A stretch of 64,000 nucleotides of DNA from a virus, in the IMG/VR virus record IMGVR_UViG_3300029793_000467; one strand, 5' to 3'. Position numbers and translations under genes: made by a program. The notes under the pieces are model-generated. The model did no database searches. It worked only from the letters and a program-made list of their open reading frames with translations, and was not told the origin of the DNA. The stretch's first letter is position 1. Every line of letters begins with the position of its first letter. Positions 1-64,000 of the stretch are shown here, in pieces.

Positions 1-312
1 TCACGGAAGAATCCTCAGATTTTTAGAAAAAGTTCCTTCGGGGGGGGGGTCTATGCCAGCTTGCTCATACGTGACATCCCCTGCAAGGAACTCAAACAGA
101 AAATCCAAAGCCGCCAGCAGGGCCTCGATAATCACCACGACGGACGGAATGGCCAGAAGCCCGACCGCATACGTTCCAAATACGAGATGAAGCAACACAA
201 TCGCCAGCAACGTGAACACGAACACCGCCAGCAACAGGCTGAAACCCCGATGGAAGGCTTTCAACAATTCGGCTTCGATTCTACGAAACCTTAATCTCGT
301 TTTCTTCGACAT
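1..312 (-). CDS. small hydrophobic membrane protein (103 aa)
   Basis: Complete ORF. The rc TGA stop lies at positions 1-3. Two predicted TM helices. Overlaps the next gene by 32 nt. Confidence 0.4.
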   Translation of the reverse strand: MSKKTRLRFRRIEAELLKAFHRGFSLLLAVFVFTLLAIVLLHLVFGTYAVGLLAIPSVVVIIEALLAALDFLFEFLAGDVTYEQAGIDPPPEGTFSKNLRILP

Positions 313-550
313 GCTTTTCTTGCCTCCAATCGTCCACCGACAGGAGAAACAACGCCAGTGGAAACACGACTAGAAACAGTATGCCGCATACGACGAAAGG
401 CAAACCCCAATACCAAGAAAATCGTTTCAGCAAAAAAGAGCCGACAAGCCCCAACAGGGACACCATTCCGGACAGCAAGTACAAACCCAGACCATACCGG
501 AACATAGCATAGGACACTCGCTCAAGGAACGTTTCGTTCTCCTCCTTCAT
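281..550 (-). CDS. small membrane protein (start at internal Met MKEENETF)
   Basis: ORF 281..613, with the start moved to the Met that precedes the hydrophobic segments. 2-3 TM helices. Confidence 0.4.
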   Translation of the reverse strand: MKEENETFLERVSYAMFRYGLGLYLLSGMVSLLGLVGSFLLKRFSWYWGLPFVVCGILFLVVFPLALFLLSVDDWRQEKHVEENEIKVS

Positions 551-551
551 G

Positions 552-1124
552 TCAGCGCTCCTTTCCGGTCGGGTTCCACACGCCATCGGACTTGTCCAGT
601 TTCGCAAGACCACGGGCTTGCAGACGGTAGGCGATTCGATTCTGCGATTCGGTCAGCTCCTTGTCCTGCCAGATGGCGGACAGGACGGTCTGCTCCTCGT
701 CGGTCAGCATGGATTCCAGCAGTCGGATTCGACGCTCCAACGTCTTCTTGGCGCGGGTGTAGCCGGACTTGTGGTCGCAAGCGAGTTCGGCCATGCCTTT
801 CCAGAATCCTCGCATGTTCTGCCAGTTGAGTCGGGCGAGTTTCCTCAGCATATGCACTGATTCGTCGTCCATGTGGAAGTAACAGTAGGGTGGAACAAAC
901 GAGTCGAGCGGATAGAGTCCAAGAGGCTCGTAGGGGCTTTCCTCTTTCGCTCGGTTCAGATACCAGAGGGCTTTCCTTAAGTCTTCCAGACCGTTCTTGC
1001 CCTGCCAGCGGTACACGTATTTGATTGCGTTGCCTCCTAGGAACGGGTATCGTGATGTCAGTTCGATGCATTCGAAGGGGCCTGACGTGTAGTGGTTGGG
1101 GTGGTTGACGTTATCGTTGTGCAA
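552..1124 (-). CDS. DUF3310-like N-terminal domain fused to C-terminal HTH (sigma region-4/LuxR-like) protein
   Basis: N-terminal motif NHPNHY..FECIE..AIKYVYR, as in phage DUF3310 proteins. The C-terminal segment EEQTVLSAIWQDKELTESQNRIAYRLQARGLAKL looks like an HTH. TTG start with an AGGAG RBS. Confidence 0.5.
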   Translation of the reverse strand: MHNDNVNHPNHYTSGPFECIELTSRYPFLGGNAIKYVYRWQGKNGLEDLRKALWYLNRAKEESPYEPLGLYPLDSFVPPYCYFHMDDESVHMLRKLARLNWQNMRGFWKGMAELACDHKSGYTRAKKTLERRIRLLESMLTDEEQTVLSAIWQDKELTESQNRIAYRLQARGLAKLDKSDGVWNPTGKER

Positions 1125-1680
1125 GTTTTTCTCCTAAACGATAGGCTGTATGTGAACGTTTCCAGTATAGCATACCATTTCTAATGGGGGTAAGAGCCTT
1201 GCGATACTCCTTCGAAAGCTCATCATACGAACGTTTCAAAGACCTAGCCCTCCGATTGTCGCCATCCAAATCCGTGGAGCAATGCAGATTCTCATATTCC
1301 TTCGGTTTCTTATCCTGCAAAGCGGCCAACGTGTCCAAATCATATGATTCGTCCAATTCGTTGAACTTGGAAGACACCTGAGCATACAGTCGGAGCGACT
1401 TATTATACGATTCCGTCATCCTGCTGACTTGTTGGAAACAGGCGTCCTCAGCTTCGGCATGGGCACGCTTCGCCTTGCCTTGGGTATCCCACCAATAGTA
1501 TCCGCCGCCACAACACAAGGACAGGGCGACAAGAACGGACAGTACGGCGGCTATCCTTTTCTGCACACGCTGTCTCGCCCATTCCTCACCATCCCTCACC
1601 CCGGCGGCGATAAGACTATCAAAAGAAGGCGTCTCGCCTATCGTTGTCGGTCGGGCTTGTCTGTTTGAATGCCTTCCCAA
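1111..1680 (-). CDS. membrane-anchored coiled-coil hypothetical protein
   Basis: 189-aa ORF with one TM helix (AAVLSVLVALSLCC). Charged coiled-coil-like C-terminus. Confidence 0.45.
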   Translation of the reverse strand: MGRHSNRQARPTTIGETPSFDSLIAAGVRDGEEWARQRVQKRIAAVLSVLVALSLCCGGGYYWWDTQGKAKRAHAEAEDACFQQVSRMTESYNKSLRLYAQVSSKFNELDESYDLDTLAALQDKKPKEYENLHCSTDLDGDNRRARSLKRSYDELSKEYRKALTPIRNGMLYWKRSHTAYRLGEKLAQR

Positions 1681-1686
1681 TTATGG

Positions 1687-2076
1687 TCAGTCCTTGAAAC
1701 TCGGGAAAGATAAGTCCAGCCTCGGCTCAAACTCCGAACAATACACGGGAGAGCCTTCACAGAGGGCACGGTTGAGGTTTTCAGCGAACTTGTATGCCTG
1801 TAGTCTCCGTTCAGGCTCACTGCCCCGCAAGCATTTGCTGGCGGGAGTGTCTTGGAACCCGTGGGCGTCCTTCTGTGCCTTGGTGAGAAGGTTCTGCAAC
1901 TGTCCGACGGTCAGCGAAGTGGCCTTCCCCGCTTCCAGTCTTCCGGTCTCACGCAGTTTTTGGATGGCATACTCGTTGTGGGACAAGTCCAAGCATGTAT
2001 GCCATTGAGTTTTTCCTTCCGGATTGTCTCCCAGTAGAAGCGTTACCCTTCTGGTGTCCTCTGCGAGTTCCGACAT
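1687..2076 (-). CDS. hypothetical protein (~130 aa)
   Basis: ORF 1687..2298. The N-terminal 74 codons are Arg/His-rich junk-like, so the start was placed at Met MSELAED, which has an AAGGAAAC RBS. Confidence 0.4.
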   Translation of the reverse strand: MSELAEDTRRVTLLLGDNPEGKTQWHTCLDLSHNEYAIQKLRETGRLEAGKATSLTVGQLQNLLTKAQKDAHGFQDTPASKCLRGSEPERRLQAYKFAENLNRALCEGSPVYCSEFEPRLDLSFPSFKD

Positions 2077-2093
2077 TATGTTTTTGTTTCCTT

Positions 2094-2363
2094 TCAGTTT
2101 TTCAGGCCGTAGTAGACGACCCCGTTTGTTTCTTTTGTGCGGTCGAACAGTTCGTGGCCGCGTTGTGTGGTTTCGATGCTTCTGATTACGACTTCCGGCG
2201 CGTCGAAAATGGTCATGGGTTCCTGTCCTGCAAGTTTCGCCCACTGGTTTTGGATGACGGTGAGCGTGACCCGGCTGTTGGAGTCGAGTTGTCGGCATTG
2301 TCGCTCGTGCTGGTGTTTGCGCACGTAGTCGGATGCGACATCGGCCAGTGTGGTTCTAGGCAT
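2094..2363 (-). CDS. hypothetical protein (~89 aa)
   Basis: Start at MPRTTLADV. A weak promoter element lies upstream at 2388-2410. Confidence 0.4.
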   Translation of the reverse strand: MPRTTLADVASDYVRKHQHERQCRQLDSNSRVTLTVIQNQWAKLAGQEPMTIFDAPEVVIRSIETTQRGHELFDRTKETNGVVYYGLKN

Positions 2364-2387
2364 GTGTTTTCCTTGCTTTTGCTTGAA

Positions 2388-2410
2388 TGTGGTTGATTCC
2401 AGTATAACAA
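2388..2410 (-). promoter_or_regulatory. conserved promoter element (weak variant)
   Basis: TTATACTGGAATCAA in gene orientation. Confidence 0.35.
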
Positions 2411-2419
2411 GGAAATGTT

Positions 2420-2824
2420 TCAAATTTGGCTTTTACATAAATTCCGACGCCAACGGGCGAAATATATCCAAGCCGGAATGTCGGCGGAAACCGCCGCCAC
2501 ACCAATCAAGCCAGTCAGAATAGGTCGGACAATCATATCCTCTGGTTCCGAAACCGGCATGAACCAGAGAAGCGGCACCGTTCCAGCCAAGAAAACAATA
2601 CTTACGGCGAGCATGACGAATAGCATGACCTGTTCTATGGGATGTTTGGGTTTATCTGTTTTAGTCCGCGACCTTTTGATTTTTGGCGGCTTACCGTCAT
2701 GCTTGCCATGTCTGCCATACATGGTGGTCTCCCTGTTGTCTGGATGGCTGGACGCCATGCGTGTGATGGACGCGGGGTCGATGACGGTGGTGAGTTCCCC
2801 GGTGTCTTCTGATTGTGGTTTCAA
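2420..2824 (-). CDS. hypothetical membrane protein (TTG start)
   Basis: The conserved promoter element (2841-2863) lies inside the long ORF. An AGGGAG RBS sits 5 nt before TTG 2824. Two TM helices. Confidence 0.45.
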   Translation of the reverse strand: MKPQSEDTGELTTVIDPASITRMASSHPDNRETTMYGRHGKHDGKPPKIKRSRTKTDKPKHPIEQVMLFVMLAVSIVFLAGTVPLLWFMPVSEPEDMIVRPILTGLIGVAAVSADIPAWIYFARWRRNLCKSQI

Positions 2825-2840
2825 AAATACTCCCTCTCTA

Positions 2841-2863
2841 TGTAGATAATCCCAGTATAGTAC
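2841..2863 (-). promoter_or_regulatory. conserved promoter element
   Basis: rc TACTATACTGGGATTATCTACA. Confidence 0.45.
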
Positions 2864-2970
2864 GTGATAGTACATAGTTTTTTCTCGCGCATCACAAAAC
2901 GGATAGTCAAAGTCGATAACAGAAAGGAGCGTGTCCAAAAACGCGCTCCTTAAAAACAAGCCAACAGACA

Positions 2971-3471
2971 CTACCAGTCGATGAGCATGTCGCCGTGGAC
3001 GATTTCTCTCGCATACTTAATCAGGTCGGCGTCCGATTCGACACTGGGGTCGTCCACCAGCCTTTTCAGAGTGTGTAACACCGCTTGCTCGTATCCTTCC
3101 CAAAACTCTTTCGGAAGATATTTGCTCCAAAAATATTCCCCCATGAAAGCCACGCAGGGTTTGCACATTCGGACTATTGGAATATGCTCTTTCGGAGCGT
3201 TCTCGTCTCCCATGGTGAGGAATTCCAGATAAACGTACTTTTTATCCGCTTTGAAGAACAGAATGTTCTCTTTTGCTGGATTAGGGTCGCCTTCCAGTAC
3301 GAAGTCCGGGTCTCCGAAATGCATCCCGAATACGATTCCAGCATCGTAATTGTTGAGCCGATTGACGCAATCGCGGAGTGCTGAACTGTTGCATCGACAC
3401 CAGTTCGGATAATCCGATAACGACACCTCGCATCTGGTACATGCGGGGCATTCTTTTTCTTCGTTTTCCAA
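2971..3471 (-). CDS. Cys-rich hypothetical protein (CPACTRC..C.C, CKPC)
   Basis: ORF 2971..3504. TTG 3471 with an AGAGGA RBS avoids overlap with the upstream gene. Multiple CxxC pairs suggest a zinc-binding protein. Confidence 0.4.
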   Translation of the reverse strand: MENEEKECPACTRCEVSLSDYPNWCRCNSSALRDCVNRLNNYDAGIVFGMHFGDPDFVLEGDPNPAKENILFFKADKKYVYLEFLTMGDENAPKEHIPIVRMCKPCVAFMGEYFWSKYLPKEFWEGYEQAVLHTLKRLVDDPSVESDADLIKYAREIVHGDMLIDW

Positions 3472-3487
3472 TATTATTCCTCTCTTT

Positions 3488-4486
3488 TTAGATAGCCGTT
3501 TCAAGCAGAACCGGGGGAAGGCACTGTTTCCAATTGACTCGCAACGCGCTCGTCAAATCGTTCATGTTCAATGCGAACAGTCCGGAATTCATCAAACCGT
3601 TCAATTCCACGATTGACACTTCACCGTTGATAAGACACAGGTCGAGCGTGTACGCGCCGTAACCGCAGTGGGCGAACATGCGTCCGGCTCGCGTGGCGAA
3701 CTCACGGTATCGTTCCGCCAATTCCGGTCTGAGTTCAACATTCTTAACGGTGGTGTCGTCACGATGCTTCTGCATTTGAGGGTCGAATCTCGTATGCATG
3801 TTGTCGATTGGTGTTTTCAATCCGATATTGCCAGCGCCGCAGACAGGCTGGTTGCCGACCATGAACATGCGATACTCGTATTGGATATCGACATTCTCCT
3901 GAATAAGCAGAGCATTCGGGTCATCATCCGCACGAACAAACGCCCAACCTCCCCACTCCTGCACCTGCTGTTCAAGCTCGTCAAGATTAGTTCCGGAGAT
4001 TTTCAAATTCGGTAGCATTTTGGCTTGGTTCATGAATTTGATGAAGAACGACGAGACACCGTCCTTAATAAGAGAAGCGAACGCATGTTTGATGTCATCC
4101 TCGTAGATGGAACTGAGTTTCGTCTTCCGATGCATGAGCATGCGCACGTTGGGATTGATGGCGTAACGGTCGGCATGAGATGGGTCTGCATACTGGTCGA
4201 TTGGCGGCATGTTCAACACTTGTCCGAAGTGCGGTAATCCGATTAGCCTCTTCGAGTCGAGGTCGGTTTTCCCATGCACTCGGACTATGGCGTCCTCACC
4301 TAGATTGCGGACGCCCCAGTAGAGTCGGGAACAGGTTTCAATCCAATCCTCACGGTCTCCACCTTCCGGCTTGACCTTGCCGACGTACTTTTCCCATATT
4401 TGAATGTAATAGTTAGGGATGCCGGTCATGTCATCGGGGCATTTGACGGGTGGAATGGAAATGACCCACGGTTTCCTATCGGTCAA
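3488..4486 (-). CDS. ATP-grasp-like protein
   Basis: 332 aa. The C-terminal region (CGYGAYTLDLCLINGEVSIVELNGLMNSGLF) resembles an ATP-grasp catalytic tail. TTG start with an AAGGAG RBS. Confidence 0.4.
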   Translation of the reverse strand: MTDRKPWVISIPPVKCPDDMTGIPNYYIQIWEKYVGKVKPEGGDREDWIETCSRLYWGVRNLGEDAIVRVHGKTDLDSKRLIGLPHFGQVLNMPPIDQYADPSHADRYAINPNVRMLMHRKTKLSSIYEDDIKHAFASLIKDGVSSFFIKFMNQAKMLPNLKISGTNLDELEQQVQEWGGWAFVRADDDPNALLIQENVDIQYEYRMFMVGNQPVCGAGNIGLKTPIDNMHTRFDPQMQKHRDDTTVKNVELRPELAERYREFATRAGRMFAHCGYGAYTLDLCLINGEVSIVELNGLMNSGLFALNMNDLTSALRVNWKQCLPPVLLETAI

Positions 4487-4680
4487 TCTATAGCTCCTTT
4501 TCGAGTATTGTTGGCGTATTCGATTCCAGCCTTGAAAGCTTCCACCGCGTAGTCGTGGAGTATTTCAAGCTGTCTGAGACTGAACCCATCCTCCAAATGC
4601 GGGGACAGGTCGGGTAGGTTTTCTTCTATCGTCTCTTCCGACATGTTGGAGATATTCAATTCGCCACTTCTTTGTTTCAT
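4483..4680 (-). CDS. small acidic hypothetical protein
   Basis: The start is uncertain (ATG 4680 or 4644). The promoter element at 4690-4710 lies inside the longer ORF. Confidence 0.3.
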   Translation of the reverse strand: MKQRSGELNISNMSEETIEENLPDLSPHLEDGFSLRQLEILHDYAVEAFKAGIEYANNTRKGAID

Positions 4681-4689
4681 CCGGCGTTT

Positions 4690-4710
4690 GTAAACATCCC
4701 CAGTATAACA
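4690..4710 (-). promoter_or_regulatory. conserved promoter element
   Basis: rc TGTTATACTGGGGATGTTTACA. Confidence 0.45.
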
Positions 4711-4779
4711 AGACATGAATGATATGAAAGACGAAACAGGGGTCTGCACACAAAAGTAAGCCCAGACCCCTATTCGACA

Positions 4780-5835
4780 TCAAAGACCGTGCTTGGTCAG
4801 ATACTTGTTGTTGATGATTTTAAAGCAACGGTTGCTGCCAAGCTCGTTGTACAGGTCGTCGCTCAACCGTTCGCCCGCTTTCGCATGCCAGACGATTCCT
4901 TCGTCCAACAAGTCGCGGGTCACGTTGCCTCTCAGACCATCCACTTTGGCAATCATGTCCATCACATCGCCGGTCGGCTTCCACTCGGTCTCGTCTAACA
5001 GTGGGACGGCGTTGTCAAGCATGGCTTTCGGCCAATCCCTACGGTCGAGTTTCATGTTGTCACGCCATACGGCGAACACGAATGGACGATAGGACGCCAG
5101 CTTCAACCTGTTGCCGTTGACACTTGGGCCGCACAGCTCGAACTGGCAGACCATGCCTTTCTCCAACGCGTCAACCAATCCGGTTTTCACCGCCACCTGC
5201 ATGTTCGTGCATTCCGGCTTCAACTCCCAATTGCGAGAGTAGACGTGAACCGTATCATCCATATCACGGTAGATTGTGGTGCTGGTGCCGTCCACCTTCA
5301 CGGTCGGAGTCCACGCAATCCGCCTGATTTCATCCCAATACGCGGTGAGATTCTGCACTCGTGTGGCGTCGGACTTGGAGCATGGCGCGTTGAAAGCGCC
5401 AATCATGTCACCGCCTTTCAATGGTGGCAGTTCTTCATACTTCCACACGTCCGCCTGTAAGGTGATATCAGTGCCGATGGGAGTGTCCTCCGGTACGCCA
5501 ATCGTTGAAAGCGGCATGACTAGTCCTTGACTGTACACTCCGCGCAGTCGCGCGGTACGTAGCACGTGTCCGGTGATTTCCTTCTCTTCGCCGGTAATCG
5601 TGTTGGACACGGGAACGGTACGCTGACCACGCTTCTGCAAGTCCGTATAGCGTGGGTCGTTGGCTGGAAGCATGGAATCGATTTCGAAATATGCCACATG
5701 GTCGCCGGGCTTTAATCCCATGTCCTTGCCTACTACGACAATCCATCCGCCAATGCGAACCTTCTCGATACGGTCTGCGTTCTCAATGGGATACACTCCC
5801 TCAATCTTTTGAACGCTCACCATTTTTCTAACCAT
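4780..5835 (-). CDS. ATP-dependent RNA ligase-like (nucleotidyltransferase KxDG motif)
   Basis: 351 aa. KVDG (ligase motif I) is embedded in TPTVKVDGTS. The overall architecture resembles the Rnl/DRB0094 RNA-ligase family. AAGGAAAAC RBS. Confidence 0.5.
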   Translation of the reverse strand: MVRKMVSVQKIEGVYPIENADRIEKVRIGGWIVVVGKDMGLKPGDHVAYFEIDSMLPANDPRYTDLQKRGQRTVPVSNTITGEEKEITGHVLRTARLRGVYSQGLVMPLSTIGVPEDTPIGTDITLQADVWKYEELPPLKGGDMIGAFNAPCSKSDATRVQNLTAYWDEIRRIAWTPTVKVDGTSTTIYRDMDDTVHVYSRNWELKPECTNMQVAVKTGLVDALEKGMVCQFELCGPSVNGNRLKLASYRPFVFAVWRDNMKLDRRDWPKAMLDNAVPLLDETEWKPTGDVMDMIAKVDGLRGNVTRDLLDEGIVWHAKAGERLSDDLYNELGSNRCFKIINNKYLTKHGL

Positions 5836-5897
5836 CAGGTTTTCCTTTCTAACAGTAAGAGGAGGGAAGCCGGTATCGGCTCCTCCCCGAAAAAATG

Positions 5898-6785
5898 TCA
5901 GTCCTTGTCAGACAGTGGGGTCAACCGCAACGGGAACTGTTCCTCCAGTTCGAGGGCGATAAGAACCCTTTCGTCCACCGGAACATCATGTGAGGCCAGC
6001 TTGTCCAGCAAAGCCGACAGGCTGGAATGACCTCCCAGATGATACTGTTTGCCACGATACTGTTCCGGCAATGCCACGGGAGTGCGATGCTCCTTGCTCC
6101 ACGGTTCGCTACGCAGAACATCCAACGTGATGGGAGTGTTGGATTCTTCCATCTTGCGACGCGCGTTCCAATACGTTTCGTCGCACTGGTAGCGGCATTC
6201 CGGAACATCCACCTCATACTTTCCATCCTTGTAACGGATGACCGTCACATAGCCGTAAATGTGGGAGTCCTCCTCCCATGGTGTGTAGATGAGCGTCTGA
6301 TAATCCAATTCGTCGTACATCTGGTCGAGACTGACGTTCAAGTAGACGGACAGAAGCCTGACGGTGCCGAAGGAAGCGTGTTCGAGCGCACGCTGGTCGT
6401 GGCTCCAACGGTTGATATCCTCGACAATCTCGTCCACCGGCTTCAACTGTTCCGGGTCAAGGTCGCGGATTTCGTCAACGGAATACGAATCGTATTCGTC
6501 GCATGCGATTTCCTCGGCAAGCTCACGGACGGTCATGCCGCTGGTTGCGAGAATGGTTTTCAGCCCAGACTGCGTGTCGTGGCAGAGCGGACAGCCACAG
6601 TATTGGATGTTGCGCAGATTGCGCATCAACTCCGTGTAATCCTTGCCGGTCGCATAATGGGTGCCGTCCGGCATGGCGTATCCGGGCTTCAAATGGGCGC
6701 GAAGCCCATCCTTGGTCTCCTGCGGGATGGTGTCGGAAACGTATTTGGCGTTCTCTCCGATAATCTGCTTTTCACTGGTGTCCAT
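5898..6785 (-). CDS. hypothetical protein (295 aa)
   Basis: Long ORF with a GAAAGG RBS and the same codon bias as its neighbours. Confidence 0.5.
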   Translation of the reverse strand: MDTSEKQIIGENAKYVSDTIPQETKDGLRAHLKPGYAMPDGTHYATGKDYTELMRNLRNIQYCGCPLCHDTQSGLKTILATSGMTVRELAEEIACDEYDSYSVDEIRDLDPEQLKPVDEIVEDINRWSHDQRALEHASFGTVRLLSVYLNVSLDQMYDELDYQTLIYTPWEEDSHIYGYVTVIRYKDGKYEVDVPECRYQCDETYWNARRKMEESNTPITLDVLRSEPWSKEHRTPVALPEQYRGKQYHLGGHSSLSALLDKLASHDVPVDERVLIALELEEQFPLRLTPLSDKD

Positions 6786-6793
6786 AAAACGGT

Positions 6794-7066
6794 TCAGCCT
6801 TTCTTCTCGCCGGTTTTCTTGGTGGACGTTTTTCGGGTTTTCGGTGGCCTGTGGAATTCAAGAACGTTTTCCTCATTCAAGGATTTGCGTTGCAAGGTCA
6901 TGACGGTTTTATGCGTGCGCATGCAATGCTGGCAGATGACCAATGTTCGAGCGTATGAGCATCGACCGTGACCGCCTGTTTGGACGACGGAGATGATGTA
7001 CTTGTAGCCGGTGTCCAAGTCGGTGACTCTTCCGCACAACATGCACGTGTATTTGGAACAAATCAC
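6794..7066 (-). CDS. small zinc-ribbon protein (CxxC..CxxC)
   Basis: Motifs CMLCGR..CQHC. The start codon is uncertain (GTG, ATT or ATG). Confidence 0.35.
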   Translation of the reverse strand: MICSKYTCMLCGRVTDLDTGYKYIISVVQTGGHGRCSYARTLVICQHCMRTHKTVMTLQRKSLNEENVLEFHRPPKTRKTSTKKTGEKKG

Positions 7067-7290
7067 GATTCGTTCTCGCCATCTTTATCGAGTTCATTGC
7101 GAACGATTTCCAAAGCCATGTCGATAGCCTCGTCCCAGCCTTTCCGCCATCCGATGACAAACGCTTCCGCCGGGGCGACTTTACCAAGCTTCGATTGGAG
7201 CAATGAGTGGACGGCCCTTTCTTTCAGTTCGTTTTCGTTCAAACTTTCTGCTCCTTTCCCTTGTCGGCCATCAGTGCGACGGCCAACCAT
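7063..7290 (-). CDS. hypothetical protein (75 aa)
   Basis: ORF. Overlaps the upstream gene by ~50 nt, so the start is uncertain. Confidence 0.3.
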   Translation of the reverse strand: MVGRRTDGRQGKGAESLNENELKERAVHSLLQSKLGKVAPAEAFVIGWRKGWDEAIDMALEIVRNELDKDGENES

Positions 7291-7865
7291 GCCGGTAGTG
7301 GTGTATTCTGTAATTTTTGTGCTTCCTTCCGGGTTTCAGCCACGCGAAGGAACGGCTCCTTGTCTTCGGTGAGCATGTCGCCCGCCATTTTGACCGTTTT
7401 CTTCGAAGTGGATAGAAGCTGTTCGGCCTTCTGGTCTCCGCCCCTCCACATGATTTGGAATCTAAGAGTTGCCCACAACCATGGATTGTCCCAAGAGTCA
7501 TTCGGAATATCGTTGGCTGCGAACAGGTGGAGCAAATGTCGGACACGTCGGGTCAGGCTGGCTTTGCTTGCGGAATATTTGCCGCGTTTGGAACCAGAGA
7601 GGAACGCTTTCATTCCTGTGTCGAACGCGTCTGGATTGGTGTGTTGGAGCACGCTCCCGGACAGGACTGTATCGTTCACGGTTTCGGCGCTGGTCAGATG
7701 CCATCCGTTGCAGATAGGGCAATGGTATGCGCGTTTCTCAGTGTGTTTCGGATTTCCTCGTCCTTTGATGACAGCCAATGCGAGTTGGGCTTCCCTTTTG
7801 TTGGGGTAGCGGACTTTGCTTCGGTTCAGAGTGCATTTACCTGCGGTCTTGTATAAGCTGTGCAT
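7239..7865 (-). CDS. hypothetical protein with CPICNGWH zinc-finger-like motif
   Basis: 208 aa. Preceded by the 40-bp conserved element and a mini-ORF. Confidence 0.45.
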   Translation of the reverse strand: MHSLYKTAGKCTLNRSKVRYPNKREAQLALAVIKGRGNPKHTEKRAYHCPICNGWHLTSAETVNDTVLSGSVLQHTNPDAFDTGMKAFLSGSKRGKYSASKASLTRRVRHLLHLFAANDIPNDSWDNPWLWATLRFQIMWRGGDQKAEQLLSTSKKTVKMAGDMLTEDKEPFLRVAETRKEAQKLQNTPLPAWLAVALMADKGKEQKV

Positions 7866-7896
7866 GATGTCCGTCTCCTCTTACTGTTCAGCAAAA

Positions 7897-7931
7897 GGAA
7901 GTAGTAATACGGCAGTATTCCAATCCCAATC
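7897..7931 (-). repeat. second conserved ~40-bp intergenic element, copy 1
   Basis: rc ATTGGGATTGGAATACTGCCGTATTACTACTTCCTT. Confidence 0.5.
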
Positions 7932-7993
7932 GTGCATGAGTTCGTATGGGTCGATGTTTTTTCATGGTGTTCTCCTTTTTTGGAATGGTTTTT

Positions 7994-8020
7994 TATGTGA
8001 ACACCCCCAGTATAACATAA
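7994..8020 (-). promoter_or_regulatory. conserved promoter element
   Basis: rc TGTTATACTGGGGGTGTTCACATA. Confidence 0.5.
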
Positions 8021-8037
8021 ACCATTAAAGAGGGCAA

Positions 8038-8298
8038 CTACCCCCTCTTCACAACCTTCGCACCATACTTATCGGCCCACTGACGAGCCAACGTCTTCGC
8101 CTGTTCCCTACAAGCACGACGACTGAAAGCCGCACTGAACGTATGAGAACGCTTCATATCCCAAACCTTCCCATTCTCACTATCATGCCGACGATACAAT
8201 ACAACCTTCAAAGCGATGACGGAACCATACTTGTCCCGCACCTTCTCAATGACCACGACCTTCTTGTTCTTGTGGCTTTTGTCGCTATGCTGGGACAT
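8038..8298 (-). CDS. hypothetical basic protein (start MSQHSDK, AGGAGG RBS)
   Basis: A strong AGGAGG sits 6 nt upstream of the internal ATG 8298. Confidence 0.45.
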   Translation of the reverse strand: MSQHSDKSHKNKKVVVIEKVRDKYGSVIALKVVLYRRHDSENGKVWDMKRSHTFSAAFSRRACREQAKTLARQWADKYGAKVVKRG

Positions 8299-8398
8299 TC
8301 CGGCTCCTCCTAAAAAAGAAAAACAGCGAGCACAATATTGTGCCCACTGTTCCACATAAGGAACATAGCCGCTTCCTGATTGTTTTCGTCAATCTCCG

Positions 8399-8968
8399 CT
8401 AAGCGTCCACGATGGTACGCGTCGCAGAGGAGCCTTTCGGCTTTTTTATCCAATGCATTCGCCTTTCGATATAATACGAGAACATGTACTTCCGACGCTC
8501 CCAGACCGGCGAATAAATCACATACTTGATGGTGTCCGTATCCCGCAGGATGACGCTGATTTCGCCAACACTGTCCCGTTGGATGAACTGCACGATACCT
8601 CGAACGGTTAGAGAACGCCGACTCAATAATATCCGGTCGCCAAGCTGAATTCGCTGCCCAACGAAACAATCATCTAATTCGGTCAGCAGTTCCGCACCGG
8701 TCTCGATGGACGAGTGGAAACTGTTCAGCGGGTTACGGAGAAAACTTCCAACCTTACAGTTCCAGTCGCGCTGTGCGTCGTGCAAGGTTTGGAAGCCGAC
8801 TCCGCCAGATGTTTGCAAACCATTATCCACTGGACAAAAGTGGGAGTATCCCCAACCTTTCGACAGAAAATATTGCTCGTCGTCCCAAGTGCAGTGGAGT
8901 TCAGATTTAGCCCGATACTTAAATTCGGGAATGCTGTTACAGCATGGGCATGTAAGAAGGTTTCTCAC
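8399..8968 (-). CDS. hypothetical protein, Cys-rich N-terminus (CPCCNS..C..C)
   Basis: 189 aa. ATGA overlap with the upstream gene. Confidence 0.45.
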   Translation of the reverse strand: MRNLLTCPCCNSIPEFKYRAKSELHCTWDDEQYFLSKGWGYSHFCPVDNGLQTSGGVGFQTLHDAQRDWNCKVGSFLRNPLNSFHSSIETGAELLTELDDCFVGQRIQLGDRILLSRRSLTVRGIVQFIQRDSVGEISVILRDTDTIKYVIYSPVWERRKYMFSYYIERRMHWIKKPKGSSATRTIVDA

Positions 8969-9222
8969 CCCAGTCCTTTCTGAGTCCTTAAGAGTTCGTC
9001 CAGTTTTTCCTCGATGCTTTCCAACCTCAAGCGCAACGCCTTCTGGCTTTCGTAGATGGCCGCAACCTCTCCTGAGACTTCGTAGAGGGTTTTGTTGCCA
9101 TACATGTCATGCTTCTTGTCGGCCTGTTTCTCAAGCTTCGCTATCTCCTGCTCCCGTTGCGACGGTTTGCGTGATTTCAGATAGTCCCTGCATTCGGGAC
9201 TGAACATGTCCTCGTATCCCAT
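8965..9222 (-). CDS. coiled-coil hypothetical protein
   Basis: 85 aa, charged, and translationally coupled to the neighbouring genes. Confidence 0.4.
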   Translation of the reverse strand: MGYEDMFSPECRDYLKSRKPSQREQEIAKLEKQADKKHDMYGNKTLYEVSGEVAAIYESQKALRLRLESIEEKLDELLRTQKGLG

Positions 9223-9807
9223 TTAGCGGCCAAATTCCTCTCTGCGCATGGCTTCATACAGCATGTTCTCCTGAGTTGCGTCGGACAAGGCACGATGCTC
9301 TTCCACGTCACCGATACCATAGTCGCGGATAAGCACGGCAACCTTATGGCTTGGCTTTTCGGGATGGATTTTCCGGCTCATTTCCAACGTGTCCACGAAC
9401 CGGTGTGGAAAGAAGAACATTCCACCGTTCACGGTTTTCATGGCCGCGTCCAAGAAACTCAAATCGAATGACGCGTTATGCGCCATGATGATGGTTCGCG
9501 GGCCAAGCCACTTGTCGAATCGGATGATGGCTTGGCTTACGTCGGGTTGTCCGATGACCATGCTGTCGTTGATTCCGGTGAGCGAGGTGATGTATTCGGG
9601 GATTGGCTGGTGTGGGTCAATCAGTTGCTCGTATCTGTCCACGAGTTTCCCGCCATGGATTTTCACAGCTCCGATTTCAATGAGTTTGGCCCCGTTTTCA
9701 GGTTTGAAACCGGTGGTTTCGGTATCCAAGACCACGTAATCGTAGAGTGGTGTCTTCATTGGGTCGATTCTTCTGGGGTCTCGACTTTGGTATCTGTCCC
9801 AGCTCAT
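9223..9807 (-). CDS. DnaQ-like 3'-5' exonuclease (DEDDh, Pol III epsilon family)
   Basis: Exo I motif YVVLDTETTG, Exo II motif HNASFDLSFL and Exo III motif HRALSDA are all present. GAGGAG RBS. Confidence 0.8.
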   Translation of the reverse strand: MSWDRYQSRDPRRIDPMKTPLYDYVVLDTETTGFKPENGAKLIEIGAVKIHGGKLVDRYEQLIDPHQPIPEYITSLTGINDSMVIGQPDVSQAIIRFDKWLGPRTIIMAHNASFDLSFLDAAMKTVNGGMFFFPHRFVDTLEMSRKIHPEKPSHKVAVLIRDYGIGDVEEHRALSDATQENMLYEAMRREEFGR

Positions 9808-9833
9808 AGTGTGGTCTCCTCGGGTAAGTGAAT

Positions 9834-9856
9834 GTGTGGACGTTTCTAGTATAACG
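9834..9856 (-). promoter_or_regulatory. conserved promoter element
   Basis: rc CGTTATACTAGAAACGTCCACACA. Confidence 0.5.
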
Positions 9857-9857
9857 C

Positions 9858-10127
9858 CTATTTGGTGATGGTCTTGACGCGACCGTCCAGAACCGTTCTC
9901 ACGACATCCTCGAAGTCCGTGCCGTCAGGCAATAGGTGGGAGTCTTGGAGGGTTCCGACAATCTCCAACAGTTCCATATGCCCGTGCGGAGTACGCTTAT
10001 AGTCGCGGGTCGCACCAGCCTTGTATGCTCGGCGCAACTGCAAGGCGAGCTGTTCGCGCGTGAGCGTGATGCAGTCGCCTTCCTCGATGGGATACCGTTC
10101 TTCCAGTTCTTCGTTGAGAATGCTCAT
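9858..10127 (-). CDS. hypothetical protein (89 aa)
   Basis: ORF with no recognisable motif. Confidence 0.4.
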   Translation of the reverse strand: MSILNEELEERYPIEEGDCITLTREQLALQLRRAYKAGATRDYKRTPHGHMELLEIVGTLQDSHLLPDGTDFEDVVRTVLDGRVKTITK

Positions 10128-10155
10128 TTTTCTTGTTTTCCCTTTCTAAATTTGT

Positions 10156-10551
10156 TCAGACGTACATTCCCTCATGCCAGCCGTGTAGTAAACCCCATTC
10201 GGATAGTTTCCGGAACCATTTCTCGCATTCGTCCGCCACCTTGTTGGGATAATCCAACGTCGGGTTCACGTTGAGTAAATACTGGTAGTCGTAGGGTTGG
10301 CAGAAGTTCTCGTCCAACACGTCTATCTGCCAGTCGCTACCGTCCTTGGCAATCTCGACATTCAATGTCATGTCATGGTCGGGGGAGACTGAACAGCAGA
10401 GGTACCAATACCCCTCACGGTGGTCGGTGAACCCCAGTCGGCGCATGGTCGAATCTTCGGCGGGACTCATGCTAAGCGCCGCATTGTTCTGATGCTTCGT
10501 GTAGGTGACGCCTATGGTCGAGAATCGGGACGTGTTCTGAGTGTCGGACAT
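10156..10551 (-). CDS. hypothetical protein (131 aa)
   Basis: ORF with no recognisable motif. Confidence 0.4.
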   Translation of the reverse strand: MSDTQNTSRFSTIGVTYTKHQNNAALSMSPAEDSTMRRLGFTDHREGYWYLCCSVSPDHDMTLNVEIAKDGSDWQIDVLDENFCQPYDYQYLLNVNPTLDYPNKVADECEKWFRKLSEWGLLHGWHEGMYV

Positions 10552-10559
10552 GTTCTCTC

Positions 10560-10931
10560 CTATTCTTCGCTTTCGCGCAGGTCGATTATCGGAATGTGGG
10601 TATCGGTTGAATAGTGGACGAAATAGGGGTCGATTGTCCTATGCCGCCAGCTGACGCCACCTTCCACCGGCCAAGCCAGCCAGCTTATGCCGTCCAAATA
10701 GTTCAGAATGCTGACGTGAGCAATCCAACGGCACCATCTTGCAGGGCATATCACGTCGAACATGGGAGTATCCTCGGTTCCCGGTCGGCAGGAATGCCGT
10801 TGCCAAGAACGCAGATACACGCGATAAAGCGCATAGGAATCATCTGTTGGCAGTTCCTCAGTGTCGAACACCGCGCGAGTTGGGTGGTCATCGAAGAGGA
10901 TTCGTTTGCCGAATTTAGTTGCTTGATTCAA
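10560..10931 (-). CDS. hypothetical protein (TTG start, AAGGAGG RBS)
   Basis: The promoter element 10965-10993 lies inside the long ORF. AAGGAGG sits 5 nt before TTG 10931. Confidence 0.4.
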   Translation of the reverse strand: MNQATKFGKRILFDDHPTRAVFDTEELPTDDSYALYRVYLRSWQRHSCRPGTEDTPMFDVICPARWCRWIAHVSILNYLDGISWLAWPVEGGVSWRHRTIDPYFVHYSTDTHIPIIDLRESEE

Positions 10932-10964
10932 TGCGTCCTCCTTTTTGGTTTTTGTCTTTGTTTT

Positions 10965-10993
10965 TGTGAACAATCCCACTATAACACAAGGGG
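10965..10993 (-). promoter_or_regulatory. conserved promoter element
   Basis: rc TGTGTTATAGTGGGATTGTTCACA. Confidence 0.5.
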
Positions 10994-11016
10994 GTAGAAA
11001 AACGCAACACACGAAC

Positions 11017-11472
11017 CTAAGCCAGCGTCCCGTTAAAAAAGAACTCCCTCTTCCCAACCCGATACAAACCCACATACGAACCGGACAGACGAAAACCAAA
11101 AAGACGGAAGAAACCCTCATACACCGGTAATAATTCCTCCGGCACTGTCACCAGAGGGAACCGTTCATCCAGCAATCCCAGTGAATATTCGACCAGTGCG
11201 GAACCGACCCCTCGATTTCGGAAAGCCTTGGAAACATACAAGGTGCAAATCTTCCGTTCAGACGGATTTCTCTTGAGAACGCAAAACCCCGTCAACTCAC
11301 CGTTTATGCGGGCTAAAAGAATCGCGCGGCCTTTCCCCAATGAGGGGAGAACCGTGCGGTCGAACCAAATATCGAAGCCGGGATAATACGTTCGGATTAT
11401 CCTCGGAATAGGAATAGAAACCGCAGTTTGAGCGTCCCGGACTAAGTCAATCCTTAAAGAACTCAAACACAT
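11017..11472 (-). CDS. GNAT family N-acetyltransferase
   Basis: Acetyl-CoA binding motif in VSKAFRNRGVGSALVEY (R-x-x-G-x-G/A). Confidence 0.65.
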   Translation of the reverse strand: MCLSSLRIDLVRDAQTAVSIPIPRIIRTYYPGFDIWFDRTVLPSLGKGRAILLARINGELTGFCVLKRNPSERKICTLYVSKAFRNRGVGSALVEYSLGLLDERFPLVTVPEELLPVYEGFFRLFGFRLSGSYVGLYRVGKREFFFNGTLA

Positions 11473-11692
11473 GGAAATCCGTCACGCACTTGACATTGAC
11501 ATGAGTCGTATTATCCGGCCAAACATACAAGACCGGCATGTAACCGGGCAGTTCCCGAACAACGAGATTACTGAAACCGTCCAAGTAGAGGGTTCCGGCC
11601 ATGGGTTTGCCGTTCCAGTTGAAAATTGCGGGCTTGCCTTCGAGTTCCGTCCAGTTGATTCCGTCTTGGTAGGGGAGTTCTTTTAAGGTCAT
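11447..11692 (-). CDS. hypothetical protein (81 aa)
   Basis: AAGGAAAAC RBS, with a degenerate promoter element upstream. Confidence 0.4.
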   Translation of the reverse strand: MTLKELPYQDGINWTELEGKPAIFNWNGKPMAGTLYLDGFSNLVVRELPGYMPVLYVWPDNTTHVNVKCVTDFHVFEFFKD

Positions 11693-11708
11693 CGGTTTTC
11701 CTTCTTTG

Positions 11709-11736
11709 GTGTGGACTATCTCACTCTAACACAACC
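11709..11736 (-). promoter_or_regulatory. conserved promoter element (degenerate)
   Basis: rc TGTGTTAGAGTGAGATAGTCCACAC. Lies directly next to the IS insertion. Confidence 0.3.
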
Positions 11737-11739
11737 GGA

Positions 11740-13380
11740 GTGGCGTGAAGAAGAAAAATCCCCTTCCCCACCGTTTTGCCGTGAGGGTGCCCCCGCCTTT
11801 AGGCGCGGGGAGGAATCACAGCTTTCTTTTTTCCATATTACGCGTAATGTGGTATTATTAGAAATATGAGCCAGAAAGTCGTGTTGGAGCGTGTGACGTT
11901 GGACGGTGCCAAACCGTTCATCGGTTATACCGGCCAGCATGACCCATGTTCCGAAAAGCTTTACGCGAATACCGGCAGTCAGGCGATGGAATGGCTTTGT
12001 GACGCTTGGCGTTACCGGTTCAACCAGTTAAGGTCGAACCGTTGCAAATACGGTAAGGACAAGACTCTCATCCCCATTGGCGGCACACCCGACACTCGTA
12101 GCGTCAGCCAGTCCCGAAGCGAATGTTCTTGGCTAACCGCAGTGCCTTCCCTTATCTTGGAATCCCCGACCAGAATCGAACGGGTCGAATGGTTCACCTC
12201 CGTGAAACGACGCAAGACCCTATTAAGCAAACGGTTGAAACCGGGGAGAATGCCCCGTTTCAAATCGTATAAGCGTGACGGGCAACGTTTCGTCTGCTGG
12301 TACAACGGGGGACGCAACGCCGTATACCGTCGAGTCAACCGCAACCACGGCATCATAACCATCACCGGACAGAACCCCAAAGGCATGTCATTGCCGGGCG
12401 AACCGTTACGCTACCGTATCCTCCTGCACGTGCGCGTCAGCCAGCCGATACGCGAATACACGGCCATCCAAGTGGATTGGACGAACCGTACCGTCGTGTT
12501 CAACAACATTCCAACGCCCATCAGTCATGAGCCGACCGGCAGGGCGGTCGGCATCGACCGTGGATGCGTGCATGCCGCCGCCGACTCCGACGGACGGTTC
12601 ATGGACCTGCCGAAAGACAGGTTGAAGGCCATCGACCGTGAAATCCGGAAGCGTCAGAAAAGCCAAGCCCGTAGGGTCAAGACAGCCGGATATTCCAGTG
12701 AGAAAGAATACGCGAATAGTGGCAGAACCAGCCGCGCATATTGGAAGACCCGGCTGGAAATCACAAAACTGCATTCGAAATCCGAACGTATATTGGATGA
12801 CGTGTACCAAAAATACACGACCCAACTCGTGTGTGACAATGATTTGATTGTGTTGGAGAACCTACGATTAGCGAACATGAGCCGACGCAACAAGCCTGTT
12901 CCCGACCCGTTGCATGAAGGCAGGTATCTTCACAATGGTCAGGTGGCGAAACGTGGACTCAACCGTAGCCTCCGACAGGCGAGCATGGGAAGACTGTCCT
13001 CCATGCTCGCATACAAGACCAAGCTTGCCGACGGCGTGGGCATGATACTCGTCAACCCGGCCTACACAAGCCAGACATGCAGTCAATGCGGGTATGTGGC
13101 GAAAGAAAACCGCGAGAGCCAAGCGGTGTTCATTTGCAAAAAATGCTCGTACAAGACGAACGCTGACGTGAACGCGGCGAAAAACATTCTCAAACGAGGA
13201 TTGGACACGCTCGCCGTCACGTCGGAAAACCTGTGGGGCGCGGACGGCACCCCGGTCGAACAGGGACGTAAGACCAACGGAAACGCTACACGCGAATCCG
13301 TGGCAGTCTCTTAGAAACCAGAACCTCTCCTACCGCAAAACGATAGGAGGAATCCCCCGGTTTAAACCGTGGGGAGGACG
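11740..13380 (+). mobile_element. IS200/IS605-family TnpB-only (IS1341-like) insertion sequence
   Basis: A single tnpB gene is flanked by subterminal hairpins (11789-11810 and 13354-13375). A GGAGGAATC word sits next to both hairpins. No TnpA gene is present. The insertion breaks the minus-strand gene array. Confidence 0.65.
11866..13314 (+). CDS. tnpB: TnpB (OrfB_IS605) RNA-guided nuclease-like transposon protein
   Basis: 482 aa. C-terminal RuvC-like region with a zinc finger (TSQTCSQCG...CKKC) and NADVNAAKNILKRG. Confidence 0.85.
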   Translation: MSQKVVLERVTLDGAKPFIGYTGQHDPCSEKLYANTGSQAMEWLCDAWRYRFNQLRSNRCKYGKDKTLIPIGGTPDTRSVSQSRSECSWLTAVPSLILESPTRIERVEWFTSVKRRKTLLSKRLKPGRMPRFKSYKRDGQRFVCWYNGGRNAVYRRVNRNHGIITITGQNPKGMSLPGEPLRYRILLHVRVSQPIREYTAIQVDWTNRTVVFNNIPTPISHEPTGRAVGIDRGCVHAAADSDGRFMDLPKDRLKAIDREIRKRQKSQARRVKTAGYSSEKEYANSGRTSRAYWKTRLEITKLHSKSERILDDVYQKYTTQLVCDNDLIVLENLRLANMSRRNKPVPDPLHEGRYLHNGQVAKRGLNRSLRQASMGRLSSMLAYKTKLADGVGMILVNPAYTSQTCSQCGYVAKENRESQAVFICKKCSYKTNADVNAAKNILKRGLDTLAVTSENLWGADGTPVEQGRKTNGNATRESVAVS

Positions 13381-13623
13381 TCAACATTCGTCCAACAGTT
13401 GCGTAGCGCTCATGTCGAGCTTCTTAAGGGTTTCGGTTGTAATGTCAGCGTATTCCAAGGATTCTTCATTCAAGTATGCGATTGTTCTTGGGGCTACCGC
13501 ATACTTGTCGGGGTTGGTGTCGAGTCTTTTCAGAAACGCCAGTACGGTCTCTTTGTCGTGCTCGTTCAGTTCAGGGTCGTTTTTGGCTGAGGTGGTCAGA
13601 TACTCATAGTAGCCGCTGTCCAT
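13381..13623 (-). CDS. hypothetical protein (80 aa)
   Basis: Acidic ORF. Confidence 0.4.
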   Translation of the reverse strand: MDSGYYEYLTTSAKNDPELNEHDKETVLAFLKRLDTNPDKYAVAPRTIAYLNEESLEYADITTETLKKLDMSATQLLDEC

Positions 13624-13837
13624 TTTTCTCCTTTTGGTCTAACGTTTTTTGACGTGGGGGGCTAGTCGTTGCTCCAGTCGGTATTGCGTATGCCGAATTC
13701 GTTTCGTTTCTTGGATTGCGGGTTCCAAGCGCTACCGGCGTCCCATCCGTTATGAGTGGAACGGTTGTTCTTGTGAGTGTTGTTTTTATTGGGACTGTTG
13801 GTTGCTACCCAGTCGTGGTTACTCATTCGTGGACCTT

Positions 13838-14092
13838 TCAGGAGAACACTTTCACGGACTGGAATTCTTCGCCCATTTCGTTGCCGGATTCGCATTGGTT
13901 GACAATAACCCATGGTTTGACGCCGGGGAGGTGGAGGCTATCGATTCTCACGTACATGTCGGGTTGTGCCGTGCGATATTCCAGTATGCCTTCGATGGTC
14001 TCGCCGGTTTTGGTGACTGCGATGCACTTGTGGCCTTCCAAGTTTTGGGGGAGGGTGTTGTGCCAGTTGATTTCTGTGGTGGTGTTGCTCAT
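13838..14092 (-). CDS. hypothetical protein (84 aa)
   Basis: AAGGAG RBS. Promoter element at 14125-14150. Confidence 0.45.
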   Translation of the reverse strand: MSNTTTEINWHNTLPQNLEGHKCIAVTKTGETIEGILEYRTAQPDMYVRIDSLHLPGVKPWVIVNQCESGNEMGEEFQSVKVFS

Positions 14093-14124
14093 TTTTCTCC
14101 TTAGTAGGATACTAACTTCTTTAC

Positions 14125-14150
14125 TGTGTGAACAATTCCAGTATATATGA
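14125..14150 (-). promoter_or_regulatory. conserved promoter element
   Basis: rc TATATACTGGAATTGTTCACACAG. Confidence 0.55.
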
Positions 14151-14195
14151 TATTAGCGCAAAACACAATCCGATAGAACAATAAGGAGGCATAGA

Positions 14196-14214
14196 AACGG
14201 CAGTCTTCCAATCC
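14196..14214 (-). repeat. second conserved element, partial copy (ACGGCAGTCTTCCAAT core)
   Basis: Core 16-mer only. Confidence 0.35.
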
Positions 14215-14220
14215 ACTTTC

Positions 14221-14595
14221 TCAATAGCAGTTATCACACCAGCCGGTATCGCCGCAAAGGTTCTCGTTCTCCTCGCTGAGAAGGCAACCGCAACCGCTGC
14301 AATACATGTTGGCTGGATTGTCGGACGAAGCGAAAGAACCTTCCCTGACAATGTTTCCAGTCAAGTCGGTGATGGTGTAGATTGCCCGAGTGTCGGCTTC
14401 CGGTGCGGGATAGCCGGACATGCCTAGAATCCTGTTGTACACGTTCGTCAGTAGAGTGCGAACGTTTCCGGCCTGACGAGTCCCATTTAGAATGGGATTC
14501 GTCAAATGGTCGAAGAATCCTACCGTCGTATCCCAAGAATGCTGGCCTTCGTGGATTTCAATTTCCAGCTTTTCCTTGCCGTCGGTGAATCGCAT
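14221..14595 (-). CDS. hypothetical protein, C-terminal Cys-rich (CSGCGC..C..C..C)
   Basis: 124-aa ORF. Confidence 0.45.
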   Translation of the reverse strand: MRFTDGKEKLEIEIHEGQHSWDTTVGFFDHLTNPILNGTRQAGNVRTLLTNVYNRILGMSGYPAPEADTRAIYTITDLTGNIVREGSFASSDNPANMYCSGCGCLLSEENENLCGDTGWCDNCY

Positions 14596-14605
14596 TTTCG
14601 TTTTC

Positions 14606-14968
14606 CTACAATTCCCTCATGGCCTTGTCTAAATCGGACACAATCGCGTCATACAGTCCGTCAACGTTCAACGATTCCAGCTTGTGCGACGGCAAATCCA
14701 CGGGAGTGTATTCCCCGTCGTCGAAAGTCCAATGCTCGACCGAAACCGTGTATACTCCTCCACTCCAACGGTAGGAATGTTTGCCGTTATGTTGCGAGTC
14801 TGCCACAAGGTAGTATTCGAACATCTTGCCCATGTATGGGCATTGGAATGCGACTTCGATTCCGTCTCCGAAGATGGCGTGGGTGGCGTGTGCGCCGGTC
14901 ACGTATGGGATTTTGACGAGCTTGTCAATGAGTTTCCGGTAGGTGTCTTCGCTGATTTTCGAGTACAT
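14606..14968 (-). CDS. hypothetical protein (120 aa)
   Basis: Promoter element at 15006-15032. Confidence 0.45.
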   Translation of the reverse strand: MYSKISEDTYRKLIDKLVKIPYVTGAHATHAIFGDGIEVAFQCPYMGKMFEYYLVADSQHNGKHSYRWSGGVYTVSVEHWTFDDGEYTPVDLPSHKLESLNVDGLYDAIVSDLDKAMREL

Positions 14969-15005
14969 TCTGTTTTCCTTTTTCTGTATGGGTCAAACCC
15001 TTGTT

Positions 15006-15032
15006 TGTGTGGACAATCCCAGTATATCATAT
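15006..15032 (-). promoter_or_regulatory. conserved promoter element
   Basis: rc TGATATACTGGGATTGTCCACACA. Confidence 0.55.
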
Positions 15033-15154
15033 AAATGACAAAAACCTAAAAAAACAGCACACGCCTACCTGAATTTTATTGGAAGATGCTTTGCGGCGGG
15101 GTTCGCCAAAGGACAGCTCCCCTTGGCGAACCCGCGAGGTGCCGGTGGACGGTC

Positions 15155-16009
15155 TTAGCCGTGCAACGCGGTGATGATTTCGTCAGCGGCCTTACGGACA
15201 TGCTCGGCAGTGGAGCGTACAAGCTTGGGGTCAGCATCGCTCCACCCCGCCACGTAGCGGATGGAATACTCGCCGGTGTCCATTCCCATGTATCTAGCCA
15301 CCACATAGGCGACGCTTTCTGCCTCGGTCTCGTAGATGCCGCGATGCCGACCGTATTCACCTTCCGGCAACCCCTGATGGAGGAGCATGTGGGCCGTTTC
15401 GTGCAGGATGGTCTTGGCGTCCTGCCTCGGACTGTTCTTCGCGTTGAGTATGATTCGTCTGCTTCCATCCATCGTGGTGTAGCCTTTGACGTCCCTTCCC
15501 ATCGACTCATGGCCCACCCGCCAATGTTTGGATTCGAGCCAAGCGGTCATACGTCCGACGAGGCCGAGTACGTCTGCGCCTTCAAGCTCGGACGGCTTCA
15601 TCTGTTCGATGGGGTCGGTCTCCTTGTCGATGGGGTCGGTCTGGGACACGTCGAACACCGTCAAGATGGGATACCAGACTTTTTGGATAGGGTCGCCGTT
15701 CTCGTCTAGCTGTGGGTTGCCGTCTTCGTCCTTGACGGTTCTGGCGCTGAATCCGAAGATTTTCATACCGTGTTCGCCTTTGCGCACGACGCGCCCGCGC
15801 GTCTGCCATTGGCGGAATCCGGCGACCAGCGACGAGTTGCCGTTCGATTGAATGAGCATCAGCAGGATGTTGTTCCAGCTGTATTGGTGGAAACGTCCCA
15901 TGAAATCGAGGTAGCGCTGCCAAGTGCCGGAGTCCCGTAGTTCCTTCACGCCGGTTTCGATGTCCTTGCGCAGTTCCTCGATTCGTTCCCTGTGTTGCTT
16001 GTCTGCCAT
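15155..16009 (-). CDS. ardC: ArdC-like anti-restriction protein (N-terminal ssDNA-binding domain + C-terminal zincin-like metalloprotease)
   Basis: N-terminal motif WQRYLDFMGRFHQYSWNNILL (DUF1738-like). C-terminal HExxH motif LHETAHMLLH. This architecture is typical of plasmid leading-region ArdC. Confidence 0.7.
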   Translation of the reverse strand: MADKQHRERIEELRKDIETGVKELRDSGTWQRYLDFMGRFHQYSWNNILLMLIQSNGNSSLVAGFRQWQTRGRVVRKGEHGMKIFGFSARTVKDEDGNPQLDENGDPIQKVWYPILTVFDVSQTDPIDKETDPIEQMKPSELEGADVLGLVGRMTAWLESKHWRVGHESMGRDVKGYTTMDGSRRIILNAKNSPRQDAKTILHETAHMLLHQGLPEGEYGRHRGIYETEAESVAYVVARYMGMDTGEYSIRYVAGWSDADPKLVRSTAEHVRKAADEIITALHG

Positions 16010-16051
16010 TTCATTGTTTCTTTCGGTCGCATACGGGAGGTGCCAGCGCGG

Positions 16052-16309
16052 TCAGCAGCAGTATTCGTTGACTGTGTTGACCAGTTCACTCATGCTCATG
16101 CCGTACACGTCGCTGTGGCGGTGGAAGATGCTTTTGGTGAAGAGCCTTTTTTGCATGATGTCGCGGGCTTCGGCGCTTTGTGCGAGTTTCACGCTTTCGG
16201 GGAATGCGCCTGTGGGGTTATCGTTGATTTGTTTTGCGTATTCGACTGCTTGGGCTTTGGGCATTTTCTTGACGTTCATTGCGCCGCCGATGTAGTGGAT
16301 TGCGTACAT
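16052..16309 (-). CDS. hypothetical protein (85 aa)
   Basis: Start at internal ATG 16309 with an AAGGAG RBS. The promoter element 16341-16366 lies inside the longer ORF. Confidence 0.45.
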   Translation of the reverse strand: MYAIHYIGGAMNVKKMPKAQAVEYAKQINDNPTGAFPESVKLAQSAEARDIMQKRLFTKSIFHRHSDVYGMSMSELVNTVNEYCC

Positions 16310-16340
16310 GTTGTGTGCTCCTTGGTTTTTCGACCTTGTG

Positions 16341-16366
16341 TGTGTGAACAATTCCAGTATAGCATA
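16341..16366 (-). promoter_or_regulatory. conserved promoter element
   Basis: rc TGCTATACTGGAATTGTTCACACA. Confidence 0.55.
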
Positions 16367-16454
16367 TTTGAGAGAAAGCGCAAAAACACAAAAAACAAAA
16401 AGCCGTGCAAACGCAAAAGCATCCACACGACTCGGGAATTTTCCCCACTATTAG

Positions 16455-16751
16455 TTAGTCAAAGTCCGACGGTTCACCATTGACATAGTTCCAAAACTGG
16501 TCGAAGGCATATTGCGCGGTATCCTTATAACGGCACGGCTTCGGCTGTGCGTTCTTTTCTTTCTCTTCCTGCTCTATCAACTGGTCTATTTGGCTTTGCT
16601 CATTGCGGTGTTGCCACGCGAGAGGCTCGTTGCCTTGGGCTAGGTTCTCATACGCCGTATATTCATGCCCGCGATAGCTATAGACAAGATAAACCATATA
16701 GGCGTCATATCCGTGCCCGTGGTATTTTCTAACGAACGTCGCTTTTCGCAT
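16455..16751 (-). CDS. hypothetical protein (98 aa)
   Basis: ORF. Confidence 0.4.
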   Translation of the reverse strand: MRKATFVRKYHGHGYDAYMVYLVYSYRGHEYTAYENLAQGNEPLAWQHRNEQSQIDQLIEQEEKEKNAQPKPCRYKDTAQYAFDQFWNYVNGEPSDFD

Positions 16752-16842
16752 TGCTGCCCCTCTTGTGAATGGTGGGGCGTGTCTGTCATGGCACGCCCCT
16801 TTGCGTTTTGACGGGTATTGCGCCGTGGGAAACCGTATGTTT

Positions 16843-17166
16843 TTAAGCTTCTACCAGCTCCCACCGGTCTCCAGCCTCTTCGTCGAATTCGCCTAATCGG
16901 AAACCATATGCGGCAAGCCTCCTGTCCGCCGTGGCCTCCCATTCGTCCTCGTCATCGCCGTATACATCTTCGACCCTCTCGGCATCGGAGTAGGAGTCGG
17001 CGCGTCCCAAGTTGATAAGCCATTGGGAGGAGTCAGCCCCCATCCAGATGCCATTGCCGGTGATGGCATCGACGATAAGAAGCGTGTCGAATGCATCGCT
17101 CCCGTAGATGGCTATCGGCTGAACAGTGACGGTCTCGTTGGTGTTGATGTCAAGTGCGGTAAACAT
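16843..17166 (-). CDS. hypothetical acidic protein
   Basis: Start at MFTALD. The promoter element 17194-17217 lies inside the long ORF. Confidence 0.4.
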   Translation of the reverse strand: MFTALDINTNETVTVQPIAIYGSDAFDTLLIVDAITGNGIWMGADSSQWLINLGRADSYSDAERVEDVYGDDEDEWEATADRRLAAYGFRLGEFDEEAGDRWELVEA

Positions 17167-17193
17167 TTCGGTTTTGTCTTTTCTTGTGTTTTT

Positions 17194-17217
17194 GTGTGAA
17201 CAATTCCAGTATACCAC
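17194..17217 (-). promoter_or_regulatory. conserved promoter element
   Basis: rc TGGTATACTGGAATTGTTCACACA. Confidence 0.55.
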
Positions 17218-17257
17218 ATGAATGGAGACATCCCCAAATAGCACACACTCCACTTGG

Positions 17258-18181
17258 TTAAATCTCGCGCTCCGCACGCTCCCAAATCTTCCGGCGAATC
17301 TCACTGTCCTCAGAGAACATCGCACCCAACTTCAACACTTGACGAACCGCCTTGCGATAATCCTCCATACGCACACGTAGAGTCCATCGAGCGTCGCCCT
17401 TGAACGCCTGATTGATGAACGAATCCGGCACGTCTCTCATATTCCGAGCCAGCCCGCAACGCTCCAGCCTGTCAGCCTCCTCCCACGCTTTCATAACGAT
17501 TTCACGGGTCGCCCACTGAGGTTTAACGTCCAGCACACTGGCCACGTCTTGCGGTTCGAGTCGTTTGAGCACTTCGTCCACCTCGCTGCCATCGGACGAG
17601 AGGGCCGCTTGGACGCGAATCCCGCTGTAAGGGCTTTCCAGCCAGTGGGACAAGCACTCCTTATCGACGTCATGGTTGCGGATGACATTGTAGACCACGC
17701 GCTCATTCTCCTCATTGAAGAAGTTGCAGACGTCGGCTTTCTTCGCCGCGATATAACGAACCTCCCAATCCTTGTCGTGGGATAGGGCGTTCGACGTTTC
17801 CTTGTCGAGCTTGTCGTACTTGTCGAGCAGTTCCACGGCTTTCCTGCGAATCTCCGCGCTCCTGTCCCGCAGGGCCACTTGGGAAAGTGCGTTGACCGGC
17901 AGGTTGTGAATATCGTATTCGCCCCAGTCGAAGTAGTAGTGTCGGAGCGTGAGCGGGAGTTCAGAAAGTTTGCCGGAGTCGAAATGCTGTCTGATGTCGG
18001 CTAGTTCCTTTTCGCCTTTTTGGGTGAGCTTCCACGAGTACCTGTCTTCGTTGCGTTGTATCAGTCCGGCGTTGGCGAGTTTGGTGAGGTTCCTGTTAGC
18101 GTATGCTTGTTGTTCTGGTTCGCTTTCGAAGAGGAGGAATTCGTAGATTGCGGTTTCGTTCCAATTGATGTTGTCGCTCAT
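17258..18181 (-). CDS. hypothetical protein (307 aa, alpha-helical repeat-like)
   Basis: Long ORF. Promoter element 18206-18230 lies 40 nt upstream. Confidence 0.5.
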   Translation of the reverse strand: MSDNINWNETAIYEFLLFESEPEQQAYANRNLTKLANAGLIQRNEDRYSWKLTQKGEKELADIRQHFDSGKLSELPLTLRHYYFDWGEYDIHNLPVNALSQVALRDRSAEIRRKAVELLDKYDKLDKETSNALSHDKDWEVRYIAAKKADVCNFFNEENERVVYNVIRNHDVDKECLSHWLESPYSGIRVQAALSSDGSEVDEVLKRLEPQDVASVLDVKPQWATREIVMKAWEEADRLERCGLARNMRDVPDSFINQAFKGDARWTLRVRMEDYRKAVRQVLKLGAMFSEDSEIRRKIWERAEREI

Positions 18182-18205
18182 TTCTGCTCCTTTTGGTTTC
18201 CTGTT

Positions 18206-18230
18206 TGTGTGAACAGTTCCAGTATAGTAC
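18206..18230 (-). promoter_or_regulatory. conserved promoter element
   Basis: rc TACTATACTGGAACTGTTCACACA. Confidence 0.55.
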
Positions 18231-18513
18231 AGAATAGAGAAATGCTCAACCCCGAACCCATTGACACTCCCGTGGTTTCAACCACGGGAGTGTCAAGTGA
18301 GCAACGGATACAAGTACGGCCCCGCACGGCATCTGGAGTATTTGAGCGCGCTGTTGCACTCCTTCAACCGTTCTATAGATGTCATTGCCGCCGACACGCA
18401 TCGGAAGGTGTGCGATGAGGAGAATCGTAAGTATGACCGTTTGGAGGATGAGCGGGAGAGGGCTTGGAACGCGGCTCGCTGACGTGGGGTGAGCATCCTT
18501 TTACGTCTACCTA

Positions 18514-18539
18514 TGTTATACTGGAATGGTTCACATAAG
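18514..18539 (+). promoter_or_regulatory. conserved promoter element in opposite (plus) orientation, no obvious downstream gene
   Basis: TGTTATACTGGAATGGTTCACATAAG. Points into the antisense strand of the Abi remnant. Confidence 0.45.
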
Positions 18540-18623
18540 TAGATTTGAACAGAGTCAGTTGGTCGTTGAATCCCAAGAGTTCCCAGAGGTTCCATAGGGC
18601 AAAATCGCCTTGCAGGCCGGTTT

Positions 18624-18773
18624 TCATGTCGTCGGTGTAGGGATTGTCGTGCAGAAGAAGTACGAGTTGTTCGAGAGGAACCTTCGGGCTTTCTCTTCGT
18701 CCATCAGGTCGAAGGTGACGCCATGCGAGACGAGGGTGTTTATCTGCTCATCCAACGTCGCTCGTTGCTTCAT
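18624..18773 (-). pseudogene. Abi_2 (AbiD/AbiF-like) abortive-infection gene N-terminal remnant
   Basis: The minus-strand ORF MKQRATLDEQINTLVSHGVTFDLMDEEKARRFLSNNSYFF... matches the characteristic Abi_2 N-terminus, then stops after 49 codons. The continuation is frame-shifted and unrecognisable. Confidence 0.4.
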
Positions 18774-18786
18774 CTTCACCTCTCAG

Positions 18787-18822
18787 AATAAAAAAACGGC
18801 GGCCGATGAATTCGACCGCCGT
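18787..18822 (-). terminator. rho-independent terminator (minus strand)
   Basis: Hairpin AACGGCGG..CCGCCGTT followed on the minus strand by a T8 run. Confidence 0.5.
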
Positions 18823-19185
18823 TCCGAGACGCCTCGGCGAACCAAGGCTTCTCTACGTTGTATGCCATACAATAGCCGCAATCTCCGGACTTTTCAATGA
18901 TAATCAGCCGTGCACCCAAGTCTTTCCGTTGGTTCTACGGCGTGTCGCTGGCATGCGGCGCGATGTGCCTCATCCTCGCCATCGGCGGACGGACCATCGC
19001 CGCCGGGGTCTTCGGAGCCGCCGCCGGGGTCTTCGGCTACTGCTGGCCTGTCAGACGGTGCGGCTTGTCTGTTATCGGGAAACTGACGCATTGGCCTCCA
19101 TGGTGATAGCGGGGTTTGCCATCCTCGTCTGGCTAGTGGTTCTCGCACGGCGGAATGGAGATTTTTGACGGTTCCAACAAACTAA

Positions 19186-19217
19186 GCTATAGTGGAACTG
19201 TTCACACAAATAAAAGG
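19186..19217 (+). promoter_or_regulatory. conserved promoter element with TTGACG -35
   Basis: TTGACG, a 17-nt spacer, then TATAGTGGAACTGTTCACACA. Confidence 0.55.
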
Positions 19218-19225
19218 GGAGAACG

Positions 19226-19489
19226 ATGACCGTAAACGAACTCATCGAACAATTAAAAAACCTACCCGAGGAAGTACGCGAACGCCCCATCATGGACGGC
19301 AATCCGAACGATGAATACTGGTTGGCCGACCTCCGCGCGATTTCAGTCGCCAAGGTCGTTGTATCCGGCGATGGCGCTTGTAACATGTACGACCCGGTAC
19401 TTTCCGACGAGGAAAACATCGAAGAACTGGAAAACAGATACGACATGTCAATGCATGTCGAACATCGGGCATTGGCGTTCTTCAATTGA
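19226..19489 (+). CDS. hypothetical protein (87 aa)
   Basis: A plus-orientated promoter element lies at 19186-19217, with a TTGACG -35 positioned 17 nt upstream. GGGGAG RBS. Confidence 0.5.
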   Translation: MTVNELIEQLKNLPEEVRERPIMDGNPNDEYWLADLRAISVAKVVVSGDGACNMYDPVLSDEENIEELENRYDMSMHVEHRALAFFN

Positions 19490-19505
19490 GATAGGGGTCG
19501 TACAA

Positions 19506-19976
19506 ATGGACGCGAACACTCCCATTAACATTCCCATCCGTCTTGAACAGTGGATACATGACAACTACATGGAAGTCGAAACCATTATCATCGATGCCCG
19601 GACAATCCTAGACGCAACCGATTTCGACAATCTTCCCGAATGGGAGGATTGGGGCGCGGACTTCATCGCGGAGGACGCTCAAAGAATTGGACTGCTGAAA
19701 ATGTGGTCTGGGCCGTTCACAGTCGAACTATTCAACTGTGACGAGTATCCCGACTATCTCGAATGGCGCAAAACTCATAAGACCGTCGAAGGTGCCGCAG
19801 AACACATTCTCGACTTGAGCAAGAAGGAACTACTGTGGCGAATCGAAGAAACCAAGAAGCAACTAGACAAGTATGTTAGCCAAATGACGCTGTTAAATGG
19901 AGGATTTGTTGACGCCGACAGGAGGGAAGACAAACATGGCCGAGGAATACTGGAAACGTCTTTGCCGCTCGTTTAA
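19506..19976 (+). CDS. hypothetical protein (156 aa)
   Basis: Start at MDANTP. Follows the previous gene by 17 nt. Confidence 0.45.
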   Translation: MDANTPINIPIRLEQWIHDNYMEVETIIIDARTILDATDFDNLPEWEDWGADFIAEDAQRIGLLKMWSGPFTVELFNCDEYPDYLEWRKTHKTVEGAAEHILDLSKKELLWRIEETKKQLDKYVSQMTLLNGGFVDADRREDKHGRGILETSLPLV

Positions 19977-20353
19977 CAAGAAATACGTTCATCAACCAAA
20001 CGCCCGAACCCATCAAACGGAACCAACGAATACACCAACCAGCCAACAAGCGCCAGCAATGCAAGCGCCGCAATCGCATACACCAGCGTACCCACGAACA
20101 AGCCAGCCAAAAACACGTTCATCTGCCGTTTGCGTTGCTCCAGCAGCTCATACCATTCGCTTTCGCACCGGTCGAATGCGTCAGCATCCATGCCGGTGCC
20201 TCCATGGGCTTGAAGCCAATCGCGTACGGTCGGCATGGGAGGTAGCGGGTCGGATATGCAAGCGTGCGGTACAAGCGCGGTTTTAAGCCCTTGCCAAACG
20301 CCGTTGAAAAAGAACGCGGGAAAACGTGCGGCCTTCACCGTGCTGGGTATCAT
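19973..20353 (-). CDS. membrane protein (C-terminal TM)
   Basis: Start at MIPSTV. ATGA overlap with the stop of 20350..21069. Confidence 0.4.
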   Translation of the reverse strand: MIPSTVKAARFPAFFFNGVWQGLKTALVPHACISDPLPPMPTVRDWLQAHGGTGMDADAFDRCESEWYELLEQRKRQMNVFLAGLFVGTLVYAIAALALLALVGWLVYSLVPFDGFGRLVDERISC

Positions 20354-21069
20354 TTTTCCACCTGCTGCCTTCGTCCGACAATCTTCTTGCCGCCCACGCT
20401 CCGCAACCATGCCAAGCCATGACCATAGGAGACCATACCGGCTTCGACGGTTGGATTCTGCTGGAACATGTAATGCACTTCCGCGAGTCCATTGCCTCCG
20501 TTTGTTTGCAGAATACGAATCCCGTAATCCTTTTCGACTGCCTTGACCGCCATGTCCCGTTCGAGTTCGTCGAACCAGCCGTAGAGCGGGAGCATGGCGA
20601 ATGCGGTCAATGCGCCTACGGCGATGAACCGCCAACATGTTTTCGCTCCTACCAACAATGCGATTGCCGCCACGAGAATTCCAATGACGGCGATTCCCGT
20701 CAACAGTTGACGCCATTTGCCGTTGCAGTCGTATTCGACGGGCGCGTACGGGTTGGTGGGGGTTGGTGTTGGAGGTGCGGTTTTGTTGGTTTTGCGTGTG
20801 GCGGGCTTGTAGGCTTTCGGAGCGGTTTTGTTTACTGTTGAAGTGGTTTTCTCGCTCGTCTTGCTGGCGGTTTCGTCGGTGTTTTCAATGGACTTGTCCG
20901 CTGTTTTCGGTTCGAATTTCAATGGTGGTGCCGGTGGGTTCAGCATTTTTCGTTCCGTTTTCTTCACGATTTCTTGCAGTTCGATGGTGGTGGACGAGTC
21001 GGGTTCGTCCATTGGTTTCTGACCTAATATCATGAGGTCGTTTTCCAGTGAGATATTCCGTTCTTTCAT
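20350..21069 (-). CDS. membrane-anchored protein with Thr/Pro/Lys-rich linker
   Basis: Start MKERN with an AAAGGAAG RBS. The 40-bp conserved element lies upstream, inside the longer ORF. One TM helix. Confidence 0.45.
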   Translation of the reverse strand: MKERNISLENDLMILGQKPMDEPDSSTTIELQEIVKKTERKMLNPPAPPLKFEPKTADKSIENTDETASKTSEKTTSTVNKTAPKAYKPATRKTNKTAPPTPTPTNPYAPVEYDCNGKWRQLLTGIAVIGILVAAIALLVGAKTCWRFIAVGALTAFAMLPLYGWFDELERDMAVKAVEKDYGIRILQTNGGNGLAEVHYMFQQNPTVEAGMVSYGHGLAWLRSVGGKKIVGRRQQVEK

Positions 21070-21100
21070 GTAATTCTTCCTTTCTTTTTGCTGAATATGA

Positions 21101-21145
21101 GAGAAGTAGAAGGAAGTAGTAATACGGCAGTCTTCCAATTTTGTG
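21101..21145 (-). repeat. second conserved ~40-bp element, copy 2
   Basis: rc ATTGGAAGACTGCCGTATTACTACTTCCTTCTACTTCTC. Confidence 0.55.
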
Positions 21146-21149
21146 TAGG

Positions 21150-21458
21150 TCAGAGGATTCGGGTTCCCTTGCGGGTGACGAGCATGATTCTGTTTTCGTG
21201 ACGGCTTTCGAAAACGTCCCAGTTGCCGCTCAGGACCGCCAAGCATGCGTCGCCCTTGATGAGGTTCCAACGTTCGTCGCAGTTGGATACGACGTGCTTC
21301 CAGTTGGTTGGGTTGGGCTTGCTGTGGGAGGTTTCCACGATAGCTTCGTTCATGGGCTTGTCCGCGTAGGTGTGGTCGTAGGTGTTGTCTCCGGCGACCA
21401 CGCTGATGGTGCCGTTGTCGTGGAGGATTGGCTGGTAGTAGGTTTTAGTGTCGTTCAT
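21150..21458 (-). CDS. hypothetical protein (102 aa)
   Basis: Start MNDTK with an AAGGAG RBS. The promoter element 21488-21515 lies inside the long ORF. Confidence 0.45.
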   Translation of the reverse strand: MNDTKTYYQPILHDNGTISVVAGDNTYDHTYADKPMNEAIVETSHSKPNPTNWKHVVSNCDERWNLIKGDACLAVLSGNWDVFESRHENRIMLVTRKGTRIL

Positions 21459-21487
21459 TCGTTCTCCTTGGTTGGCTTCCGCCTGTT

Positions 21488-21515
21488 TATGTGGACATTT
21501 CCAGTATAGCATACG
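21488..21515 (-). promoter_or_regulatory. conserved promoter element
   Basis: rc TGCTATACTGGAAATGTCCACATA. Confidence 0.55.
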
Positions 21516-21553
21516 TAAAGTTCCGACTTCAAAACAAGCATGGAACATACTGG

Positions 21554-21703
21554 CTACGAGTCTTCGTCCCCATCTTCTCCAAGTGCCTGTTCGACCAACA
21601 ATCTGACCGCATCGTTCCACGAGACTTCATGTCGCTCGGCATACTGCATGGTCAGCCGGTACAGTTCGGCGGGCAACATGACCACACGGTTCACGTTAGG
21701 CAT
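21554..21703 (-). CDS. ribbon-helix-helix (CopG/Arc-like) DNA-binding protein
   Basis: MPNVNRVVMLPAELYRLTMQYAERHEVSWNDAVRLLVEQAL resembles the RHH beta-strand plus two helices. Confidence 0.45.
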   Translation of the reverse strand: MPNVNRVVMLPAELYRLTMQYAERHEVSWNDAVRLLVEQALGEDGDEDS

Positions 21704-21707
21704 CACG

Positions 21708-21887
21708 TCAACTCCAGAACAGGTGGGCGAGCGAATCGGCGTCGATGTACCGGCGTCGTCCGATTTTGTAGGTGCGTATGCGACCGGCATTCAGCAGGTC
21801 GTATATGTGCTGGCGTGAGCAGGAGAGGTAGGCCATCGTGTCGGCGATAGTGAGGATGGCTGGCAGTTCCTTGGCTTTGGTTCTCAT
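21708..21887 (-). CDS. excisionase-family HTH (HTH_17/MerR-like) DNA-binding protein
   Basis: LTIADTMAYLSCSRQHIYDLLNAGRIRTYKIGRRRYI matches the excisionase/AlpA-type HTH. Confidence 0.5.
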   Translation of the reverse strand: MRTKAKELPAILTIADTMAYLSCSRQHIYDLLNAGRIRTYKIGRRRYIDADSLAHLFWS

Positions 21888-21904
21888 CGTCGTGCTTTCC
21901 TTCG

Positions 21905-22294
21905 TTAATACCGGTATTCGCAACCGGAATCCACAAACTCGTGTTCGCCATCGCTCCACAGCACGGACACTATGGTCGAAGGGTCGTTCAGGTCGATGAA
22001 AAACGCGGCAAGCTCGTCCGCTGACAAGCGGGAGAACTCCTCGCCCACAGCTTTATAGAATTCGTCCCAAGCGGCTTGGTCGGCGTCCGATTCCATGAGC
22101 GTGGAGAACCGTTCCGCCAGTTGCGTGGATGGGAGTGTGGCATGAGAGAAGCTTTCGTCCGTAATGTCGAGCCAAGTGTTCAAGCACCTGTCGGCCAGTT
22201 CGCCTACCGGAAAGGTCAGCATTCTCGTGGTAGTGCCCGTCCACTTGGTTTTCTTCAGAAAACTGACTTCGACGGCATTGGTCTTGTGTTCCAT
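21905..22294 (-). CDS. hypothetical protein (129 aa)
   Basis: Complete sigma70-like promoter upstream: TTGACG, a 16-nt spacer, then TATACT plus the conserved downstream element. Confidence 0.45.
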   Translation of the reverse strand: MEHKTNAVEVSFLKKTKWTGTTTRMLTFPVGELADRCLNTWLDITDESFSHATLPSTQLAERFSTLMESDADQAAWDEFYKAVGEEFSRLSADELAAFFIDLNDPSTIVSVLWSDGEHEFVDSGCEYRY

Positions 22295-22326
22295 GGTCTG
22301 CGCTCCTATTCATGGCTTTCTGTTTT

Positions 22327-22351
22327 TGTGTGAACAATTCCAGTATATATG
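22327..22351 (-). promoter_or_regulatory. conserved promoter element with TTGACG -35
   Basis: rc TTGACG, a 16-nt spacer, then TATACTGGAATTGTTCACACA. Confidence 0.6.
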
Positions 22352-22408
22352 AATGTACGCGAACGTCAAACCAGCTTCCCACCAAGCGCTTTTTAAAGCA
22401 TTATGGCG

Positions 22409-22624
22409 TCAAAGCGAACCATGTCCGCGTCTTCTCTCCGAGGCGAACTGATGGGCGACTTCATCCAGCTCTTTGGACTCCAACCCGTCCAGCACGGCGA
22501 GTGCGAACCTCACACGCTCACGGTCATCGACCGGCAACCAGATGTCGTCGGCTCCCGCGACGACGTGAATGCCCATGCCGTCGTTGTCGCTGATGTAGTC
22601 GAATCCGTTGAACTTGACGCTCAT
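22409..22624 (-). CDS. hypothetical protein (71 aa)
   Basis: Start MSVKF with an AAGGAGG RBS. Confidence 0.4.
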   Translation of the reverse strand: MSVKFNGFDYISDNDGMGIHVVAGADDIWLPVDDRERVRFALAVLDGLESKELDEVAHQFASERRRGHGSL

Positions 22625-22640
22625 GCTTCCTCCTTTTTTC

Positions 22641-23129
22641 TCAGTCTTCCCCGTTGCCTGAACGATGCGACGTAATACGGTTCCAATGTTTTGAGTACAC
22701 GTCCCATACGTTTTCGGAATCAACGTTCAGCATTTCCTCGAAAGCGGCTTTGCCGACGTCGCTGAGACGGCTGATGTTGCGCAGAATATCCGCCACCTTG
22801 TCCGCTTCGTACAGTTTGTTCTGGCTGTCCTCCAATTCTTGAGATTGGGTGCTGGTGAGGTGTTGGAGATAGTTTTCGAGCAGTTCCCAGCCTTTGTCCG
22901 AGGATGAGATGTAGGCGGGTTTTGTGAGACGCCAGTCTTCGAGTATGTCTTCCCAAGGGTCGGTTTTGACGTCGTAGATTCCGGCGTCTTCTTCGTGGGG
23001 GAGGTTTTTGATTTGTTTCTGGTTGCCGTCTTCGTCCAAGTAGTCGATGGTGAGGTATTCGATTGTGTCGTTTCGGTCGAAGAGGTTGTGTGATGTGGTG
23101 ATTTTGAGGCTGGTGATGGTCTTAATCAT
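22641..23129 (-). CDS. hypothetical acidic protein (162 aa)
   Basis: Promoter element 23159-23183, with a TTGATG -35 region. Confidence 0.45.
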   Translation of the reverse strand: MIKTITSLKITTSHNLFDRNDTIEYLTIDYLDEDGNQKQIKNLPHEEDAGIYDVKTDPWEDILEDWRLTKPAYISSSDKGWELLENYLQHLTSTQSQELEDSQNKLYEADKVADILRNISRLSDVGKAAFEEMLNVDSENVWDVYSKHWNRITSHRSGNGED

Positions 23130-23158
23130 TTTGGTTCCCTTTGTTTTCCAAGCATGTT

Positions 23159-23183
23159 TTGTGTGAACAATTCCAGTATAACG
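23159..23183 (-). promoter_or_regulatory. conserved promoter element with TTGATG -35
   Basis: rc TTGATG, a 16-nt spacer, then TTATACTGGAATTGTTCACACA. Confidence 0.6.
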
Positions 23184-23233
23184 AGAATGTAGGGGAACAT
23201 CAAATCAGCTTCCAGCCAAGCGCGATTTTAAAG

Positions 23234-23266
23234 CATTATATTTATTATATTTATTATATTTATTAC
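23234..23266. repeat. AT-only 9-bp tandem repeat (ATTTATTAT)x~4
   Basis: attatatttattatatttattatatttattac. Confidence 0.6.
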
Positions 23267-23285
23267 GGCGAGGTCGCGTTCAAAA

Positions 23286-23314
23286 TGCCGTATCTCAATT
23301 GGAAGACTGTCAAG
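23286..23314 (+). repeat. second conserved element, partial/interrupted copy
   Basis: TGCCGTATctcaATTGGAAGACTG. The two half-words are rearranged. Confidence 0.3.
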
Positions 23315-23468
23315 AATTAACAAGAGGGGAGGCCGTGGAATCGCATGTTCCACAGCCTCCCCGTACAGGCGGACACATTTAACGCGCGCGCGGCGGCGCG
23401 TTGGCTCAGACCCGCGTTCAGACGGGCGGCGCTTATGGTCTCAAGGTTCGGTTCGCCCACATCCGCCT

Positions 23469-23619
23469 GTCATGCGTCGCGGAACGCGCTGAAGCCTTTG
23501 CTCAATGCCTTCGAACGTTCCGCGATGCGCCTCAAAGTTTGGTCGGCGGCCTGCCTGAACGTGAGCTTGCCGTCATAAGCCTTGACCAGACGACGGCCCG
23601 ACAGAAAACCTAAGCCCAT
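23469..23619 (-). CDS. small hypothetical protein (~49 aa)
   Basis: ATG 23619 is preceded by a strong AAGGAG RBS. Not in the ORF track because it is under 60 aa. Confidence 0.3.
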
Positions 23620-23642
23620 GGTTTGCTCCTTCCGATACGAAA

Positions 23643-23678
23643 ACAGTCGGGTCGTCTCGCATCCGACGTCCCGACTGT
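23643..23678 (-). terminator. hairpin terminator downstream of the flotillin gene (minus strand)
   Basis: 13/14-bp stem ACAGTCGGG.CGTC / GACG.CCCGACTGT, followed on the minus strand by TTTTCGTAT. Confidence 0.45.
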
Positions 23679-23690
23679 CAGACGGTTGGA

Positions 23691-25070
23691 CTACTCGGCG
23701 TCCTGCATGGATTTTCCGGCGGCATGTCCGGCGACGACGCTGTTCAGCAACGCTTTCAGGTCGATGCCCAAGGATTGCGACAAGCCTTCGCTCAACTGGC
23801 TCACACTGTTCACGGTGTCACCCACGAGCTTCGTGCTGTTTCCGTCGCCGTACATGGTGATGTGGTCAACCTTGGTGAGCGGTTCGGCGGCTGCTCGAAT
23901 CATGTCGGGGAGAATCTGAATGTACTGTTGGGCGAGGATGTACGTGTTGTTCATCGCATTGTAGGCTTGGCCTTGGGCGCGGATTGCCTCGGCTTCGCCG
24001 ACACCCTTCGCCTGTGCGGCGGAACCCTCGGCCTTGCCTTTGACCTCGGTCGCGTGTGCGTCCGCGTCGGCTGTGGATTGGATGGCCTGAGCCTCCTGCT
24101 GGCGTAGGTACAGTTCCGCGTCGGCGTGTTTTTGGGTTGTGTACATTTGCGCGTCGGCCTGCTGTTCGGCGGCGTAACGGTCGGCGTCGGCCTTCTTGCA
24201 GATGGTCGCGTTCAGTTTTTGCTCTTCGATTTCAGCGTTCTTCTGTTCGAGCACGGCCCTCTTCTCGGCGGCGGCGATTTCAGCCTCCTGCTCCTTGACC
24301 TTGAGGGTCTTGGACTGTTCGGCGCTGGTGATGCCCTTCACCGCGTCTGCTTCGGCCTGCGCCTTGTCGGCGATGGACTGGAGTTCCGCACGCTTCAGGT
24401 CAAGCTGGTTCTGGCGGACGGCCACATCCTGTTCCGCGTTGATGGACGCGAGTTTCGCGTTTCGGCTGATTTCCGCCGCCATCTCCGCGCCCATGTTGGC
24501 GATGACGCTTTGCCGGTCGGTGAAGTCCTGAATGTTGAACGTGGTCAATTGCAGTCCGAGCCGTTCCATGTCCACACGCGCGGATTCGGCCACGGTTTCG
24601 GCAAATGTGTCCCTGTTCTCCATCAGTTCCTTCAACTCGGTCTTGCCGATGACCTCGCGAAGCTTACCTAGGAGCACCTGAGTGACGTCCTTCTCCATGC
24701 GCTCCTTGGACTGGTTGAGATAGTTCTTGGCGGCGTTCTCCAACGCTTTGACCTGTTTGCCGTTCTCGTCCACGGTCGTGGTTTCCGACGCTATCTGGAA
24801 GTTCGCCACGGCGTTCACGTCGATGAGGATGGCGTCCTTAGTGGGAATCGCCGTATCGGTTGACAGCAGGGATTGCACCGCACCCAAGCTCAGCCAGTCC
24901 ACGCGCATGATGAACGGGATGATGAACGCGCTTCCGCCTGAGACGAAGCGTCTTCCGCCCGGCCCGGTGATGACCATGACCTTGTTGGCGGGGCAGACCT
25001 TGTAGCTTGCGGTTGCGAGCAGTACGACAAGTACTGCCACTACCGCGCCGATAATGAGTGTTGTCGGCAT
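23691..25070 (-). CDS. SPFH/band-7 (flotillin/YqiK-like) membrane protein
   Basis: N-terminal TM helix, an SPFH domain (VMVITGPGGRRFVSGGSAFIIPF..), then a long Ala/Glu/Gln-rich coiled coil. AGGAAAAAC RBS. Confidence 0.75.
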   Translation of the reverse strand: MPTTLIIGAVVAVLVVLLATASYKVCPANKVMVITGPGGRRFVSGGSAFIIPFIMRVDWLSLGAVQSLLSTDTAIPTKDAILIDVNAVANFQIASETTTVDENGKQVKALENAAKNYLNQSKERMEKDVTQVLLGKLREVIGKTELKELMENRDTFAETVAESARVDMERLGLQLTTFNIQDFTDRQSVIANMGAEMAAEISRNAKLASINAEQDVAVRQNQLDLKRAELQSIADKAQAEADAVKGITSAEQSKTLKVKEQEAEIAAAEKRAVLEQKNAEIEEQKLNATICKKADADRYAAEQQADAQMYTTQKHADAELYLRQQEAQAIQSTADADAHATEVKGKAEGSAAQAKGVGEAEAIRAQGQAYNAMNNTYILAQQYIQILPDMIRAAAEPLTKVDHITMYGDGNSTKLVGDTVNSVSQLSEGLSQSLGIDLKALLNSVVAGHAAGKSMQDAE

Positions 25071-25088
25071 GTTTTTCCTTTCTCTTTT

Positions 25089-25113
25089 GCGGGCAAACCC
25101 ACTATAACAAAAC
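25089..25113 (-). promoter_or_regulatory. conserved promoter element (variant) upstream of flotillin gene
   Basis: rc TGTTATAGTGGGTTTGCCCGC. Confidence 0.4.
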
Positions 25114-25119
25114 TCGTTT

Positions 25120-26460
25120 TCAGACTTCGGTTCCGAAGTCTGCGGCCATGTCCGCGAACTTGGAGCATTCGCCCATGAACGCGAGATTGAACGTGTCGGT
25201 CGGACCGTTGCGATGCTTGGCGAGAATCACGTCGGCTTCGCCCGGACGTTCCTCACGGTCGTAGTATTCGGGACGGTGCACGAGGAACACCATGTCGGCG
25301 TCCTGTTCGATGGAGCCGGATTCACGCAGGTCGGACAGTTCCGGCTTCTTGTCAGCACGCTGTTCCGCATTACGGTTCAACTGGGAGAGCACGACCACGG
25401 GGCATTGCAGTTCCTTGGCGAGCATTTTGCATTGGCGGGAGAAGTTCGACACTTCCTGCTGACGGTTCTCGACGGTTTTACCGGAGGACATGAGTTGCAG
25501 GTAGTCGATGACGATAAGCTTCAACCCGTTGACCTTGCGGCTGAGAGCACGGCATTTCGCACGGATGGTGCTCATGTTGATGATGGCGGAATCATCAACC
25601 CACAATGGTGCCTTCTCGACCTGATGGCAGAGCGCGTTGAGTTTGTTCCAATCATTCGAGTTCAGATTCTCGGGATGTTGGAACGATGCGAGACGGATGC
25701 CTGTTTCGGCTGCGAACATGCGTTGCATGAGTTCGTGACCGCCCATTTCCAGACTGAAAATCACAGTCGGCAGACCCTTGTGCAGTGCGGCGTTACGCGC
25801 GAAATCCATGCCGAGAGTACTCTTGCCCATGCCCGGACGGCCCGCGACTATGACCATTTGTCCGGCTTGCAATCCGTGCGTCAACGCGTCGATGTCACGG
25901 AAGCCGGTGGGTGTTCCGAACTCGTTCGGATTCTGTGACATTTCATCCAACTGTTGGAGCATTTCGTCGGACAGGCGGTATGCGGTCTTCAACTCGTCGT
26001 CTTCGGAACGGCTTGAATCCTCCAACGAGAACGCGGCCTCCAACGATTTGCTGAGCACATCTTCGGCTGACGCGTCGGATACGTTGCTCATCTGTTGCAA
26101 CTGCTGTCCGACCATGTTGATGTGGCGGAGGATGGCCGCGTCACGAATCTGCTTGATGAAATAGTCACTGTTGTTCGACGTGGGCGCGGAGCCGACAAGC
26201 TGGGCGATGTAGTCGATGCCGCCGACCTGTTCCAACTGTCCGTTGTCCATCATGTGCGAGGACAGCATTTGCGCGTCCACACGGTTATTGTCTGCGGCCA
26301 GTTCCTTTATATTATGGAAGATGGTCTGGTTGGTCGGCTGGTAGAAGTCCTCTTCGGAAAGTTGGCTGATGACCTTGTCCAACGTTTCCGCGTCTTGAAG
26401 CATGGCCCCCAACAATACTTGCTCGGCCATGTCCTTGTGGATTGGTGTGGGGACGCTCAC
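25120..26460 (-). CDS. dnaB: replicative DNA helicase DnaB
   Basis: 446 aa. Walker A GRPGMGKST, Walker B LIVIDYLQLM and the characteristic DnaB N-terminal domain. Confidence 0.9.
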   Translation of the reverse strand: MSVPTPIHKDMAEQVLLGAMLQDAETLDKVISQLSEEDFYQPTNQTIFHNIKELAADNNRVDAQMLSSHMMDNGQLEQVGGIDYIAQLVGSAPTSNNSDYFIKQIRDAAILRHINMVGQQLQQMSNVSDASAEDVLSKSLEAAFSLEDSSRSEDDELKTAYRLSDEMLQQLDEMSQNPNEFGTPTGFRDIDALTHGLQAGQMVIVAGRPGMGKSTLGMDFARNAALHKGLPTVIFSLEMGGHELMQRMFAAETGIRLASFQHPENLNSNDWNKLNALCHQVEKAPLWVDDSAIINMSTIRAKCRALSRKVNGLKLIVIDYLQLMSSGKTVENRQQEVSNFSRQCKMLAKELQCPVVVLSQLNRNAEQRADKKPELSDLRESGSIEQDADMVFLVHRPEYYDREERPGEADVILAKHRNGPTDTFNLAFMGECSKFADMAADFGTEV

Positions 26461-26855
26461 TTGTCGTTGTTCTCCTTCTTGCCGGTGTTGGTCTGATTCT
26501 TGTTCAACGTCTCATACAGGCGGTGTTCCGTTTGCCAACGTTTGACACGGGATTTGCTGGGATGGTTGACCCACCGGTATACGCAACGTTCTATGCGCTT
26601 GTATCCGAGGACTTCCGGTCCGAGATTGTGACTGCGGAATATCTCCGAGGGACGTTCCCCTTGCAGATATCGGAGGGTCACTTCGTCTTGGAATTGGGTG
26701 GTGAAGATTACCCACCATCCGTGCTTGTTTTTCAAGACGTTGACGACTTCCGGCCGTCTTCCCAAGGCCAAAGCCTCGTCTGCGGTCAGAAGCTTCGCCG
26801 GGGATGTGTTCGGTTTTTTCGGTTTTTCGACCATGCTTTTGTTCGTCCTTTCCAA
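26457..26855 (-). CDS. hypothetical protein (132 aa)
   Basis: ATGA-coupled to dnaB. Confidence 0.45.
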   Translation of the reverse strand: MERTNKSMVEKPKKPNTSPAKLLTADEALALGRRPEVVNVLKNKHGWWVIFTTQFQDEVTLRYLQGERPSEIFRSHNLGPEVLGYKRIERCVYRWVNHPSKSRVKRWQTEHRLYETLNKNQTNTGKKENNDK

Positions 26856-26857
26856 GG

Positions 26858-28621
26858 TCAGATTGCGTCCGGGAACTGTTCGTTCGGAGAGAATTTGAGG
26901 AGTTTCACAGTCGCTCCCTCACGCCATTTGTTCCACGCTTTGATGGTGATTCCGACGATGCGTCGGCGGGTTGGACGGTCGCTGTGCGCTCCACGCTTAT
27001 TGATATCGAACAGCGTGTTGCGGAGTACGAGAATGGGGCTTCCCTCGTCAAGGTTAGCGCCGGAGGCGAGCATGTCGAAGAACCGTTCGCACGCCTCACC
27101 GTCGATTTCGTTGAACGTCCAGTAGAGGAGCGCGGCCATGCTGGTGGACATGAGATGATTGCTTTTCGTGTAGAACGTGCTGGCCTGTCGTAGCGTATCC
27201 TCCAATTGCGGAGTGCTTTCGATGAACGTCAGCAGTTCATTTCGGGTCGGTGACATGTTGTTGACGCATGCGGCTTCCACACCCAACTGTTCGCTCAGAT
27301 AGATGGAACGGGCCACGGTGGAAAGCTGTTTGGCGTTGTTACGGCCTTTCAGTTCGAGCACGTTAGCCATGGTGCGGACCTTGCCCGCATCCATGGTCTC
27401 CTGCGTGTCTTCGGGCAGTCCGCGAATGACCAGAGTGCGGAACGGAACACCGGATTCGACGCATGCGAGGAGCCTGTGCTGTCCGTCCAACAAGCGTCCC
27501 GTGTTGCTGAATTTGATGGCTTCGCCGTTCATTTTCCAAGCCTTCTGCGCCATGGTTCGGGCGAACAGTTCGACCTGTGTGCGGCTCACGTTGCGGTTGT
27601 TGGTGTTCACGCCGAGCATTTCCTTGGCAACGTCCGGTGTGATGGTTTCGACCCGTCCGGTGATGCTGTCCCAATCGTATTCGTCGGTTTCACTGGCGTA
27701 GGATGGCGTGGCCTTGGGTGCTGGCTCTTCCGGTTTCAAATGGATGAGCAACGTGGTTTTCGGAGCGCCGGAATGCCGTCTGATTTCGGTTTTCGGTGGT
27801 TTCACTTCGACCGTCTCGTACTGTTCGGATTCCTCGACCTGATTCATGGCGAACGCGAACGCGGTCATGGTGAACGCGAGCATGAACCTGTCCACGCTTC
27901 GTTTCGGAGGGAACTGTTTCATTCCGTCGATGATGCGGGTGGCGTCCGAATGGGTGATGTATGGGCAGTGGTTCACAACCGTGTCCAGTCCGCCCTCGTA
28001 TTCCTTATGGGTGAGGAAGACGAATGGTGCGAGGGGAGTACGCGCCTGTGCCATTCCCTTGAAGCATTGGCCGACCTCATTGTAGATTTCACCAACCTGA
28101 CGGTAACGTGAAACAGTGTCGATGCCGTACTCGTCCACGGGGTTCGTGTACTCGTATTCGTTGTTTTTGAAGATGCGTTCGTTGTATCGGCTGGCCTCAC
28201 GCATTCCGGAGCAACGTCCGAAACCGAGCGTGGTTCCGCTGCTTTTCGTACCGTCAGTCCGTTTCAGATTGTCTTTGCTCAGCCAGTAGGCTTCCATATC
28301 CGCGATGAATGTTTTCGCCGCGACTTTCTTGGTGAGGTTCCGTCCGGTCATACGGGCGAAGTATTCTCCTTCGACGCCGGTGAGGACTGGCAGTCCGGTT
28401 CCGACGAACAGATTATCAGGCAGTAGGCCGTACCATTCGGGGTTGATTTCATGGTCGCTCATGTAGGAGAGAATCCGTCCCACGCTGTCACGGTCGATGA
28501 ACACTGTCCGCGCGTTGGCGAATGAGTCAACGTCGAGATTCAACGCCTTGCATGTCGGGAGGAGGTCTTTCTGAATCATGGTCATGAACCGTGGTTCGGT
28601 TTTGATGTCTTTGTTAGGCAT
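26858..28621 (-). CDS. ParB-like nuclease-domain protein (587 aa)
   Basis: The ParB/Srx-type motif DGQHRLLA lies in the C-terminal half, and the protein has a large N-terminal extension. GAAGGAAGG RBS. Confidence 0.5.
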   Translation of the reverse strand: MPNKDIKTEPRFMTMIQKDLLPTCKALNLDVDSFANARTVFIDRDSVGRILSYMSDHEINPEWYGLLPDNLFVGTGLPVLTGVEGEYFARMTGRNLTKKVAAKTFIADMEAYWLSKDNLKRTDGTKSSGTTLGFGRCSGMREASRYNERIFKNNEYEYTNPVDEYGIDTVSRYRQVGEIYNEVGQCFKGMAQARTPLAPFVFLTHKEYEGGLDTVVNHCPYITHSDATRIIDGMKQFPPKRSVDRFMLAFTMTAFAFAMNQVEESEQYETVEVKPPKTEIRRHSGAPKTTLLIHLKPEEPAPKATPSYASETDEYDWDSITGRVETITPDVAKEMLGVNTNNRNVSRTQVELFARTMAQKAWKMNGEAIKFSNTGRLLDGQHRLLACVESGVPFRTLVIRGLPEDTQETMDAGKVRTMANVLELKGRNNAKQLSTVARSIYLSEQLGVEAACVNNMSPTRNELLTFIESTPQLEDTLRQASTFYTKSNHLMSTSMAALLYWTFNEIDGEACERFFDMLASGANLDEGSPILVLRNTLFDINKRGAHSDRPTRRRIVGITIKAWNKWREGATVKLLKFSPNEQFPDAI

Positions 28622-29165
28622 GGTTTCCTTCCTTCAATCGTTTCAGCATCCGGTAGGTTTTGGGGGCGCAACCGGATGGATTGTGTTCCTCTTTCCGATA
28701 CTGTTTTTCGAGTTCGCTCCAATGGTCGATGATGGTTTTCCAATCGTCCGACACGTCGCGCATGAGACTCAGATAGGCACGTGCGACTGGCACCATGTCG
28801 AACATTCCGAGTATCCGACGTAGGTCTCCGGGGTCTTTCGGAGTGTCCTCGCAACCATGTTCGCGCGTGCCGTTCACGGTCATTGTGATTCCGGTGAGCC
28901 GTTGGACGATGGCGAGCGAGCTGAGGCCCACGTCACCGTTGGCGAACCATGCGGCGAACAGTTCCAACGGAAGTCTGGGACTGTCCGTCATGCCGTCGGA
29001 GGCTGGGTTGAGGTTGGCAACGAGCCTGTTCTTCGGAACGTCCGCGATGATGTCCGGCTGGGTTTCGGAGTCTGGTATTCGACCGTAGACGAGATGGTTG
29101 TTGACGAGTATGGACGGTTGTCGGCCACCATATACGCCGATGGTGCAAACGGTGTCTTCGACCAT
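28614..29165 (-). CDS. hypothetical protein (183 aa)
   Basis: ORF coupled to neighbouring genes in the operon. Confidence 0.45.
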   Translation of the reverse strand: MVEDTVCTIGVYGGRQPSILVNNHLVYGRIPDSETQPDIIADVPKNRLVANLNPASDGMTDSPRLPLELFAAWFANGDVGLSSLAIVQRLTGITMTVNGTREHGCEDTPKDPGDLRRILGMFDMVPVARAYLSLMRDVSDDWKTIIDHWSELEKQYRKEEHNPSGCAPKTYRMLKRLKEGNHA

Positions 29166-29168
29166 GGT

Positions 29169-29393
29169 TCACGCTTCCATCCAGTGGATGCTTTCGTTGA
29201 GGAAGTCTCTGATTTTGCGGAGGGTTTCTATATCGTTGACGACGACGCTGGTCGCGGTGTCGCTGTCGGTGATGGTGAACATGAGTTCCTTGCCGAAGCT
29301 GGGGGATTGGAGGATTGTGAGCTTGTTGGTTCCCTCGTTGCCGACGATTTGGAGTGCGGATGTGTTGCCGTTGTCGTATTTGGTTGCGCTCAT
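29169..29393 (-). CDS. hypothetical protein (74 aa)
   Basis: First gene of the minus-strand operon, adjacent to the divergent control region. Confidence 0.4.
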   Translation of the reverse strand: MSATKYDNGNTSALQIVGNEGTNKLTILQSPSFGKELMFTITDSDTATSVVVNDIETLRKIRDFLNESIHWMEA

Positions 29394-29520
29394 TGTTTCT
29401 GTGGTCTTTTCCGTTCCTGTGGAATGTTTTGTGTGGGCGAGGTCAGCTTAACACACTAGGTGGGGGTATGCAAGCGTTCGGGGATTCGCGGTCGGATGAT
29501 TTGCGTTCGACCATACCCTT

Positions 29521-29550
29521 TGTTATACTGGAATCGTCCACAAAAAAGGG
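29521..29550 (+). promoter_or_regulatory. conserved promoter element
   Basis: TTGCGT, an 18-nt spacer, then TGTTATACTGGAATCGTCCACA. Confidence 0.55.
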
Positions 29551-29595
29551 AGTCGCACACCTCCCCAACACGCCAGAACAAAAAGAAGAAACCAT

Positions 29596-29770
29596 GAGCA
29601 AACAGACGGAAAACAACATCAACCTGACACTGACACTCATCACAATCGTCAGCGCATTCCTCATGTGGAGACAGGATTACGGCCACGTGGTAATGGCAAT
29701 CACCAGCATCACATTCCTACTCAGCTCCACCGCACTGTTCGCTCACTTCATCAAGAAACTCGACGCCTAA
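29596..29770 (+). CDS. small membrane protein (58 aa, 2 TM)
   Basis: Promoter element 29521-29550, with a TTGCGT -35 region. Confidence 0.45.
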
Positions 29771-29840
29771 AAACAAAAAAGGAATGCCCCAGCCCGAACG
29801 GACTGGGGCATAGGCATGTTCGCAAGAACGAAGGAAACCA

Positions 29841-30221
29841 ATGGACGATAAAAACAACACCGAACGAGAGCCGAGAACCGAAGTGGAACGACTCCTGTTC
29901 AAGAACGAACGCATGCAGGACGCGCTGCTCGACCTCAAGGACACCATGAGCAGAATGATTGGCGAAGGCCGACTGCCAAACGACGACGAGGTACACCAAT
30001 GGTTTGAGGGAATCGACCGCAAACTCGAACACGAGGCCGCTGATCGTGAGGTGTTGCTGTTCAACCATGGGGCCATGACCACAGTGCTCCCGAAGTCCAC
30101 TGAACGATACCAACCCGACCTTCAAGTCCGATATCAGGAAATTCTCACCACATGCAACAAAGCGTATGCGGACGCCGACTACAAATATTGGATTGGCCGT
30201 TTCCAACAGGCCGGACTCTGA
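29841..30221 (+). CDS. hypothetical protein (126 aa)
   Basis: ORF. Confidence 0.45.
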   Translation: MDDKNNTEREPRTEVERLLFKNERMQDALLDLKDTMSRMIGEGRLPNDDEVHQWFEGIDRKLEHEAADREVLLFNHGAMTTVLPKSTERYQPDLQVRYQEILTTCNKAYADADYKYWIGRFQQAGL

Positions 30222-30280
30222 CCTGAAAAACGCAATCCGAGCACAGTGGACAACACTGAAAGGAGTATTCGGACAGGACA

Positions 30281-30622
30281 ATGCCGGAAACCATACAGAC
30301 ATACCATCCAACGTTCGAGAAGGCCAAGAAGCTCTTCAATCTGCGTAAAAGATTGTGGGAGATAGCCGACGGTAAAAGCGACGGAACAATCTCATATGAG
30401 GAGGCGAACCATCTCGCCGTGGACGCGGTGGCGACCGCCAACGGAGGAATGCCACGCGCCACGAGCGGCCCCATGGTAAGACTCTGCAAGCTTTGCACCA
30501 ACGGTTGGATTCGTGAAGCGGCAAACGAGATGGGCTTGGTTTACCCGGACTTGGACAGCCCGGAACGGTGGGGCAAACATCGAGACCATAGCCGTAAAAA
30601 GGAAAGGAAGGCAACGGTTTGA
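30281..30622 (+). CDS. hypothetical protein, 'C..C.NGWIREA' paralog A
   Basis: Shares LCKLCTNGWIREAANEMGLVYPDLDSPERW with the next gene. Confidence 0.45.
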   Translation: MPETIQTYHPTFEKAKKLFNLRKRLWEIADGKSDGTISYEEANHLAVDAVATANGGMPRATSGPMVRLCKLCTNGWIREAANEMGLVYPDLDSPERWGKHRDHSRKKERKATV

Positions 30623-30960
30623 GCGGCAACGGATTCGGCAAGGAAGACATAAGCAGAACAGCCATTCCGGCACGCCCATACGCCAAGGATATGGCTACCA
30701 TCAACCGTCTGATAGCAAGGTTGCAAACCATTTCGGACGATAAGGCCAAAGGGAAAATCACATTCCAACAGGCGAACAAGAAGGCTGTGGAAGCAATCCA
30801 CAAGGCACGGAACACCAAGTCGAAGTCCCTGCAACGCAAGCCATTAGATTATTTAGAACGTATCTGCGAGAACGGTTGGATTCGGGAAGCTGTGCGAAAG
30901 ATTCCCGAACTGTACCCGTATCTCGACCATCCAGATTTGTGGCTTCGTAAAGGCGCCTGA
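30619..30960 (+). CDS. hypothetical protein, 'NGWIREA' paralog B
   Basis: LERICENGWIREAVRKIPELYPYLDHPDLW. ATGA-coupled to paralog A. Confidence 0.45.
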   Translation: MSGNGFGKEDISRTAIPARPYAKDMATINRLIARLQTISDDKAKGKITFQQANKKAVEAIHKARNTKSKSLQRKPLDYLERICENGWIREAVRKIPELYPYLDHPDLWLRKGA

Positions 30961-31190
30961 TGTATTCCAAAGAGCAGATATGTTGCATGGTTTCTCTCAT
31001 AATATTGTCGGCGTTGAGCTTGACCGCGCTGGTGCATTACGCTCGACTGTCGATAGGAAGAATGAGTCGGATGCCTGACGAGAAATCCCGTTCAGACCTG
31101 TTCAACTATCGGCTGATGACCGTCGTGTCACTGCTGGTGTTGTCGGTTTCGGTGGGTTCCATCATCGTCTACGGTTCCTCTCTCAAATAG
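30960..31190 (+). CDS. small membrane protein (76 aa, 2 TM)
   Basis: Hydrophobic ORF. Confidence 0.4.
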   Translation: MYSKEQICCMVSLIILSALSLTALVHYARLSIGRMSRMPDEKSRSDLFNYRLMTVVSLLVLSVSVGSIIVYGSSLK

Positions 31191-31234
31191 ATTGGATTGG
31201 AAGACTGCCGTATTTATACTTCCTTCTACTTCTC
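31191..31234 (+). repeat. second conserved ~40-bp element, copy 3 (plus orientation, upstream of AAA+ ATPase gene)
   Basis: ATTGGATTGGAAGACTGCCGTATTTATACTTCCTTCTACTTCTC. Confidence 0.55.
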
Positions 31235-31292
31235 AAACATTGACCATAACGTTTATTGACAAGAATCATTTTCAGAAAGCAGGAAGGTCAGT

Positions 31293-32249
31293 ATGTTAAA
31301 CAGCACGGAAATGCTTCGACTGGTCAGAGCCGCATGCAACGGAGACCATTTGAAACTGTCCCAGCAAATCGACTTGCTGGCCGACTCGGTGGAGAAAGCC
31401 AAGCCGACCGCTTACACCACGAATCTACGTCGGCTGGCGGAGTCGGAACGAGAGAAGGGACTGGCTGTCAATGCGAGTCTGGCACCGGTTGACGGGTTGA
31501 CCGAACCGTTGCTCCCACCGGACGGTACTCATAAGCCTGTGTGGGATAAGACCGTGCGGGAACTGTTGGACGGACTGGTTGCCGAGTATAAGAAACTGGA
31601 TGTTCTGACAGCGCATAATCTCGCTCCCCGTAATCGAATCATACTCACTGGAGCGCCCGGCACGGGTAAGACCACCTTTGCTTCCATCCTGTCGAAGAGG
31701 CTTGGACTGGACGGTGTTATTCTTCGTGCAGACCGTGTTATCAGCAGTCAGCTCGGCAAGACGTTAACCAATATCGCCTTGGTGTTCGACCGGCTCCACA
31801 TGGAACGAAAGCTCCTGTTCATAGACGAATGCGACATGCTTCTTGCCCGACGCGACAACTCCCATGACGTTGCCGAAATGCGTCGAGCCACCAATCTCGT
31901 ACTCCAGAAAATCGACACGCTACCAGATGATTGCATTCTCGTCTGCGCCACCAACATGAGCAGTCTTATAGACCGTGCCGCATGGCGTAGGTTCGACGTC
32001 CGGGTTCATATGACACTACCGGACAAGGCGACTTCAAGACTTATCATCATGCACCGACTCAAGGAGTTGAACATCCAAGCCGACGGTCAACCGCTCGACA
32101 TCGACATAGAAGATGTTAGTCCGGCCCTGCTTGTCCAAACCGTGGACAATCTGGCCCGCAAGACTTTGATTTCCGGTTCGGAAACCATTCCGACCGACCT
32201 GTTCGTCAATGCTTTCAACTCTCTGAAGATGGAGGTTCCCAACCAGTGA
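31293..32249 (+). CDS. AAA+ family ATPase
   Basis: Walker A GAPGTGKTT, Walker B LLFIDECD and sensor-1 LVCATN. Confidence 0.75.
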   Translation: MLNSTEMLRLVRAACNGDHLKLSQQIDLLADSVEKAKPTAYTTNLRRLAESEREKGLAVNASLAPVDGLTEPLLPPDGTHKPVWDKTVRELLDGLVAEYKKLDVLTAHNLAPRNRIILTGAPGTGKTTFASILSKRLGLDGVILRADRVISSQLGKTLTNIALVFDRLHMERKLLFIDECDMLLARRDNSHDVAEMRRATNLVLQKIDTLPDDCILVCATNMSSLIDRAAWRRFDVRVHMTLPDKATSRLIIMHRLKELNIQADGQPLDIDIEDVSPALLVQTVDNLARKTLISGSETIPTDLFVNAFNSLKMEVPNQ

Positions 32250-32512
32250 ACCGTGACGGATACAAGTTCGATATCAATGTCCGCAGAAACGGTTTCATGT
32301 CATATCTGTGGAGCGCCGAAGTGGAAGATGAAGGATTCTTCACTCCCATTGCGAACGGTACTGCCCACACTCTCAACGGCGGCAAGAAAGCCGCTATGAA
32401 ACAAGCGAGAAAGTGGGCGCAACACCAGCTCGCCCACCCCAGTGAAAAGGAAAGGTGGGCGGAATGTACGACGATGAGCAACACCAAAACCAGACACCGG
32501 CGAAGTCACTGA
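32246..32512 (+). CDS. hypothetical protein (88 aa)
   Basis: Translationally coupled to the ATPase gene. Confidence 0.4.
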   Translation: MNRDGYKFDINVRRNGFMSYLWSAEVEDEGFFTPIANGTAHTLNGGKKAAMKQARKWAQHQLAHPSEKERWAECTTMSNTKTRHRRSH

Positions 32513-32763
32513 AACGTTCCGGAAGGCAACCGAAACTATCCGACGTCGTCATGCTCGACCGGGGTTGTCAACTGTGGATTCGTGAAGCCCGTAAAGGGAA
32601 CATCACTGACACGTCGAAGACCTTGGAGAAGATTCGATACCAGCTTCGATTGGAACGTCGTGTGGCCGGACAATCCGGCTCTGGACTTCGTAGACCTGTG
32701 GGTAGGGATAAAAAACCCGATACGGATGGGAACGGTTCAAAGCCGGATAGGAAAGACTTATAA
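32455..32763 (+). CDS. hypothetical basic protein with GCQLWIREA motif
   Basis: Overlapping ORF that shares the WIREA word with the 30281/30619 paralogs. Confidence 0.3.
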   Translation: MGGMYDDEQHQNQTPAKSLKRSGRQPKLSDVVMLDRGCQLWIREARKGNITDTSKTLEKIRYQLRLERRVAGQSGSGLRRPVGRDKKPDTDGNGSKPDRKDL

Positions 32764-32770
32764 CCTATAA

Positions 32771-32810
32771 AGGTGCCGGTTGACGATGCTGTCAACCGGC
32801 ACCTTTTGGT
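32771..32810 (+). terminator. rho-independent terminator
   Basis: Perfect 15-bp inverted repeat AGGTGCCGGTTGACA/TGTCAACCGGCACCT followed by TTTTGG. Confidence 0.65.
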
Positions 32811-32887
32811 ATCCGACCTCACAATACTGGGGGTATCATTGTGTTATCGACGGAACCACACGCCCGTCATTTTTATAAGGAGACACA

Positions 32888-33652
32888 ATGAACGAAGGAA
32901 CCTATGGGCTGGAGACCCTGAAAGCCGACTATCATACGATACTCGGCTACGATATCGGCTATCTCACCGCGGAATCCTATCCGCTGTTCGCACCCTATCG
33001 TGCGAAAACCAAGAACAGTTTCTCCGGTAGAGTACCGAGACTGTTAAGCATAATCATCACCACTCTCATCAACACGCCAAGCCGCGAATGGGATGCGGAA
33101 ACCCGCACGCTCACCATCGGTGACGACTTCTTCTTCCTCGCCAACAAATGCGGGTTGAACAGTGGAGGAGACGGACGCACTACCGTCCGGAACCAGCTTC
33201 TCATGCTCTCGTCAATCCAGTTCACCGGAGCAGACGGAGTCAAAGTCACGCCGGTCGAACACACCGAAATCACCGCCGACAGTCTCACTATCGAGCATCG
33301 GAAAATCACGTTCACGGAACCGTTCGTAAAAATGATGACAAGGAACGTCCGGCAGATGCCGTTGAAGTGTCTGTACCCCAACGCGGGTAGCGCCATAGCG
33401 ATAGACCTGCTCGTATTGGCGGCATTGTATTGTCCGAACGACCATAGGCTCATCATCGAACGGGCAGACCTTCCATCACTGCTTCCAGCAAGCAGGCAAA
33501 GCCTCTCCAAGCAGAATCTTCTAAATAGATTCAAGGAGTTAAACGACAGACAGAACGAGTGGACGTATCGTATAACGAAATACAGCGTGACCATCAGCCC
33601 GTTCGGAGTGTACTCGTCCGAAGACGCTTTGAGATTACGTCGCAGACAATAG
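32888..33652 (+). CDS. hypothetical protein, possible winged-helix DNA-binding / replication-initiator-like
   Basis: 254 aa with an AAGGAG RBS. There is only a weak resemblance to plasmid Rep/RepA-type proteins. Confidence 0.35.
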   Translation: MNEGTYGLETLKADYHTILGYDIGYLTAESYPLFAPYRAKTKNSFSGRVPRLLSIIITTLINTPSREWDAETRTLTIGDDFFFLANKCGLNSGGDGRTTVRNQLLMLSSIQFTGADGVKVTPVEHTEITADSLTIEHRKITFTEPFVKMMTRNVRQMPLKCLYPNAGSAIAIDLLVLAALYCPNDHRLIIERADLPSLLPASRQSLSKQNLLNRFKELNDRQNEWTYRITKYSVTISPFGVYSSEDALRLRRRQ

Positions 33653-33718
33653 TTCGAGTATGAACAGAGGGGAGCCGACCGTAAGGACGACTCCCCTCAA
33701 TGATGTCGGAATGGGAAC

Positions 33719-34441
33719 TCAGATTTTCAGCTCATCGATAACGGAAAGGTCAACACCGTCACCCCAATTATCGACAATCTTGCTCAGGTTCTTACGCATT
33801 CCGGCAGGAGACTGGTCGTCAACCGGACGGCCGAAATTCTTCTCCGGCGCGACCGCGTTCAGCACGGAGAACAGCAGGTTGGTCATATCCTTGCCCTGCG
33901 CGAACACCAACGTCACCTCTGCGGCAATCATGCCCGGCTCGGCTGTAGCCAACCCTTCCAACGCGGACGCGAACTCGGAGATTCGACGTTGGTTCTTCGG
34001 CTCGGTCAATGCGTCCAGCACTGCTTCCGGAGTGCTCTTCTTCGTATCGGTCAACGCCTTGGCGAGAGAAACCACACGCTCGTCATCCAACGATTTGACA
34101 AGAGGAATCAGCTTCTTGCCGAACTGTTCCTCGATGTGCGGCATGGTCTTCTCACGCGGTTTGCGGTTGGAACGGCCCTTACCTTTCCCCTTCGGCTTGT
34201 CTTCGGTTTCAGTGGACTCAGCGTCCACGTTCATGTCCTCACCATCAGCCGGTGCGGACACGTCAGCGACAGGCTCCGAACTCTCCTGATTAAGAGAATC
34301 GGATTCCGTCTGCGACTCCTCGACAGAAGACTGCTCCGGTTCAGCATAATTGTCGGAACCGTAACCATTGTCCTGCTCCGACTGCTGGTTGTTGTTGAAT
34401 CCCCAATTGGTGAAGTCTGGCATCATACCTTCTTTCGTCAT
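33719..34441 (-). CDS. hypothetical protein with acidic N-terminus and KGKGKGR basic patch
   Basis: 240 aa, and the only minus-strand gene in this plus-strand block. Confidence 0.45.
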   Translation of the reverse strand: MTKEGMMPDFTNWGFNNNQQSEQDNGYGSDNYAEPEQSSVEESQTESDSLNQESSEPVADVSAPADGEDMNVDAESTETEDKPKGKGKGRSNRKPREKTMPHIEEQFGKKLIPLVKSLDDERVVSLAKALTDTKKSTPEAVLDALTEPKNQRRISEFASALEGLATAEPGMIAAEVTLVFAQGKDMTNLLFSVLNAVAPEKNFGRPVDDQSPAGMRKNLSKIVDNWGDGVDLSVIDELKI

Positions 34442-34594
34442 ATCCAGAGAACACTCCGGTCGTACAGGCTGTTAACAGTCGGAACGAGGTGTTCTGTATT
34501 TTCAATTCACGAGTGTAACGCCCGACGGCATCCCTAAACGAGGAAAACGGGAAAAAACAATTCCCCGCGCCGCCCGCGCCGGTAGGCCAACATG

Positions 34595-35255
34595 AATAGC
34601 GGATTCAAAAAAAGAAAAGAGGACCAAAACCAAAAAGACAAAAAGATAGAAAACACTCCCCACCAAAAATCAGAAAACAAACACCATCACATCAAAAAGA
34701 AGAACCAAGAAAACCAGAAAGAAAAAAGAAAAAGAAGAACATAAGAGAAATAAGAGAAGACATCCTAAGCAAATAGAAGCAACAGAAGAACAGGACAACA
34801 CCCAGCAACATAATCAGGAAAAGAACAACAGAGAAAAGGACAACAGAAGAAGAAACGCCTACCCCTAAATCGGGAATACAACGTATGAAAACAACAGAGG
34901 CAACGCAACCATCCACAAAAGAACAGCACATCAACCCATATGACATACAGAACAGAAGAACGACATCACCAAACACCCTAAGAAACAAGAAAAGCAACAA
35001 GCCACACCATCACAAGACAAACCGAACATCAGTATCAACACGACGGCACACAACAACCACAGCACAAAACGACAACAGCGAAAAGGTCAATAGTCTCACT
35101 AACAAGGTCAACGACAATCAAAACAAGGTAACATCAATACAGGAACAGCCAATGCAATGAAAAAAAGCAACAGCAGAACCAACAAAAAAACTAAATATCA
35201 AAAAACTATAAATGCCAGAACTCGGACAAAACCGTAAACGTTCCGATGAAAACAA
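34595..35255. other. ~660-bp extremely A-rich, T-depleted non-coding tract
   Basis: The plus strand is almost devoid of T (A >> C > G >> T). Both strands yield only low-complexity ORFs. The tract lies between convergent genes. Confidence 0.6.
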
Positions 35256-35261
35256 CGGAAC

Positions 35262-36476
35262 ATGACCCATCAGGAGGCGGTCTTATTGGAAAAACGAACG
35301 ATTTCCCTGATAATCGGCTCCGGAGGGCTTCTCACAACCATCAAAAAGGCCCTTACGAGAGCCGGAAACATGCGTTGGCAGGTGCCCGCCGCAGACAATA
35401 TTCAAGCACAGGCCGACTATCTGATAAGACATCCGGTGCCCTCCGGGTTCAAAGGAATCATCTTCACCGACAGGGCTGGAAACTGGCTTCCGATAGCCAA
35501 CGCCGGATACATGGTCTACTGGTGCAACACCGGTCAGATACCGGTCGGAGCCATGGGCATGAGCGAACAGATGTTACGCATGAGCGTGGCTGATTTCGCA
35601 CGGACTTATTGGGGAATCCAGCTTGCGGACAAGCGTCTCGTAGTCGATATCCTCCAAAACAAAGTGAAGGAGACTGCGGTTCTCCTACCCATCACATCCA
35701 ACACCGGAGGAGTGGGGAAGACCACGTCCAGCCGACAGTTGGCAGACCGTGCGTCGCAAGCCGGATTGCGTGTTCTACTCATCGACGGGAACATCAGACA
35801 GTCCAGCCAACGTAGTTTTTTCGACCCGAGACAGGACAAGCCATTGCATACGATAGCCGACTGGCGACCGGGCATGCAGGTGCAGGTCGGAGCCAATCGA
35901 GGACGTGACCTTGGGGTTCCATACGACATCTGTTTCGCACCTCCAGCAGGCGTCGGAGTGGACTGGCAGATATACCGTCAGTACATCCAAGCGGCACGCC
36001 GACTGTGGGATTTCGTCGTGCTCGACCTTGACCGAATCAGCGCGGACGATTTGGATGATAGGGAGAATATCGCCAACGGTTTACTGCTTCCATACATTCA
36101 ATCGGGAGACCCTTGTCTGGTTATCGTCAAGGCTGGAAGGCAGACGCAGATAGACGCGTTGAATCTGCTGACGGCCTTGGCTGAGCATCATCTTCCGAAG
36201 GAACTCATCGGCATCAAGGACACTGTTCCGGTCGGACTGCAAGGTTACAGACGGCTCGACTATACGAGATATGGGACGTTTCTCGGAACCGAATATCAGA
36301 CGGTCGAGGCAAGCAACCATATCGCCAACGGTGATGTCAGATGGGATGACCCCGGTCTTGCTTTTGCTAGGGAGAACATTCTTAACTGGGCTTTGCCCGA
36401 CCGTGGTTTCAATCCGGAAAGATTCAATCCGAACGCTAAGAACAGTGAAGGAAAGAAAGGTCGTGGGCGTAAGTGA
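35262..36476 (+). CDS. ParA/MinD/CpaE-like P-loop ATPase with N-terminal extension
   Basis: Deviant Walker A LLPITSNTGGVGKTTSS. 404 aa. Confidence 0.55.
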   Translation: MTHQEAVLLEKRTISLIIGSGGLLTTIKKALTRAGNMRWQVPAADNIQAQADYLIRHPVPSGFKGIIFTDRAGNWLPIANAGYMVYWCNTGQIPVGAMGMSEQMLRMSVADFARTYWGIQLADKRLVVDILQNKVKETAVLLPITSNTGGVGKTTSSRQLADRASQAGLRVLLIDGNIRQSSQRSFFDPRQDKPLHTIADWRPGMQVQVGANRGRDLGVPYDICFAPPAGVGVDWQIYRQYIQAARRLWDFVVLDLDRISADDLDDRENIANGLLLPYIQSGDPCLVIVKAGRQTQIDALNLLTALAEHHLPKELIGIKDTVPVGLQGYRRLDYTRYGTFLGTEYQTVEASNHIANGDVRWDDPGLAFARENILNWALPDRGFNPERFNPNAKNSEGKKGRGRK

Positions 36477-37669
36477 CATTCGATGACCGTTTTCTTTTCG
36501 ACCCGAACGACGAGAATCTTTGGAAGACCGGAAGCATTGCCGACTGGTATAAAGGCAACGACATGTTCGAGATGGAGCATCCCGGATTGTTCGCGCAGAC
36601 CCACCCGTGGTTCGTTGCGAACAAACTGTTCGCGGAGACAATGGTGAAAGCGAACAGCGAACTCGTTTCGAGTATCCTCGGAGCATTGTTCACTTGGAAG
36701 ACATGCACGGTTGACCAACTGCGTGCGGGACTTTCCATCAAAGGCGCTCCCGCTTTCGAGCGTGACGAACCGAACCTGTATGGTGCGATGAACCGTTTAG
36801 GAATCATCAACGTCGGTTTCAGTCAGGCGGAACGATTGTACGGTCAGACCGTGAATCATGTTTGGCTTTCACCGTCGAACAGTCCACGTCTTATCAACCG
36901 TGCGATGAAATTGTACGGGATGGAAAAGTGGATGCGTGAGACGATGGCGGTTTCCTATTACGCGGGGAATCGTTTCCATGTTCGGCATAACACTTATGCG
37001 GCGCACGCGGGATTGATGTTGGCACGCGATTCACGTGTGAAATTTTCATCCGGTGATGGTTGGGGGAAATTCCGTAGCGTTGACCCACAGGCTGTTGCCG
37101 AATCGAAAGTCGGCAAGGCTTGCGCTACCGATGTGGTGACGTTGTGCCGGAACAATGTGTTGGCGGGTATCGAAATCCAAACGTCGAACAGCGAATTGGA
37201 TAAGAAGATGCAGAACTGGGCGAAGATGCTCGCCTACTCTCCGATGAAACGTCGCGGACTCATCTGCGTATGGTTGCAGATACCGAAGGCGAACGAAGGT
37301 TACGAATCGTTCAATGCGGTGATACAACGCACGCAAGGCATGACGGAAATGGTCGTGGGCAATCCGACCGTATCGCAACGAATGGGAGTCGCGGTTTGGG
37401 ATGAATGGTTCGAGCATGGAATTCCAACCGACAGGTTCGGTGAATATACGGACATGAGTGGAACACGGCGCAACATTTTCTCCGACGAGTGGGTGCAATA
37501 CACTCCGCAAGTTCGTGACGTTCGCAAAGTCAGCGAATGGGGTTGGGACGTGACGCGGGACATCATCAAAAAGGATTGGGGTTGGGACGTTTCCGGTTGG
37601 ACGATGCCGGAAGCGTACCGTGGCGGTTTCTACGGTTTCATTGGAAAGGATTGCGATGGTCTCCACTGA
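36473..37669 (+). CDS. hypothetical protein (398 aa), possibly replication-relaxation-like
   Basis: Long ORF coupled to the ATPase. His-rich motif FHVRHNTYAAHAG. Family assignment is uncertain. Confidence 0.4.
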   Translation: MTFDDRFLFDPNDENLWKTGSIADWYKGNDMFEMEHPGLFAQTHPWFVANKLFAETMVKANSELVSSILGALFTWKTCTVDQLRAGLSIKGAPAFERDEPNLYGAMNRLGIINVGFSQAERLYGQTVNHVWLSPSNSPRLINRAMKLYGMEKWMRETMAVSYYAGNRFHVRHNTYAAHAGLMLARDSRVKFSSGDGWGKFRSVDPQAVAESKVGKACATDVVTLCRNNVLAGIEIQTSNSELDKKMQNWAKMLAYSPMKRRGLICVWLQIPKANEGYESFNAVIQRTQGMTEMVVGNPTVSQRMGVAVWDEWFEHGIPTDRFGEYTDMSGTRRNIFSDEWVQYTPQVRDVRKVSEWGWDVTRDIIKKDWGWDVSGWTMPEAYRGGFYGFIGKDCDGLH

Positions 37670-38096
37670 GGAATCATTCCAACAGACACAGGACGCGTTG
37701 GATGTAGCAAGATTGGAACGTGCGCGGGCTTTGCAACAGGTTCAGACATTATGTGAGACGGGACGTAGACATTTGGTCATTCCGTTTCTGATGGCGAACA
37801 TGCAACGTGTTCCCGCATTACGGAAGATACGACTCTGGCAGTTGGATTCGATAATGTTCAACACTTCCCGGCGGATTGCGAACAAAACAATCCGCGTCAT
37901 GCGTGAAACCATCAACGATGATTCGAGTGTGAACGATGGTTACGTGACATTGGGTTGGGCGTTGGAGTCGAAGGAGAAAACCGTCCGGATGACGACGTGG
38001 CTTCTCCAATTGTCGTTACGTGAGAGGCTTTCCACTTTCCAGAAGCCGGAAGGTTTCCCATACGCGCAGTTGTATCAGCAGAGCACGGATGATTAA
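37620..38096 (+). CDS. hypothetical protein
   Basis: ORF. The start may be at MVSTEES. Confidence 0.35.
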   Translation: MAVSTVSLERIAMVSTEESFQQTQDALDVARLERARALQQVQTLCETGRRHLVIPFLMANMQRVPALRKIRLWQLDSIMFNTSRRIANKTIRVMRETINDDSSVNDGYVTLGWALESKEKTVRMTTWLLQLSLRERLSTFQKPEGFPYAQLYQQSTDD

Positions 38097-38121
38097 ACAA
38101 AAAAGGAAAGGAAGGTAAAAC

Positions 38122-40782
38122 ATGGGTAATCCGAACTGGTATCAGATAACCAGAACGTTGCAACAGTTAGACCCGGACGAGCAACGTTCGAAAGTGGAGA
38201 GCATTCCCGCCGAACTGGATGGTTGCACCCTTCTCCTCATCAAGAAGGGCGAGGAGCCGGTCAAGGAATATATTTACGGCGACGGCGAGGGAATCGTCAA
38301 CGCCGGACAGTTGGCTGGTTTTGACGCGAGACTGGTCGAAGGTGATGAGGAACCGGTGTTGCCGGATGGCGTGAACAGTGCGGCGCATCCTCTCATCCCG
38401 TTCCGTGCCCGGTTGAACTCGAAAAGCAACATGGAGAAAATGCGGACGAACTATTCCGGCGTTCGTACAAGCATCGAGAAGGTCATGCCGCCGGACAGTT
38501 ATGTGAGCGTCACGCTTCGCAATCAGGGATACTTCGAGCAGATTCGTATTCGTAATTGGATTAGCGACGAATACAATGCGGTCGAGGATTCAAGCGAACT
38601 TGCTTCGACCAACACGATGTGCGCCCGTGTGAGTTTCGGTTGCCGTCAGGTTTCGCGTAACCGACAGCTTGCGCAGAAGATTGGTCAAATCATCTGCCCG
38701 CTCATATCCAACATGTCCAGTCATGCGAGCCGTCCGAAATTCGGTTTGCTGTTCGTCAGCATGCTGTTGGAAGTGTTGTCCGTGATTTGGAGTGTGTGCG
38801 GTCTTGCAAGAGGATACGTGATGGATGGCGTGTTCCCATTGTTCCATTCCGCTTGGGGTTTCGGAATCGCGCTTCCACTGCTTGCGGTGACGTTGGTCGT
38901 GTTCCTGTTCCTCATGCTGTTGTCGTGCATTCCGTTCGTTTACATTCCGCGACCTCAGATTGCTGGTGGAGCGGTGGCGCTCATGCTTTACCTGCTGTTG
39001 GGGTTGCTTCCGCTTCCGACGTTCATTCCGATTCTTTTCGTTCCGCTTCTTGTCTTCGCGTTCATCCGTTGGAAGAATTGGACGTTGTGGGATGATATTT
39101 TCCAAACGCCACGCAGATATTATGCGATTGCGAACGACCGTGGCGCGAACGAGTCCGATAATCAGACCCGTCTTGGCGTGCGCACTCATAAGGAGCGCGT
39201 GTCGGCTTATGGTGCGCAACGTACCACGTTGATTCTTTCCCCGATTATCGTAAGTTCCGTGTTCACTCCGGTCACTCAGGGAGTGGCGATGAAACAGGAG
39301 TTGCATCCGGTTCCGGAAGTATTGTCGCATGATGGCATCTTCCTTGGGAAGGATGATACGGGACGTAACTGTTATCTCGACCCGTCGCAATTGTTCGGCG
39401 GTATCGCCATCAACGGCGAGGCCGGTTCCGGTAAGACCGTGCTCACCCATGGCATCAGCCAGTGGGCCATCAGCGCACGCGAGACCACCAGTCCGAAAAT
39501 CTGGGGACGCGACTCCCGTATCATCCATTTTTGGATGAAGGATGATACCGGTGTTAACGTGTTGGAACGTTATCGCAAACGTCACGGTTTCACCAGTCCG
39601 CAACGCGTCGTCTATTTGGCAGACCCGAACAGTGTGTGCTTGGACATGCTTGGCATGAAGGACGGGAACAATGCGATGGAGACTGCGGCGAGCGTGGCGA
39701 AGACCATGCGTTACTCGTTCGATGACGGTGATATTCTGAACGACTCGCAGAACATCATCACCCAAGCGTTGACCATCGGCGTGGCGGTTGACCGTTACGT
39801 GCAGGAGGAGCGTAAGCATAATCCCGAATCCGCGAACAAGGATTGGGAAAGCGAGATTGTGAAACGTTGCCATCAGCTCGAACAATCGTATCCGGGTGCG
39901 GAACAGTTGCGAATGCAGTTGAGTCCAATCGGATGGGCCGTCGTCGCATTATGCGGTTCCGACGGTCAGGCCGGTTCCGCGAAAGCGTTGGGTCATGTGT
40001 GCCGCGCGTTGAGCATGGAATTGAAGAGTGGCTACATGTTCGAGGAGATGACGTATGCCGCCCGTGCCGCCGAGCAATTATATGGCCGTCCGGACGCGGC
40101 TGGTCATACGGTTCGTTCCGACCGTGACATTCTCGCCAAGACGAACGCCTCGTTGAACAAGGTGAACCAGTTCCTTCCCATCGAACACATGTTCACGGCA
40201 CGTCGCGGCAAGGTGACTTGGACGAACATTCTCGACCATGCTGGCGATTATCACATTGTGCTCGCACCGCATAATGGTTATTCGTTGCCGGAACGTATGG
40301 ATAAGATTCTCGGCGGCTGGCTCATGTACCGTTTCTGGAATACGGTGTTCGCGCATTGCAAGGATTGGGACAAGGCTGGCAAGTGGACGATGCTCGTATG
40401 CGACGAGTTGAGCCTGTTGGCTAACGGCAATGACGGTATCATGCCCGCGTTGCGTGAGCAGGGTCGTTCGTTCGGTCTTCTTCTCGTGTTCGCCACCCAG
40501 TATCCGACCCAGTTGTCCGACGCGATGTTGGATTCGTTCATCGGCTATTCGACGTTCATCACATACAATACGACGATTCCGCGTATTGCCGATATGACGG
40601 CGAAACGTTTGACGAACAATGATGGTGAGGATGGTTGGCGTTCGGGCGCGGTGATGAATCTTCCACGTTATGCGGCGGCTGTTCGCACTCGAACCCAAGA
40701 ACAGTTGCAACCGACGTTCCTTGTTCATGTGAACGATTTCGATAACGGTTATCGCAATGGTGACATGGATGATGATGACTAG
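38122..40782 (+). CDS. membrane-anchored P-loop NTPase, type IV secretion ATPase-like (VirD4/VirB4/FtsK superfamily)
   Basis: 886 aa. 4-5 TM helices at residues ~230-340, then Walker A GEAGSGKT and Walker B MLVCDELS. Confidence 0.55.
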   Translation: MGNPNWYQITRTLQQLDPDEQRSKVESIPAELDGCTLLLIKKGEEPVKEYIYGDGEGIVNAGQLAGFDARLVEGDEEPVLPDGVNSAAHPLIPFRARLNSKSNMEKMRTNYSGVRTSIEKVMPPDSYVSVTLRNQGYFEQIRIRNWISDEYNAVEDSSELASTNTMCARVSFGCRQVSRNRQLAQKIGQIICPLISNMSSHASRPKFGLLFVSMLLEVLSVIWSVCGLARGYVMDGVFPLFHSAWGFGIALPLLAVTLVVFLFLMLLSCIPFVYIPRPQIAGGAVALMLYLLLGLLPLPTFIPILFVPLLVFAFIRWKNWTLWDDIFQTPRRYYAIANDRGANESDNQTRLGVRTHKERVSAYGAQRTTLILSPIIVSSVFTPVTQGVAMKQELHPVPEVLSHDGIFLGKDDTGRNCYLDPSQLFGGIAINGEAGSGKTVLTHGISQWAISARETTSPKIWGRDSRIIHFWMKDDTGVNVLERYRKRHGFTSPQRVVYLADPNSVCLDMLGMKDGNNAMETAASVAKTMRYSFDDGDILNDSQNIITQALTIGVAVDRYVQEERKHNPESANKDWESEIVKRCHQLEQSYPGAEQLRMQLSPIGWAVVALCGSDGQAGSAKALGHVCRALSMELKSGYMFEEMTYAARAAEQLYGRPDAAGHTVRSDRDILAKTNASLNKVNQFLPIEHMFTARRGKVTWTNILDHAGDYHIVLAPHNGYSLPERMDKILGGWLMYRFWNTVFAHCKDWDKAGKWTMLVCDELSLLANGNDGIMPALREQGRSFGLLLVFATQYPTQLSDAMLDSFIGYSTFITYNTTIPRIADMTAKRLTNNDGEDGWRSGAVMNLPRYAAAVRTRTQEQLQPTFLVHVNDFDNGYRNGDMDDDD

Positions 40783-40812
40783 TTTTTAGCGTTCATCATA
40801 TCGCTTTTCAGA

Positions 40813-40851
40813 ATCCGTTCGGAACTTTCAACTTCCGGACGGATTTTTTTA
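40813..40851 (+). terminator. rho-independent terminator
   Basis: ATCCGTTCGGAA..TTCCGGACGGAT stem followed by T7. Confidence 0.65.
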
Positions 40852-40948
40852 ACCTAAAAACCTCGCTATGACTGGAAACAACCGCGTAGGTTGATAGGAT
40901 GAAAAATGCAGGAGAGTTCCGTTTGGAAAACGAAAGGGAACTCAAAAA

Positions 40949-41293
40949 ATGGGTGGAACCATTACCTTGGCTGGAAGCAGCCTTGAGAGCACCTATCATA
41001 AGATGTTCGACACCATTTTGAGCAGTAGCGCGGGAACCGTGTTGACCAACATCGGTCTTGCCGCCGCAGTGCTTCTCGCATTCGGCCTTATCGTCGGTGG
41101 CATTTGCAAGGCGTTGGGACGTCAGAACAAAGTCGTGCAGATGTTCTGCCCGACCATCGGTCGTGTTCTCGTCGTCCTCGCAGTCGGATTCATTCTCGCT
41201 GGCCCGACCGTCACCATTCCGGCAATTCTTAAGTTGATTGACTGGTTCGTTGACGCGTTTGGCAGCAGTGGAAAGACCTATCTGGGAATCTGA
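40949..41293 (+). CDS. small polytopic membrane protein (pilin/VirB2-like candidate)
   Basis: 114 aa with two long hydrophobic helices. Flanked by strong terminators. Confidence 0.4.
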   Translation: MGGTITLAGSSLESTYHKMFDTILSSSAGTVLTNIGLAAAVLLAFGLIVGGICKALGRQNKVVQMFCPTIGRVLVVLAVGFILAGPTVTIPAILKLIDWFVDAFGSSGKTYLGI

Positions 41294-41306
41294 CATCCGC
41301 AGAAGG

Positions 41307-41369
41307 AAAACCGGAGTGGATATGCGAAGAGGACCTTTCCGGTTCTGTTCCCACTCCGGTTTTCTTTTA
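41307..41369 (+). terminator. terminator/attenuator-like hairpin
   Basis: 13-bp stem AAAACCGGAGTGG/CCACTCCGGTTTT followed by CTTTT. Confidence 0.45.
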
Positions 41370-41398
41370 AGAACCTTACGTACGAAAAGAGTTGAATC

Positions 41399-41821
41399 AT
41401 GAGCGATGAGGAAGACGAAGGATACAAAGGTCCCTTGCATCCGAGGTTGACGATGGACGACATCACGGAAGTGTCCGGCCCGGAGGAAATCGAACGGAAG
41501 AACACGTTCCAGATAACCAAGAACACTGAGGCCCGTTCCAAAACCGTGTTCTCCGTTATCGTCGGCGCATTGGCGGGCTTGGCTCTTTGCCTCATATTCG
41601 CCCCGTTGCTCGGATACATGTTCAGCTCGTTCTTCGTACTGTTGGGCGGAATACTGGCTCCGTTCTTCGCAGTCGGCACCATTAGAGACCGCACCCAACA
41701 GACACGGTGGAAGAGAACCTTGCAGGATATGAAGAGCCGCAAGATTGAAGGGCAGGTCTTCTACCCGAATTCCACTCAGCCGGAAAACATTATCGACCTT
41801 CAAGAAATGGAAATCCGTTGA
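41399..41821 (+). CDS. membrane protein (140 aa, 2 TM)
   Basis: ORF with hydrophobic helices. Confidence 0.4.
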   Translation: MSDEEDEGYKGPLHPRLTMDDITEVSGPEEIERKNTFQITKNTEARSKTVFSVIVGALAGLALCLIFAPLLGYMFSSFFVLLGGILAPFFAVGTIRDRTQQTRWKRTLQDMKSRKIEGQVFYPNSTQPENIIDLQEMEIR

Positions 41822-44800
41822 ATACAAAATATCGAGACCCAGTGAAACGGGCGGGTAGAAGGAACCTGCTCGTCATTCTGATGTTGTGCGTGGTCATGAC
41901 ATTGTTCGTCTTGCCGTCCAGCGTGTTCGCCGCACAGGTCAACGATTCGACCACGACGATAACATGCGCCAACGGTGGAACTGACAGTGCTACATCAGAC
42001 ATCTCTAGTTGTCTTCCTTCCGGACGTTGGGGAAACTACGTTGGGGAAATCACTTCGCGTACGGAACCGTACAGTGGCAGCGATGTCGCCGGTTGGTTCT
42101 CGAACGTCAAGCAGACCATCAGCTCGCAGACCCATATCGTCCTTCCCAACATTCTGATGCAGTTGACTCAGGTCTGCTGGTCTTCCGCATTGTCCATCAG
42201 CCAGTTCGCCGCTTCGTTCGAGCCAATGAAACAGGCTGGTGCGAACATCGACTCCGCAGTGTCCACCATGGTGACAAGTCTGATGGACGGCGGCATCCCC
42301 GCCACCATCGCAGTGCTCGGCATCGTGGCTTGGGTTGGCGCGGCTGGATTCCAAATCGGCACCGTCAAAGAGGCGAGCAAACGAATCGTCATCATGGTTC
42401 TCTGCTTCGCTTCAATCACGATGCTTGGAGCTGGAGCGGCCAAGACCGGGAAGAACGCCACAGAACCGGCGACCGGAAGCCCATGGTGGGTCGTGCAGAC
42501 AATCAACAACACCATCAACAAGCTTTCGGTCAACCTCGACCTTGACGGTATGGCCGACAGTGATAAAAACATGATGTCCTACCATCATGCGGCGAACGGT
42601 GCGAAAACCAATTGTCAGGATTACCTGTACTTCATGCATCAGGCATATGACGAACAGGCGAAGTCCAACGGCAATCAGGATACAAGCAACGTCACCAAGG
42701 CCATCAACCGTATTTGGGAGGAGACCTCCCTTCGCTCGTTCGTGACCATGCAGTACGGAAACCCGCAGACCACCGGAACATCCTCGTTCCGTATCGCGGA
42801 AAACGCCCGGCAAGGTTACTGCCACGTGTTGGAGATGAAAGCCAACACGAACACGACCATCCAGAAGGATTTGACCAACAAGGCCATGGCGTTGCACATC
42901 AGCGACCAGCGAGCCAAATGGCTGTTCTCCGTGGACGGTTGGGTAGACCCGCGTAATCCTTACTTCACCGACAAGCCGTTGGAAAGGGAGAACGCGACAT
43001 ATCTCAGCCGTGCGGGCGTGTTCTGGGAAACCTGTGGCACGAAACGCAATCAGGAAATCTACGCGCGAGCCGGATGGGCGACACTCATCAACAATCTCGG
43101 TGACACAGGAACCAAGAACATCAAGAACGGCAGTACGAAAGTACGCGTCAAAATTGACGACTTGGACAATGTGAAACCGGCCAACGGTGGCAAAGGCGTG
43201 ATGGACGCGAAACAGAACGGCAGCGAAGACGAAACCATCCAACAGACCACTTCGGTCTGCCAGACGATTCTCAAACAGGGTTCCGTAATCTTCTCCCGTT
43301 CCACCGATATCAACAAGGAGGATGACGGAACATATAAAGACCAGCAGAACGACACCAACTGGGGCGACTCCGCCACGGTCGGATGGCGTTTCGACGTGCC
43401 GAACGTTTCCGGAACTTGGAGTGAGGCGAATCTTCGTGACGCTCAGGATGATTCCACGGTCACGGGCGGTGCGAAGAAAACCATCGACTACATGTATGGC
43501 AACAACAACGTCGATACGTTGGGTGCTTGCGGAACACTTATCGGAGGCATCGTCAATCTCGTGGTCTGGGGATTGTTGAGCCTTGTTCTAATACTGACGA
43601 AGCTCATGCTGATAATGATGGCGTTGTTCCTCGTGGTCACGTTCCTTGTCCAAGCGTTCCCGATTGGCGAGAAGCCGAAGACGGCGTTGAAGAACTGGGC
43701 GACGTACACCTGCCAGTTGAGTATGGTAGGAGCGTTGTACGGTGCGCTCGGCGCTCTCGCAACATTCATTTGTGGCCTGACGTTGAAGTTCACCTCTGCC
43801 AGCAGTGGTTCGTTCACCTACCAGTTGATTGCGGGATTGAGTCCGGTGTTGGCTCTCGCCGCAATCGGCATGTTCTGTTCGAAAGTGTTGAAGTGTGGTA
43901 ATCCGTTCAGCGTCAACGCTCTCATGGGAATGGCGGGTGGAACCGCAATGGCGTCCGGTCTTCGCAAGGGAATGCACATGATTGGACAGTACCGTATGAT
44001 TCGCGCCATGCGTGGCGGATTCCGTCGTGGCGGCAATGGTGTCGGACGTTTGTCCACGAACGGTACCGGCGCTGGCATGGCCCATAACGGAGCACGTCAA
44101 AGCGCGACCGTCCTGAGCAAGATGAGCCGCGCGCAACAGGATTCGTTGAGTCAGGGCGATAGGAATCTGATGAATCGTAACGCCAAGGAGTTCGAGGCGA
44201 TTCAGACGCGTGGACGCGGAAGCAAGAACTGGGCACGAATGGACAAGAGCACGGTGAGAGGAAGTCTTGCCGGTACGAAACTCCATTTTGAGGATTCCAC
44301 GGGCAAGTTCAAGGGACGGTTGAACGAAGCCGTTTCCAAGTTCCATGGAGAGGACAATACGGAGGCGTTCGCCCATAGTATCGCTCAACGTCACCCGGGC
44401 ATGTCCCTCAACGATGTGCAACGCAAAGCACAAAGGATGAACCATCTGAACAATGCCGGACGCAAACTTCAAGGCGCGGCAAGAGTCGCCGGAGCCGGAG
44501 CCGCAATGGCCGGTGCCGGTCTCGCTTTCGCCGCACGAGCCGCGAAGAGCGCTCCTTTGCGTAACGTAGCCGCACGCGGAGCGAAGGTCGCCGCGAAAGC
44601 CGCTGTCGCAGGAGCTTTGTTCTCCAATCCGATTACCGCACCGTTGGGATTGATTGCCGCAGGAAAGCTAGCTACCGACCGTAACCTCCATCATGGCCTA
44701 GCGGTGGGTGCGGGAGCTGCGATGGACAAAATCCGCGACATCAGGAACGCTGCTCCCGGCAGTATGAGGAAACGCGACCAGTGGCGTCGCGACGTGTTGG

Positions 44801-45849
44801 GCATGGCTAATGGTGACGCTCCGTTGTCGTCTCCGTTCTCCGGCACCGGTGACGGTGGTTCCGCCGATGGTGACAGTCCTATGCCTTCCCCGACGGCTCC
44901 GACTCCGAATGCCCCGACCCAACCCGGTGGTGTCGGTGGCGCGTCTCCGCTTCCGACTGACGGTCAGACCGAGACGATTCCGACTGACGGTCAGACGGAA
45001 ACGATTCCGGTGGACACTCCAACTGAATCGGTTCCAGCCGACGCTCAAGGACAGGCTCCGGTGTTGACTGAACAGTCCGCGTTCAATCAGGTTCGTGAGG
45101 GAATGATGGCCGACTTCGTGGATAACCAGCACATGTCTCAAGAGGATGCGGAACAGGCTTTCCAAGAAGCCGTGGCCTCCGGTGAAGTCGATGATTCTGT
45201 CCAAGCGTATATGAGCCAAAACAATCAATCTCCTATCGAGAATGTGACGGCTCAACCTGAGATGAATGCCAATCAGCCGGTGTACAACACTGAGACAGGT
45301 GAGATTGTTGGTGAGACCCTACCCTCCGGAACGATGGACGCCGCCGTGTCCTCCGCCTCCACTTGGCAGAAGGCAACCGACAATGCGACTCCGATGCCTG
45401 AATCGGTGAACAATTCACTGCAACAGGCGTACATGCGCGAGAATCCGGTACAGCAGTCTCCGGAGGAGCATTTGCGGATGGCGCAGGAGGAGTGGACTAG
45501 GACGACTGGTCTTCCGAGCGATATGATGCCTGCGAGTGCGGAACGTGCCATGAATCCGAATGGAATTCAGCCGAGTAGAAAATTCACGGTTGATTCCGGT
45601 CGGACGCAACAGCAGGGTTCGGTACAGGCGCAAGCTCCGCGACAGCAGTCTCAACCGCAGCCACAAGCTCAGGTGAGGCAGCAGCCGTCGGTTCGAATGC
45701 AACCGCCAACCACACCGTCACCGACCGTCAAACAGCCAGTGGACGCCAACCCGTCAAACCTGACAGGTTTCCCCTCCGTAGGCAATCTTCACATGAAGAA
45801 ACCGCCGACCGGAGGACAGCCGACACCCAAACCGCCGTTCATGAAGTGA
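41818..45849 (+). CDS. giant polytopic membrane protein (1343 aa) with Ala-rich and Pro/Gln-rich C-terminal tail; VirB6/TrbL-like candidate
   Basis: Signal/TM segment at the N-terminus, a cluster of TM helices at ~560-700, and PT/Q-rich low complexity at the C-terminus. Confidence 0.5.
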   Translation: MNTKYRDPVKRAGRRNLLVILMLCVVMTLFVLPSSVFAAQVNDSTTTITCANGGTDSATSDISSCLPSGRWGNYVGEITSRTEPYSGSDVAGWFSNVKQTISSQTHIVLPNILMQLTQVCWSSALSISQFAASFEPMKQAGANIDSAVSTMVTSLMDGGIPATIAVLGIVAWVGAAGFQIGTVKEASKRIVIMVLCFASITMLGAGAAKTGKNATEPATGSPWWVVQTINNTINKLSVNLDLDGMADSDKNMMSYHHAANGAKTNCQDYLYFMHQAYDEQAKSNGNQDTSNVTKAINRIWEETSLRSFVTMQYGNPQTTGTSSFRIAENARQGYCHVLEMKANTNTTIQKDLTNKAMALHISDQRAKWLFSVDGWVDPRNPYFTDKPLERENATYLSRAGVFWETCGTKRNQEIYARAGWATLINNLGDTGTKNIKNGSTKVRVKIDDLDNVKPANGGKGVMDAKQNGSEDETIQQTTSVCQTILKQGSVIFSRSTDINKEDDGTYKDQQNDTNWGDSATVGWRFDVPNVSGTWSEANLRDAQDDSTVTGGAKKTIDYMYGNNNVDTLGACGTLIGGIVNLVVWGLLSLVLILTKLMLIMMALFLVVTFLVQAFPIGEKPKTALKNWATYTCQLSMVGALYGALGALATFICGLTLKFTSASSGSFTYQLIAGLSPVLALAAIGMFCSKVLKCGNPFSVNALMGMAGGTAMASGLRKGMHMIGQYRMIRAMRGGFRRGGNGVGRLSTNGTGAGMAHNGARQSATVLSKMSRAQQDSLSQGDRNLMNRNAKEFEAIQTRGRGSKNWARMDKSTVRGSLAGTKLHFEDSTGKFKGRLNEAVSKFHGEDNTEAFAHSIAQRHPGMSLNDVQRKAQRMNHLNNAGRKLQGAARVAGAGAAMAGAGLAFAARAAKSAPLRNVAARGAKVAAKAAVAGALFSNPITAPLGLIAAGKLATDRNLHHGLAVGAGAAMDKIRDIRNAAPGSMRKRDQWRRDVLGMANGDAPLSSPFSGTGDGGSADGDSPMPSPTAPTPNAPTQPGGVGGASPLPTDGQTETIPTDGQTETIPVDTPTESVPADAQGQAPVLTEQSAFNQVREGMMADFVDNQHMSQEDAEQAFQEAVASGEVDDSVQAYMSQNNQSPIENVTAQPEMNANQPVYNTETGEIVGETLPSGTMDAAVSSASTWQKATDNATPMPESVNNSLQQAYMRENPVQQSPEEHLRMAQEEWTRTTGLPSDMMPASAERAMNPNGIQPSRKFTVDSGRTQQQGSVQAQAPRQQSQPQPQAQVRQQPSVRMQPPTTPSPTVKQPVDANPSNLTGFPSVGNLHMKKPPTGGQPTPKPPFMK

Positions 45850-45864
45850 CGTCGGTTTGACCAT

Positions 45865-45909
45865 CCGGCGTCGAATGTTTTGAGCATCTTCCACAGCATT
45901 CGACGCCGG
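45865..45909 (+). terminator. hairpin terminator
   Basis: Perfect 13-bp stem CCGGCGTCGAATG/CATTCGACGCCGG. Confidence 0.45.
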
Positions 45910-45951
45910 TTCCCCTTTCGAAAAAACTTCCAACGTCAAGGAGATTAGAAA

Positions 45952-46305
45952 ATGGAAGAGGTAGGAAACCAAGCCGCTGACACTGCGGGACGAACGTTGG
46001 GTGACGTGCTCACCGTGTTCTTCTCTTGGGTGTTCACGCCGACGGGCGCAATCCTCACTTTGTTGATGATTATTATTTGCGCCGGTAGTGTCGTGTTCGC
46101 AATCTTGCAGAAAAGCACCCGCGCGTTGATGACCGCGTTGACCATCTGCGCGTTCCTGTTGTTCGTGTGGATTATCACCGGTGTCTTGGAGGTCATGGGT
46201 TTGCCCGTGCGTGAATGGATGAAGGATATCGCGGCCCAGATGCCTGATATCGGTTCACTGTTCATGGAGTTCCTTCGCAAACTGGTGTTCACAGCCACCG
46301 AATGA
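45952..46305 (+). CDS. membrane protein (117 aa)
   Basis: Three hydrophobic helices. Confidence 0.45.
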   Translation: MEEVGNQAADTAGRTLGDVLTVFFSWVFTPTGAILTLLMIIICAGSVVFAILQKSTRALMTALTICAFLLFVWIITGVLEVMGLPVREWMKDIAAQMPDIGSLFMEFLRKLVFTATE

Positions 46306-46542
46306 TTTTTGTTCGGCTATAAAAACGAAAGAAGGCCGTATCCGTTTCATCGCGGACGCGGCTTTCTGTTTTTCTGTTCCGCCTGTAAACTTGTACGCCG
46401 TTCAACTGTTTTACTGGAATGTTTCTCCGAACGGTTTTCTGGTTCGGCGTGCCGACTTTTCGCCGTTGTTATCATCGAAACAAAAAGACATACCCCCACC
46501 ATGATTCCGTCCACACCGGAAACGAAAAAAGGAAACCAGAAC

Positions 46543-47205
46543 ATGAGAGTCAAAAACCATACGGTCATCATCACCGTCGCAATCATCAAAGGCGGTTCAG
46601 GAAAAACAACCACATCAATGGCATTGGCCGAACTATTGCACAAACGCGGGGAACAAGTCACAGTCTTGGACTCCGACAACACGGGCGGCGCGACCATGTG
46701 GGAAATGTACGTCGAACAGGAAAACCGCAGACGCAGACAGGACAATCCGGACGCGGAACCATACACGCTCGGATTCCCTGTAGTGCAAACCAACGAAGCC
46801 GTATTGAACAATCCGGAACTCATCCGCGAAAAATATTCAGGCTGGGTCATCATCGACACCCCACCGTCCGACGCCGGAGTGGTGCAGGCGGCGATAAACG
46901 CGGGCGACGTGGTGATAATCCCATGCCAGCCATCCGTATCCGATTTGACCCACGCGGGACGCACATACGCGGCGGCACGCAACGGCATCGTCCTGTTGAC
47001 ACGCGTGAAGCCGAGAACGAAACTCGCCCGGAACAGCATCAGCGAACTGGATGAGGAAGGCATCGCACGGTTCGAAACCGTCATCACGGAACGTGAAGCC
47101 GTCAAGAACATGTACGGCACGACGGAAATCGACAACAAGGAGTATTCCAGCGTCGTGCAGGAACTCATCGACTATCTGTCTGAAATCAATCTGGTGGAAG
47201 AATAA
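46543..47205 (+). CDS. parA: ParA-family partition ATPase
   Basis: Walker A IKGGSGKTTT. 220 aa. AAGGAAAC RBS. Confidence 0.8.
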   Translation: MRVKNHTVIITVAIIKGGSGKTTTSMALAELLHKRGEQVTVLDSDNTGGATMWEMYVEQENRRRRQDNPDAEPYTLGFPVVQTNEAVLNNPELIREKYSGWVIIDTPPSDAGVVQAAINAGDVVIIPCQPSVSDLTHAGRTYAAARNGIVLLTRVKPRTKLARNSISELDEEGIARFETVITEREAVKNMYGTTEIDNKEYSSVVQELIDYLSEINLVEE

Positions 47206-47235
47206 AAACAGGAGCAGGGGAGTAAGTAGGCAATC

Positions 47236-47691
47236 ATGGTCAAGAACATCAAACGCAACGCTTTCGCAACCGGAATGCAGGACAAGCGTGACATGCGCCC
47301 ATTGGAATCACCGGAAAACATTAGCGAACCGAACACGGAGCAGGAACCGACACAGGCCGTTCCTGAAACGCGGGAACCGTCAGACCAGTCAGTCCAAACG
47401 TCCGCCGACATGCATGCCCAAACGCTCACGGAGGAAGAAGCCGACCGTCGGGCACGGCTCATCACCGACATAACCCATCCTGAAACACCGGCACCATCCG
47501 AAACGCATCAGCCGCCGAAAGAGAAAAGAATCGGCAGCAACGTCACCGTCGAAAACTGGCGTGCGTGGAAGATGAGAAGCATCGAATACGGGACGAAGCA
47601 GGCTGTATTGTTGAATGCCGCGATGGATTACTGCTTCCAGCAGGGGCACTTCGACCAGTCGCTCATCGACAAGTATGAGCAGAAGGATTAG
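47236..47691 (+). CDS. putative centromere-binding partition protein (ParG/RHH-like C-terminus)
   Basis: Lies immediately downstream of parA. The N-terminus is disordered and the C-terminal ~45 aa are RHH-like. Confidence 0.4.
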   Translation: MVKNIKRNAFATGMQDKRDMRPLESPENISEPNTEQEPTQAVPETREPSDQSVQTSADMHAQTLTEEEADRRARLITDITHPETPAPSETHQPPKEKRIGSNVTVENWRAWKMRSIEYGTKQAVLLNAAMDYCFQQGHFDQSLIDKYEQKD

Positions 47692-47714
47692 GCTCCGGTA
47701 TACTAATTTTCGGA

Positions 47715-47745
47715 TGAACAAAAAGACTTCATCGAAGTCTTCCAG
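47715..47745. terminator. bidirectional hairpin (AAGACTTC/GAAGTCTT)
   Basis: 8-bp palindromic stem with a T-run on the minus strand. Sits between the convergent par and rep genes. Confidence 0.4.
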
Positions 47746-47799
47746 ATGGGGCGGCACTCACAACAGAGCGTACGTCCCATTGGTTTTTCTAAAACACAT

Positions 47800-48669
47800 T
47801 CAGGATACGAACGGGTTCATCGGCTCTTCATCATCTGCCCCACCCGCGTCCGTGTCGGCATCATCGTTACCCGACTGGATGGAAGGGAGACTGGGGCGGA
47901 CTATGACGCCGGTTTCCGTGATTTCGACTTTCAATTCCGGCCATGCGAGCTGAATCTTCTCCAACGCTCTTCTGAACTTGCGTCTGAATTCACGCATCGG
48001 ATACCCGTCATACTTGAACTGCATCAACAGAGCTTCCCATGTTACGCGGGTTTCACGTCGGGCACCGTTCGCGCGGAACGCGAGCCACTGGTAGATGTCC
48101 AAGGCGAGGGCGTCACTGCGAAGCCGACGGACGATGTACGGGTTGAGTGGCACGCAGTTCTCGGTCAGCAGCGCCCACATCTGGGGAGAGAATTCTATGA
48201 ACGACTTCTTGTTTTCGTCGGTCCCGTAGTTGAGCGCCACGGTGTTGGCGACAAAGAACGAGTGGGCTATGAATCCGTCTGCTGACCAGTTTTGGAGGAT
48301 GATGGAAGTGGTGGCTAGGTTCTTAACCATTTTCATCACATTATTCTTGTTCGACCCGGAATATTTGATTCCGACGCTATTGCAGAACGAGTTATACGTG
48401 TCGTCCAAGTAGACGGTATGATGCTCCACGTCCACGCAGTCGCTCCCGTTCTTGATAAGAGAGCGAATGTGGAGGAGGAACATTCTGGGGGCCGCACCAT
48501 AAGCCCATTCCCCGTTGGAGGCTGAGACGGTGATTGACGAGTTCCCGTTCGTCTTCCTAACGGATGGCGAGTCCGGTTTCGACTGTGGCAGGAAGCTCAG
48601 CTTTGACATCACGGACGGGGCGTAGCGGTATGCGTTTGACTTGTCGAGGTCTTTGCTATCATAGGTCAT
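47800..48669 (-). CDS. plasmid replication initiator-like protein (Rep)
   Basis: 289 aa. Adjacent to the iteron array. The C-terminal region looks like a winged helix. Confidence 0.5.
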   Translation of the reverse strand: MTYDSKDLDKSNAYRYAPSVMSKLSFLPQSKPDSPSVRKTNGNSSITVSASNGEWAYGAAPRMFLLHIRSLIKNGSDCVDVEHHTVYLDDTYNSFCNSVGIKYSGSNKNNVMKMVKNLATTSIILQNWSADGFIAHSFFVANTVALNYGTDENKKSFIEFSPQMWALLTENCVPLNPYIVRRLRSDALALDIYQWLAFRANGARRETRVTWEALLMQFKYDGYPMREFRRKFRRALEKIQLAWPELKVEITETGVIVRPSLPSIQSGNDDADTDAGGADDEEPMNPFVS

Positions 48670-48849
48670 GTGACCACAGTTCCTTAAGGTTGATGGTTGC
48701 CGTTACCCCGGCTGGTTCCGCAGCGCGGGGTTTTCTTTTCTCTGATTCTAGTTAGAACTTTCGACCTCTCCACTGTTGCAGTCAACCTCTTCGGGCACGC
48801 GTGAGAAGGTGCCGCTATAGGTGGGTTATTCTGGCACGCCCTGCATAAA

Positions 48850-48979
48850 AAGTTGGAACTTCTGACACGGAAAGTTGGAACTTCTGACACGCTAAGTGGG
48901 CACTTCTGACACGGAAGTTGGAACTTTCGACACGGAAAGTTGGAACTTCTGACACGGAAAGTTGGAACTTCTGACACGC
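48850..48979. repeat. iteron array: 6 x ~22-bp direct repeats AAGTTGGAACTTCTGACACGG
   Basis: Four perfect and two degenerate copies at 22-bp phasing, upstream of the rep gene. Confidence 0.8.
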
Positions 48980-48989
48980 TTTCGACCTG

Positions 48990-49190
48990 AAACGCCTACT
49001 CCCATAAGGGATTTCGACACCTGCAAAAGGTATACAAAAGATTACAAAATATTAATAACCCTTGTATTCCCTTCTTTTTTCAAAAAACAAGTTTTTTTAA
49101 AAAGAAGCAAAAAATCAAAAACAGAATAAACCCATTTTTTAGATTTCATGTTTTGAAGAGATTGAACCCTGCTTAAAGGTCATCCTCAAT
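48990..49190. other. AT-rich region (candidate DNA-unwinding element of oriV)
   Basis: Strongly AT-rich (runs of A/T such as TTTTTTCAAAAAACAAGTTTTTTTAAAAAG) in an otherwise GC-rich sequence, adjacent to the iterons. Confidence 0.5.
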
Positions 49191-49402
49191 GCTTTTTTCG
49201 CTTCCCTGATTCGAACGTTTGAACAGGTCTAATCCTTTTGTGGAAGAGAGAAAAAAGAAAAGTTCCGGAAAAAGAAAAACAGAGAAGCCAGTACCACCGG
49301 TGGATGCATGCTGAAAACCCCGAAGCCGATATAGGAAACCTCGGACGGAAGGTAGACTTGAAGACAGTGCATGACAAACGGAAATGAATTCGGAGCGGAA
49401 CT

Positions 49403-50683
49403 GTGTTCGGAAGCAAGAAAGACAAGAACGGCAAACAGCCGATGGGCCAGCAGAAGGCGAAGCAGAACCCGAACAATGAGACCGACCTGTTCGCTGACGA
49501 AAAAGAACGCAAGGACGAGATAGAACTCACCGCGTGGAAGAAGGCGTTGAAGAACACCCAGAAGTGGAAGGTTCTCATCATCCTGTTCATCTGCACCGGT
49601 CTGGTCGCCCCGATGGTTTCCGTCCGTGCAATCAACACGTTGAACGAAATGGGTTCCTACCTGACGGAGAAGTACAAGGAAATCAGCGGCGACAAGCCCG
49701 GCAAGCAGGTCGCGTTGCAAGCCGTGTACAGTTGGCTGGATGATGACAAGGGCGCTTTCCAATACGGGTATGCGAACCTGTGGTGGAATGGCGCCACTGA
49801 AGTCAGCACATCCACGTCGGACGATTCCAGCGGTTCCACCACCCAGTATTGGAGTCATCAGATGTCCCTCACCGACAAGTCGGATGGAAGCACGAGGGAT
49901 ATCACCCAGCTTGTCGCCGTCACCGATGGTGTGGCTACTGCGGTGGGAACGCCGACCGTGCTTCCCAAGACCGTCACTTCGAACAGCAATACGGACACGT
50001 ATCGTCCCGACGGTTACATTCAGCTTGACCAGAACACGAGCCTGACGAACGTGGTCAGCGCTTGGTCTAAAGCATACATCGGCAAAGACTCCAACGCTTT
50101 GACGGTACTTGTCGGAGACCCGAACAGCGACCACATGTATCAACCCGCAAGCTTGGGTTCGTATCTGAACTCGTCCCTAGACTGGCTTGTGCAATGCACC
50201 AAGGACGGCAAGACCGTTGACAAGCAGAACAAGTCCGACAATCCCGAATGGGCGGCGGCGAGCGTCAGCATCTCGTTCAAACCCTACGAGAAGAAGGTTG
50301 ACGCGAGTACGGCCAACGACCCGAACGCGGACACTGGTTCAACGAGCGACGTGGAGACGAGCGTCACCGTCCTCATCCATAATCCGACCCGTGGTAGCGC
50401 GAAAATCGTTGACTGGGGTGCCGAAGGCAGTCTGACCACGTTGAAGGCGTTCAGCAATGCCATTGACCGTTCGCTGATTGGCTCTTCCAGCAGTGATGAC
50501 GATGATGATTCTTCCGATTCCAGTTCATCGGATTCCGATAGCGGTTCCGGTGATGACGGTTCCGACAATGACGATTCCGACTCCTCCGATTCGGATTCGT
50601 CCGACAACAACGGCAGTAGTTCATCCCAGAATTCCGATGACGGTTCCGTAACCGGCGACCCCAATGAGGGGCCGAACGACTAA
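49403..50683 (+). CDS. secreted/membrane-anchored protein with Ser/Asp-rich C-terminal tail
   Basis: GTG start. N-terminal signal-anchor. C-terminal SSSSDDDDDSSDSSSSDSDSGSGDD low complexity. Confidence 0.5.
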   Translation: MFGSKKDKNGKQPMGQQKAKQNPNNETDLFADEKERKDEIELTAWKKALKNTQKWKVLIILFICTGLVAPMVSVRAINTLNEMGSYLTEKYKEISGDKPGKQVALQAVYSWLDDDKGAFQYGYANLWWNGATEVSTSTSDDSSGSTTQYWSHQMSLTDKSDGSTRDITQLVAVTDGVATAVGTPTVLPKTVTSNSNTDTYRPDGYIQLDQNTSLTNVVSAWSKAYIGKDSNALTVLVGDPNSDHMYQPASLGSYLNSSLDWLVQCTKDGKTVDKQNKSDNPEWAAASVSISFKPYEKKVDASTANDPNADTGSTSDVETSVTVLIHNPTRGSAKIVDWGAEGSLTTLKAFSNAIDRSLIGSSSSDDDDDSSDSSSSDSDSGSGDDGSDNDDSDSSDSDSSDNNGSSSSQNSDDGSVTGDPNEGPND

Positions 50684-50858
50684 TCCGAAAGGAAAACTAA
50701 ATTGACAGGACATAACAAGCCTAGTGAGGGTGACAAGTTCGCTGAGTTCATCAACAGCAATGGCCCGTTGACCGGTGCGATTATCGCCATCGCGTTCATC
50801 GTGTGTCTCGTCATCAGCATCATCTTGAACCTGTGATGAGATTTTTTGGAGGTTTCCT

Positions 50859-51884
50859 ATGGCTAAGAAGAAAGGCGGAATGTCCGCCGGTTCCCTGCTT
50901 GGCGGCATTCTGGTCGTGTTGACGGCCATGGTGCTCATCGTGAATCTTGGATTGTGGACTCCCATGTCGAAGATTTTCGGATTGCCGGAAATCAACAGTC
51001 TATCCCAGTTGATGCCGGGTGAGGATTCCAAGGTGAAGCCGGATGTGAAATTAGGGTTGAAGGAGCCTTCCTTGAAGTCGTCCGGCTCCAATTCGCAAAC
51101 CAATACTCCAGAAGCCGCAGAAACGCCCTCAGAAACGACGCAGACACAAAATGGGGACAATTCCTCAAGTCAAGCACAAAAAGCCTCCACAAGCGTTCCT
51201 GAAGGTGCTTTAAGCCCTATCAGCACGAAACAGGCGCTTGACAAACTCGCTGACATCGAAACCGCAACCCCGCACACCAAAGGATACAATCGCAAAACCG
51301 ACTTCGGCACATGGCAGAACAGCAACCAGCTCTGCGGATACGGCACCACCCGCGACTACATCCTCAAACGCGACATGACCGACGTGACCATGGACAAGAA
51401 CTGCAAGGTGCTCACCGGCACCCTCCAAGACCCATATACAGGCAATGCCATCAAATTCCAGCGCGACACCTACGAGACCGTCAACGGCAAACAGAAGAAA
51501 ACAGGCGGAGACAGCATGGCCGTCCAAATCGACCATGTGGTGGCTGTCAACGACGCTTGGGCCAGCGGACTGTGGAAGGACTCGCGCAAGGGCGACCGCA
51601 TCACCTATGCGAACGACCCGGAAGTGCTCGTCGCGTCCGAAGGAGAAGCGAACAACATCAAACAGCAGGGCGTGAACCTTGTTAAGGACGAGGCGTTGAA
51701 CGGTTCCTCGACCAAGTGGAAGGACGCAACGCCCAGCATTTGGCTCCCGTCCAACAAGACGTACCAATGCTCGTATATGGCTAAACGCGTGTACATCAAA
51801 GACAAGTACAAACTGTCCATGAGCAGTTGGGAAAAAGCCGAAACGAAGTCGTTCCTCACGCAATGCGTGGCCGACGGGAACTGA
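50859..51884 (+). CDS. membrane-anchored extracellular DUF1524/HNH-like nuclease candidate
   Basis: N-terminal TM helix, a Ser/Thr-rich linker, then TATPHTKGYNRKTDFGTWQ..CGYGTTRDYILKRDM..IDHVVAVNDAW, which resembles the DUF1524/GmrSD-C His-Me finger. Confidence 0.45.
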   Translation: MAKKKGGMSAGSLLGGILVVLTAMVLIVNLGLWTPMSKIFGLPEINSLSQLMPGEDSKVKPDVKLGLKEPSLKSSGSNSQTNTPEAAETPSETTQTQNGDNSSSQAQKASTSVPEGALSPISTKQALDKLADIETATPHTKGYNRKTDFGTWQNSNQLCGYGTTRDYILKRDMTDVTMDKNCKVLTGTLQDPYTGNAIKFQRDTYETVNGKQKKTGGDSMAVQIDHVVAVNDAWASGLWKDSRKGDRITYANDPEVLVASEGEANNIKQQGVNLVKDEALNGSSTKWKDATPSIWLPSNKTYQCSYMAKRVYIKDKYKLSMSSWEKAETKSFLTQCVADGN

Positions 51885-51904
51885 TAGCCGGTTTCTCCAT
51901 GAGA

Positions 51905-51975
51905 CCCGTCGCCTGTAATCTATGGTTATAGAGATTCCATATGAGGGCGGCGGGTCGTCTTTTTGCGCGAGAGAT
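51905..51975 (+). terminator. hairpin followed by T-run
   Basis: GACCCGTCGCC...GGCGGCGGGTC stem followed by GTCTTTTTG. Confidence 0.35.
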
Positions 51976-52186
51976 AAGGGTTCATCTAGAAGAGAAAAAC
52001 ACCCGTTAAACCCCTTGTTGGGAAAATTTTTCCTGTTTTTCCGGTTTTTCACCAGATGAATGTTCGAGGTCGTTTACTGTAACAGTTGAGACCGGGTTTT
52101 CGTGGTATATCTTCCACCATCTGGTTTCTTTCCCGGTCTCTGTGGAACGCTCCTCACGGGGAGTGTGTTTCGGGTTCCGCCACCCG

Positions 52187-52240
52187 TGTGTGGATTCTTT
52201 TTTTGGGTGGCGGAACCATTTTCTTTTCTAATCGACATTG
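52187..52240 (+). terminator. strong hairpin GGTTCCGCCACCC/GGGTGGCGGAACC followed by T-rich tract
   Basis: Perfect 13-bp stem with ATTTTCTTTTC downstream. There is no upstream CDS, so this is a possible sRNA 3' end. Confidence 0.4.
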
Positions 52241-52263
52241 TGGCGATTTGAGAAGAGAATGAT

Positions 52264-52294
52264 GTTATACTAGAAGCGTTCACACAATAACAGA
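52264..52294 (+). promoter_or_regulatory. conserved promoter element
   Basis: TGTTATACTAGAAGCGTTCACACA. Confidence 0.55.
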
Positions 52295-52317
52295 AAAAGC
52301 CAGCCAAGGAGAAAAAC

Positions 52318-52689
52318 ATGAGCAACTACTTCAACAGCATCGAACATCAAATCAACCTCATGCTCGACAGGGAACAAGACCTCCAAGACGAACAGGAACA
52401 GCGCCTACGGGATATTCACGACGGCATCGGAGACTACGTGCTGTTGCCCGAAGGCGACCCGTGGAACATCGATGACTACGAGCAAGACCCACAGCCCACC
52501 AACGTCAACAACACTTGCAGTCACGGACTCTATGTTGACGAAGGTGTGAAATCTGGAACCATGTATCATCTCAACCCTGACCTCGGACTGTGGGCGGCTT
52601 GTGACGACTACGAGGACATAGAAAAAATGGTCAGGGAAGGCAAAACGTTCACCCAGCCCATCGACGATTACGATTCGAAGCTCGCCTGA
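52318..52689 (+). CDS. hypothetical acidic protein (123 aa)
   Basis: Promoter element at 52264-52294. Confidence 0.45.
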   Translation: MSNYFNSIEHQINLMLDREQDLQDEQEQRLRDIHDGIGDYVLLPEGDPWNIDDYEQDPQPTNVNNTCSHGLYVDEGVKSGTMYHLNPDLGLWAACDDYEDIEKMVREGKTFTQPIDDYDSKLA

Positions 52690-52731
52690 GAAAGAATTTT
52701 TCCTGCAACCTTCCTTGTTTGCGAAAAACTA

Positions 52732-52760
52732 CGTTATAGTGGAACCAGTCACAAACAAGG
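52732..52760 (+). promoter_or_regulatory. conserved promoter element
   Basis: CGTTATAGTGGAACCAGTCACAAA. Confidence 0.5.
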
Positions 52761-52771
52761 AAGGTTCCTTT

Positions 52772-53104
52772 TTGAACACCGAAACGGACATCACGGACAG
52801 TCAAACCCAAGAACGTTCCCGTCCACGCAAAGACCTTGACACCGTAGGAGGGTTCCTTGACTCCTGCAAGGACGAGACGCCAATCCTGCTTTACTTCAAC
52901 ACAAACGACGGAATACAAAGAATCCCCCACATCCTAGGAGACCCGCCCACCGTCGGACAACTCCGACTCAACAAATATCTGCGGCCACTGAAAATCCAAC
53001 GAAGAGTCCGCTACCAGATTGCCGGAACCAGCGACACCGGCTGGGTCATCCGGGTCGATGAACGATTCAAGAAAAAAAAATACGTCAAAGCGTCGAAAGC
53101 CTGA
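52772..53104 (+). CDS. hypothetical protein (TTG start, AAGGAAGG RBS)
   Basis: Promoter element at 52732-52760. Ends in the A9 tract. Confidence 0.4.
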   Translation: MNTETDITDSQTQERSRPRKDLDTVGGFLDSCKDETPILLYFNTNDGIQRIPHILGDPPTVGQLRLNKYLRPLKIQRRVRYQIAGTSDTGWVIRVDERFKKKKYVKASKA

Positions 53105-53858
53105 ATACTTGGAATATCAGAACAACACCGTGAACAAAAACTGCCTATACTCCAACGGAGACCGGGAAGCAGTCTTGCAGACCATCTTCCGTAGGGGAGT
53201 CCTCCCACAGGTCGTGGTGTACACGCTCGGACTACTGGTGGCGGTATGGCTCCTCGCATATTCGAACTCCCTGACGGGAGGATGGAAAATCATCTTCCTG
53301 TTCCTGTCCATCCTGAATTTCGTGGCGGGAATCCGGGGACTCGTCAAGGTAAGCGCCAGCTGGATTACAGTCCGTGACTGCGCGTATCCGAACATCGACG
53401 CGAACGCGGCTGAAACATGGGATTTGGCCGTATGGCTCGCCAACAGTCCACAATTCGGAGGAACCCCCATTCGTGCCATGCGACAGCAGGAACTACGTGA
53501 GGCATTGGATGAGTACGGGCCACTGTTCCTAGCGAACAATCCGGAAGACGTGACCGTCCAACTGAACCGGTTGGAACGGCTCATGCATGACGTGGATTGG
53601 ACAGGCCAATACGTTCATGCGCTCCTTCTATTCCGACAGTTGAAAGACTCACATCTCAAATATTGGAGCCAACTGGACGGAGCCTACTGGCAAACGTTAA
53701 TAAAACTGACGTCAGGCATGCGTTTGGAAAACCTACGCGAAGACGTGCAACTCTCCCCACACCGCATGGTCATCTTGGATGGATTGCAGATTAACTGCGG
53801 ACTGCACGGAACCGTAGGCGAATACACCGTCGGCTACGAGGATGGCGGAGTCCTGTGA
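53019..53858 (+). CDS. membrane protein; overlapping +1 frame ORF (possible frameshifted continuation of previous gene)
   Basis: The ORF is open from 53019 and overlaps the previous gene by 85 nt across an A9 homopolymer. Contains two TM helices. Confidence 0.35.
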   Translation: MPEPATPAGSSGSMNDSRKKNTSKRRKPEYLEYQNNTVNKNCLYSNGDREAVLQTIFRRGVLPQVVVYTLGLLVAVWLLAYSNSLTGGWKIIFLFLSILNFVAGIRGLVKVSASWITVRDCAYPNIDANAAETWDLAVWLANSPQFGGTPIRAMRQQELREALDEYGPLFLANNPEDVTVQLNRLERLMHDVDWTGQYVHALLLFRQLKDSHLKYWSQLDGAYWQTLIKLTSGMRLENLREDVQLSPHRMVILDGLQINCGLHGTVGEYTVGYEDGGVL

Positions 53859-54172
53859 ACTATCAGATGCTACGAGACGTTCGCACCGGACGAATCCACA
53901 TGTTCTCCAACAATTGTTGGATGCTTCGGGATTGGGTGGCGAAAAACATCGGACTGGAAGAGAACGGCGTAGCTCTCATACGCAGACTCGACCTGTTGGA
54001 AATGGAAAAATACTCCACCAAAATGATGGACAATCCCGAATCGTCCAGCGAGGAATACCGGCAAGCGAAAACCATGCATGACGGCGTGGTCAGAACATTC
54101 AAGGAAATGTCGCCGGTGGCGCGACTCGAATACTGGGACTGTCTGAACGACACTCCCGTCAACATCCTCTGA
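53855..54172 (+). CDS. hypothetical protein (105 aa)
   Basis: ATGA-coupled ORF. Confidence 0.4.
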   Translation: MNYQMLRDVRTGRIHMFSNNCWMLRDWVAKNIGLEENGVALIRRLDLLEMEKYSTKMMDNPESSSEEYRQAKTMHDGVVRTFKEMSPVARLEYWDCLNDTPVNIL

Positions 54173-54209
54173 GCTTAGAAAAAACACAAAACCTCTGAAA
54201 GGAGCAGCA

Positions 54210-54653
54210 TTGGACGAACAATCCTCCACCCAACGTTTCCATATCCTCATGGCCGGTATCAGCGAAGGTGAGACCAGAATCCTCTACAACATCGAAAAAG
54301 GAAGGTTGACCGCCGACATCCTCAAAAGCAACATCGGCAGACGACTGCTGGATGCCGGACTCATCCGACGTAACGGACAATCAGCCCCATCCCTCACCAA
54401 GGATGGCATGCGCCTCGTATCCATGCTCGCCCAAGGCGAGGCAGACCGTCCAATCCGACTATACGAGCGCAACAGCGAAACACTGCTCCGCCAAGCCGGA
54501 CAGGGAACGGCCAACGCATACAAGGCCGGTTTCGAAAACGCCGCCGTCGAACTGCTGAACGACAAGCTGGTTCACCTCGACATCGCAACAGGCGCTCTGA
54601 CGCTGCTCCCTGCGGGACGAGAACTATTGGAACGACTGGAGCAGACGTCTTGA
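54210..54653 (+). CDS. hypothetical protein (147 aa)
   Basis: ORF. Confidence 0.4.
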   Translation: MDEQSSTQRFHILMAGISEGETRILYNIEKGRLTADILKSNIGRRLLDAGLIRRNGQSAPSLTKDGMRLVSMLAQGEADRPIRLYERNSETLLRQAGQGTANAYKAGFENAAVELLNDKLVHLDIATGALTLLPAGRELLERLEQTS

Positions 54654-55606
54654 AGCCTTGGTTCCAAGACGACACGCTGACGCTCTATCTAGGCGACGCA
54701 TCGTCCGTGCTTTCCGATTTGCCCGACGGAAGCGTCGATTGTATTGTTACCAGTCCGCCGTACTATGGGTTGCGCCAATACACGGATTCCGAACTGGAAA
54801 TCGGGCGCGAACCCACGCCCGACGGCTATGTGGAAGACCTCAGCAAAGTATTCCGCGAATGCAGACGAATCCTAGCCGATGACGGCACATTCTGGCTGAA
54901 CTTGGGTGACACGTACTCCACGCCGAACCTATGGGACGGCGGCGACGGGTCGGAGAACAGCATCGGATTGCACGGGCATGTGCAGAAGCCGAACGGCAGG
55001 AAACGTCCAGACCGTCCGGCGAAGAACCTGCTCGGCATCCCGTGGAGAGTGGCGTTCGCCTTGCAGGACGAGGGGTGGATACTGCGTTCGGATATTATTT
55101 GGGGGAAAACCAATCCCATGCCGGAAAGCGTTAAAGACCGTCCAAGCAAAAGCTACGAGCATATTTTCCTATTCTCCAAAACCGAAAAATACTATTACGA
55201 CTACCAGTCCGTAAGACAACGGCAGTCGGAGAAAACCATCGAGGATTTAGCCCACCGGCATACGTTCGGCAACAAAAGCACATACGGTGGCGTCCGCGAG
55301 GATTTGGGAAGAGACCGTAGGGAATACGTCTCCCCGGACGGCAGGCGGAACCTACGCGACGTGTGGATGCTGCCGACCCGCCCGTATGCGGGAGCGCATT
55401 TTGCGACTTTCCCGGTGGATATTCCCCTCACATGCATTCAAGCCGGTTGCAAGCCGGGCGGCGTGACGCTCGACCCGTTCAACGGTTCCGGCACCACCGG
55501 TTTGGCGGCTGCGATGCTGGGGCGCAGGTATGTCGGAGTCGATTTAAACGAACAATATTTGAAATTGAGTCTGCAAGACCGTCTGAATCAGCCCGCGTTC
55601 GTATAG
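54650..55606 (+). CDS. DNA methyltransferase (N6-adenine/N4-cytosine, beta class), orphan
   Basis: Motif IV TSPPYY lies upstream of motif I DPFNGSGTTG. No restriction endonuclease partner is present nearby. Confidence 0.85.
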   Translation: MKPWFQDDTLTLYLGDASSVLSDLPDGSVDCIVTSPPYYGLRQYTDSELEIGREPTPDGYVEDLSKVFRECRRILADDGTFWLNLGDTYSTPNLWDGGDGSENSIGLHGHVQKPNGRKRPDRPAKNLLGIPWRVAFALQDEGWILRSDIIWGKTNPMPESVKDRPSKSYEHIFLFSKTEKYYYDYQSVRQRQSEKTIEDLAHRHTFGNKSTYGGVREDLGRDRREYVSPDGRRNLRDVWMLPTRPYAGAHFATFPVDIPLTCIQAGCKPGGVTLDPFNGSGTTGLAAAMLGRRYVGVDLNEQYLKLSLQDRLNQPAFV

Positions 55607-55618
55607 GAGATTGGAAAA

Positions 55619-55822
55619 ATGCTGTCGCTATTATCGCAACAGAATGCGCTTATCGCATTGGCTGTGGGCGCTATCATATTGGCGCTCATGTTCCTCGTGT
55701 CCGCAGTGGAAGACCTGTTGAGTAGTGATACGAGACTAGGGGAGTTGTGCAGTCGCAGGAACCTGAGATGGGCCGTGGTCATTCTGACTGTCGTCGCGGT
55801 TCTCGCGGTTGTGGACATCTGA
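55619..55822 (+). CDS. small membrane protein (67 aa)
   Basis: Two hydrophobic helices. Confidence 0.4.
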   Translation: MLSLLSQQNALIALAVGAIILALMFLVSAVEDLLSSDTRLGELCSRRNLRWAVVILTVVAVLAVVDI

Positions 55823-55838
55823 CGTTTGCTTGGTTTTA

Positions 55839-55869
55839 GGCGGCTTTTTGCCGCCCTTTTTGTTTTTGT
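55839..55869 (+). terminator. rho-independent terminator
   Basis: GGCGGC ttttt GCCGCC followed by a T-run. Confidence 0.65.
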
Positions 55870-55892
55870 GTCGGTGGTTTCCTAAGTTAGGA

Positions 55893-55920
55893 ACTATAAT
55901 GGGATTGTTCACACAAAAAC
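55893..55920 (+). promoter_or_regulatory. conserved promoter element
   Basis: ACTATAATGGGATTGTTCACACA. Confidence 0.55.
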
Positions 55921-55945
55921 AAAAAATGAAAGTCAAGGAGAAAAA

Positions 55946-56668
55946 ATGTCTGGCGAAAAAACCAATCCCAAATCACCGGAATACAAGAAAACCATCGACA
56001 CCACCGGCTTCGGACTCACCTGCGTCACGGAATATGGATTCGACAACGATGGACTGTTCCACCACGAATACGCCTACACTCACGGAAACAGAAAGGCCGT
56101 CGTCCAAGTGACGGGAAGCCGGAAGCCCGCCGACTGGCACACCCGCCAAAGCGCCTACGCATCCTACTATGAGGACGGACGTCAGGTAGGGAAGACCCGC
56201 GCCTACAACATCTACGAAAACGCGCAAATCAAAGCCGTCCGATGGGTCATGGGCTATGGTTCCGACAGCAAGGCCGACGAAGCATGCCGTGCGATGCGAT
56301 TGGCGAAAAGCCGACGAAACCAGCGGACATGCCAGAGAATCCCCGAAGCGCTCCGTATGGAAGTGGACGGATTGGCCAACACTCTCGGGTTGAGGATTCA
56401 CGGCAACGAGGACAACGAAACCGTCGAAACGTTCGTGGACGCCTATATCGCCGCCGCCGAAGACAATGGTCTTGTCGAGCTGAGGGAACGACAGCACGGG
56501 TACGAGACCTCAATCACCGCATGGCTGGATGGGGACGCCGGACGAAAGACGGAGGACGCTCCCGACTGGGAGAAGTTCAAGGCGACCGCCACGGCAATCG
56601 TCCCGCTCTATCAGGAGTGCAGACGCAAGGCTGCGGAAAGCGTCGGACTCGCTGAAAAACTGGATTGA
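55946..56668 (+). CDS. hypothetical protein (240 aa)
   Basis: Promoter element at 55893-55920. Confidence 0.45.
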   Translation: MSGEKTNPKSPEYKKTIDTTGFGLTCVTEYGFDNDGLFHHEYAYTHGNRKAVVQVTGSRKPADWHTRQSAYASYYEDGRQVGKTRAYNIYENAQIKAVRWVMGYGSDSKADEACRAMRLAKSRRNQRTCQRIPEALRMEVDGLANTLGLRIHGNEDNETVETFVDAYIAAAEDNGLVELRERQHGYETSITAWLDGDAGRKTEDAPDWEKFKATATAIVPLYQECRRKAAESVGLAEKLD

Positions 56669-57087
56669 GGACAACCTTTCGGTTCGACCGCCAACGTGGG
56701 AGCATCTTCCAGAATCGACCTGTAGTCCTCCAACACTCCGACCGTCACGTTCAAATCGACGGCCACGAGGAACGCTTCGCCCTCGTATACTCGTTCGGAC
56801 TGTATGTAGTCGAACGGATTGATGAGCAGCGTCGCGGTCTCCTTGCGCACATGCGTTTCGGCCTTGTCGTCGTATTGGCTCTGGCAACGGGCGTCCCCAT
56901 GTGTCCAGTGGAGCAGTTCGTGGGCCAGCGTGCATCGTTTTTGCCGTTCGTTCAGCCGTGGGTCGATGATGATGATGTGCGTCAACTCGTCGTATACGCC
57001 GTTGATGTTTTCAGGCAGTTCCTCTTCGAATATGTGTGGTGCCGGTCGGGTGAGTTCCACGGCGCGTCGCATGCACTCGTAGCTCAT
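56611..57087 (-). CDS. ImmA/IrrE-family metallopeptidase (HEXXH)
   Basis: LAHELLHWTHGD inside a DUF955-like region. The Arg-rich N-terminal part of the long ORF was excluded. Confidence 0.55.
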   Translation of the reverse strand: MSYECMRRAVELTRPAPHIFEEELPENINGVYDELTHIIIIDPRLNERQKRCTLAHELLHWTHGDARCQSQYDDKAETHVRKETATLLINPFDYIQSERVYEGEAFLVAVDLNVTVGVLEDYRSILEDAPTLAVEPKGCPQSSFSASPTLSAALRLHS

Positions 57088-57131
57088 ACGCCTGTCGAGG
57101 GTGACGTTTCTGCCGTCCAATGGGGGATGGT

Positions 57132-57512
57132 TCAGCAATCGTCCTCGCTTTCCGCTTCCGCCTGTTTGTTCGGGTCGTGGTTCGCGGCCAAGGTGAGGTC
57201 TCCCGCGTTGATTCTGCGTAGTACGTCTTGTAGCTGTTGTTCCACGATAGAGGGTTTTGTCTGGTAGCCGTTTTGTCCGGCGATTAGCTCCTCTGGCTCC
57301 ATGTCCCATGCGTGGGCGAGTGTTTCGATGTCGGCGGGGAGCCATTCGACGGTTTCGTTGTATCGTGTGGTGACGTAACTGGGGCTTTTGCCTAGTTGCC
57401 GTGCGATGTCCCGTGCGGAGAGCCGTCGGATTCCGGCTTCCGCTAGGATGCGTTGGTTGATTCTTCTGTTGAATTCGCTGGTTTGGTTTTTTCTTTTTCC
57501 CATGTTTTCCAT
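57132..57512 (-). CDS. XRE-family HTH transcriptional regulator (ImmR-like)
   Basis: LSARDIARQLGKSPSYVTTRYN resembles an HTH_3 motif. Lies upstream of the ImmA-like gene. Confidence 0.55.
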   Translation of the reverse strand: MENMGKRKNQTSEFNRRINQRILAEAGIRRLSARDIARQLGKSPSYVTTRYNETVEWLPADIETLAHAWDMEPEELIAGQNGYQTKPSIVEQQLQDVLRRINAGDLTLAANHDPNKQAEAESEDDC

Positions 57513-57550
57513 GATAACTGATTTTTAACATGAAACGCGTGGTTTTAGAT

Positions 57551-57578
57551 TTGACAGCATACTTTTATATGCTATTGT
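57551..57578 (+). promoter_or_regulatory. sigma70-like promoter TTGACA-16-TATTGT with palindromic operator-like spacer GCATACTTTTATATGC
   Basis: Consensus -35, and the spacer contains the inverted repeat GCATA..TATGC. Lies in the divergent region next to the ImmR-like gene. Confidence 0.45.
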
Positions 57579-57737
57579 CTGTAATTACAAACACTTGTTC
57601 ACCTGAAGAAACAGGAAGGTTAATGTATAACATGAGTCACGACAAGGCACGGGCGCTCTTGTGGATGGTCAGATAGACACCCCAAGAAGCCCGTTCCACA
57701 TACCCCGCCTCAAAATTGGAGGGACACACCCCCAATT

Positions 57738-57762
57738 TTGTGAATACGCCCAGTATGACTAG
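57738..57762 (-). promoter_or_regulatory. conserved promoter element variant, 230 nt upstream of ImmR-like gene
   Basis: rc GTCATACTGGGCGTATTCACAAA, followed by the palindromic hairpin CAAAATTGGGGG/CCTCCAATTTTG at 57711-57740. Confidence 0.4.
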
Positions 57763-57824
57763 AATAAAAAAACGTCCACACAATATAAGCCAGACTCCAC
57801 ACAGGCCAGACCAAAAGGAATGTT

Positions 57825-59396
57825 TTGAGAAAGACAATAGACCAGAAAATCCTCTTGGATAAACACTTCACAAAATTGGACATCCTAGGCCAGCACCTAT
57901 GGATGATGCTCCAACTGCATCCGAAGACCAATGCTCTCGGCGTATGTGATTGGACGTTTGGAAAAATCAACGCTTACACTCACGGAAACACTCCCACCCT
58001 ATTCCAACAGGCGGGCCGGGAACTCGCAAACGAAGGACTACTGGTCATAGACGAGGACACCGAAGAAGCACTCCTCCTCGACCACATCGACCTCACGGCG
58101 GACTCCGGAACCATCGAATCCGCATACCTTGGAACCGCCAGCCCAAGACTGCGCAGAATCCTAGTCAGTGAACTGAACCGAACCCTCCGACAGGGAAAGC
58201 ACTTCCCGTTCGAATGGGAGGAGATTCATGACATCCTCAGTGAATCGAATGCCGACTCCGACGAATATGAGGAGCCGCATCCAAGCGTGGAACCCGTCGA
58301 GGATGATTCCCTAAACACCTCCCAGACAGATAATTCCACCTCCAAAAAGGAAAAAGAACCCGCCAAGCAGGACGATACCGAAACCTCAAGCGTGAAACCC
58401 GTAGAAGCGGAAGACAAGCCCGTCAAGAAGCGTCGCGGTCGCCCACGCAAGAATCCACTCCCTCCGGAAGGAGAAGACAAACCGAAGCGTCGGCGCGGTC
58501 GCCCACGCAAGTACAAACCCGAACCGGTCGAACTGATGGACGGAACCATGGAGCCTCCGTTCGAGGAGCCGATGACCATGGAACAGGTCGAGGTTCTACC
58601 CCAATACGATTCCAACGCTCCAATCGACGTGGATGATGACGGGGAACCCAAGTATTTGCAGTGGGATGAAATCCCGCAACAGCTTTGGTTCTGGCATCCT
58701 CTGCCGGAAGACTGGTCTCCGACCAAGAAAGCCGCCGACTTGTACAAGGAGCTGGGCGGCGGAAGCAAGATGACCATTTTGCAAGCGGCTGACTCGTTCC
58801 GTAAGGTCTACGATTCACGTTTGTACGTGAAACGTGACAATGGTTTCAAGGCCGCTCCGCTTTCGCCTGACCGACTTTTCATCCAACAGTTGCTTCACTG
58901 GCGTAAGGAGAAGGACGAGGAAAACGAACGCAAAGCCAAGGAAAAAGCCGAGGAGGAAGCTCTCCTCAACGAGGAACCGACAATCGACGTAGACCCCATC
59001 TGGGGAAACCCCGAAGACTTGGTTTCCGCCAAAGTGGAACAGGAAAATCCCCAACAGGAGGAAGTGACCCCACTGATTCCAGACGAGGAAGTACCGAAAG
59101 TCCGCCACTACAAGCGGATGGTGCCGAAGGATTGGAAACCGAACCAGAAGCACATCGACCGAGCCAATGAACTGAACATCGACGTGAACACGGAAGCCAA
59201 GAAATTCTACAACTACAGCCATTCCAATGGCAAGAAATACTTGGACTTCGACCGCGCCTTTGACAATTGGCTTCTCAATGCCGACAAGTTTAACAGGAAC
59301 GGTCAGAGCAGACGCAAAACCCGTAGCGAGGAAGGATACGAGCACAACATGAACATGCTGAAAGAATCCCTCGCCCAAGCCGGATGGGATGAATGA
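57825..59396 (+). CDS. AT-hook DNA-binding protein (523 aa)
   Basis: Two KRRGRPRK AT-hook motifs, an acidic linker and a Lys/Glu-rich coiled region. Confidence 0.5.
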   Translation: MRKTIDQKILLDKHFTKLDILGQHLWMMLQLHPKTNALGVCDWTFGKINAYTHGNTPTLFQQAGRELANEGLLVIDEDTEEALLLDHIDLTADSGTIESAYLGTASPRLRRILVSELNRTLRQGKHFPFEWEEIHDILSESNADSDEYEEPHPSVEPVEDDSLNTSQTDNSTSKKEKEPAKQDDTETSSVKPVEAEDKPVKKRRGRPRKNPLPPEGEDKPKRRRGRPRKYKPEPVELMDGTMEPPFEEPMTMEQVEVLPQYDSNAPIDVDDDGEPKYLQWDEIPQQLWFWHPLPEDWSPTKKAADLYKELGGGSKMTILQAADSFRKVYDSRLYVKRDNGFKAAPLSPDRLFIQQLLHWRKEKDEENERKAKEKAEEEALLNEEPTIDVDPIWGNPEDLVSAKVEQENPQQEEVTPLIPDEEVPKVRHYKRMVPKDWKPNQKHIDRANELNIDVNTEAKKFYNYSHSNGKKYLDFDRAFDNWLLNADKFNRNGQSRRKTRSEEGYEHNMNMLKESLAQAGWDE

Positions 59397-60067
59397 TGAC
59401 AGCACAGGCTCCAACACAAGGAACGTTGACCACGGCACAGGCCAGCAATGGCAAACAGCATTACCCACGCGCCTTCGAACGCCCGTGCGCCATCGCGCTG
59501 TTGACCCAAATCAACAGCCATTACGGCAACAAGCCGTTGGATGACGCGCAGGTGGATAACTTCGTCAACGAAATCGACCATACGATTAAAGCCGACGAAG
59601 CCCGTCAAGCCATCATCGAATTCTTCCAGACACATTCGTCACGGGAAGCTTGGATTGCTCCCTACGACATCAATCAGATGGTCAGGAGGAAGCGTTTGAG
59701 CAGAGTGCCATCCAATGCTGAAATCAGCCGCATGCTCGACGGATATGGCATCACCGACGCGAACACCGCATGGGGATTCCGACGAGGACTAACCTACGCC
59801 ATCTCCAAAGGCGCTTCGCCGGAACGCGCTATCGAGTATGCGAAAAGACACTGTGATGACGTGAAGACCATCTCCAACACCCCAGACCAGTATCCACAGC
59901 TCACAGCCGGTGACAACGTGGGCAAGGAAGACGGTGTCACTTCATTTTCAGCGCTATTGAAAGACTTCCGGTCAGGATTGGAACGGCCATCCACACAGGC
60001 CAATCCAATCCCAGCCGAAAACAATCCAATCCAGAAAACCGATAAGAAAGAAGAAAACAAACAATGA
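59393..60067 (+). CDS. hypothetical protein (224 aa)
   Basis: ATGA-coupled ORF. Confidence 0.45.
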   Translation: MMTAQAPTQGTLTTAQASNGKQHYPRAFERPCAIALLTQINSHYGNKPLDDAQVDNFVNEIDHTIKADEARQAIIEFFQTHSSREAWIAPYDINQMVRRKRLSRVPSNAEISRMLDGYGITDANTAWGFRRGLTYAISKGASPERAIEYAKRHCDDVKTISNTPDQYPQLTAGDNVGKEDGVTSFSALLKDFRSGLERPSTQANPIPAENNPIQKTDKKEENKQ

Positions 60068-60465
60068 CCGACGTCACCACCAAGCTCATTCATGACACTT
60101 TCATCCAGAACCGTCCCGATAAGGTAGGCGAACAGGAAGCGGAAGAACTGTTCAACCATTGGCTCGAAGTCCACGGATTCCAGCCGGAGGAACAGCCCAT
60201 CGCACCAGCCGGATTCGAGTATGAGACCGTCAAAACCAAGGAGGATTCCACACCATCCTCCGACGATTTGGACGCCATCGCCCTCGCATCCGACAATGCC
60301 ACCAATTCCGCCGCAATGATTTCCGACGTGATGGATTCTCTTCCTGAAAGCACTCAGGAAGCGCTTGCGTGCGCGTTGAACGACTTCGACTGTGCCGCCG
60401 AGCATCTGCACAGGTTGCTCGACAAGTACAATTACAAGCCTTTGGAAGAAAGGGAGGAAGAGTGA
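60064..60465 (+). CDS. hypothetical acidic protein (133 aa)
   Basis: Coupled ORF. Confidence 0.45.
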   Translation: MTDVTTKLIHDTFIQNRPDKVGEQEAEELFNHWLEVHGFQPEEQPIAPAGFEYETVKTKEDSTPSSDDLDAIALASDNATNSAAMISDVMDSLPESTQEALACALNDFDCAAEHLHRLLDKYNYKPLEEREEE

Positions 60466-60521
60466 AGTAGCGCAAGAACACAAAACCAATCCACACACAG
60501 TAAGAAACCAGAAGGAAAGAT

Positions 60522-62465
60522 TTGAAAAACAAACTCCGAGGGAAAATCCCCTTCATCGCGGCAGTGTCCGCACTATCCATGCTCGCCTCCGCAAACGTGG
60601 CATTGGCCGCAGAGGTCGGCAACCCAATCATCGTGGACAAAACCAACATGTTCACAGCTGATGAAACCGTTGACCTGTTGGGCGGCGACTTGGGCGAGGC
60701 GGCGAACTTCGGTCTCGTCGGCTTCGACTCCGTCCGTCTGAACGCCCACACGAACAGTAATATCGCCACCGAGCACGCCTATATTGGCGCGGCCTTCGGC
60801 AATCATGCCAACGGTGTGGACGAGCCGGAAGTCAGCTACATGGACAAGGTTGACGGCAATATCAACGTCAATCTGCCCGCCGACTCCAAGATTGTCTTCG
60901 GACAGTCAAACATCATCGGACAGACCGACAATGGCAACAGTTGGACGGTGAACGGGAACAAGCTGGAAATGCAGACCAGTGGAAGCCTCCCGAAGTCCGA
61001 ACGAGTGCTCAAGGATTCCAAGACCGTCAAATATCTTGATTTGAAGTCCATGGAAAAGAGCATGACCAGCCTGTCCGCCAAGTGGTCGAAAGCTTCGGAA
61101 TCCAACGCGACCCATGATTTCTCCGACATGAACAAGCGTCACATCGACGCCAACGGTGATGTCGCTCATATCAACATCGACGCGAAAGAACTGCAAGGTA
61201 ATCGTGTGACCGCCACGTTGGGGGAGAAGACCCGTCTCGTCGTGAATGTTGACGCCGAAGGTGCGGACAATATCACTCTGCCCCAATTGGACGTGGACGG
61301 TATCAATCACGCCGAATACGCCAAGTGGACGGACAAGGGTGTTATTTACAATCTGACCGACTCCAAAGCCAAGGACGGGCAGTATCACGGCAACGTCGGC
61401 ACCGCTGGCGCATCCTCTTCCGTGATTCTCGCGCCGGAAGCCAACGTGGACGCGTCGCAGAACGTTGAAGGGCAGATTATCGCCAAGAACGTGACCATCG
61501 GCGGCGAATTCCACCGCAACAGCGTCAACGTTCCCGCCACCCGCCACGTCGAGGTGAAGCTGGACGGTCAGGACAAGACCGAGACCACTCCGTTCGTCGT
61601 GCCCCAGCCCGCTAAAGACCATTACCGTTTCACCGTCTGGACCACCAACCCGGACGGAACCGGCGACTCCTACAAGCCGGGCGAGACCGTGACTTCGATT
61701 CCGGAGAACACCACCCTGTACCCGCAGTGGGAGGCGAAGCATTTGCTTCGCTATGATACGAACGGTGGCAACGGCAAGTATGTGGATTCCGACCTGCCGT
61801 CAGATGTGTCTGACACGGTTCCAACCCGCGACGGTTACGAGTTCGACGGTTGGATGATTGATGGAGTCAAGGTCGATTCCGGCGATAGCGTCGAGGACAA
61901 CGGCTCCGACGTGACTGTGGTCGCGCAGTGGACGCCGGTCAAGCAGGATGTGACCCCGACTAAGCCGGAAACCCCGAAGGACGACAACAAGACCGACAAC
62001 GGTGGCAACGGTTCTGAGATTCCGAAGGATGATAAGACGGATACTTCATCCAAGGATGACAACAAGACCGACGATTTCAAGCCGAACACTCCGAAGGACG
62101 ATATCAATACTGATACTCCTTCCAAGGGTGATGATTCCAAGCCGGAAACCCCGAAGGATGATACGGACAAGAACGATACTCCGTCAAAGGATGATTCCGA
62201 CAAGTCCGACAATGATACGAAGGTTCCATCCGACGATAAGAGCGATGTGAACACTCCGACCAGCGATAAGACCGCCGATACTGGTAAGACCGATACCGGC
62301 AAGAAGACTGTGGGCGCCAAGAACAATACTCAGGCCGTTCAACAGGACGGTCAGGGCTTGGCTACCACCGGCGTGGCTGTTGGCGTCATCGCGGTCGCGG
62401 TCATTGTGCTTGCCGCCGCCGGTGCAATCCTCTCCGTCGCAAAACGACATGAGGGTAACCGCTGA
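60522..62465 (+). CDS. cell-wall-anchored surface protein (LAxTG sortase signal) with T-P-K-D-D repeat stalk
   Basis: TTG start and a signal peptide. C-terminal LATTG motif, a TM helix and a KRHEGNR tail. Tandem (E/N)TPKDD-type repeats. Confidence 0.65.
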   Translation: MKNKLRGKIPFIAAVSALSMLASANVALAAEVGNPIIVDKTNMFTADETVDLLGGDLGEAANFGLVGFDSVRLNAHTNSNIATEHAYIGAAFGNHANGVDEPEVSYMDKVDGNINVNLPADSKIVFGQSNIIGQTDNGNSWTVNGNKLEMQTSGSLPKSERVLKDSKTVKYLDLKSMEKSMTSLSAKWSKASESNATHDFSDMNKRHIDANGDVAHINIDAKELQGNRVTATLGEKTRLVVNVDAEGADNITLPQLDVDGINHAEYAKWTDKGVIYNLTDSKAKDGQYHGNVGTAGASSSVILAPEANVDASQNVEGQIIAKNVTIGGEFHRNSVNVPATRHVEVKLDGQDKTETTPFVVPQPAKDHYRFTVWTTNPDGTGDSYKPGETVTSIPENTTLYPQWEAKHLLRYDTNGGNGKYVDSDLPSDVSDTVPTRDGYEFDGWMIDGVKVDSGDSVEDNGSDVTVVAQWTPVKQDVTPTKPETPKDDNKTDNGGNGSEIPKDDKTDTSSKDDNKTDDFKPNTPKDDINTDTPSKGDDSKPETPKDDTDKNDTPSKDDSDKSDNDTKVPSDDKSDVNTPTSDKTADTGKTDTGKKTVGAKNNTQAVQQDGQGLATTGVAVGVIAVAVIVLAAAGAILSVAKRHEGNR

Positions 62466-62504
62466 CATTACCTCTCTATTCGATAGGGAGATAATGTGAC
62501 TCCA

Positions 62505-62538
62505 ATCCCGCCGTCTTTTTGATGGCGGGATTTTTTTA
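62505..62538 (+). terminator. rho-independent terminator
   Basis: ATCCCGCC..GGCGGGAT followed by T8. Confidence 0.65.
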
Positions 62539-62542
62539 CCTA

Positions 62543-62570
62543 TGTTATACTGGCAGTGTTCACAAAATCG
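62543..62570 (+). promoter_or_regulatory. conserved promoter element
   Basis: TGTTATACTGGCAGTGTTCACAAA. Confidence 0.55.
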
Positions 62571-62584
62571 GTGAAGAGGTAAAA

Positions 62585-63115
62585 CTTTTGAAAGACTACG
62601 ACTGGTGGGTAAAAGCGTGGAACGCCTATAATAATCCACCCACCAAAACGATTCCATTGGACGCGTCCGATGCTCTCCAAGGGAAAATCACGTCCGTGGT
62701 GGTTCTTGTCATAGCCATATTCGCAATCCCGTTAATCATCCGACGGGCCATAGCTGACGCTAAAGAAGACATGATGGGGAAAATCGAACTCGTCGCCGCA
62801 GTCATCGCTTCGGTCTGTCTGTCCGTTATGTGTGTCTGGATGGTTTACGACGCTTTTGCCATGGAACAAACCCAAGGAGTCAAAACCAGTGTCACCCACC
62901 CGCTCGGTTTCGAAGACCAATTGGAAAAAGACTTCAAAGTGTCAAATCTATCTTGTAAGACCGACGCCTACTTAATCCTCCCCGACCATGGTTCCTACGA
63001 TTGCACGTTCACCAGCAAGGACGGGAAATCAGTAACGAAGGGCACACTTGTTGTAACCGAGGGCGAAAAAGTCGGACTATACGACGCCAATGGAAAGCTG
63101 GTTGAAACAAGATGA
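62585..63115 (+). CDS. membrane protein, paralog 1 (W..AW..Y.PP ... GLY..NGK)
   Basis: TTG start. Shares N- and C-terminal motifs with the next gene. Confidence 0.4.
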   Translation, partial: LLKDYDWWVKAWNAYNNPPTKTIPLDASDALQGKITSVVVLVIAIFAIPLIIRRAIADAKEDMMGKIELVAAVIASVCLSVMCVWMVYDAFAMEQTQGVKTSVTHPLGFEDQLEKDFKVSNLSCKTDAYLILPDHGSYDCTFTSKDGKSVTKGTLVVTEGEKVGLYDANGKLVETR

Positions 63116-63585
63116 AAGATTTCAGTAATTGGCTGGAAGCGTGGAAGATTTATCCTCCTGTTCCTGACTGGTTAAACATTTTAGGCACTATTGTTATTGG
63201 TGTTCTCCTAGTATTGATGACCGTCGGAATAATCGTCGGCTTTATCGGGGCTTTTCTCCGCGATAGTCTCTTATTCGTAAGAATTATCGGCATAAGTCTT
63301 GTTAGCGGGTTTATGGGCGTATTCCTCGTAATGTGCGTCAGCGGCCTTATCGACAACTATTACGAACAGCGTTCGACGGCACCTCCCACTATTCGCGAGC
63401 AGATTTCCAAAGTTTGGAACTTGGACGACATCGACTGCGATTTTTCTAGCAAAGACAAACTTCCTACCGAAGATTTGAAATGCGTCGTCTACCGTGGCGA
63501 CAAGAAGACCAAAGTCACACTGCACGCAAGCGAAAACAAACTCGGCCTGTACACACAGGATGGAAAACGTTTCCCAATCAAATAG
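63112..63585 (+). CDS. membrane protein, paralog 2
   Basis: 157 aa with 2-3 TM helices. ATGA-coupled. Confidence 0.45.
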   Translation: MKDFSNWLEAWKIYPPVPDWLNILGTIVIGVLLVLMTVGIIVGFIGAFLRDSLLFVRIIGISLVSGFMGVFLVMCVSGLIDNYYEQRSTAPPTIREQISKVWNLDDIDCDFSSKDKLPTEDLKCVVYRGDKKTKVTLHASENKLGLYTQDGKRFPIK

Positions 63586-63600
63586 GAAGGATTTAAAAAA

Positions 63601-64000
63601 GTGTTAGAGCATGGCGAAGAACTTAACCTGAGAATGTTGCAACCATTGGACACGGACACTACGGCTGGCATACTTCGCGAATCCGGCTATCTGGTTCCAT
63701 TATCCAAGTGGAGCAAGGCCCGGCAAGACTACAAAGGCAATACCGACCGTTGGGCGTTCAATATCATGGCATGTGCTTTCATTGGCCTCATGGTCGCCTG
63801 TTTGGAAATGTGGTCTACCCGAAATATTCCAATCAAACTTCCGAAATATACTCCCGTAGCCGTTTTTCTACTGGGTTTCGCTTTTGGTTGGGTGCAACTG
63901 TTAGGCACGTCCGATAGGCGGAAAAGGGTTTTTCGACCGAAGCCGGATAATCCAGTCCAAGTATTGGAGTCTACTTTCGACGTTCATGTGGCTGGAGACA
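63601..64000 (+). CDS. hypothetical membrane protein (partial, runs off window)
   Basis: Open frame to the end of the window. Confidence 0.3.
   Translation, partial: MLEHGEELNLRMLQPLDTDTTAGILRESGYLVPLSKWSKARQDYKGNTDRWAFNIMACAFIGLMVACLEMWSTRNIPIKLPKYTPVAVFLLGFAFGWVQLLGTSDRRKRVFRPKPDNPVQVLESTFDVHVAGD

Follow-up and report, generated by a model that had tools for sequence, protein, structure and literature searches.

The gene block at positions 35262 to 46305 of the window (the whole 64-kb stretch of DNA that was analyzed) is very probably the part of a type IV conjugation system that provides DNA processing, coupling, and the inner-membrane channel; it is carried by a gut megaplasmid of about 226 kb that belongs to the pMP7017 family. 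The best overall explanation, in which we have good confidence, is a conjugation module with a 398-amino-acid (aa) nuclease as the candidate relaxase and with the VirB4 ATPase and cell wall hydrolase encoded at another locus. The system is already known but poorly characterized, and what is added here is a testable candidate for its missing relaxase.

The block consists of eight collinear genes, all on the plus strand, followed by a ParA partition pair. Gene calls on independent assemblies of the element include all eight. The features are as follows.

34442-35261, no strand: non-coding region, divergent from the minus-strand gene at 33719-34441
35262-36476, plus strand: ParA/MinD-superfamily P-loop ATPase, 404 aa (396 or 368 aa in other gene calls)
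36473-37669, plus strand: winged-helix and PD-(D/E)xK nuclease-fold protein, 398 aa; candidate non-HUH (MOB_C-like) relaxase
37656-38096, plus strand: soluble protein, 146 aa (158 aa if started at the earliest GTG, 37620), encoded between the nuclease and coupling-protein genes
38122-40782, plus strand: type IV coupling protein (T4CP) of the VirD4/TrwB type, 886 aa
40810-40847, plus strand: terminator-like hairpin, 15 bp, with a T-run after it; downstream of the T4CP gene
40949-41293, plus strand: small membrane subunit, 114 aa, with two hydrophobic segments and a hairpin on each side
41302-41368, plus strand: long terminator- or attenuator-like hairpin after the 114-aa gene; its 3′ arm is T-rich
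41399-41821, plus strand: membrane protein, 140 aa; stop codon overlapped by the maximal open reading frame (ORF) of the next gene
41842-45849, plus strand: polytopic membrane protein, about 1,335 aa (1,343 aa from a TTG at 41818)
45865-45909, plus strand: hairpin, 15 bp, after the large gene
45952-46305, plus strand: membrane protein, 117 aa, with two to three transmembrane (TM) segments; final gene of the conserved block
46543-47691, plus strand: partition pair, with a 220-aa ParA (46543-47205) and then a 151-aa partner (47236-47691)

The original prediction had described a cluster of five genes. All five ORFs exist at the positions given for them, but the real count is eight: the soluble protein (37620/37656-38096) and the 140-aa membrane protein had been overlooked, and the 117-aa membrane protein, left undescribed, also belongs to the block.

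Thirteen ORFs of the window, within 32888-51884 and including every gene of the block, matched pMP7017 from 54743 to 36341 with their order kept and at 30 to 66% identity. The eight genes plus ParA occur there in identical order and orientation (31 to 66% amino acid identity), and the block is also collinear in L149, a relative of 67% GC (32 to 48% identity). The eight genes form a conserved collinear block. pMP7017, an experimentally conjugative 190-kb plasmid of Bifidobacterium breve, is reported to transfer between bifidobacteria (PMC10832533, PMC4908950), and collinearity with this plasmid along the whole length of the cluster upholds the earlier reading of these genes as conjugation machinery. 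Judged by the collinearity of backbone genes around the coupling ATPase, the element belongs to the pMP7017 family of bifidobacterial megaplasmids. Membership in that family has been defined by a homolog of the verified replicase RepB (B7017_p0146) together with its iterons (PMC10832533). No ORF of the window matched the RepB gene of pMP7017 (119397-120542); since the window covers just 64 kb of about 226 kb, RepB may sit outside it. A 289-aa RepA_C-like protein of the window matched only the other RepA of pMP7017 (96.2-97.3 kb), at 35% identity. The 220-aa ParA matched NCBIfam ParA_partition (E 7.7e-31) and the Pfam families AAA_31, CbiA, MipZ, and VirC1. The partition pair stays linked to the block, being collinear in both pMP7017 and L149, and serves plasmid maintenance rather than transfer.

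In IMG/VR, these contigs are classed as viral; the 886-aa protein or a relative is encoded at 52 loci there, the longest contig reaching 217 kb. Phage-like genes also occur in the plasmid family (tail lysozyme, DnaB, SSB, and tRNA arrays; PMC10832533). These observations would suit a phage or phage-plasmid whose cluster serves virion DNA packaging or injection, a reading that we nevertheless judge highly improbable. No protein of the block matched a PHROG structural or packaging family, and megablast against 50,697 phage records gave no match. Further, the ParA and RepA genes adjoin the block, and pMP7017 both conjugates and replicates as a plasmid via the iteron-binding RepB (PMC8313286).

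Among the proteins of the block, only the ParA-like ATPase reached curated family thresholds (Pfam, NCBIfam). The 886-aa protein was assigned by structure and motifs, which show it to be a membrane-anchored coupling ATPase of the VirD4/TrwB type. It has both an N-terminal transmembrane anchor and an FtsK/HerA-superfamily nucleotide-binding domain with Walker motifs: a soluble domain of about 200 N-terminal residues leads into four to five TM helices, and the nucleotide-binding domain, which has an all-alpha insertion, comes after them. The hydrophobic bundle spans residues 205 to 320 or so (hydropathy peaks at 207-225, 249-267, and 295-313; helices at 207-318 in an AF2 model with a pLDDT of 81.5). 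Walker A (GEAGSGKT) and Walker B (LVCDELS) are invariant among 18 homologs, in agreement with the TM bundle and following Walker A/B ATPase domain noted previously. That description had left a choice between a coupling protein, VirB4, and an FtsK-like protein. In structural comparisons, TrwB was closest, with 365 of 420 residues covered versus 240 for FtsK and 224 for TcpA; the protein is TrwB-like and not FtsK/TcpA-like. Nine helices (residues 518 to 691) lie between core strands of the AF2 model and make up the all-alpha insertion, which is absent from FtsK and TcpA. By tblastn, the protein was found at full length and 59% identity on pMP7017 and five B. longum megaplasmids. It matched no Pfam or NCBIfam family, including T4SS-DNA_transf (PF02534) and TraG-D_C (PF12696); an Arthrobacter homolog matched TraG-D_C below threshold (E 0.0032; 17.8 bits versus a cutoff of 22).

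In the 398-aa protein, a winged-helix domain for DNA binding was shown to be joined to a PD-(D/E)xK nuclease fold, a common fold that could act in some other DNA transaction. The protein matched none of the Pfam, NCBIfam, PHROG, and PADLOC models. Its family comprises 275 cluster representatives at an E value of ≤1e-3, and the bifidobacterial and distant subfamilies aligned with an hhalign probability of 99.9%. Sixteen PLSDB plasmids, from three taxonomic orders, carry the nuclease or the T4CP gene, and every one of them has the two side by side; the gene order is nuclease, small gene, T4CP in Bifidobacterium and T4CP, nuclease in Micrococcales and Euzebya. Across megaplasmids of Actinomycetota, the nuclease and coupling-protein genes are tightly linked. 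MOB-suite typed all 16 plasmids as non-mobilizable, meaning that no known relaxase was recognized on them.

MOB_C relaxases have been described as PD-(D/E)xK-related (PMC12857230). With permissive settings, hhalign placed the H, E, D, E-x-(E/T), and K motifs of the nuclease family against those of TraX in matching order. The profile-profile comparison with MOB_C reached a probability of 33.6% over the winged helix only and was not significant beyond it. Replic_Relax (PF13814) matched none of 70 members of the nuclease family (0 of 20 plus 0 of 50), compared with 23 of 27 TraX-family proteins in a control. We tentatively propose, at slightly less than even confidence, that the 398-aa protein is the MOB_C-like, non-HUH relaxase of these plasmids. 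The original prediction, which left this protein blank, found no canonical relaxase in the cluster; that statement is probably wrong, the 398-aa protein being the best relaxase candidate.

A serious though somewhat doubtful alternative keeps the conjugation cluster but makes the nuclease an accessory or unrelated enzyme (for end-processing, entry exclusion, anti-restriction, or plasmid resolution), with an unrecognized relaxase elsewhere on the plasmid or with an FtsK-like motor that moves double-stranded DNA as in Streptomyces TraB systems. Very large FtsK/SpoIIIE-domain proteins are in fact encoded on pMP7017 and on the Arthrobacter plasmids; those of pMP7017 could mediate relaxase-free movement of double-stranded DNA. 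The lack of significant homology to MOB_C points the same way, and even for MOB_C relaxases, no covalent DNA intermediate has been observed (PMC12857230). Against this stands the adjacency of the T4CP and nuclease genes, which is kept in every plasmid despite the change in order. No methyltransferase partner was seen beside the nuclease gene, no defense-system model was matched, and none of the 16 plasmids carries another relaxase that MOB-suite recognizes. The coupling protein is moreover TrwB-like rather than FtsK/TcpA-like, and such proteins accompany relaxase-processed DNA in the systems of PMC12857230.

Two further proteins flank the nuclease. The 404-aa protein upstream contains the motif NTGGVGKTT and, at its N terminus, an additional domain of some 135 aa. 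Its ParA/MinD-superfamily matches, though weak, sustain the ParA part of its earlier CpaE/ParA-like label (CbiA, E 4.9e-7; AAA_31, E 3.7e-6; PHROG ParA-like, E 9e-10). All NCBIfam matches fell far under their cutoffs; among them, CpaE_hom_Actino/Ssd reached 25.8 bits (E 5.4e-6) versus a cutoff of 154. The protein is 57% identical to a "CobQ" gene product of pMP7017, and in L149 and a second relative, L150, a ParA-like gene likewise immediately precedes the nuclease gene. We propose that it acts as an accessory ATPase of the DNA-processing complex. The downstream protein, for which 146 aa is the length called in independent assemblies, is 56% identical to its pMP7017 counterpart and matched no Pfam, NCBIfam, or PHROG family. 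Its gene lies directly upstream of the T4CP gene even in a relative with 4.8 kb inserted after the nuclease gene, and it is possibly a relaxosome accessory factor.

The weak CpaE match, together with a small two-TM protein between terminators, would also fit a Tad/Flp-type pilus locus in which a CpaE/TadZ-like ATPase and a small pilin act with no DNA transfer. Neither the block nor its larger neighbors matched TadA/CpaF (T2SSE), TadB/C (T2SSF), prepilin peptidase, or Flp, so the Tad pilus that had been named as the outcome contradicting conjugation was looked for and not found. The large ATPase is TrwB-like, and the block is part of the backbone of a conjugative plasmid family. We consider a pilus locus exceedingly improbable.

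The 114-aa protein has TM segments at residues 35-53 and 73-91 and is 65% identical to its pMP7017 counterpart. It matched no Pfam, NCBIfam, or PHROG family; an Arthrobacter plasmid has a 110-aa gene at the equivalent position, with no detectable sequence similarity. The gene called pilin-like does exist, but that label rests on its size and two hydrophobic segments alone; a channel subunit and an abundant surface subunit are candidate roles. The two strong terminators reported to bracket it were confirmed as hairpins, each with a T-rich stretch at its end or after it, although a simple terminator scan missed both. The predicted folding energies are −20.8 kcal/mol (z −4.4) for the upstream hairpin and −39.5 kcal/mol (z −5.65) for the downstream one, and none of 200 shuffled sequences folded as well as either. 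In pMP7017, the flanking hairpins are not conserved (z about 0), and the gap after the 114-aa counterpart is just 37 nt. The 140-aa protein has a TM segment at 50-68 and is 66% identical to its pMP7017 counterpart; the Arthrobacter plasmid has a 149-aa gene at the equivalent position, overlapping the large gene by 4 nt. After the large gene, the region 45840-45960 containing the third hairpin folds at −36.8 kcal/mol (z −2.8). The 117-aa protein that follows is 58% identical to its pMP7017 counterpart and is present in L149.

Independent assemblies start the large gene eight codons later than the earliest TTG, at about 41842, and the protein is 1,326 to 1,337 aa long among near-identical relatives. 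Eight hydropathy peaks, some overlapping, were found, consistent with a polytopic membrane protein of five or more TM helices. The previous description of a polytopic protein with a PQ/Ala-rich tail was accurate: one N-terminal segment and two TM clusters (about 150-210 and 565-690), separated by a loop of about 350 aa, precede a variable, low-complexity PQ/Ala-rich C-terminal tail of about 650 aa. Over residues 8 to 956, the protein is 48% identical to its pMP7017 counterpart. It did not match TrbL (PF04610) at an E value of ≤0.01, but the pMP7017 ortholog (E 0.0056) and the Arthrobacter homolog (E 0.0014) matched at the equivalent second TM cluster, below the cutoff of 25.9 bits. The arrangement of two small genes and a giant gene recurs in the Arthrobacter megaplasmid. 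From the sub-threshold matches of these two orthologs, the large protein is probably a VirB6/TrbL-like channel subunit.

The original prediction also allowed for a divergent or minimal transfer system. A complete minimal or highly divergent Gram-positive type IV secretion system (T4SS) of five to eight genes, acting by itself without VirB4, VirB1, or VirB8, would agree with the content of the window, in which no VirB8 homolog and no homolog of the pMP7017 VirB4 or lysozyme/CHAP hydrolase was found. Searches of IMG/VR likewise reached neither VirB4 nor the hydrolase on this plasmid type. Such a self-contained system is unlikely. A review names VirB4 as the signature subunit of every T4SS so far described (PMC12857230), and the conjugative pMP7017 encodes, at a second locus about 35 kb from the block counterpart, a VirB4-like ATPase (AAA_10) and a Phage_lysozyme2+CHAP hydrolase. 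In L150, a VirB4 homolog lies 8 kb from the ParA-like/nuclease pair. Given the pMP7017 inversion at 84,894-128,826 described in a published supplement, synteny would put the VirB4 locus outside the window, past its left edge.

No oriT was identified. A tract of about 650 nt in the non-coding region ahead of the block (34590-35245) is A-rich and T-poor on the plus strand (A, 53%; T, 8%) and is the sole stretch of the window with T below 8% by composition. The pMP7017 counterpart is similar (A, 45%; T, 13%), and the length of the region varies among relatives that are 96 to 99% identical. The region at 34442-35261 may act as a promoter/leader, and by position it is the strongest oriT candidate.

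In the model that we propose, the nuclease would bind and nick the origin of transfer, probably in this non-coding region, in the manner of MOB_C relaxases such as TraX of pAD1 and without HUH chemistry. The ParA-like ATPase and the 146-aa protein would help the nuclease. The coupling protein would then take over the nucleoprotein complex and pass DNA into a channel made of the VirB6-like giant protein and the three small membrane proteins. The VirB4 ATPase and lysozyme/CHAP hydrolase, encoded outside the window, would power and open the channel.

The members of this module resemble known conjugation proteins to different degrees. Like MOB_C relaxases (TraX of pAD1/pTEF1 and MobC of CloDF13; Replic_Relax), the nuclease begins with a winged helix and continues into a PD-(D/E)xK-type nuclease domain, with conserved H, E/D, D, E, and K residues in shared order and similar spacing and with comparable helix motifs (LGALxSWRxxTxxQL versus LLHELRIxTxxQL). 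Its gene is near a T4CP gene, as in pTEF1, where the MOB_C relaxase gene is two genes from its T4CP gene. In contrast, the proteins of the nuclease family are larger (398 to 600 aa versus about 260 aa). The coupling protein differs from VirD4/TrwB proteins (R388 TrwB, Legionella DotL, and Helicobacter Cag-beta) in its added soluble N-terminal domain and in having four to five TM helices rather than two, and its sequence identity to TrwB is 12%. The large protein resembles VirB6/TrbL proteins, including extended Gram-positive forms, in being polytopic and encoded with small membrane proteins near a T4CP gene, but it is far larger, owing to its loop and tail.

Among whole elements, pMP7017 and the B. 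longum megaplasmids share with this one DnaB on the same flank and GmrSD-like genes on the opposite flank; MOB-suite recognized no relaxase on any of those plasmids. They differ in that no DNA-level similarity to the pMP7017 family was found by megablast. Compared with pMP7017, the GC content here is 52.9% rather than 57.4%, the element is longer, the RepA-like gene adjoins the partition genes, and strong hairpins insulate the 114-aa gene in this lineage only. The megaplasmids of Micrococcales and Euzebya (for example, Pseudarthrobacter chlorophenolicus A6 NC_011879 and Arthrobacter sp. zg-Y1110 NZ_CP104273) differ further, with identities of just 22 to 27%, the nuclease gene after the T4CP gene instead of before it, and the channel genes about 100 kb from the T4CP gene. 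They nevertheless share a T4CP with a neighboring nuclease, a VirB6-like giant protein with two small genes ahead of it, flotillin, and CHAP hydrolases.

Eight tightly packed plus-strand ORFs occupy window 35262-46305, and the same gene set was called in independent assemblies of the same element. All five genes of the original prediction are present in this block, while two others, encoding 146- and 140-aa proteins, had been overlooked. The block and the partition genes downstream of it are as follows.

35262-36476, plus strand, ORF of 404 aa (ParA-like ATPase)
36473-37669, plus strand, ORF of 398 aa, overlapping the preceding stop
end at 38096, plus strand, ORF of 146-158 aa
38122-40782, plus strand, ORF of 886 aa
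40949-41293, plus strand, ORF of 114 aa
41399-41821, plus strand, ORF of 140 aa
end at 45849, plus strand, ORF of ~1335-1343 aa (large polytopic protein)
45952-46305, plus strand, ORF of 117 aa
46543-47205, downstream of the block, ParA, followed by a 151-aa partner

Megablast of the block against PLSDB plasmids and phage records gave no DNA-level matches. The 886-aa protein is 59% identical over its full length to proteins of the 190-kb conjugative megaplasmid pMP7017, which transfers to Bifidobacterium breve and B. longum (PMC10832533, PMC4908950), and of five B. longum megaplasmids. A tblastn comparison of all window ORFs revealed unbroken collinearity between window 32888-51884 and pMP7017 54743-36341, with DnaB on the same side of the collinear stretch in both. 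In pMP7017, the orthologues are B7017_RS00300 for the ParA-like ATPase, B7017_RS00295 (399 aa) for the 398-aa protein, B7017_RS00285 for the 886-aa protein, and B7017_RS00270 for the large polytopic protein. ENA, NCBI, and IMG/VR contain contigs of 216-232 kb that are 96-99% identical to the window; full-length examples are GCA_022133115.1 JAKNII010000004.1 (226,114 bp) and IMGVR_UViG_3300029653_000083. Public assemblies include 1103 indexed blocks with the 398-aa protein, on contigs of up to ~230 kb. Because of this collinearity, identity, and abundance, the window is part of a common ~226-kb megaplasmid that is a distant relative of pMP7017; the GC content is 52.9%, versus 57.4% in pMP7017. 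Within a plasmid family whose ability to conjugate was established before, the cluster represents a new, divergent member; taken as a whole, it is ordinary for that family. IMG/VR contigs of this megaplasmid type, up to 217 kb long (L017-L036, L058, and L063), are filed as viral genomes, in contrast with a block that has no phage structural matches and with pMP7017, which behaves as a conjugative plasmid.

The entire nine-gene block is collinear in L149, a relative with 67% GC. A second relative, L150, has a 4.8-kb insertion with SecE, SecG, and WhiB genes behind the nuclease gene (that of the 398-aa protein); the ParA-like/nuclease pair and the small-gene/T4CP pair (T4CP, the 886-aa coupling protein) remain intact despite the insertion. 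This ~4.8-kb cassette, between the nuclease and 146-aa/T4CP genes (L150 11748-15320), also has an ADP-ribosylglycohydrolase gene, and plasmid-borne secE and secG occur on pMP7017 as well. Window 47792-48995 is a variable cassette with a replication-initiator-like (RepA_C-like) gene (47800-48669, minus strand) adjoining the partition genes; two contigs otherwise 96-98% identical to the window, L007 and L021, diverge there, and a RepA_C gene of L007 is on the opposite strand. Other cargo of the window comprises a TnpB/IS605-type gene (11866-13314) and genes for a GmrSD_C nuclease-domain protein (50859-51884), an N6/N4 DNA methyltransferase (54650-55606), and a 647-aa putative adhesin with pAdhesive_15 and Listeria-Bacteroides repeats (60522-62465). 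Rfam and tRNA scans across the 64-kb window found nothing.

The 886-aa protein was not recognized by Pfam or NCBIfam. It has the transmembrane bundle and Walker motifs that had been predicted, with a hydrophobic bundle at residues ~205-320 and Walker A and B behind it; GEAGSGKT (Walker A) and LVCDELS (Walker B) are invariant in 18 homologues. In an AF2 model built with these 18 homologues in the alignment (pLDDT 81.5), nine helices (518-691) are inserted between the core strands, and this insert is the counterpart of the all-alpha domain in VirD4-type coupling proteins. Because it combines such an insert with a membrane anchor, the protein is a VirD4/TrwB-type T4CP. Its soluble N-domain of ~200 aa is unusual. 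The C-terminal 500 residues are 25-27% identical to Arthrobacter and Curtobacterium megaplasmid proteins annotated as T4SS conjugative DNA-transfer proteins. An FtsK/TcpA-type translocase was considered and rejected on structural comparison. PDB sequence and profile searches with the nuclease and T4CP gave nothing useful (top match, HerA, E 0.22), and a GTDB genome scan with the T4CP alignment gave 0 confirmed matches.

The large polytopic protein was confirmed in translation and hydropathy, together with its PQ/Ala-rich tail. Its residues 8-956 match the pMP7017 orthologue at 48% identity, and homologues also occur on Arthrobacter-type megaplasmids. In Arthrobacter, a 1043-aa homologue is preceded by two small genes (110 and 149 aa), the second of which overlaps it; BLASTP detected no similarity between the products of these same-position genes and the 114- and 140-aa proteins of the window. 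The equivalent transmembrane cluster has sub-threshold TrbL/VirB6 matches in pMP7017 (E 0.0056) and Arthrobacter (E 0.0014), while the window's own protein has no TrbL/VirB6 match in Pfam. With moderate confidence, we regard the giant protein as VirB6-like. No relatives of the small proteins could be detected beyond the plasmid family, and the pilin label proposed for the 114-aa protein was not supported. Family searches of the block and its larger neighbors likewise gave no support to a Tad pilus, and this reading, which the original prediction had named as the one that would count against conjugation, was rejected. A flotillin-like SPFH/Band-7 protein encoded at window 23691-25070 (minus strand) is 25% identical over 481 aa to one of an Arthrobacter megaplasmid (L010 7818-9293), whose gene, like that of NfeD, is close to the VirB6-like gene.

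The two hairpins bracketing the 114-aa gene are strong, as predicted (-20.8 and -39.5 kcal/mol; z -4.4 and -5.65), and a third lies 3′ of the large polytopic gene. Since neither of the pair is conserved in pMP7017, the nearest characterized relative, the pair is lineage specific. Upstream of the cluster, an 820-nt noncoding region (34442-35261), to which pMP7017 52654-53033 corresponds, contains an unusual ~650-nt A-rich, T-poor tract (34590-35245; 53% A and 8% T on the plus strand). This is the only stretch of the window with T below 8%, and the corresponding pMP7017 sequence is biased in the same way. The tract differs in length between near-identical relatives, and the alignment breaks at 34611-34803. 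A 34-bp motif overlaps the -10 box in a set of pMP7017 promoters (PMC10832533). No copy was found upstream of the cluster; the window's single copy is at 21485-21508 (minus strand; 3 mismatches, 0 expected by chance), which suggests a plasmid-specific regulon motif common to pMP7017 and this distantly related plasmid.

On pMP7017, a VirB4-like ATPase (AAA_10), a 247-aa protein, and a Phage_lysozyme2+CHAP hydrolase are encoded at 84.8-89.5 kb, ~35 kb from the T4CP gene; tblastn found no homologues of the three within the 64-kb window. pMP7017 is inverted at 84,894-128,826 relative to its relatives (supplement of the pMP7017 paper), and the window passes from an exonuclease homologue (pMP7017 82 kb) straight to an RNA-ligase homologue (pMP7017 127 kb). 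Because of this inversion and junction, the VirB4 locus should, by synteny, lie some tens of kilobases past the window's left end. Searches for VirB4 on this plasmid type in IMG/VR with a single VirB4, a VirB4 alignment, and a degenerate Walker-B DNA pattern returned only pMP7017-type contigs. L150 also encodes a VirB4 homologue, at a distance of 8 kb from its ParA-like/nuclease pair. Since relatives carry VirB4 outside the cluster (L150 and pMP7017, the latter with the hydrolase too), the cluster appears to be one module of a split system and not the minimal system suggested originally. The VirB4 homologue of B. longum-type relatives is itself split by ~1.65 kb (L139 2611-4092 and 5740-6936; also L116, L131, L147, L134, L103, and L114), its N- and C-parts being 85% and 60% identical to pMP7017 VirB4; an insertion, an intein or intron, or a recombinant gene could be the cause.

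Searches of Pfam, NCBIfam, PHROGs, and PADLOC with the 398-aa protein gave no match, nor did sequence searches of the PDB. In its alignment and AF2 model (pLDDT 85.5), invariant residues occupy the positions expected of a PD-(D/E)xK site: D220 stands just ahead of one strand, E234-x-Q236 is part of the strand after it, and K245 is in the helix that comes next, with H172 and D195 upstream of D220. A word-indexed search found only ~25 clusters, every one of bifidobacterial type, while an exhaustive profile search (E ≤ 1e-3) yielded 275 cluster representatives, most of them 430-600 aa long with RHN, E/D, D, E, and K motifs in common. Profile-profile comparison showed that the larger relatives are homologous to the bifidobacterial group (99.9% probability), and none of 50 relatives tested had a Pfam or NCBIfam family. 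In PLSDB, the T4CP and nuclease homologues are on exactly the same 16 plasmids and are neighbors on all of them. The nuclease gene is directly downstream of the T4CP gene in Arthrobacter, Pseudarthrobacter, Paenarthrobacter, Curtobacterium, Glaciihabitans, and Euzebya. On the Bifidobacterium plasmids the nuclease gene comes first, followed by the small gene and then the T4CP gene. All 16 plasmids were typed as non-mobilizable by MOB-suite, which recognized no known relaxase on them.

The 398-aa protein and its ~275 detectable relatives may, at somewhat below even chances, be an unrecognized relaxase family with a MOB_C-like mechanism, outside every current profile, that drives transfer of a class of Actinomycetota megaplasmids. 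This class would include the Bifidobacterium pMP7017 family and megaplasmids of the six other genera, which standard typing scores as non-mobilizable. In the main rival explanation, the nuclease would serve some other function and transfer would proceed via another relaxase or an FtsK-like double-stranded DNA motor; FtsK-like proteins do exist on these plasmids. Defense-system and phage packaging readings had no support and were rejected. The established parts are the T4CP of TrwB type, the winged-helix/PD-(D/E)xK protein to which it is linked, and conserved membrane partners. If the nuclease is a relaxase, it would recognize and nick oriT, probably in the 820-nt upstream region, and the ParA-like ATPase and the 146-aa protein would assist it. 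From the T4CP, DNA would then pass to a channel of the VirB6-like protein and small membrane proteins, and VirB4 and the hydrolase would act from their own separate locus.

Among the plasmids of bifidobacteria, only the pMP7017-type megaplasmids are known to be self-transmissible. A partial literature survey found neither a name for the enzyme that starts their transfer nor mention of a candidate-relaxase role for this protein; RefSeq annotates the gene in the pMP7017 family as "hypothetical," and the 2024 pMP7017 re-annotation table does not include the block genes. Because the initiating enzyme is unnamed and this gene left hypothetical, typing software scores these and similar soil-actinobacteria megaplasmids as non-mobilizable. 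The window reveals an element type that is common, and it points to one conserved nuclease linked to the T4CP as the candidate relaxase; what is new is that an unannotated protein is assigned as a candidate relaxase family common to actinobacterial megaplasmids. If correct, this would add a relaxase family to MOB typing schemes, correct plasmid-mobility estimates in Actinomycetota, and provide oriT and relaxase parts for mobilizable bifidobacterial vectors. The hypothesis is directly testable because pMP7017 conjugation assays already exist.

MOB_C relaxases (TraX of pAD1 and MobC of CloDF13) are related to PD-(D/E)xK restriction endonucleases; their active site was confirmed by mutagenesis, they bind direct repeats distant from nic, and a covalent intermediate was not observed (PMC12857230). 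On pTEF1, typed MOBC by MOB-suite, a "replication-relaxation family" gene is two genes from the T4CP gene. We built a TraX-family profile, of whose members 23/27 matched Replic_Relax as a positive control. In hhalign, similarity between the nuclease and TraX families was significant over the winged-helix motif only (33.6% probability; pairwise E 4.4e-4), with no significant similarity beyond it. Because the significant alignment is confined to the winged helix, the nuclease family is not formally a member of MOB_C. At a permissive threshold only, the H, E, D, E-x-(E/T), and K motifs of both families fall in the same order, which is suggestive only. In architecture, fold, and gene context, the nuclease family and MOB_C are alike.

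What the first reader, a model, noticed from the sequence alone, without database searches (positions are those of the whole stretch)
46543..49190. Complete iteron-type replicon: parA-parB/G, rep, 6 x 22-bp iterons and AT-rich DUE
Six phased 22-bp direct repeats (AAGTTGGAACTTCTGACACGG) lie immediately upstream of a minus-strand Rep-like gene, followed by a ~170-bp AT-rich stretch. A convergent ParA plus small RHH-like partner lies on the other side, separated from rep by a bidirectional hairpin. This is textbook theta-type oriV architecture and argues the window is plasmid-borne, or an ICE with plasmid-like maintenance.
Basis: partly seen in the sequence, partly recalled or inferred. Interest (0 to 1): 0.55.

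Follow-up and report, generated by a model that had tools for sequence, protein, structure and literature searches.

The report
Second Rep-iteron module of Bifidobacterium megaplasmid
The repeats, Rep gene, AT-rich block and ParA cassette are all real and plasmid-borne, but this is the "RepA-type" copy of two Rep systems on a large Bifidobacterium plasmid, and the only studied relative of this copy could not drive replication on its own.

Summary
There are six 22-bp direct repeats (48849-48978), and the window's most AT-rich 150 bp lies beside them. A 289-aa Rep (Pfam RepA_C) has a predicted fold like the iteron-binding initiators RepE and RctB. A convergent small ParA and a 151-aa partner lie on the other side.

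The window is collinear with the Bifidobacterium breve conjugative megaplasmid pMP7017 at 30-60% amino-acid identity. It belongs to a family of ~200-226 kb contigs common in gut metagenomes, whose proteins NCBI names as B. adolescentis or B. pseudocatenulatum. I found no paper describing this family.

The Rep is the ortholog of pMP7017 RepA (35% identity), not of RepB (24%). In pMP7017, RepA binds its upstream repeats cooperatively. However, the repA fragment did not replicate autonomously and repA could be knocked out; RepB is the initiator. Relatives of this window also carry a complete RepB-type replicon about 100 kb away.

So "iteron-type, plasmid-borne" is supported, but "complete replicon" is not shown. 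Rep is under purifying selection, and its iterons co-vary with it across lineages, so the module is functional. I read it as an auxiliary module, not the main origin. The RHH fold of the ParA partner could not be confirmed. It is a new member of a known kind, of moderate interest.

The parts
46330..46378 (+). Hairpin plus T-run ending the upstream 117-aa gene. This makes parA-partner its own transcription unit.
   Evidence: RNA fold of 46290-46400, z -2.7. Conserved in relatives.
46379..46542 (.). parA upstream region with candidate operator or centromere repeats (CGCCGTT/AACGG and GTTCGGC motifs, ~65-bp spacing).
   Evidence: Repeats D2/D4. The motifs are kept in the diverged relative L015. 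CGCCGTT is not enriched in the window as a whole, so these are candidates only.
46543..47205 (+). Small ParA-type partition ATPase (220 aa, deviant Walker A KGGSGKTT, no N-terminal DNA-binding domain).
   Evidence: Pfam and NCBIfam hits. 51% identical to the pMP7017 ParA. dN/dS 0.06-0.10.
47236..47691 (+). 151-aa ParA partner, a presumed centromere-binding protein. It has a conserved basic N-terminal 27 aa, a variable P/Q/E-rich linker and a conserved C-terminal ~55 aa helical domain.
   Evidence: Alignment of 22 homologs. 31% identical to the 118-aa protein downstream of the pMP7017 ParA. AF2 mean pLDDT 55, helices at 105-118, 121-135 and 141-148. No Pfam hit, PDB sequence match or fold match.
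47716..47790 (.). Back-to-back intrinsic terminators between the convergent par operon and rep.
   Evidence: RNA folds of both strands. Conserved in close relatives.
47800..48669 (-). Rep, RepA_C family (289 aa), with a two-winged-helix fold and a disordered acidic tail ending ...DDEEPMNPFVS.
   Evidence: Pfam. AF2 mean pLDDT 75.8. Foldseek best matches are RctB domains 2-3 (E 1.7e-7) and RepE54 (E 4e-4). 35% identical to pMP7017 RepA and 24% to RepB. dN/dS 0.10-0.12.
48706..48745 (.). Conserved GC-rich hairpin in the rep leader. Read on the plus strand it is followed by a T-run, so it looks like an antisense terminator.
   Evidence: Terminator-like site on the + strand at 48714-48732. Kept in L004, L015 and the pMP7017 repA leader, with one compensatory pair.
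48745..48772 (-). Promoter-like site for rep (-35 TGGAGA, 16 nt, -10 TAGAAT), with a degenerate seventh iteron copy (48750-48765) in its spacer.
   Evidence: Consensus scan. Repeat family D2.
48849..48978 (-). Six tandem 22-bp iterons (rep-sense unit GTGTCAGAAGTTCCAACTTTCC).
   Evidence: The same core occurs in 2-7 copies at 22- or 32-bp spacing in relatives. The lineage with 61%-identical Rep has 4.5 x 22 bp with a different sequence.
48979..49023 (.). GC-richer spacer containing the short palindrome CCCATAAGGG (49001-49010).
   Evidence: Read from the sequence. pMP7017 has a 35-bp palindrome containing CCATAAGGG at the same relative place.
49024..49054 (-). Three ~10-bp repeats (rep-sense TTTTGTAATC / TTTTGTATACC / TTTTGCAGG) between the AT-rich block and the iterons.
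   Evidence: TRF period 10, 3.0 copies. Nearly identical in L015 although its iterons differ. pMP7017 has 3.2 x 12 bp CTTGTAAT/CTTGTATA repeats at the same place.
49031..49190 (.). AT-rich block, a candidate DNA-unwinding element (24.7% GC), with an A/T palindrome at 49071-49107.
   Evidence: Conserved in relatives.

Best explanation
This is the RepA-type Rep-iteron module, joined to a small-ParA partition cassette. The element that carries it is a roughly 200-226 kb relative of the Bifidobacterium conjugative megaplasmid pMP7017.

How it most likely works:
- Rep is a two-winged-helix protein of the RepA_C family. It binds the six phased 22-bp iterons cooperatively. Through the degenerate copy inside its promoter it represses its own gene. 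(Both steps are inferred from the pMP7017 homolog and from the anatomy.)
- The iterons sit beside three conserved 10-mers and the most AT-rich DNA of the window. This is the layout of an unwinding element.
- I take the module to be an auxiliary, conditional ori-like unit and not the element's principal origin. The principal origin is most likely the RepB-type replicon, which relatives carry about 100 kb away. That replicon has a RepB gene, irregular 20-mer iterons downstream, and a tRNA array plus tmRNA upstream.
- ParA and the 151-aa partner form a separate operon that segregates the low-copy plasmid.

Shown here: the anatomy, the fold, the orthology, the second replicon in relatives, purifying selection, and Rep-iteron co-variation.
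Inferred: binding, autorepression, and non-autonomy.
For: Anatomy and chance level.

Fold: best matches are RctB domains 2-3 and RepE54.

Orthology to pMP7017 RepA:
- 35% identity over 249 aa, E 2e-47, against 24% to RepB.
- The upstream layouts match: AT-rich DNA, three short TTGTAW repeats, a CCATAAGGG palindrome, then GTGTCA-type repeats of about 21-22 bp period (and sequence).

Experiments on the homolog (PMC8313286):
- RepA shifts the repeat and promoter probe with a Hill coefficient of about 6.
- The repA promoter is repressed 3.7-fold when the plasmid is present.
- The repA fragment does not replicate, and a repA knock-out is viable.
- RepB with its iterons is the minimal replicon.

Second replicon in this family:
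- The RepA-like P0026 and the RepB-like P0084 lie on the same contig, NODE_43_length_202302, 104 kb apart.
- P0006 (90% identical to the window Rep) and the RepB-like P0187 share the longest-contig length 262,271.
- The RepB-type locus has at least 10 downstream 20-mers, 8-10 tRNAs, a tmRNA and SecE/SecG, as in pMP7017.

Backbone: window 25-62 kb is collinear with pMP7017 60-11 kb.

The module is not a relic:
- dN/dS is 0.10-0.12.
- The 22-bp period and the whole layout are kept in the lineage with 61%-identical Rep, while the iteron sequence has changed.

Origin marks: the cumulative GC-skew minimum marks the proven repB origin in pMP7017. The window shows no such switch at the iterons.
Against: - The homolog is only 35% identical, and it was tested in one host (B. 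breve UCC2003). Non-autonomy may not transfer to this lineage.
- Here the iterons form one clean tandem array, separate from the promoter, next to a strongly AT-rich block and next to par. That is more origin-like than the 4+4 repeats that overlap the pMP7017 repA promoter.
- The order parA, small partner, repA is the basic replicon layout of a Corynebacterium plasmid. A RepA_C protein is the only Rep annotated on a 4.3-kb mini-plasmid. So the family can supply sole initiators.
- The RepB-type replicon has not been seen in this window's own element, because only 64 kb are available.
- The local GC-skew test is also not clearly positive at RepB-type loci of the relatives, so it does not discriminate.
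Confidence: 0.55

Rival explanations
1. The rep, iteron and AT-rich segment is a self-sufficient theta-type origin, either the sole or a co-equal origin of the element. Rep monomers bind the iterons, melt the AT-rich block and recruit a helicase.
For: - All the classic parts are present in the classic order, and the Rep has the iteron-initiator fold.
- The array is homogeneous (4 of 6 copies identical over the 19-nt core), and its period is conserved across lineages, with co-varying sequence.
- rep is under purifying selection and lies next to the par cassette, as in a Corynebacterium RepA_C plasmid.
- A RepA_C protein is the only Rep annotated on pSM103mini.
Against: - The closest characterised locus, pMP7017 repA with the same layout, failed exactly this test and is dispensable (PMC8313286).
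- Relatives carry a complete RepB-type replicon orthologous to the proven one.
- There is no DnaA box with at most one mismatch in 48670-49402.
- There is no minus-to-plus GC-skew switch at the locus.
Confidence: 0.27
2. There is no origin activity at all. Rep is a domesticated initiator that now acts only as a DNA-binding regulator, for example an autorepressor, an incompatibility or copy-control determinant, or a nucleoprotein landmark near the par locus. The 'iterons' are its operator.
For: - For pMP7017 RepA, the only activities demonstrated are cooperative repeat binding and promoter repression. It is dispensable, yet more conserved among megaplasmids than RepB (PMC8313286).
- A degenerate iteron copy sits inside the promoter-like site.
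Against: - A pure operator does not explain why the AT-rich block, the three 10-mers and the palindrome travel with rep in three lineages and in two different genomic contexts.
- In this window the six iterons lie about 80-230 bp upstream of the promoter-like site, not over it.
Confidence: 0.15
3. The module belongs to an integrative conjugative element that sits in the chromosome and uses plasmid-like maintenance only transiently.
For: - One RepB-like cluster member has a longest contig of 614,956 bp.
- The authors of the 2024 pMP7017 study allow for 'megaplasmid or integrated element' in B. longum genomes (PMC10832533).
Against: - At least 17 independent assemblies give contigs of 201-237 kb, with the rep genes at very different positions.
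- The whole window is collinear with an experimentally extrachromosomal plasmid.
- The window has no tRNA gene. The larger proteins I scanned against Pfam showed no integrase, but most ORFs of the window were not scanned.
Confidence: 0.03

Closest known systems
repA locus of Bifidobacterium breve megaplasmid pMP7017 (RepA plus repeats A1-A8; Dineen et al. 2021, PMC8313286)
   Same: - Closest homolog in PLSDB: 35% identity over 249 aa, RepA_C domain.
- Same order upstream of the gene: AT-rich DNA, three short TTGTAW repeats, a palindrome with CCATAAGGG, then direct repeats with a GTGTCA(A/G)A core at about 21-22 bp period.
- Same hairpin in the leader.
- The host plasmid has a collinear backbone.
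   Different: - Here there are six contiguous 22-bp units, not 4+4 15-bp cores split by about 55 bp and overlapping the promoter.
- Here rep lies between the ParA partner gene and the 426-aa gene. At that site pMP7017 has only 92 bp, and its repA lies 55 kb away beside FtsK-like genes.
- This Rep is 75 aa shorter and ends in an acidic ...NPF tail.
repB replicon of pMP7017 (the experimentally defined iteron-regulated minimal replicon)
   Same: A paralogous RepA_C protein (24% identity, E 2e-19), with iteron-based control. An ortholog of this replicon is present in relatives of the window.
   Different: RepB iterons are seventeen irregularly spaced 20-mers lying downstream of the gene, next to a tRNA array and a tmRNA. 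No RepB-type 20-mer occurs in the window, and no window-type iteron occurs at RepB loci.
Classic iteron initiators and origins: F RepE/ori2, R6K pi, pPS10 RepA, and Vibrio cholerae chromosome 2 RctB
   Same: - The predicted two-winged-helix fold matches RctB domains 2-3 and RepE54.
- Tandem repeats of about 22 bp lie beside an AT-rich block and upstream of the rep gene, with a repeat copy in the promoter. That this layout is typical of these plasmids is established knowledge.
   Different: Only 12-14% sequence identity. No sequence-level hit to any PDB chain. No DnaA box. The Pfam family is RepA_C, not Rep_3.
Type Ib partition systems (small ParA with a small centromere-binding protein, e.g. 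ParF/ParG of TP228; parA plus omega-like RHH next to repA on Corynebacterium atrinae pJCM19266a)
   Same: - A 220-aa ParA with a deviant Walker A motif and no N-terminal DNA-binding domain.
- A small downstream partner with a conserved basic N-terminal peptide and a conserved C-terminal domain.
- The gene order par then rep, as on pJCM19266a.
   Different: The partner gives no RHH signal. It has no Pfam hit and no fold match. hhalign against the Corynebacterium RHH protein gives probability 0.07%. BLASTP against a ParG sequence recalled from memory gives E 0.086. No statistically supported centromere repeats were found.

Membership tests
Pfam RepA_C (PF04796) plasmid replication proteins | Match to the family profile above the gathering score | tested here: met
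   41.6 bits against a cut-off of 26, E 2.1e-10, residues 57-201. All close homologs carry PF04796.
Iteron-type (Rep-iteron) theta replicon | Initiator with tandem winged-helix (WH1-WH2) fold | tested here: met
   AF2 model, mean pLDDT 75.8. Foldseek matches RctB domains 2-3 (E 1.7e-7, TM 0.54), RepE54 (E 4e-4) and an isolated WH1 domain.
Iteron-type (Rep-iteron) theta replicon | Three or more direct repeats of about 17-22 bp, phased with the helix, next to the rep gene | tested here: met
   6 x 22 bp at spacing 22, 22, 21, 22, 22. Six matches against 0.02 expected.
Iteron-type (Rep-iteron) theta replicon | AT-rich unwinding region adjacent to the iterons | tested here: met
   49031-49180 has 24.7% GC, the lowest of the window. 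It is conserved in relatives. Only composition was tested, not melting.
Iteron-type (Rep-iteron) theta replicon | DnaA box in the origin (present in many but not all iteron plasmids) | tested here: not met
   No TTATCCACA with at most one mismatch in 48670-49402. The 10 hits elsewhere in the window equal the chance expectation.
Iteron-type (Rep-iteron) theta replicon | Rep binds the iterons specifically | not testable with these tools
   Indirect support only. pMP7017 RepA shifts its repeat probe (PMC8313286). Iteron sequence co-varies with Rep between lineages.
Iteron-type (Rep-iteron) theta replicon | The rep-plus-iteron fragment replicates autonomously | not testable with these tools
   Not testable here. 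The orthologous pMP7017 repA fragment failed, and repA is dispensable (PMC8313286).
pMP7017-type bifidobacterial conjugative megaplasmids | Collinear backbone (DnaB, CobQ/ParA-like ATPase, 886-aa ATPase, ~1300-aa membrane protein, ParA and partner, DUF1524 protein) | tested here: met
   tblastn of window ORFs: window 25-62 kb is collinear with pMP7017 60-11 kb at 31-59% identity (annotation).
pMP7017-type bifidobacterial conjugative megaplasmids | Both RepA and RepB homologs present (reported for all known members) | tested here: inconclusive
   The window holds only the RepA type. Relatives hold both on one contig. The rest of this element was not available.
pMP7017-type bifidobacterial conjugative megaplasmids | At least 70% identity of backbone proteins (criterion used in PMC10832533) | tested here: not met
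   Backbone identities are 31-59%, and there is no megablast hit in PLSDB. It is a distant relative, not a member by that criterion.
Type Ib ParA / small centromere-binding protein partition system | Small ParA (~200-220 aa) with deviant Walker A and no N-terminal HTH | tested here: met
   220 aa, KGGSGKTT at residues 15-22. ParA-superfamily Pfam hits. NCBIfam ParA_partition at 107 bits, below its cut-off of 180.
Type Ib ParA / small centromere-binding protein partition system | Partner protein with a ribbon-helix-helix DNA-binding domain | tested here: inconclusive
   The secondary-structure order is compatible, with an extended stretch followed by helices at 105-118 and 121-135. But the model has pLDDT 55, and there is no Pfam, PDB or fold match.
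Type Ib ParA / small centromere-binding protein partition system | Repeated centromere or operator sites near the operon | tested here: inconclusive
   Short motifs upstream of parA are kept in L015 but are not statistically enriched.

The most novel reading that the evidence does not exclude
The RepA-type module is a real origin that cannot fire with host factors alone. It depends on plasmid-encoded replication proteins, above all the DnaB-type helicase that both this element (25120-26460) and pMP7017 keep in their backbone. The acidic ...NPF tail of Rep, which resembles the SSB C-terminal tip, may take part in that recruitment.

This would explain three things at once:
- why the cloned pMP7017 repA fragment failed in a plasmid-free host;
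- why repA is dispensable while RepB works;
- why RepA is nevertheless more conserved than RepB and co-evolves with its iterons.

Such a second origin could serve establishment after conjugative transfer, or replication in alternative hosts.
Probability: 0.15. Interest if true: 0.6.

Novelty: new member of a known kind. Interest (0 to 1): 0.38.

Why it matters
Large Bifidobacterium plasmids are known only from B. breve and B. longum in the papers I could search. This window belongs to a distant, apparently undescribed and very common relative, with proteins named as B. adolescentis or B. pseudocatenulatum. Its RepB-like gene was seen on 932 contigs.

The RepA-type initiator is a stated puzzle of pMP7017 biology. 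It is dispensable and not self-sufficient, yet it is better conserved than the essential RepB. This lineage offers a cleaner version of the module: one tandem array, a strong AT-rich block, and a position beside par. It also provides natural Rep and iteron co-variants, so the question of what the second Rep does can be tested directly.

In practice, a working replicon from this family would add a low-copy vector for B. adolescentis-group strains, for which few genetic tools exist.

Tried and rejected
- Megablast of 46300-49400 against PLSDB gave no match.
- Two scans of GTDB species-representative genomes, with the Rep protein and with a Rep alignment, found no relative.
- A profile search of Rep against PDB sequences found nothing meaningful. 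Only the fold comparison worked.
- RHH tests on the 151-aa protein all failed or were marginal:
  - Pfam at E up to 10 gave nothing.
  - The PDB profile search gave only spurious ubiquitin hits in the low-complexity linker.
  - Foldseek on a low-confidence model gave nothing.
  - hhalign against a Corynebacterium RHH partner gave nothing.
  - BLASTP against ParG recalled from memory gave E 0.086.
- No DnaA box lies in the ori-like region.
- GC skew was not decisive. The cumulative curve has a local maximum near 50 kb and a minimum at 12-17 kb in the window. On +/-10 kb flanks of relatives there is no switch at either RepA-type or RepB-type loci. The method does mark the proven origin of pMP7017.
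- Cross-talk between the two Rep systems was not seen. There are no RepB-type 20-mers in the window and no window-type iterons at RepB loci.
- CGCCGTT as a centromere motif is not enriched.
- A second rep gene inside the window was not found.
- The 'gene remnant' idea is rejected, because dN/dS is about 0.1 and the iterons are intact.
Full report
**1. What is in the sequence**

- Tandem Repeats Finder reports a 22-bp unit in 6.0 copies at 48849-48978. The copies start 22, 22, 21, 22 and 22 bp apart.
- The 19-nt core GTGTCAGAAGTTCCAACTT, allowing up to three mismatches, occurs six times in the 64 kb, all in this array. The expectation is 0.02.
- A seventh, degenerate copy lies at 48750-48765. 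It falls in the spacer of the only promoter-like site found in the region: -35 TGGAGA and -10 TAGAAT on the minus strand, 48772-48745.
- Beyond the array, going away from rep, come four elements in turn. First is a short GC-richer spacer with the palindrome CCCATAAGGG. Second are three ~10-bp repeats at 49024-49054. Third is an AT-rich block; 49031-49180 has 24.7% GC, the lowest 150-bp segment of the window (mean 52.9%, sd 5.3%).
- The minus-strand ORF 47800-48669 (289 aa) matches Pfam RepA_C above the gathering score.
- On the other side, ParA (46543-47205, 220 aa, Walker A KGGSGKTT) and a 151-aa ORF (47236-47691) converge on rep.
- Two adjacent hairpins lie between the convergent genes, each with its U-run on its own strand. 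A further hairpin with a T-run ends the upstream 117-aa gene, so the par genes form their own transcription unit.

**2. What the Rep is**

- An AlphaFold2 model built on 29 homologs has mean pLDDT 75.8. It has two winged-helix-like halves and disordered ends.
- Foldseek against the PDB returns RctB domains 2-3 (E 1.7e-7) and then many RepE54 entries (E about 4e-4), plus an isolated WH1 domain. This is the fold of iteron-binding initiators.
- By sequence alone no PDB chain is found.

**3. Where the window comes from**

- PLSDB has no nucleotide match. By tblastn the best Rep relatives are the 'RepA' genes of the 169-198 kb megaplasmids of B. breve and B. longum, at 34-35% identity.
- I retrieved all of pMP7017 and ran tblastn with the window's ORFs. 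Window 25-62 kb is collinear with pMP7017 60-11 kb at 31-59% identity.
- The shared genes, in order, are: DnaB helicase, a CobQ/ParA-like ATPase, a 398-aa protein, an 886-aa ATPase, a ~1300-aa membrane protein, a 117-aa protein, ParA, the ParA partner, the 426-aa protein, and the DUF1524/GmrSD_C protein.
- The one break in this order is rep. In the window it sits between the ParA partner and the 426-aa gene. At that site pMP7017 has 92 bp, and its repA lies at 96-97 kb.
- Close homologs of the window Rep (83-92% identity) carry NCBI names from B. pseudocatenulatum and B. adolescentis.
- They lie on metagenome contigs of 214-237 kb, with the gene at quite different positions. Contigs with the associated RepB-like gene are 201-226 kb. 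This recurrence of size with permuted starts is what a circular molecule of about 220 kb gives.
- No relative is present in GTDB species-representative genomes, so the element is accessory.
- I found no paper describing a megaplasmid in these species. A 2025 review still lists only pMP7017 and its B. longum homologs.

**4. Which of the two Rep systems this is**

pMP7017 encodes two RepA_C proteins. The window Rep aligns with RepA at 35% identity over 249 residues (E 2e-47). It aligns with RepB at 24% (E 2e-19).

The DNA upstream of pMP7017 repA has the same order of elements as here. It runs: AT-rich DNA, 3.2 copies of a 12-bp CTTGTAAT/CTTGTATA repeat, a 35-bp palindrome containing CCATAAGGG, and two groups of four repeats. 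Those repeats have core GGTGTCA(A/G)AATTCTA at a period of 20-21 bp. The core resembles the GTGTCAGAAGTTCCA of the window.

Dineen et al. (PMC8313286) reported the following.
- Purified RepA shifts the repeat and promoter probe with strong cooperativity.
- The repA promoter is repressed when the plasmid is present.
- An 1829-bp fragment with repA and its upstream region gave no transformants in B. breve UCC2003.
- repA could be inactivated on the plasmid.
- repB could not be inactivated, and repB with its downstream 20-mer iterons is the minimal replicon.
- RepA is nevertheless more conserved among megaplasmids than RepB.

**5. Does this family also have the RepB system?**

Yes, in the relatives.
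- A search with pMP7017 RepB found a group at 55-57% identity.
- One of these, P0084, lies on ENA contig NODE_43_length_202302 at about 150 kb. The RepA-type P0026 (61% identical to the window Rep, with the same ParA-side synteny) lies on the same contig at about 46 kb.
- For the close family, P0006 (90% identical to the window Rep) and the RepB-like P0187 share the same longest-contig length, 262,271 bp.
- The RepB-type locus is a full ortholog of the proven replicon. It has at least ten irregularly spaced 20-mers (CGTGGCTTTTCAAACACCTT) downstream of the gene, 8-10 tRNA genes and a tmRNA upstream, and SecE/SecG nearby. This matches pMP7017.
- The window itself contains only the RepA-type gene. 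With the two loci about 100 kb apart, a 64-kb window would not be expected to hold both.

**6. Is the module alive?**

- rep has dN/dS of 0.10 against close relatives and 0.12 against the 61% lineage.
- In close relatives the iteron core is unchanged, while the copy number ranges from 2 to 7 at 22- or 32-bp spacing. Many short-read contigs end inside the array.
- In the 61% lineage the whole layout is kept: AT-rich block, almost identical 10-mers, and 4.5 tandem 22-bp units. But the unit is now TGGTTCCACTTCTTCCCACTTT.
- A protein and its repeats changing together, with period and position fixed, is what a specific Rep-iteron pair under selection looks like. The 'remnant' idea raised for pMP7017 repA does not fit this lineage.
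- The AT-rich block, the short repeats and the palindrome travel with rep in two different genomic contexts. This argues that they belong to the rep module and not to neighbouring promoters.

**7. Origin or not?**

No available computation settles this.
- There is no DnaA box in 48670-49402.
- In pMP7017 the cumulative GC-skew minimum falls at 118 kb, on the proven repB origin.
- In the window the cumulative curve has a local maximum near 50 kb and a minimum at 12-17 kb. The flanks of the iterons read +0.028 on the left and -0.007 on the right, which is not the origin pattern.
- In relatives, however, neither the RepA-type nor the RepB-type loci show a clean switch on +/-10 kb. I treat skew as giving no support for an origin here, not as evidence against one.
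- In favour of origin competence, RepA_C proteins can be sole initiators. One is the only Rep annotated on the 4.3-kb pSM103mini. A Corynebacterium plasmid has the same order of parA, small partner and repA.
- Weighing these, I put about 0.55 on 'auxiliary module, not the main origin, not self-sufficient'. I put about 0.27 on a self-sufficient origin and about 0.15 on a pure regulator.

**8. The partition cassette**

- ParA is a small deviant-Walker-A ATPase, 51% identical to the pMP7017 ParA.
- The partner has an invariant basic N-terminal peptide (MVKNIKRNAFATGMQDKRDMRPLE), a length-variable P/Q/E-rich linker, and a nearly invariant C-terminal ~55 residues. It is 31% identical to the protein downstream of the pMP7017 ParA.
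- That architecture fits a centromere-binding adaptor that stimulates ParA.
The monomer model is poor (pLDDT 55), and there is no Pfam, PDB or fold match. There is also no similarity to a genuine RHH partner from Corynebacterium.
- Candidate operator motifs upstream of parA are conserved in the diverged lineage but are not statistically supported.

**9. Verdict**

It goes too far in calling it a complete replicon.

It is a new member of a known kind: the RepA-type module of a distant, apparently undescribed relative of pMP7017. Interest is moderate. An iteron module on a plasmid is ordinary. But this one bears on an open question, namely what the conserved yet dispensable second initiator of bifidobacterial megaplasmids does, and it offers natural variants with which to test it.

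Noticed in passing
window 25120-26460 (-): A plasmid-borne DnaB-type replicative helicase (DnaB_C E 2.4e-97), 53.5% identical to the dnaB of pMP7017 and in the same backbone position. The RepB mini-replicon of pMP7017 works without it, so what it is needed for is open.
   Followed up: partly
window 47800-47870 (Rep C-terminus, residues ~267-289): Rep ends in a disordered acidic tail...DDEEPMNPFVS. In the relatives at 60-66% identity the protein ends exactly in NPF. This resembles the acidic C-terminal tip of SSB proteins (from my own knowledge, not tested). pMP7017 RepA lacks it.
   Followed up: no
window 48636-48745 (+ strand): A GC-rich hairpin followed by a T-run lies on the strand antisense to the rep leader. 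It is conserved in close relatives, in the 61% lineage and in the pMP7017 repA leader, with one compensatory pair. A TTGACT-15 nt-TATCAT site at 48636-48662 could start a ~70-nt countertranscript covering the rep ribosome-binding site. Alternatively it is just a 5'-UTR stem-loop.
   Followed up: partly
window 46543-48850 compared with L004 and L018: Mosaic divergence. The synonymous divergence of rep from close relatives is 0.40-0.44, while the adjacent parA has 0.04. The ~170 bp between the iterons and the rep start is not homologous to the relatives. This suggests that rep alleles are exchanged by recombination.
   Followed up: partly
L011, L014, L031-L040 (RepB-type loci of related contigs): The related ~200-226 kb elements carry a tRNA array (8-10 genes), a tmRNA (tag AKTNSSRNFQLAA), SecE/SecG homologs and a type II CRISPR-Cas9 locus next to the RepB-type replicon. 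The RepB-like protein P0187 was seen on 932 contigs. I found no paper describing this family.
   Followed up: partly
L020-L026 (short-read contigs): Many assemblies break inside the iteron array; contigs end 250-420 bp upstream of rep. One scaffold has a run of N there (L003). Iteron copy numbers in assemblies are therefore lower bounds.
   Followed up: yes
window 11866-13314 (+), 23691-25070 (-), 35262-36476 (+), 50859-51884 (+), 60522-62465 (+): Other recognisable genes: a TnpB/IS605-type protein, an SPFH/Band 7 protein, a second and larger ParA/CobQ-like ATPase (57% identical to the pMP7017 'CobQ'), a GmrSD_C/DUF1524 nuclease-like protein, and an adhesin-like protein with Listeria-Bacteroides repeats.
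   Followed up: no
cluster member P0188: One RepB-like variant has a longest contig of 614,956 bp, far above the ~220 kb of the rest. This could be an integrated copy or a chimeric assembly.
   Followed up: no
window 1-64000: The cumulative GC skew has a minimum at about 12-17 kb, next to the TnpB insertion, and a maximum at about 50 kb. Both changes are independent of gene orientation. The meaning for replication direction is unclear without the full element.
   Followed up: partly
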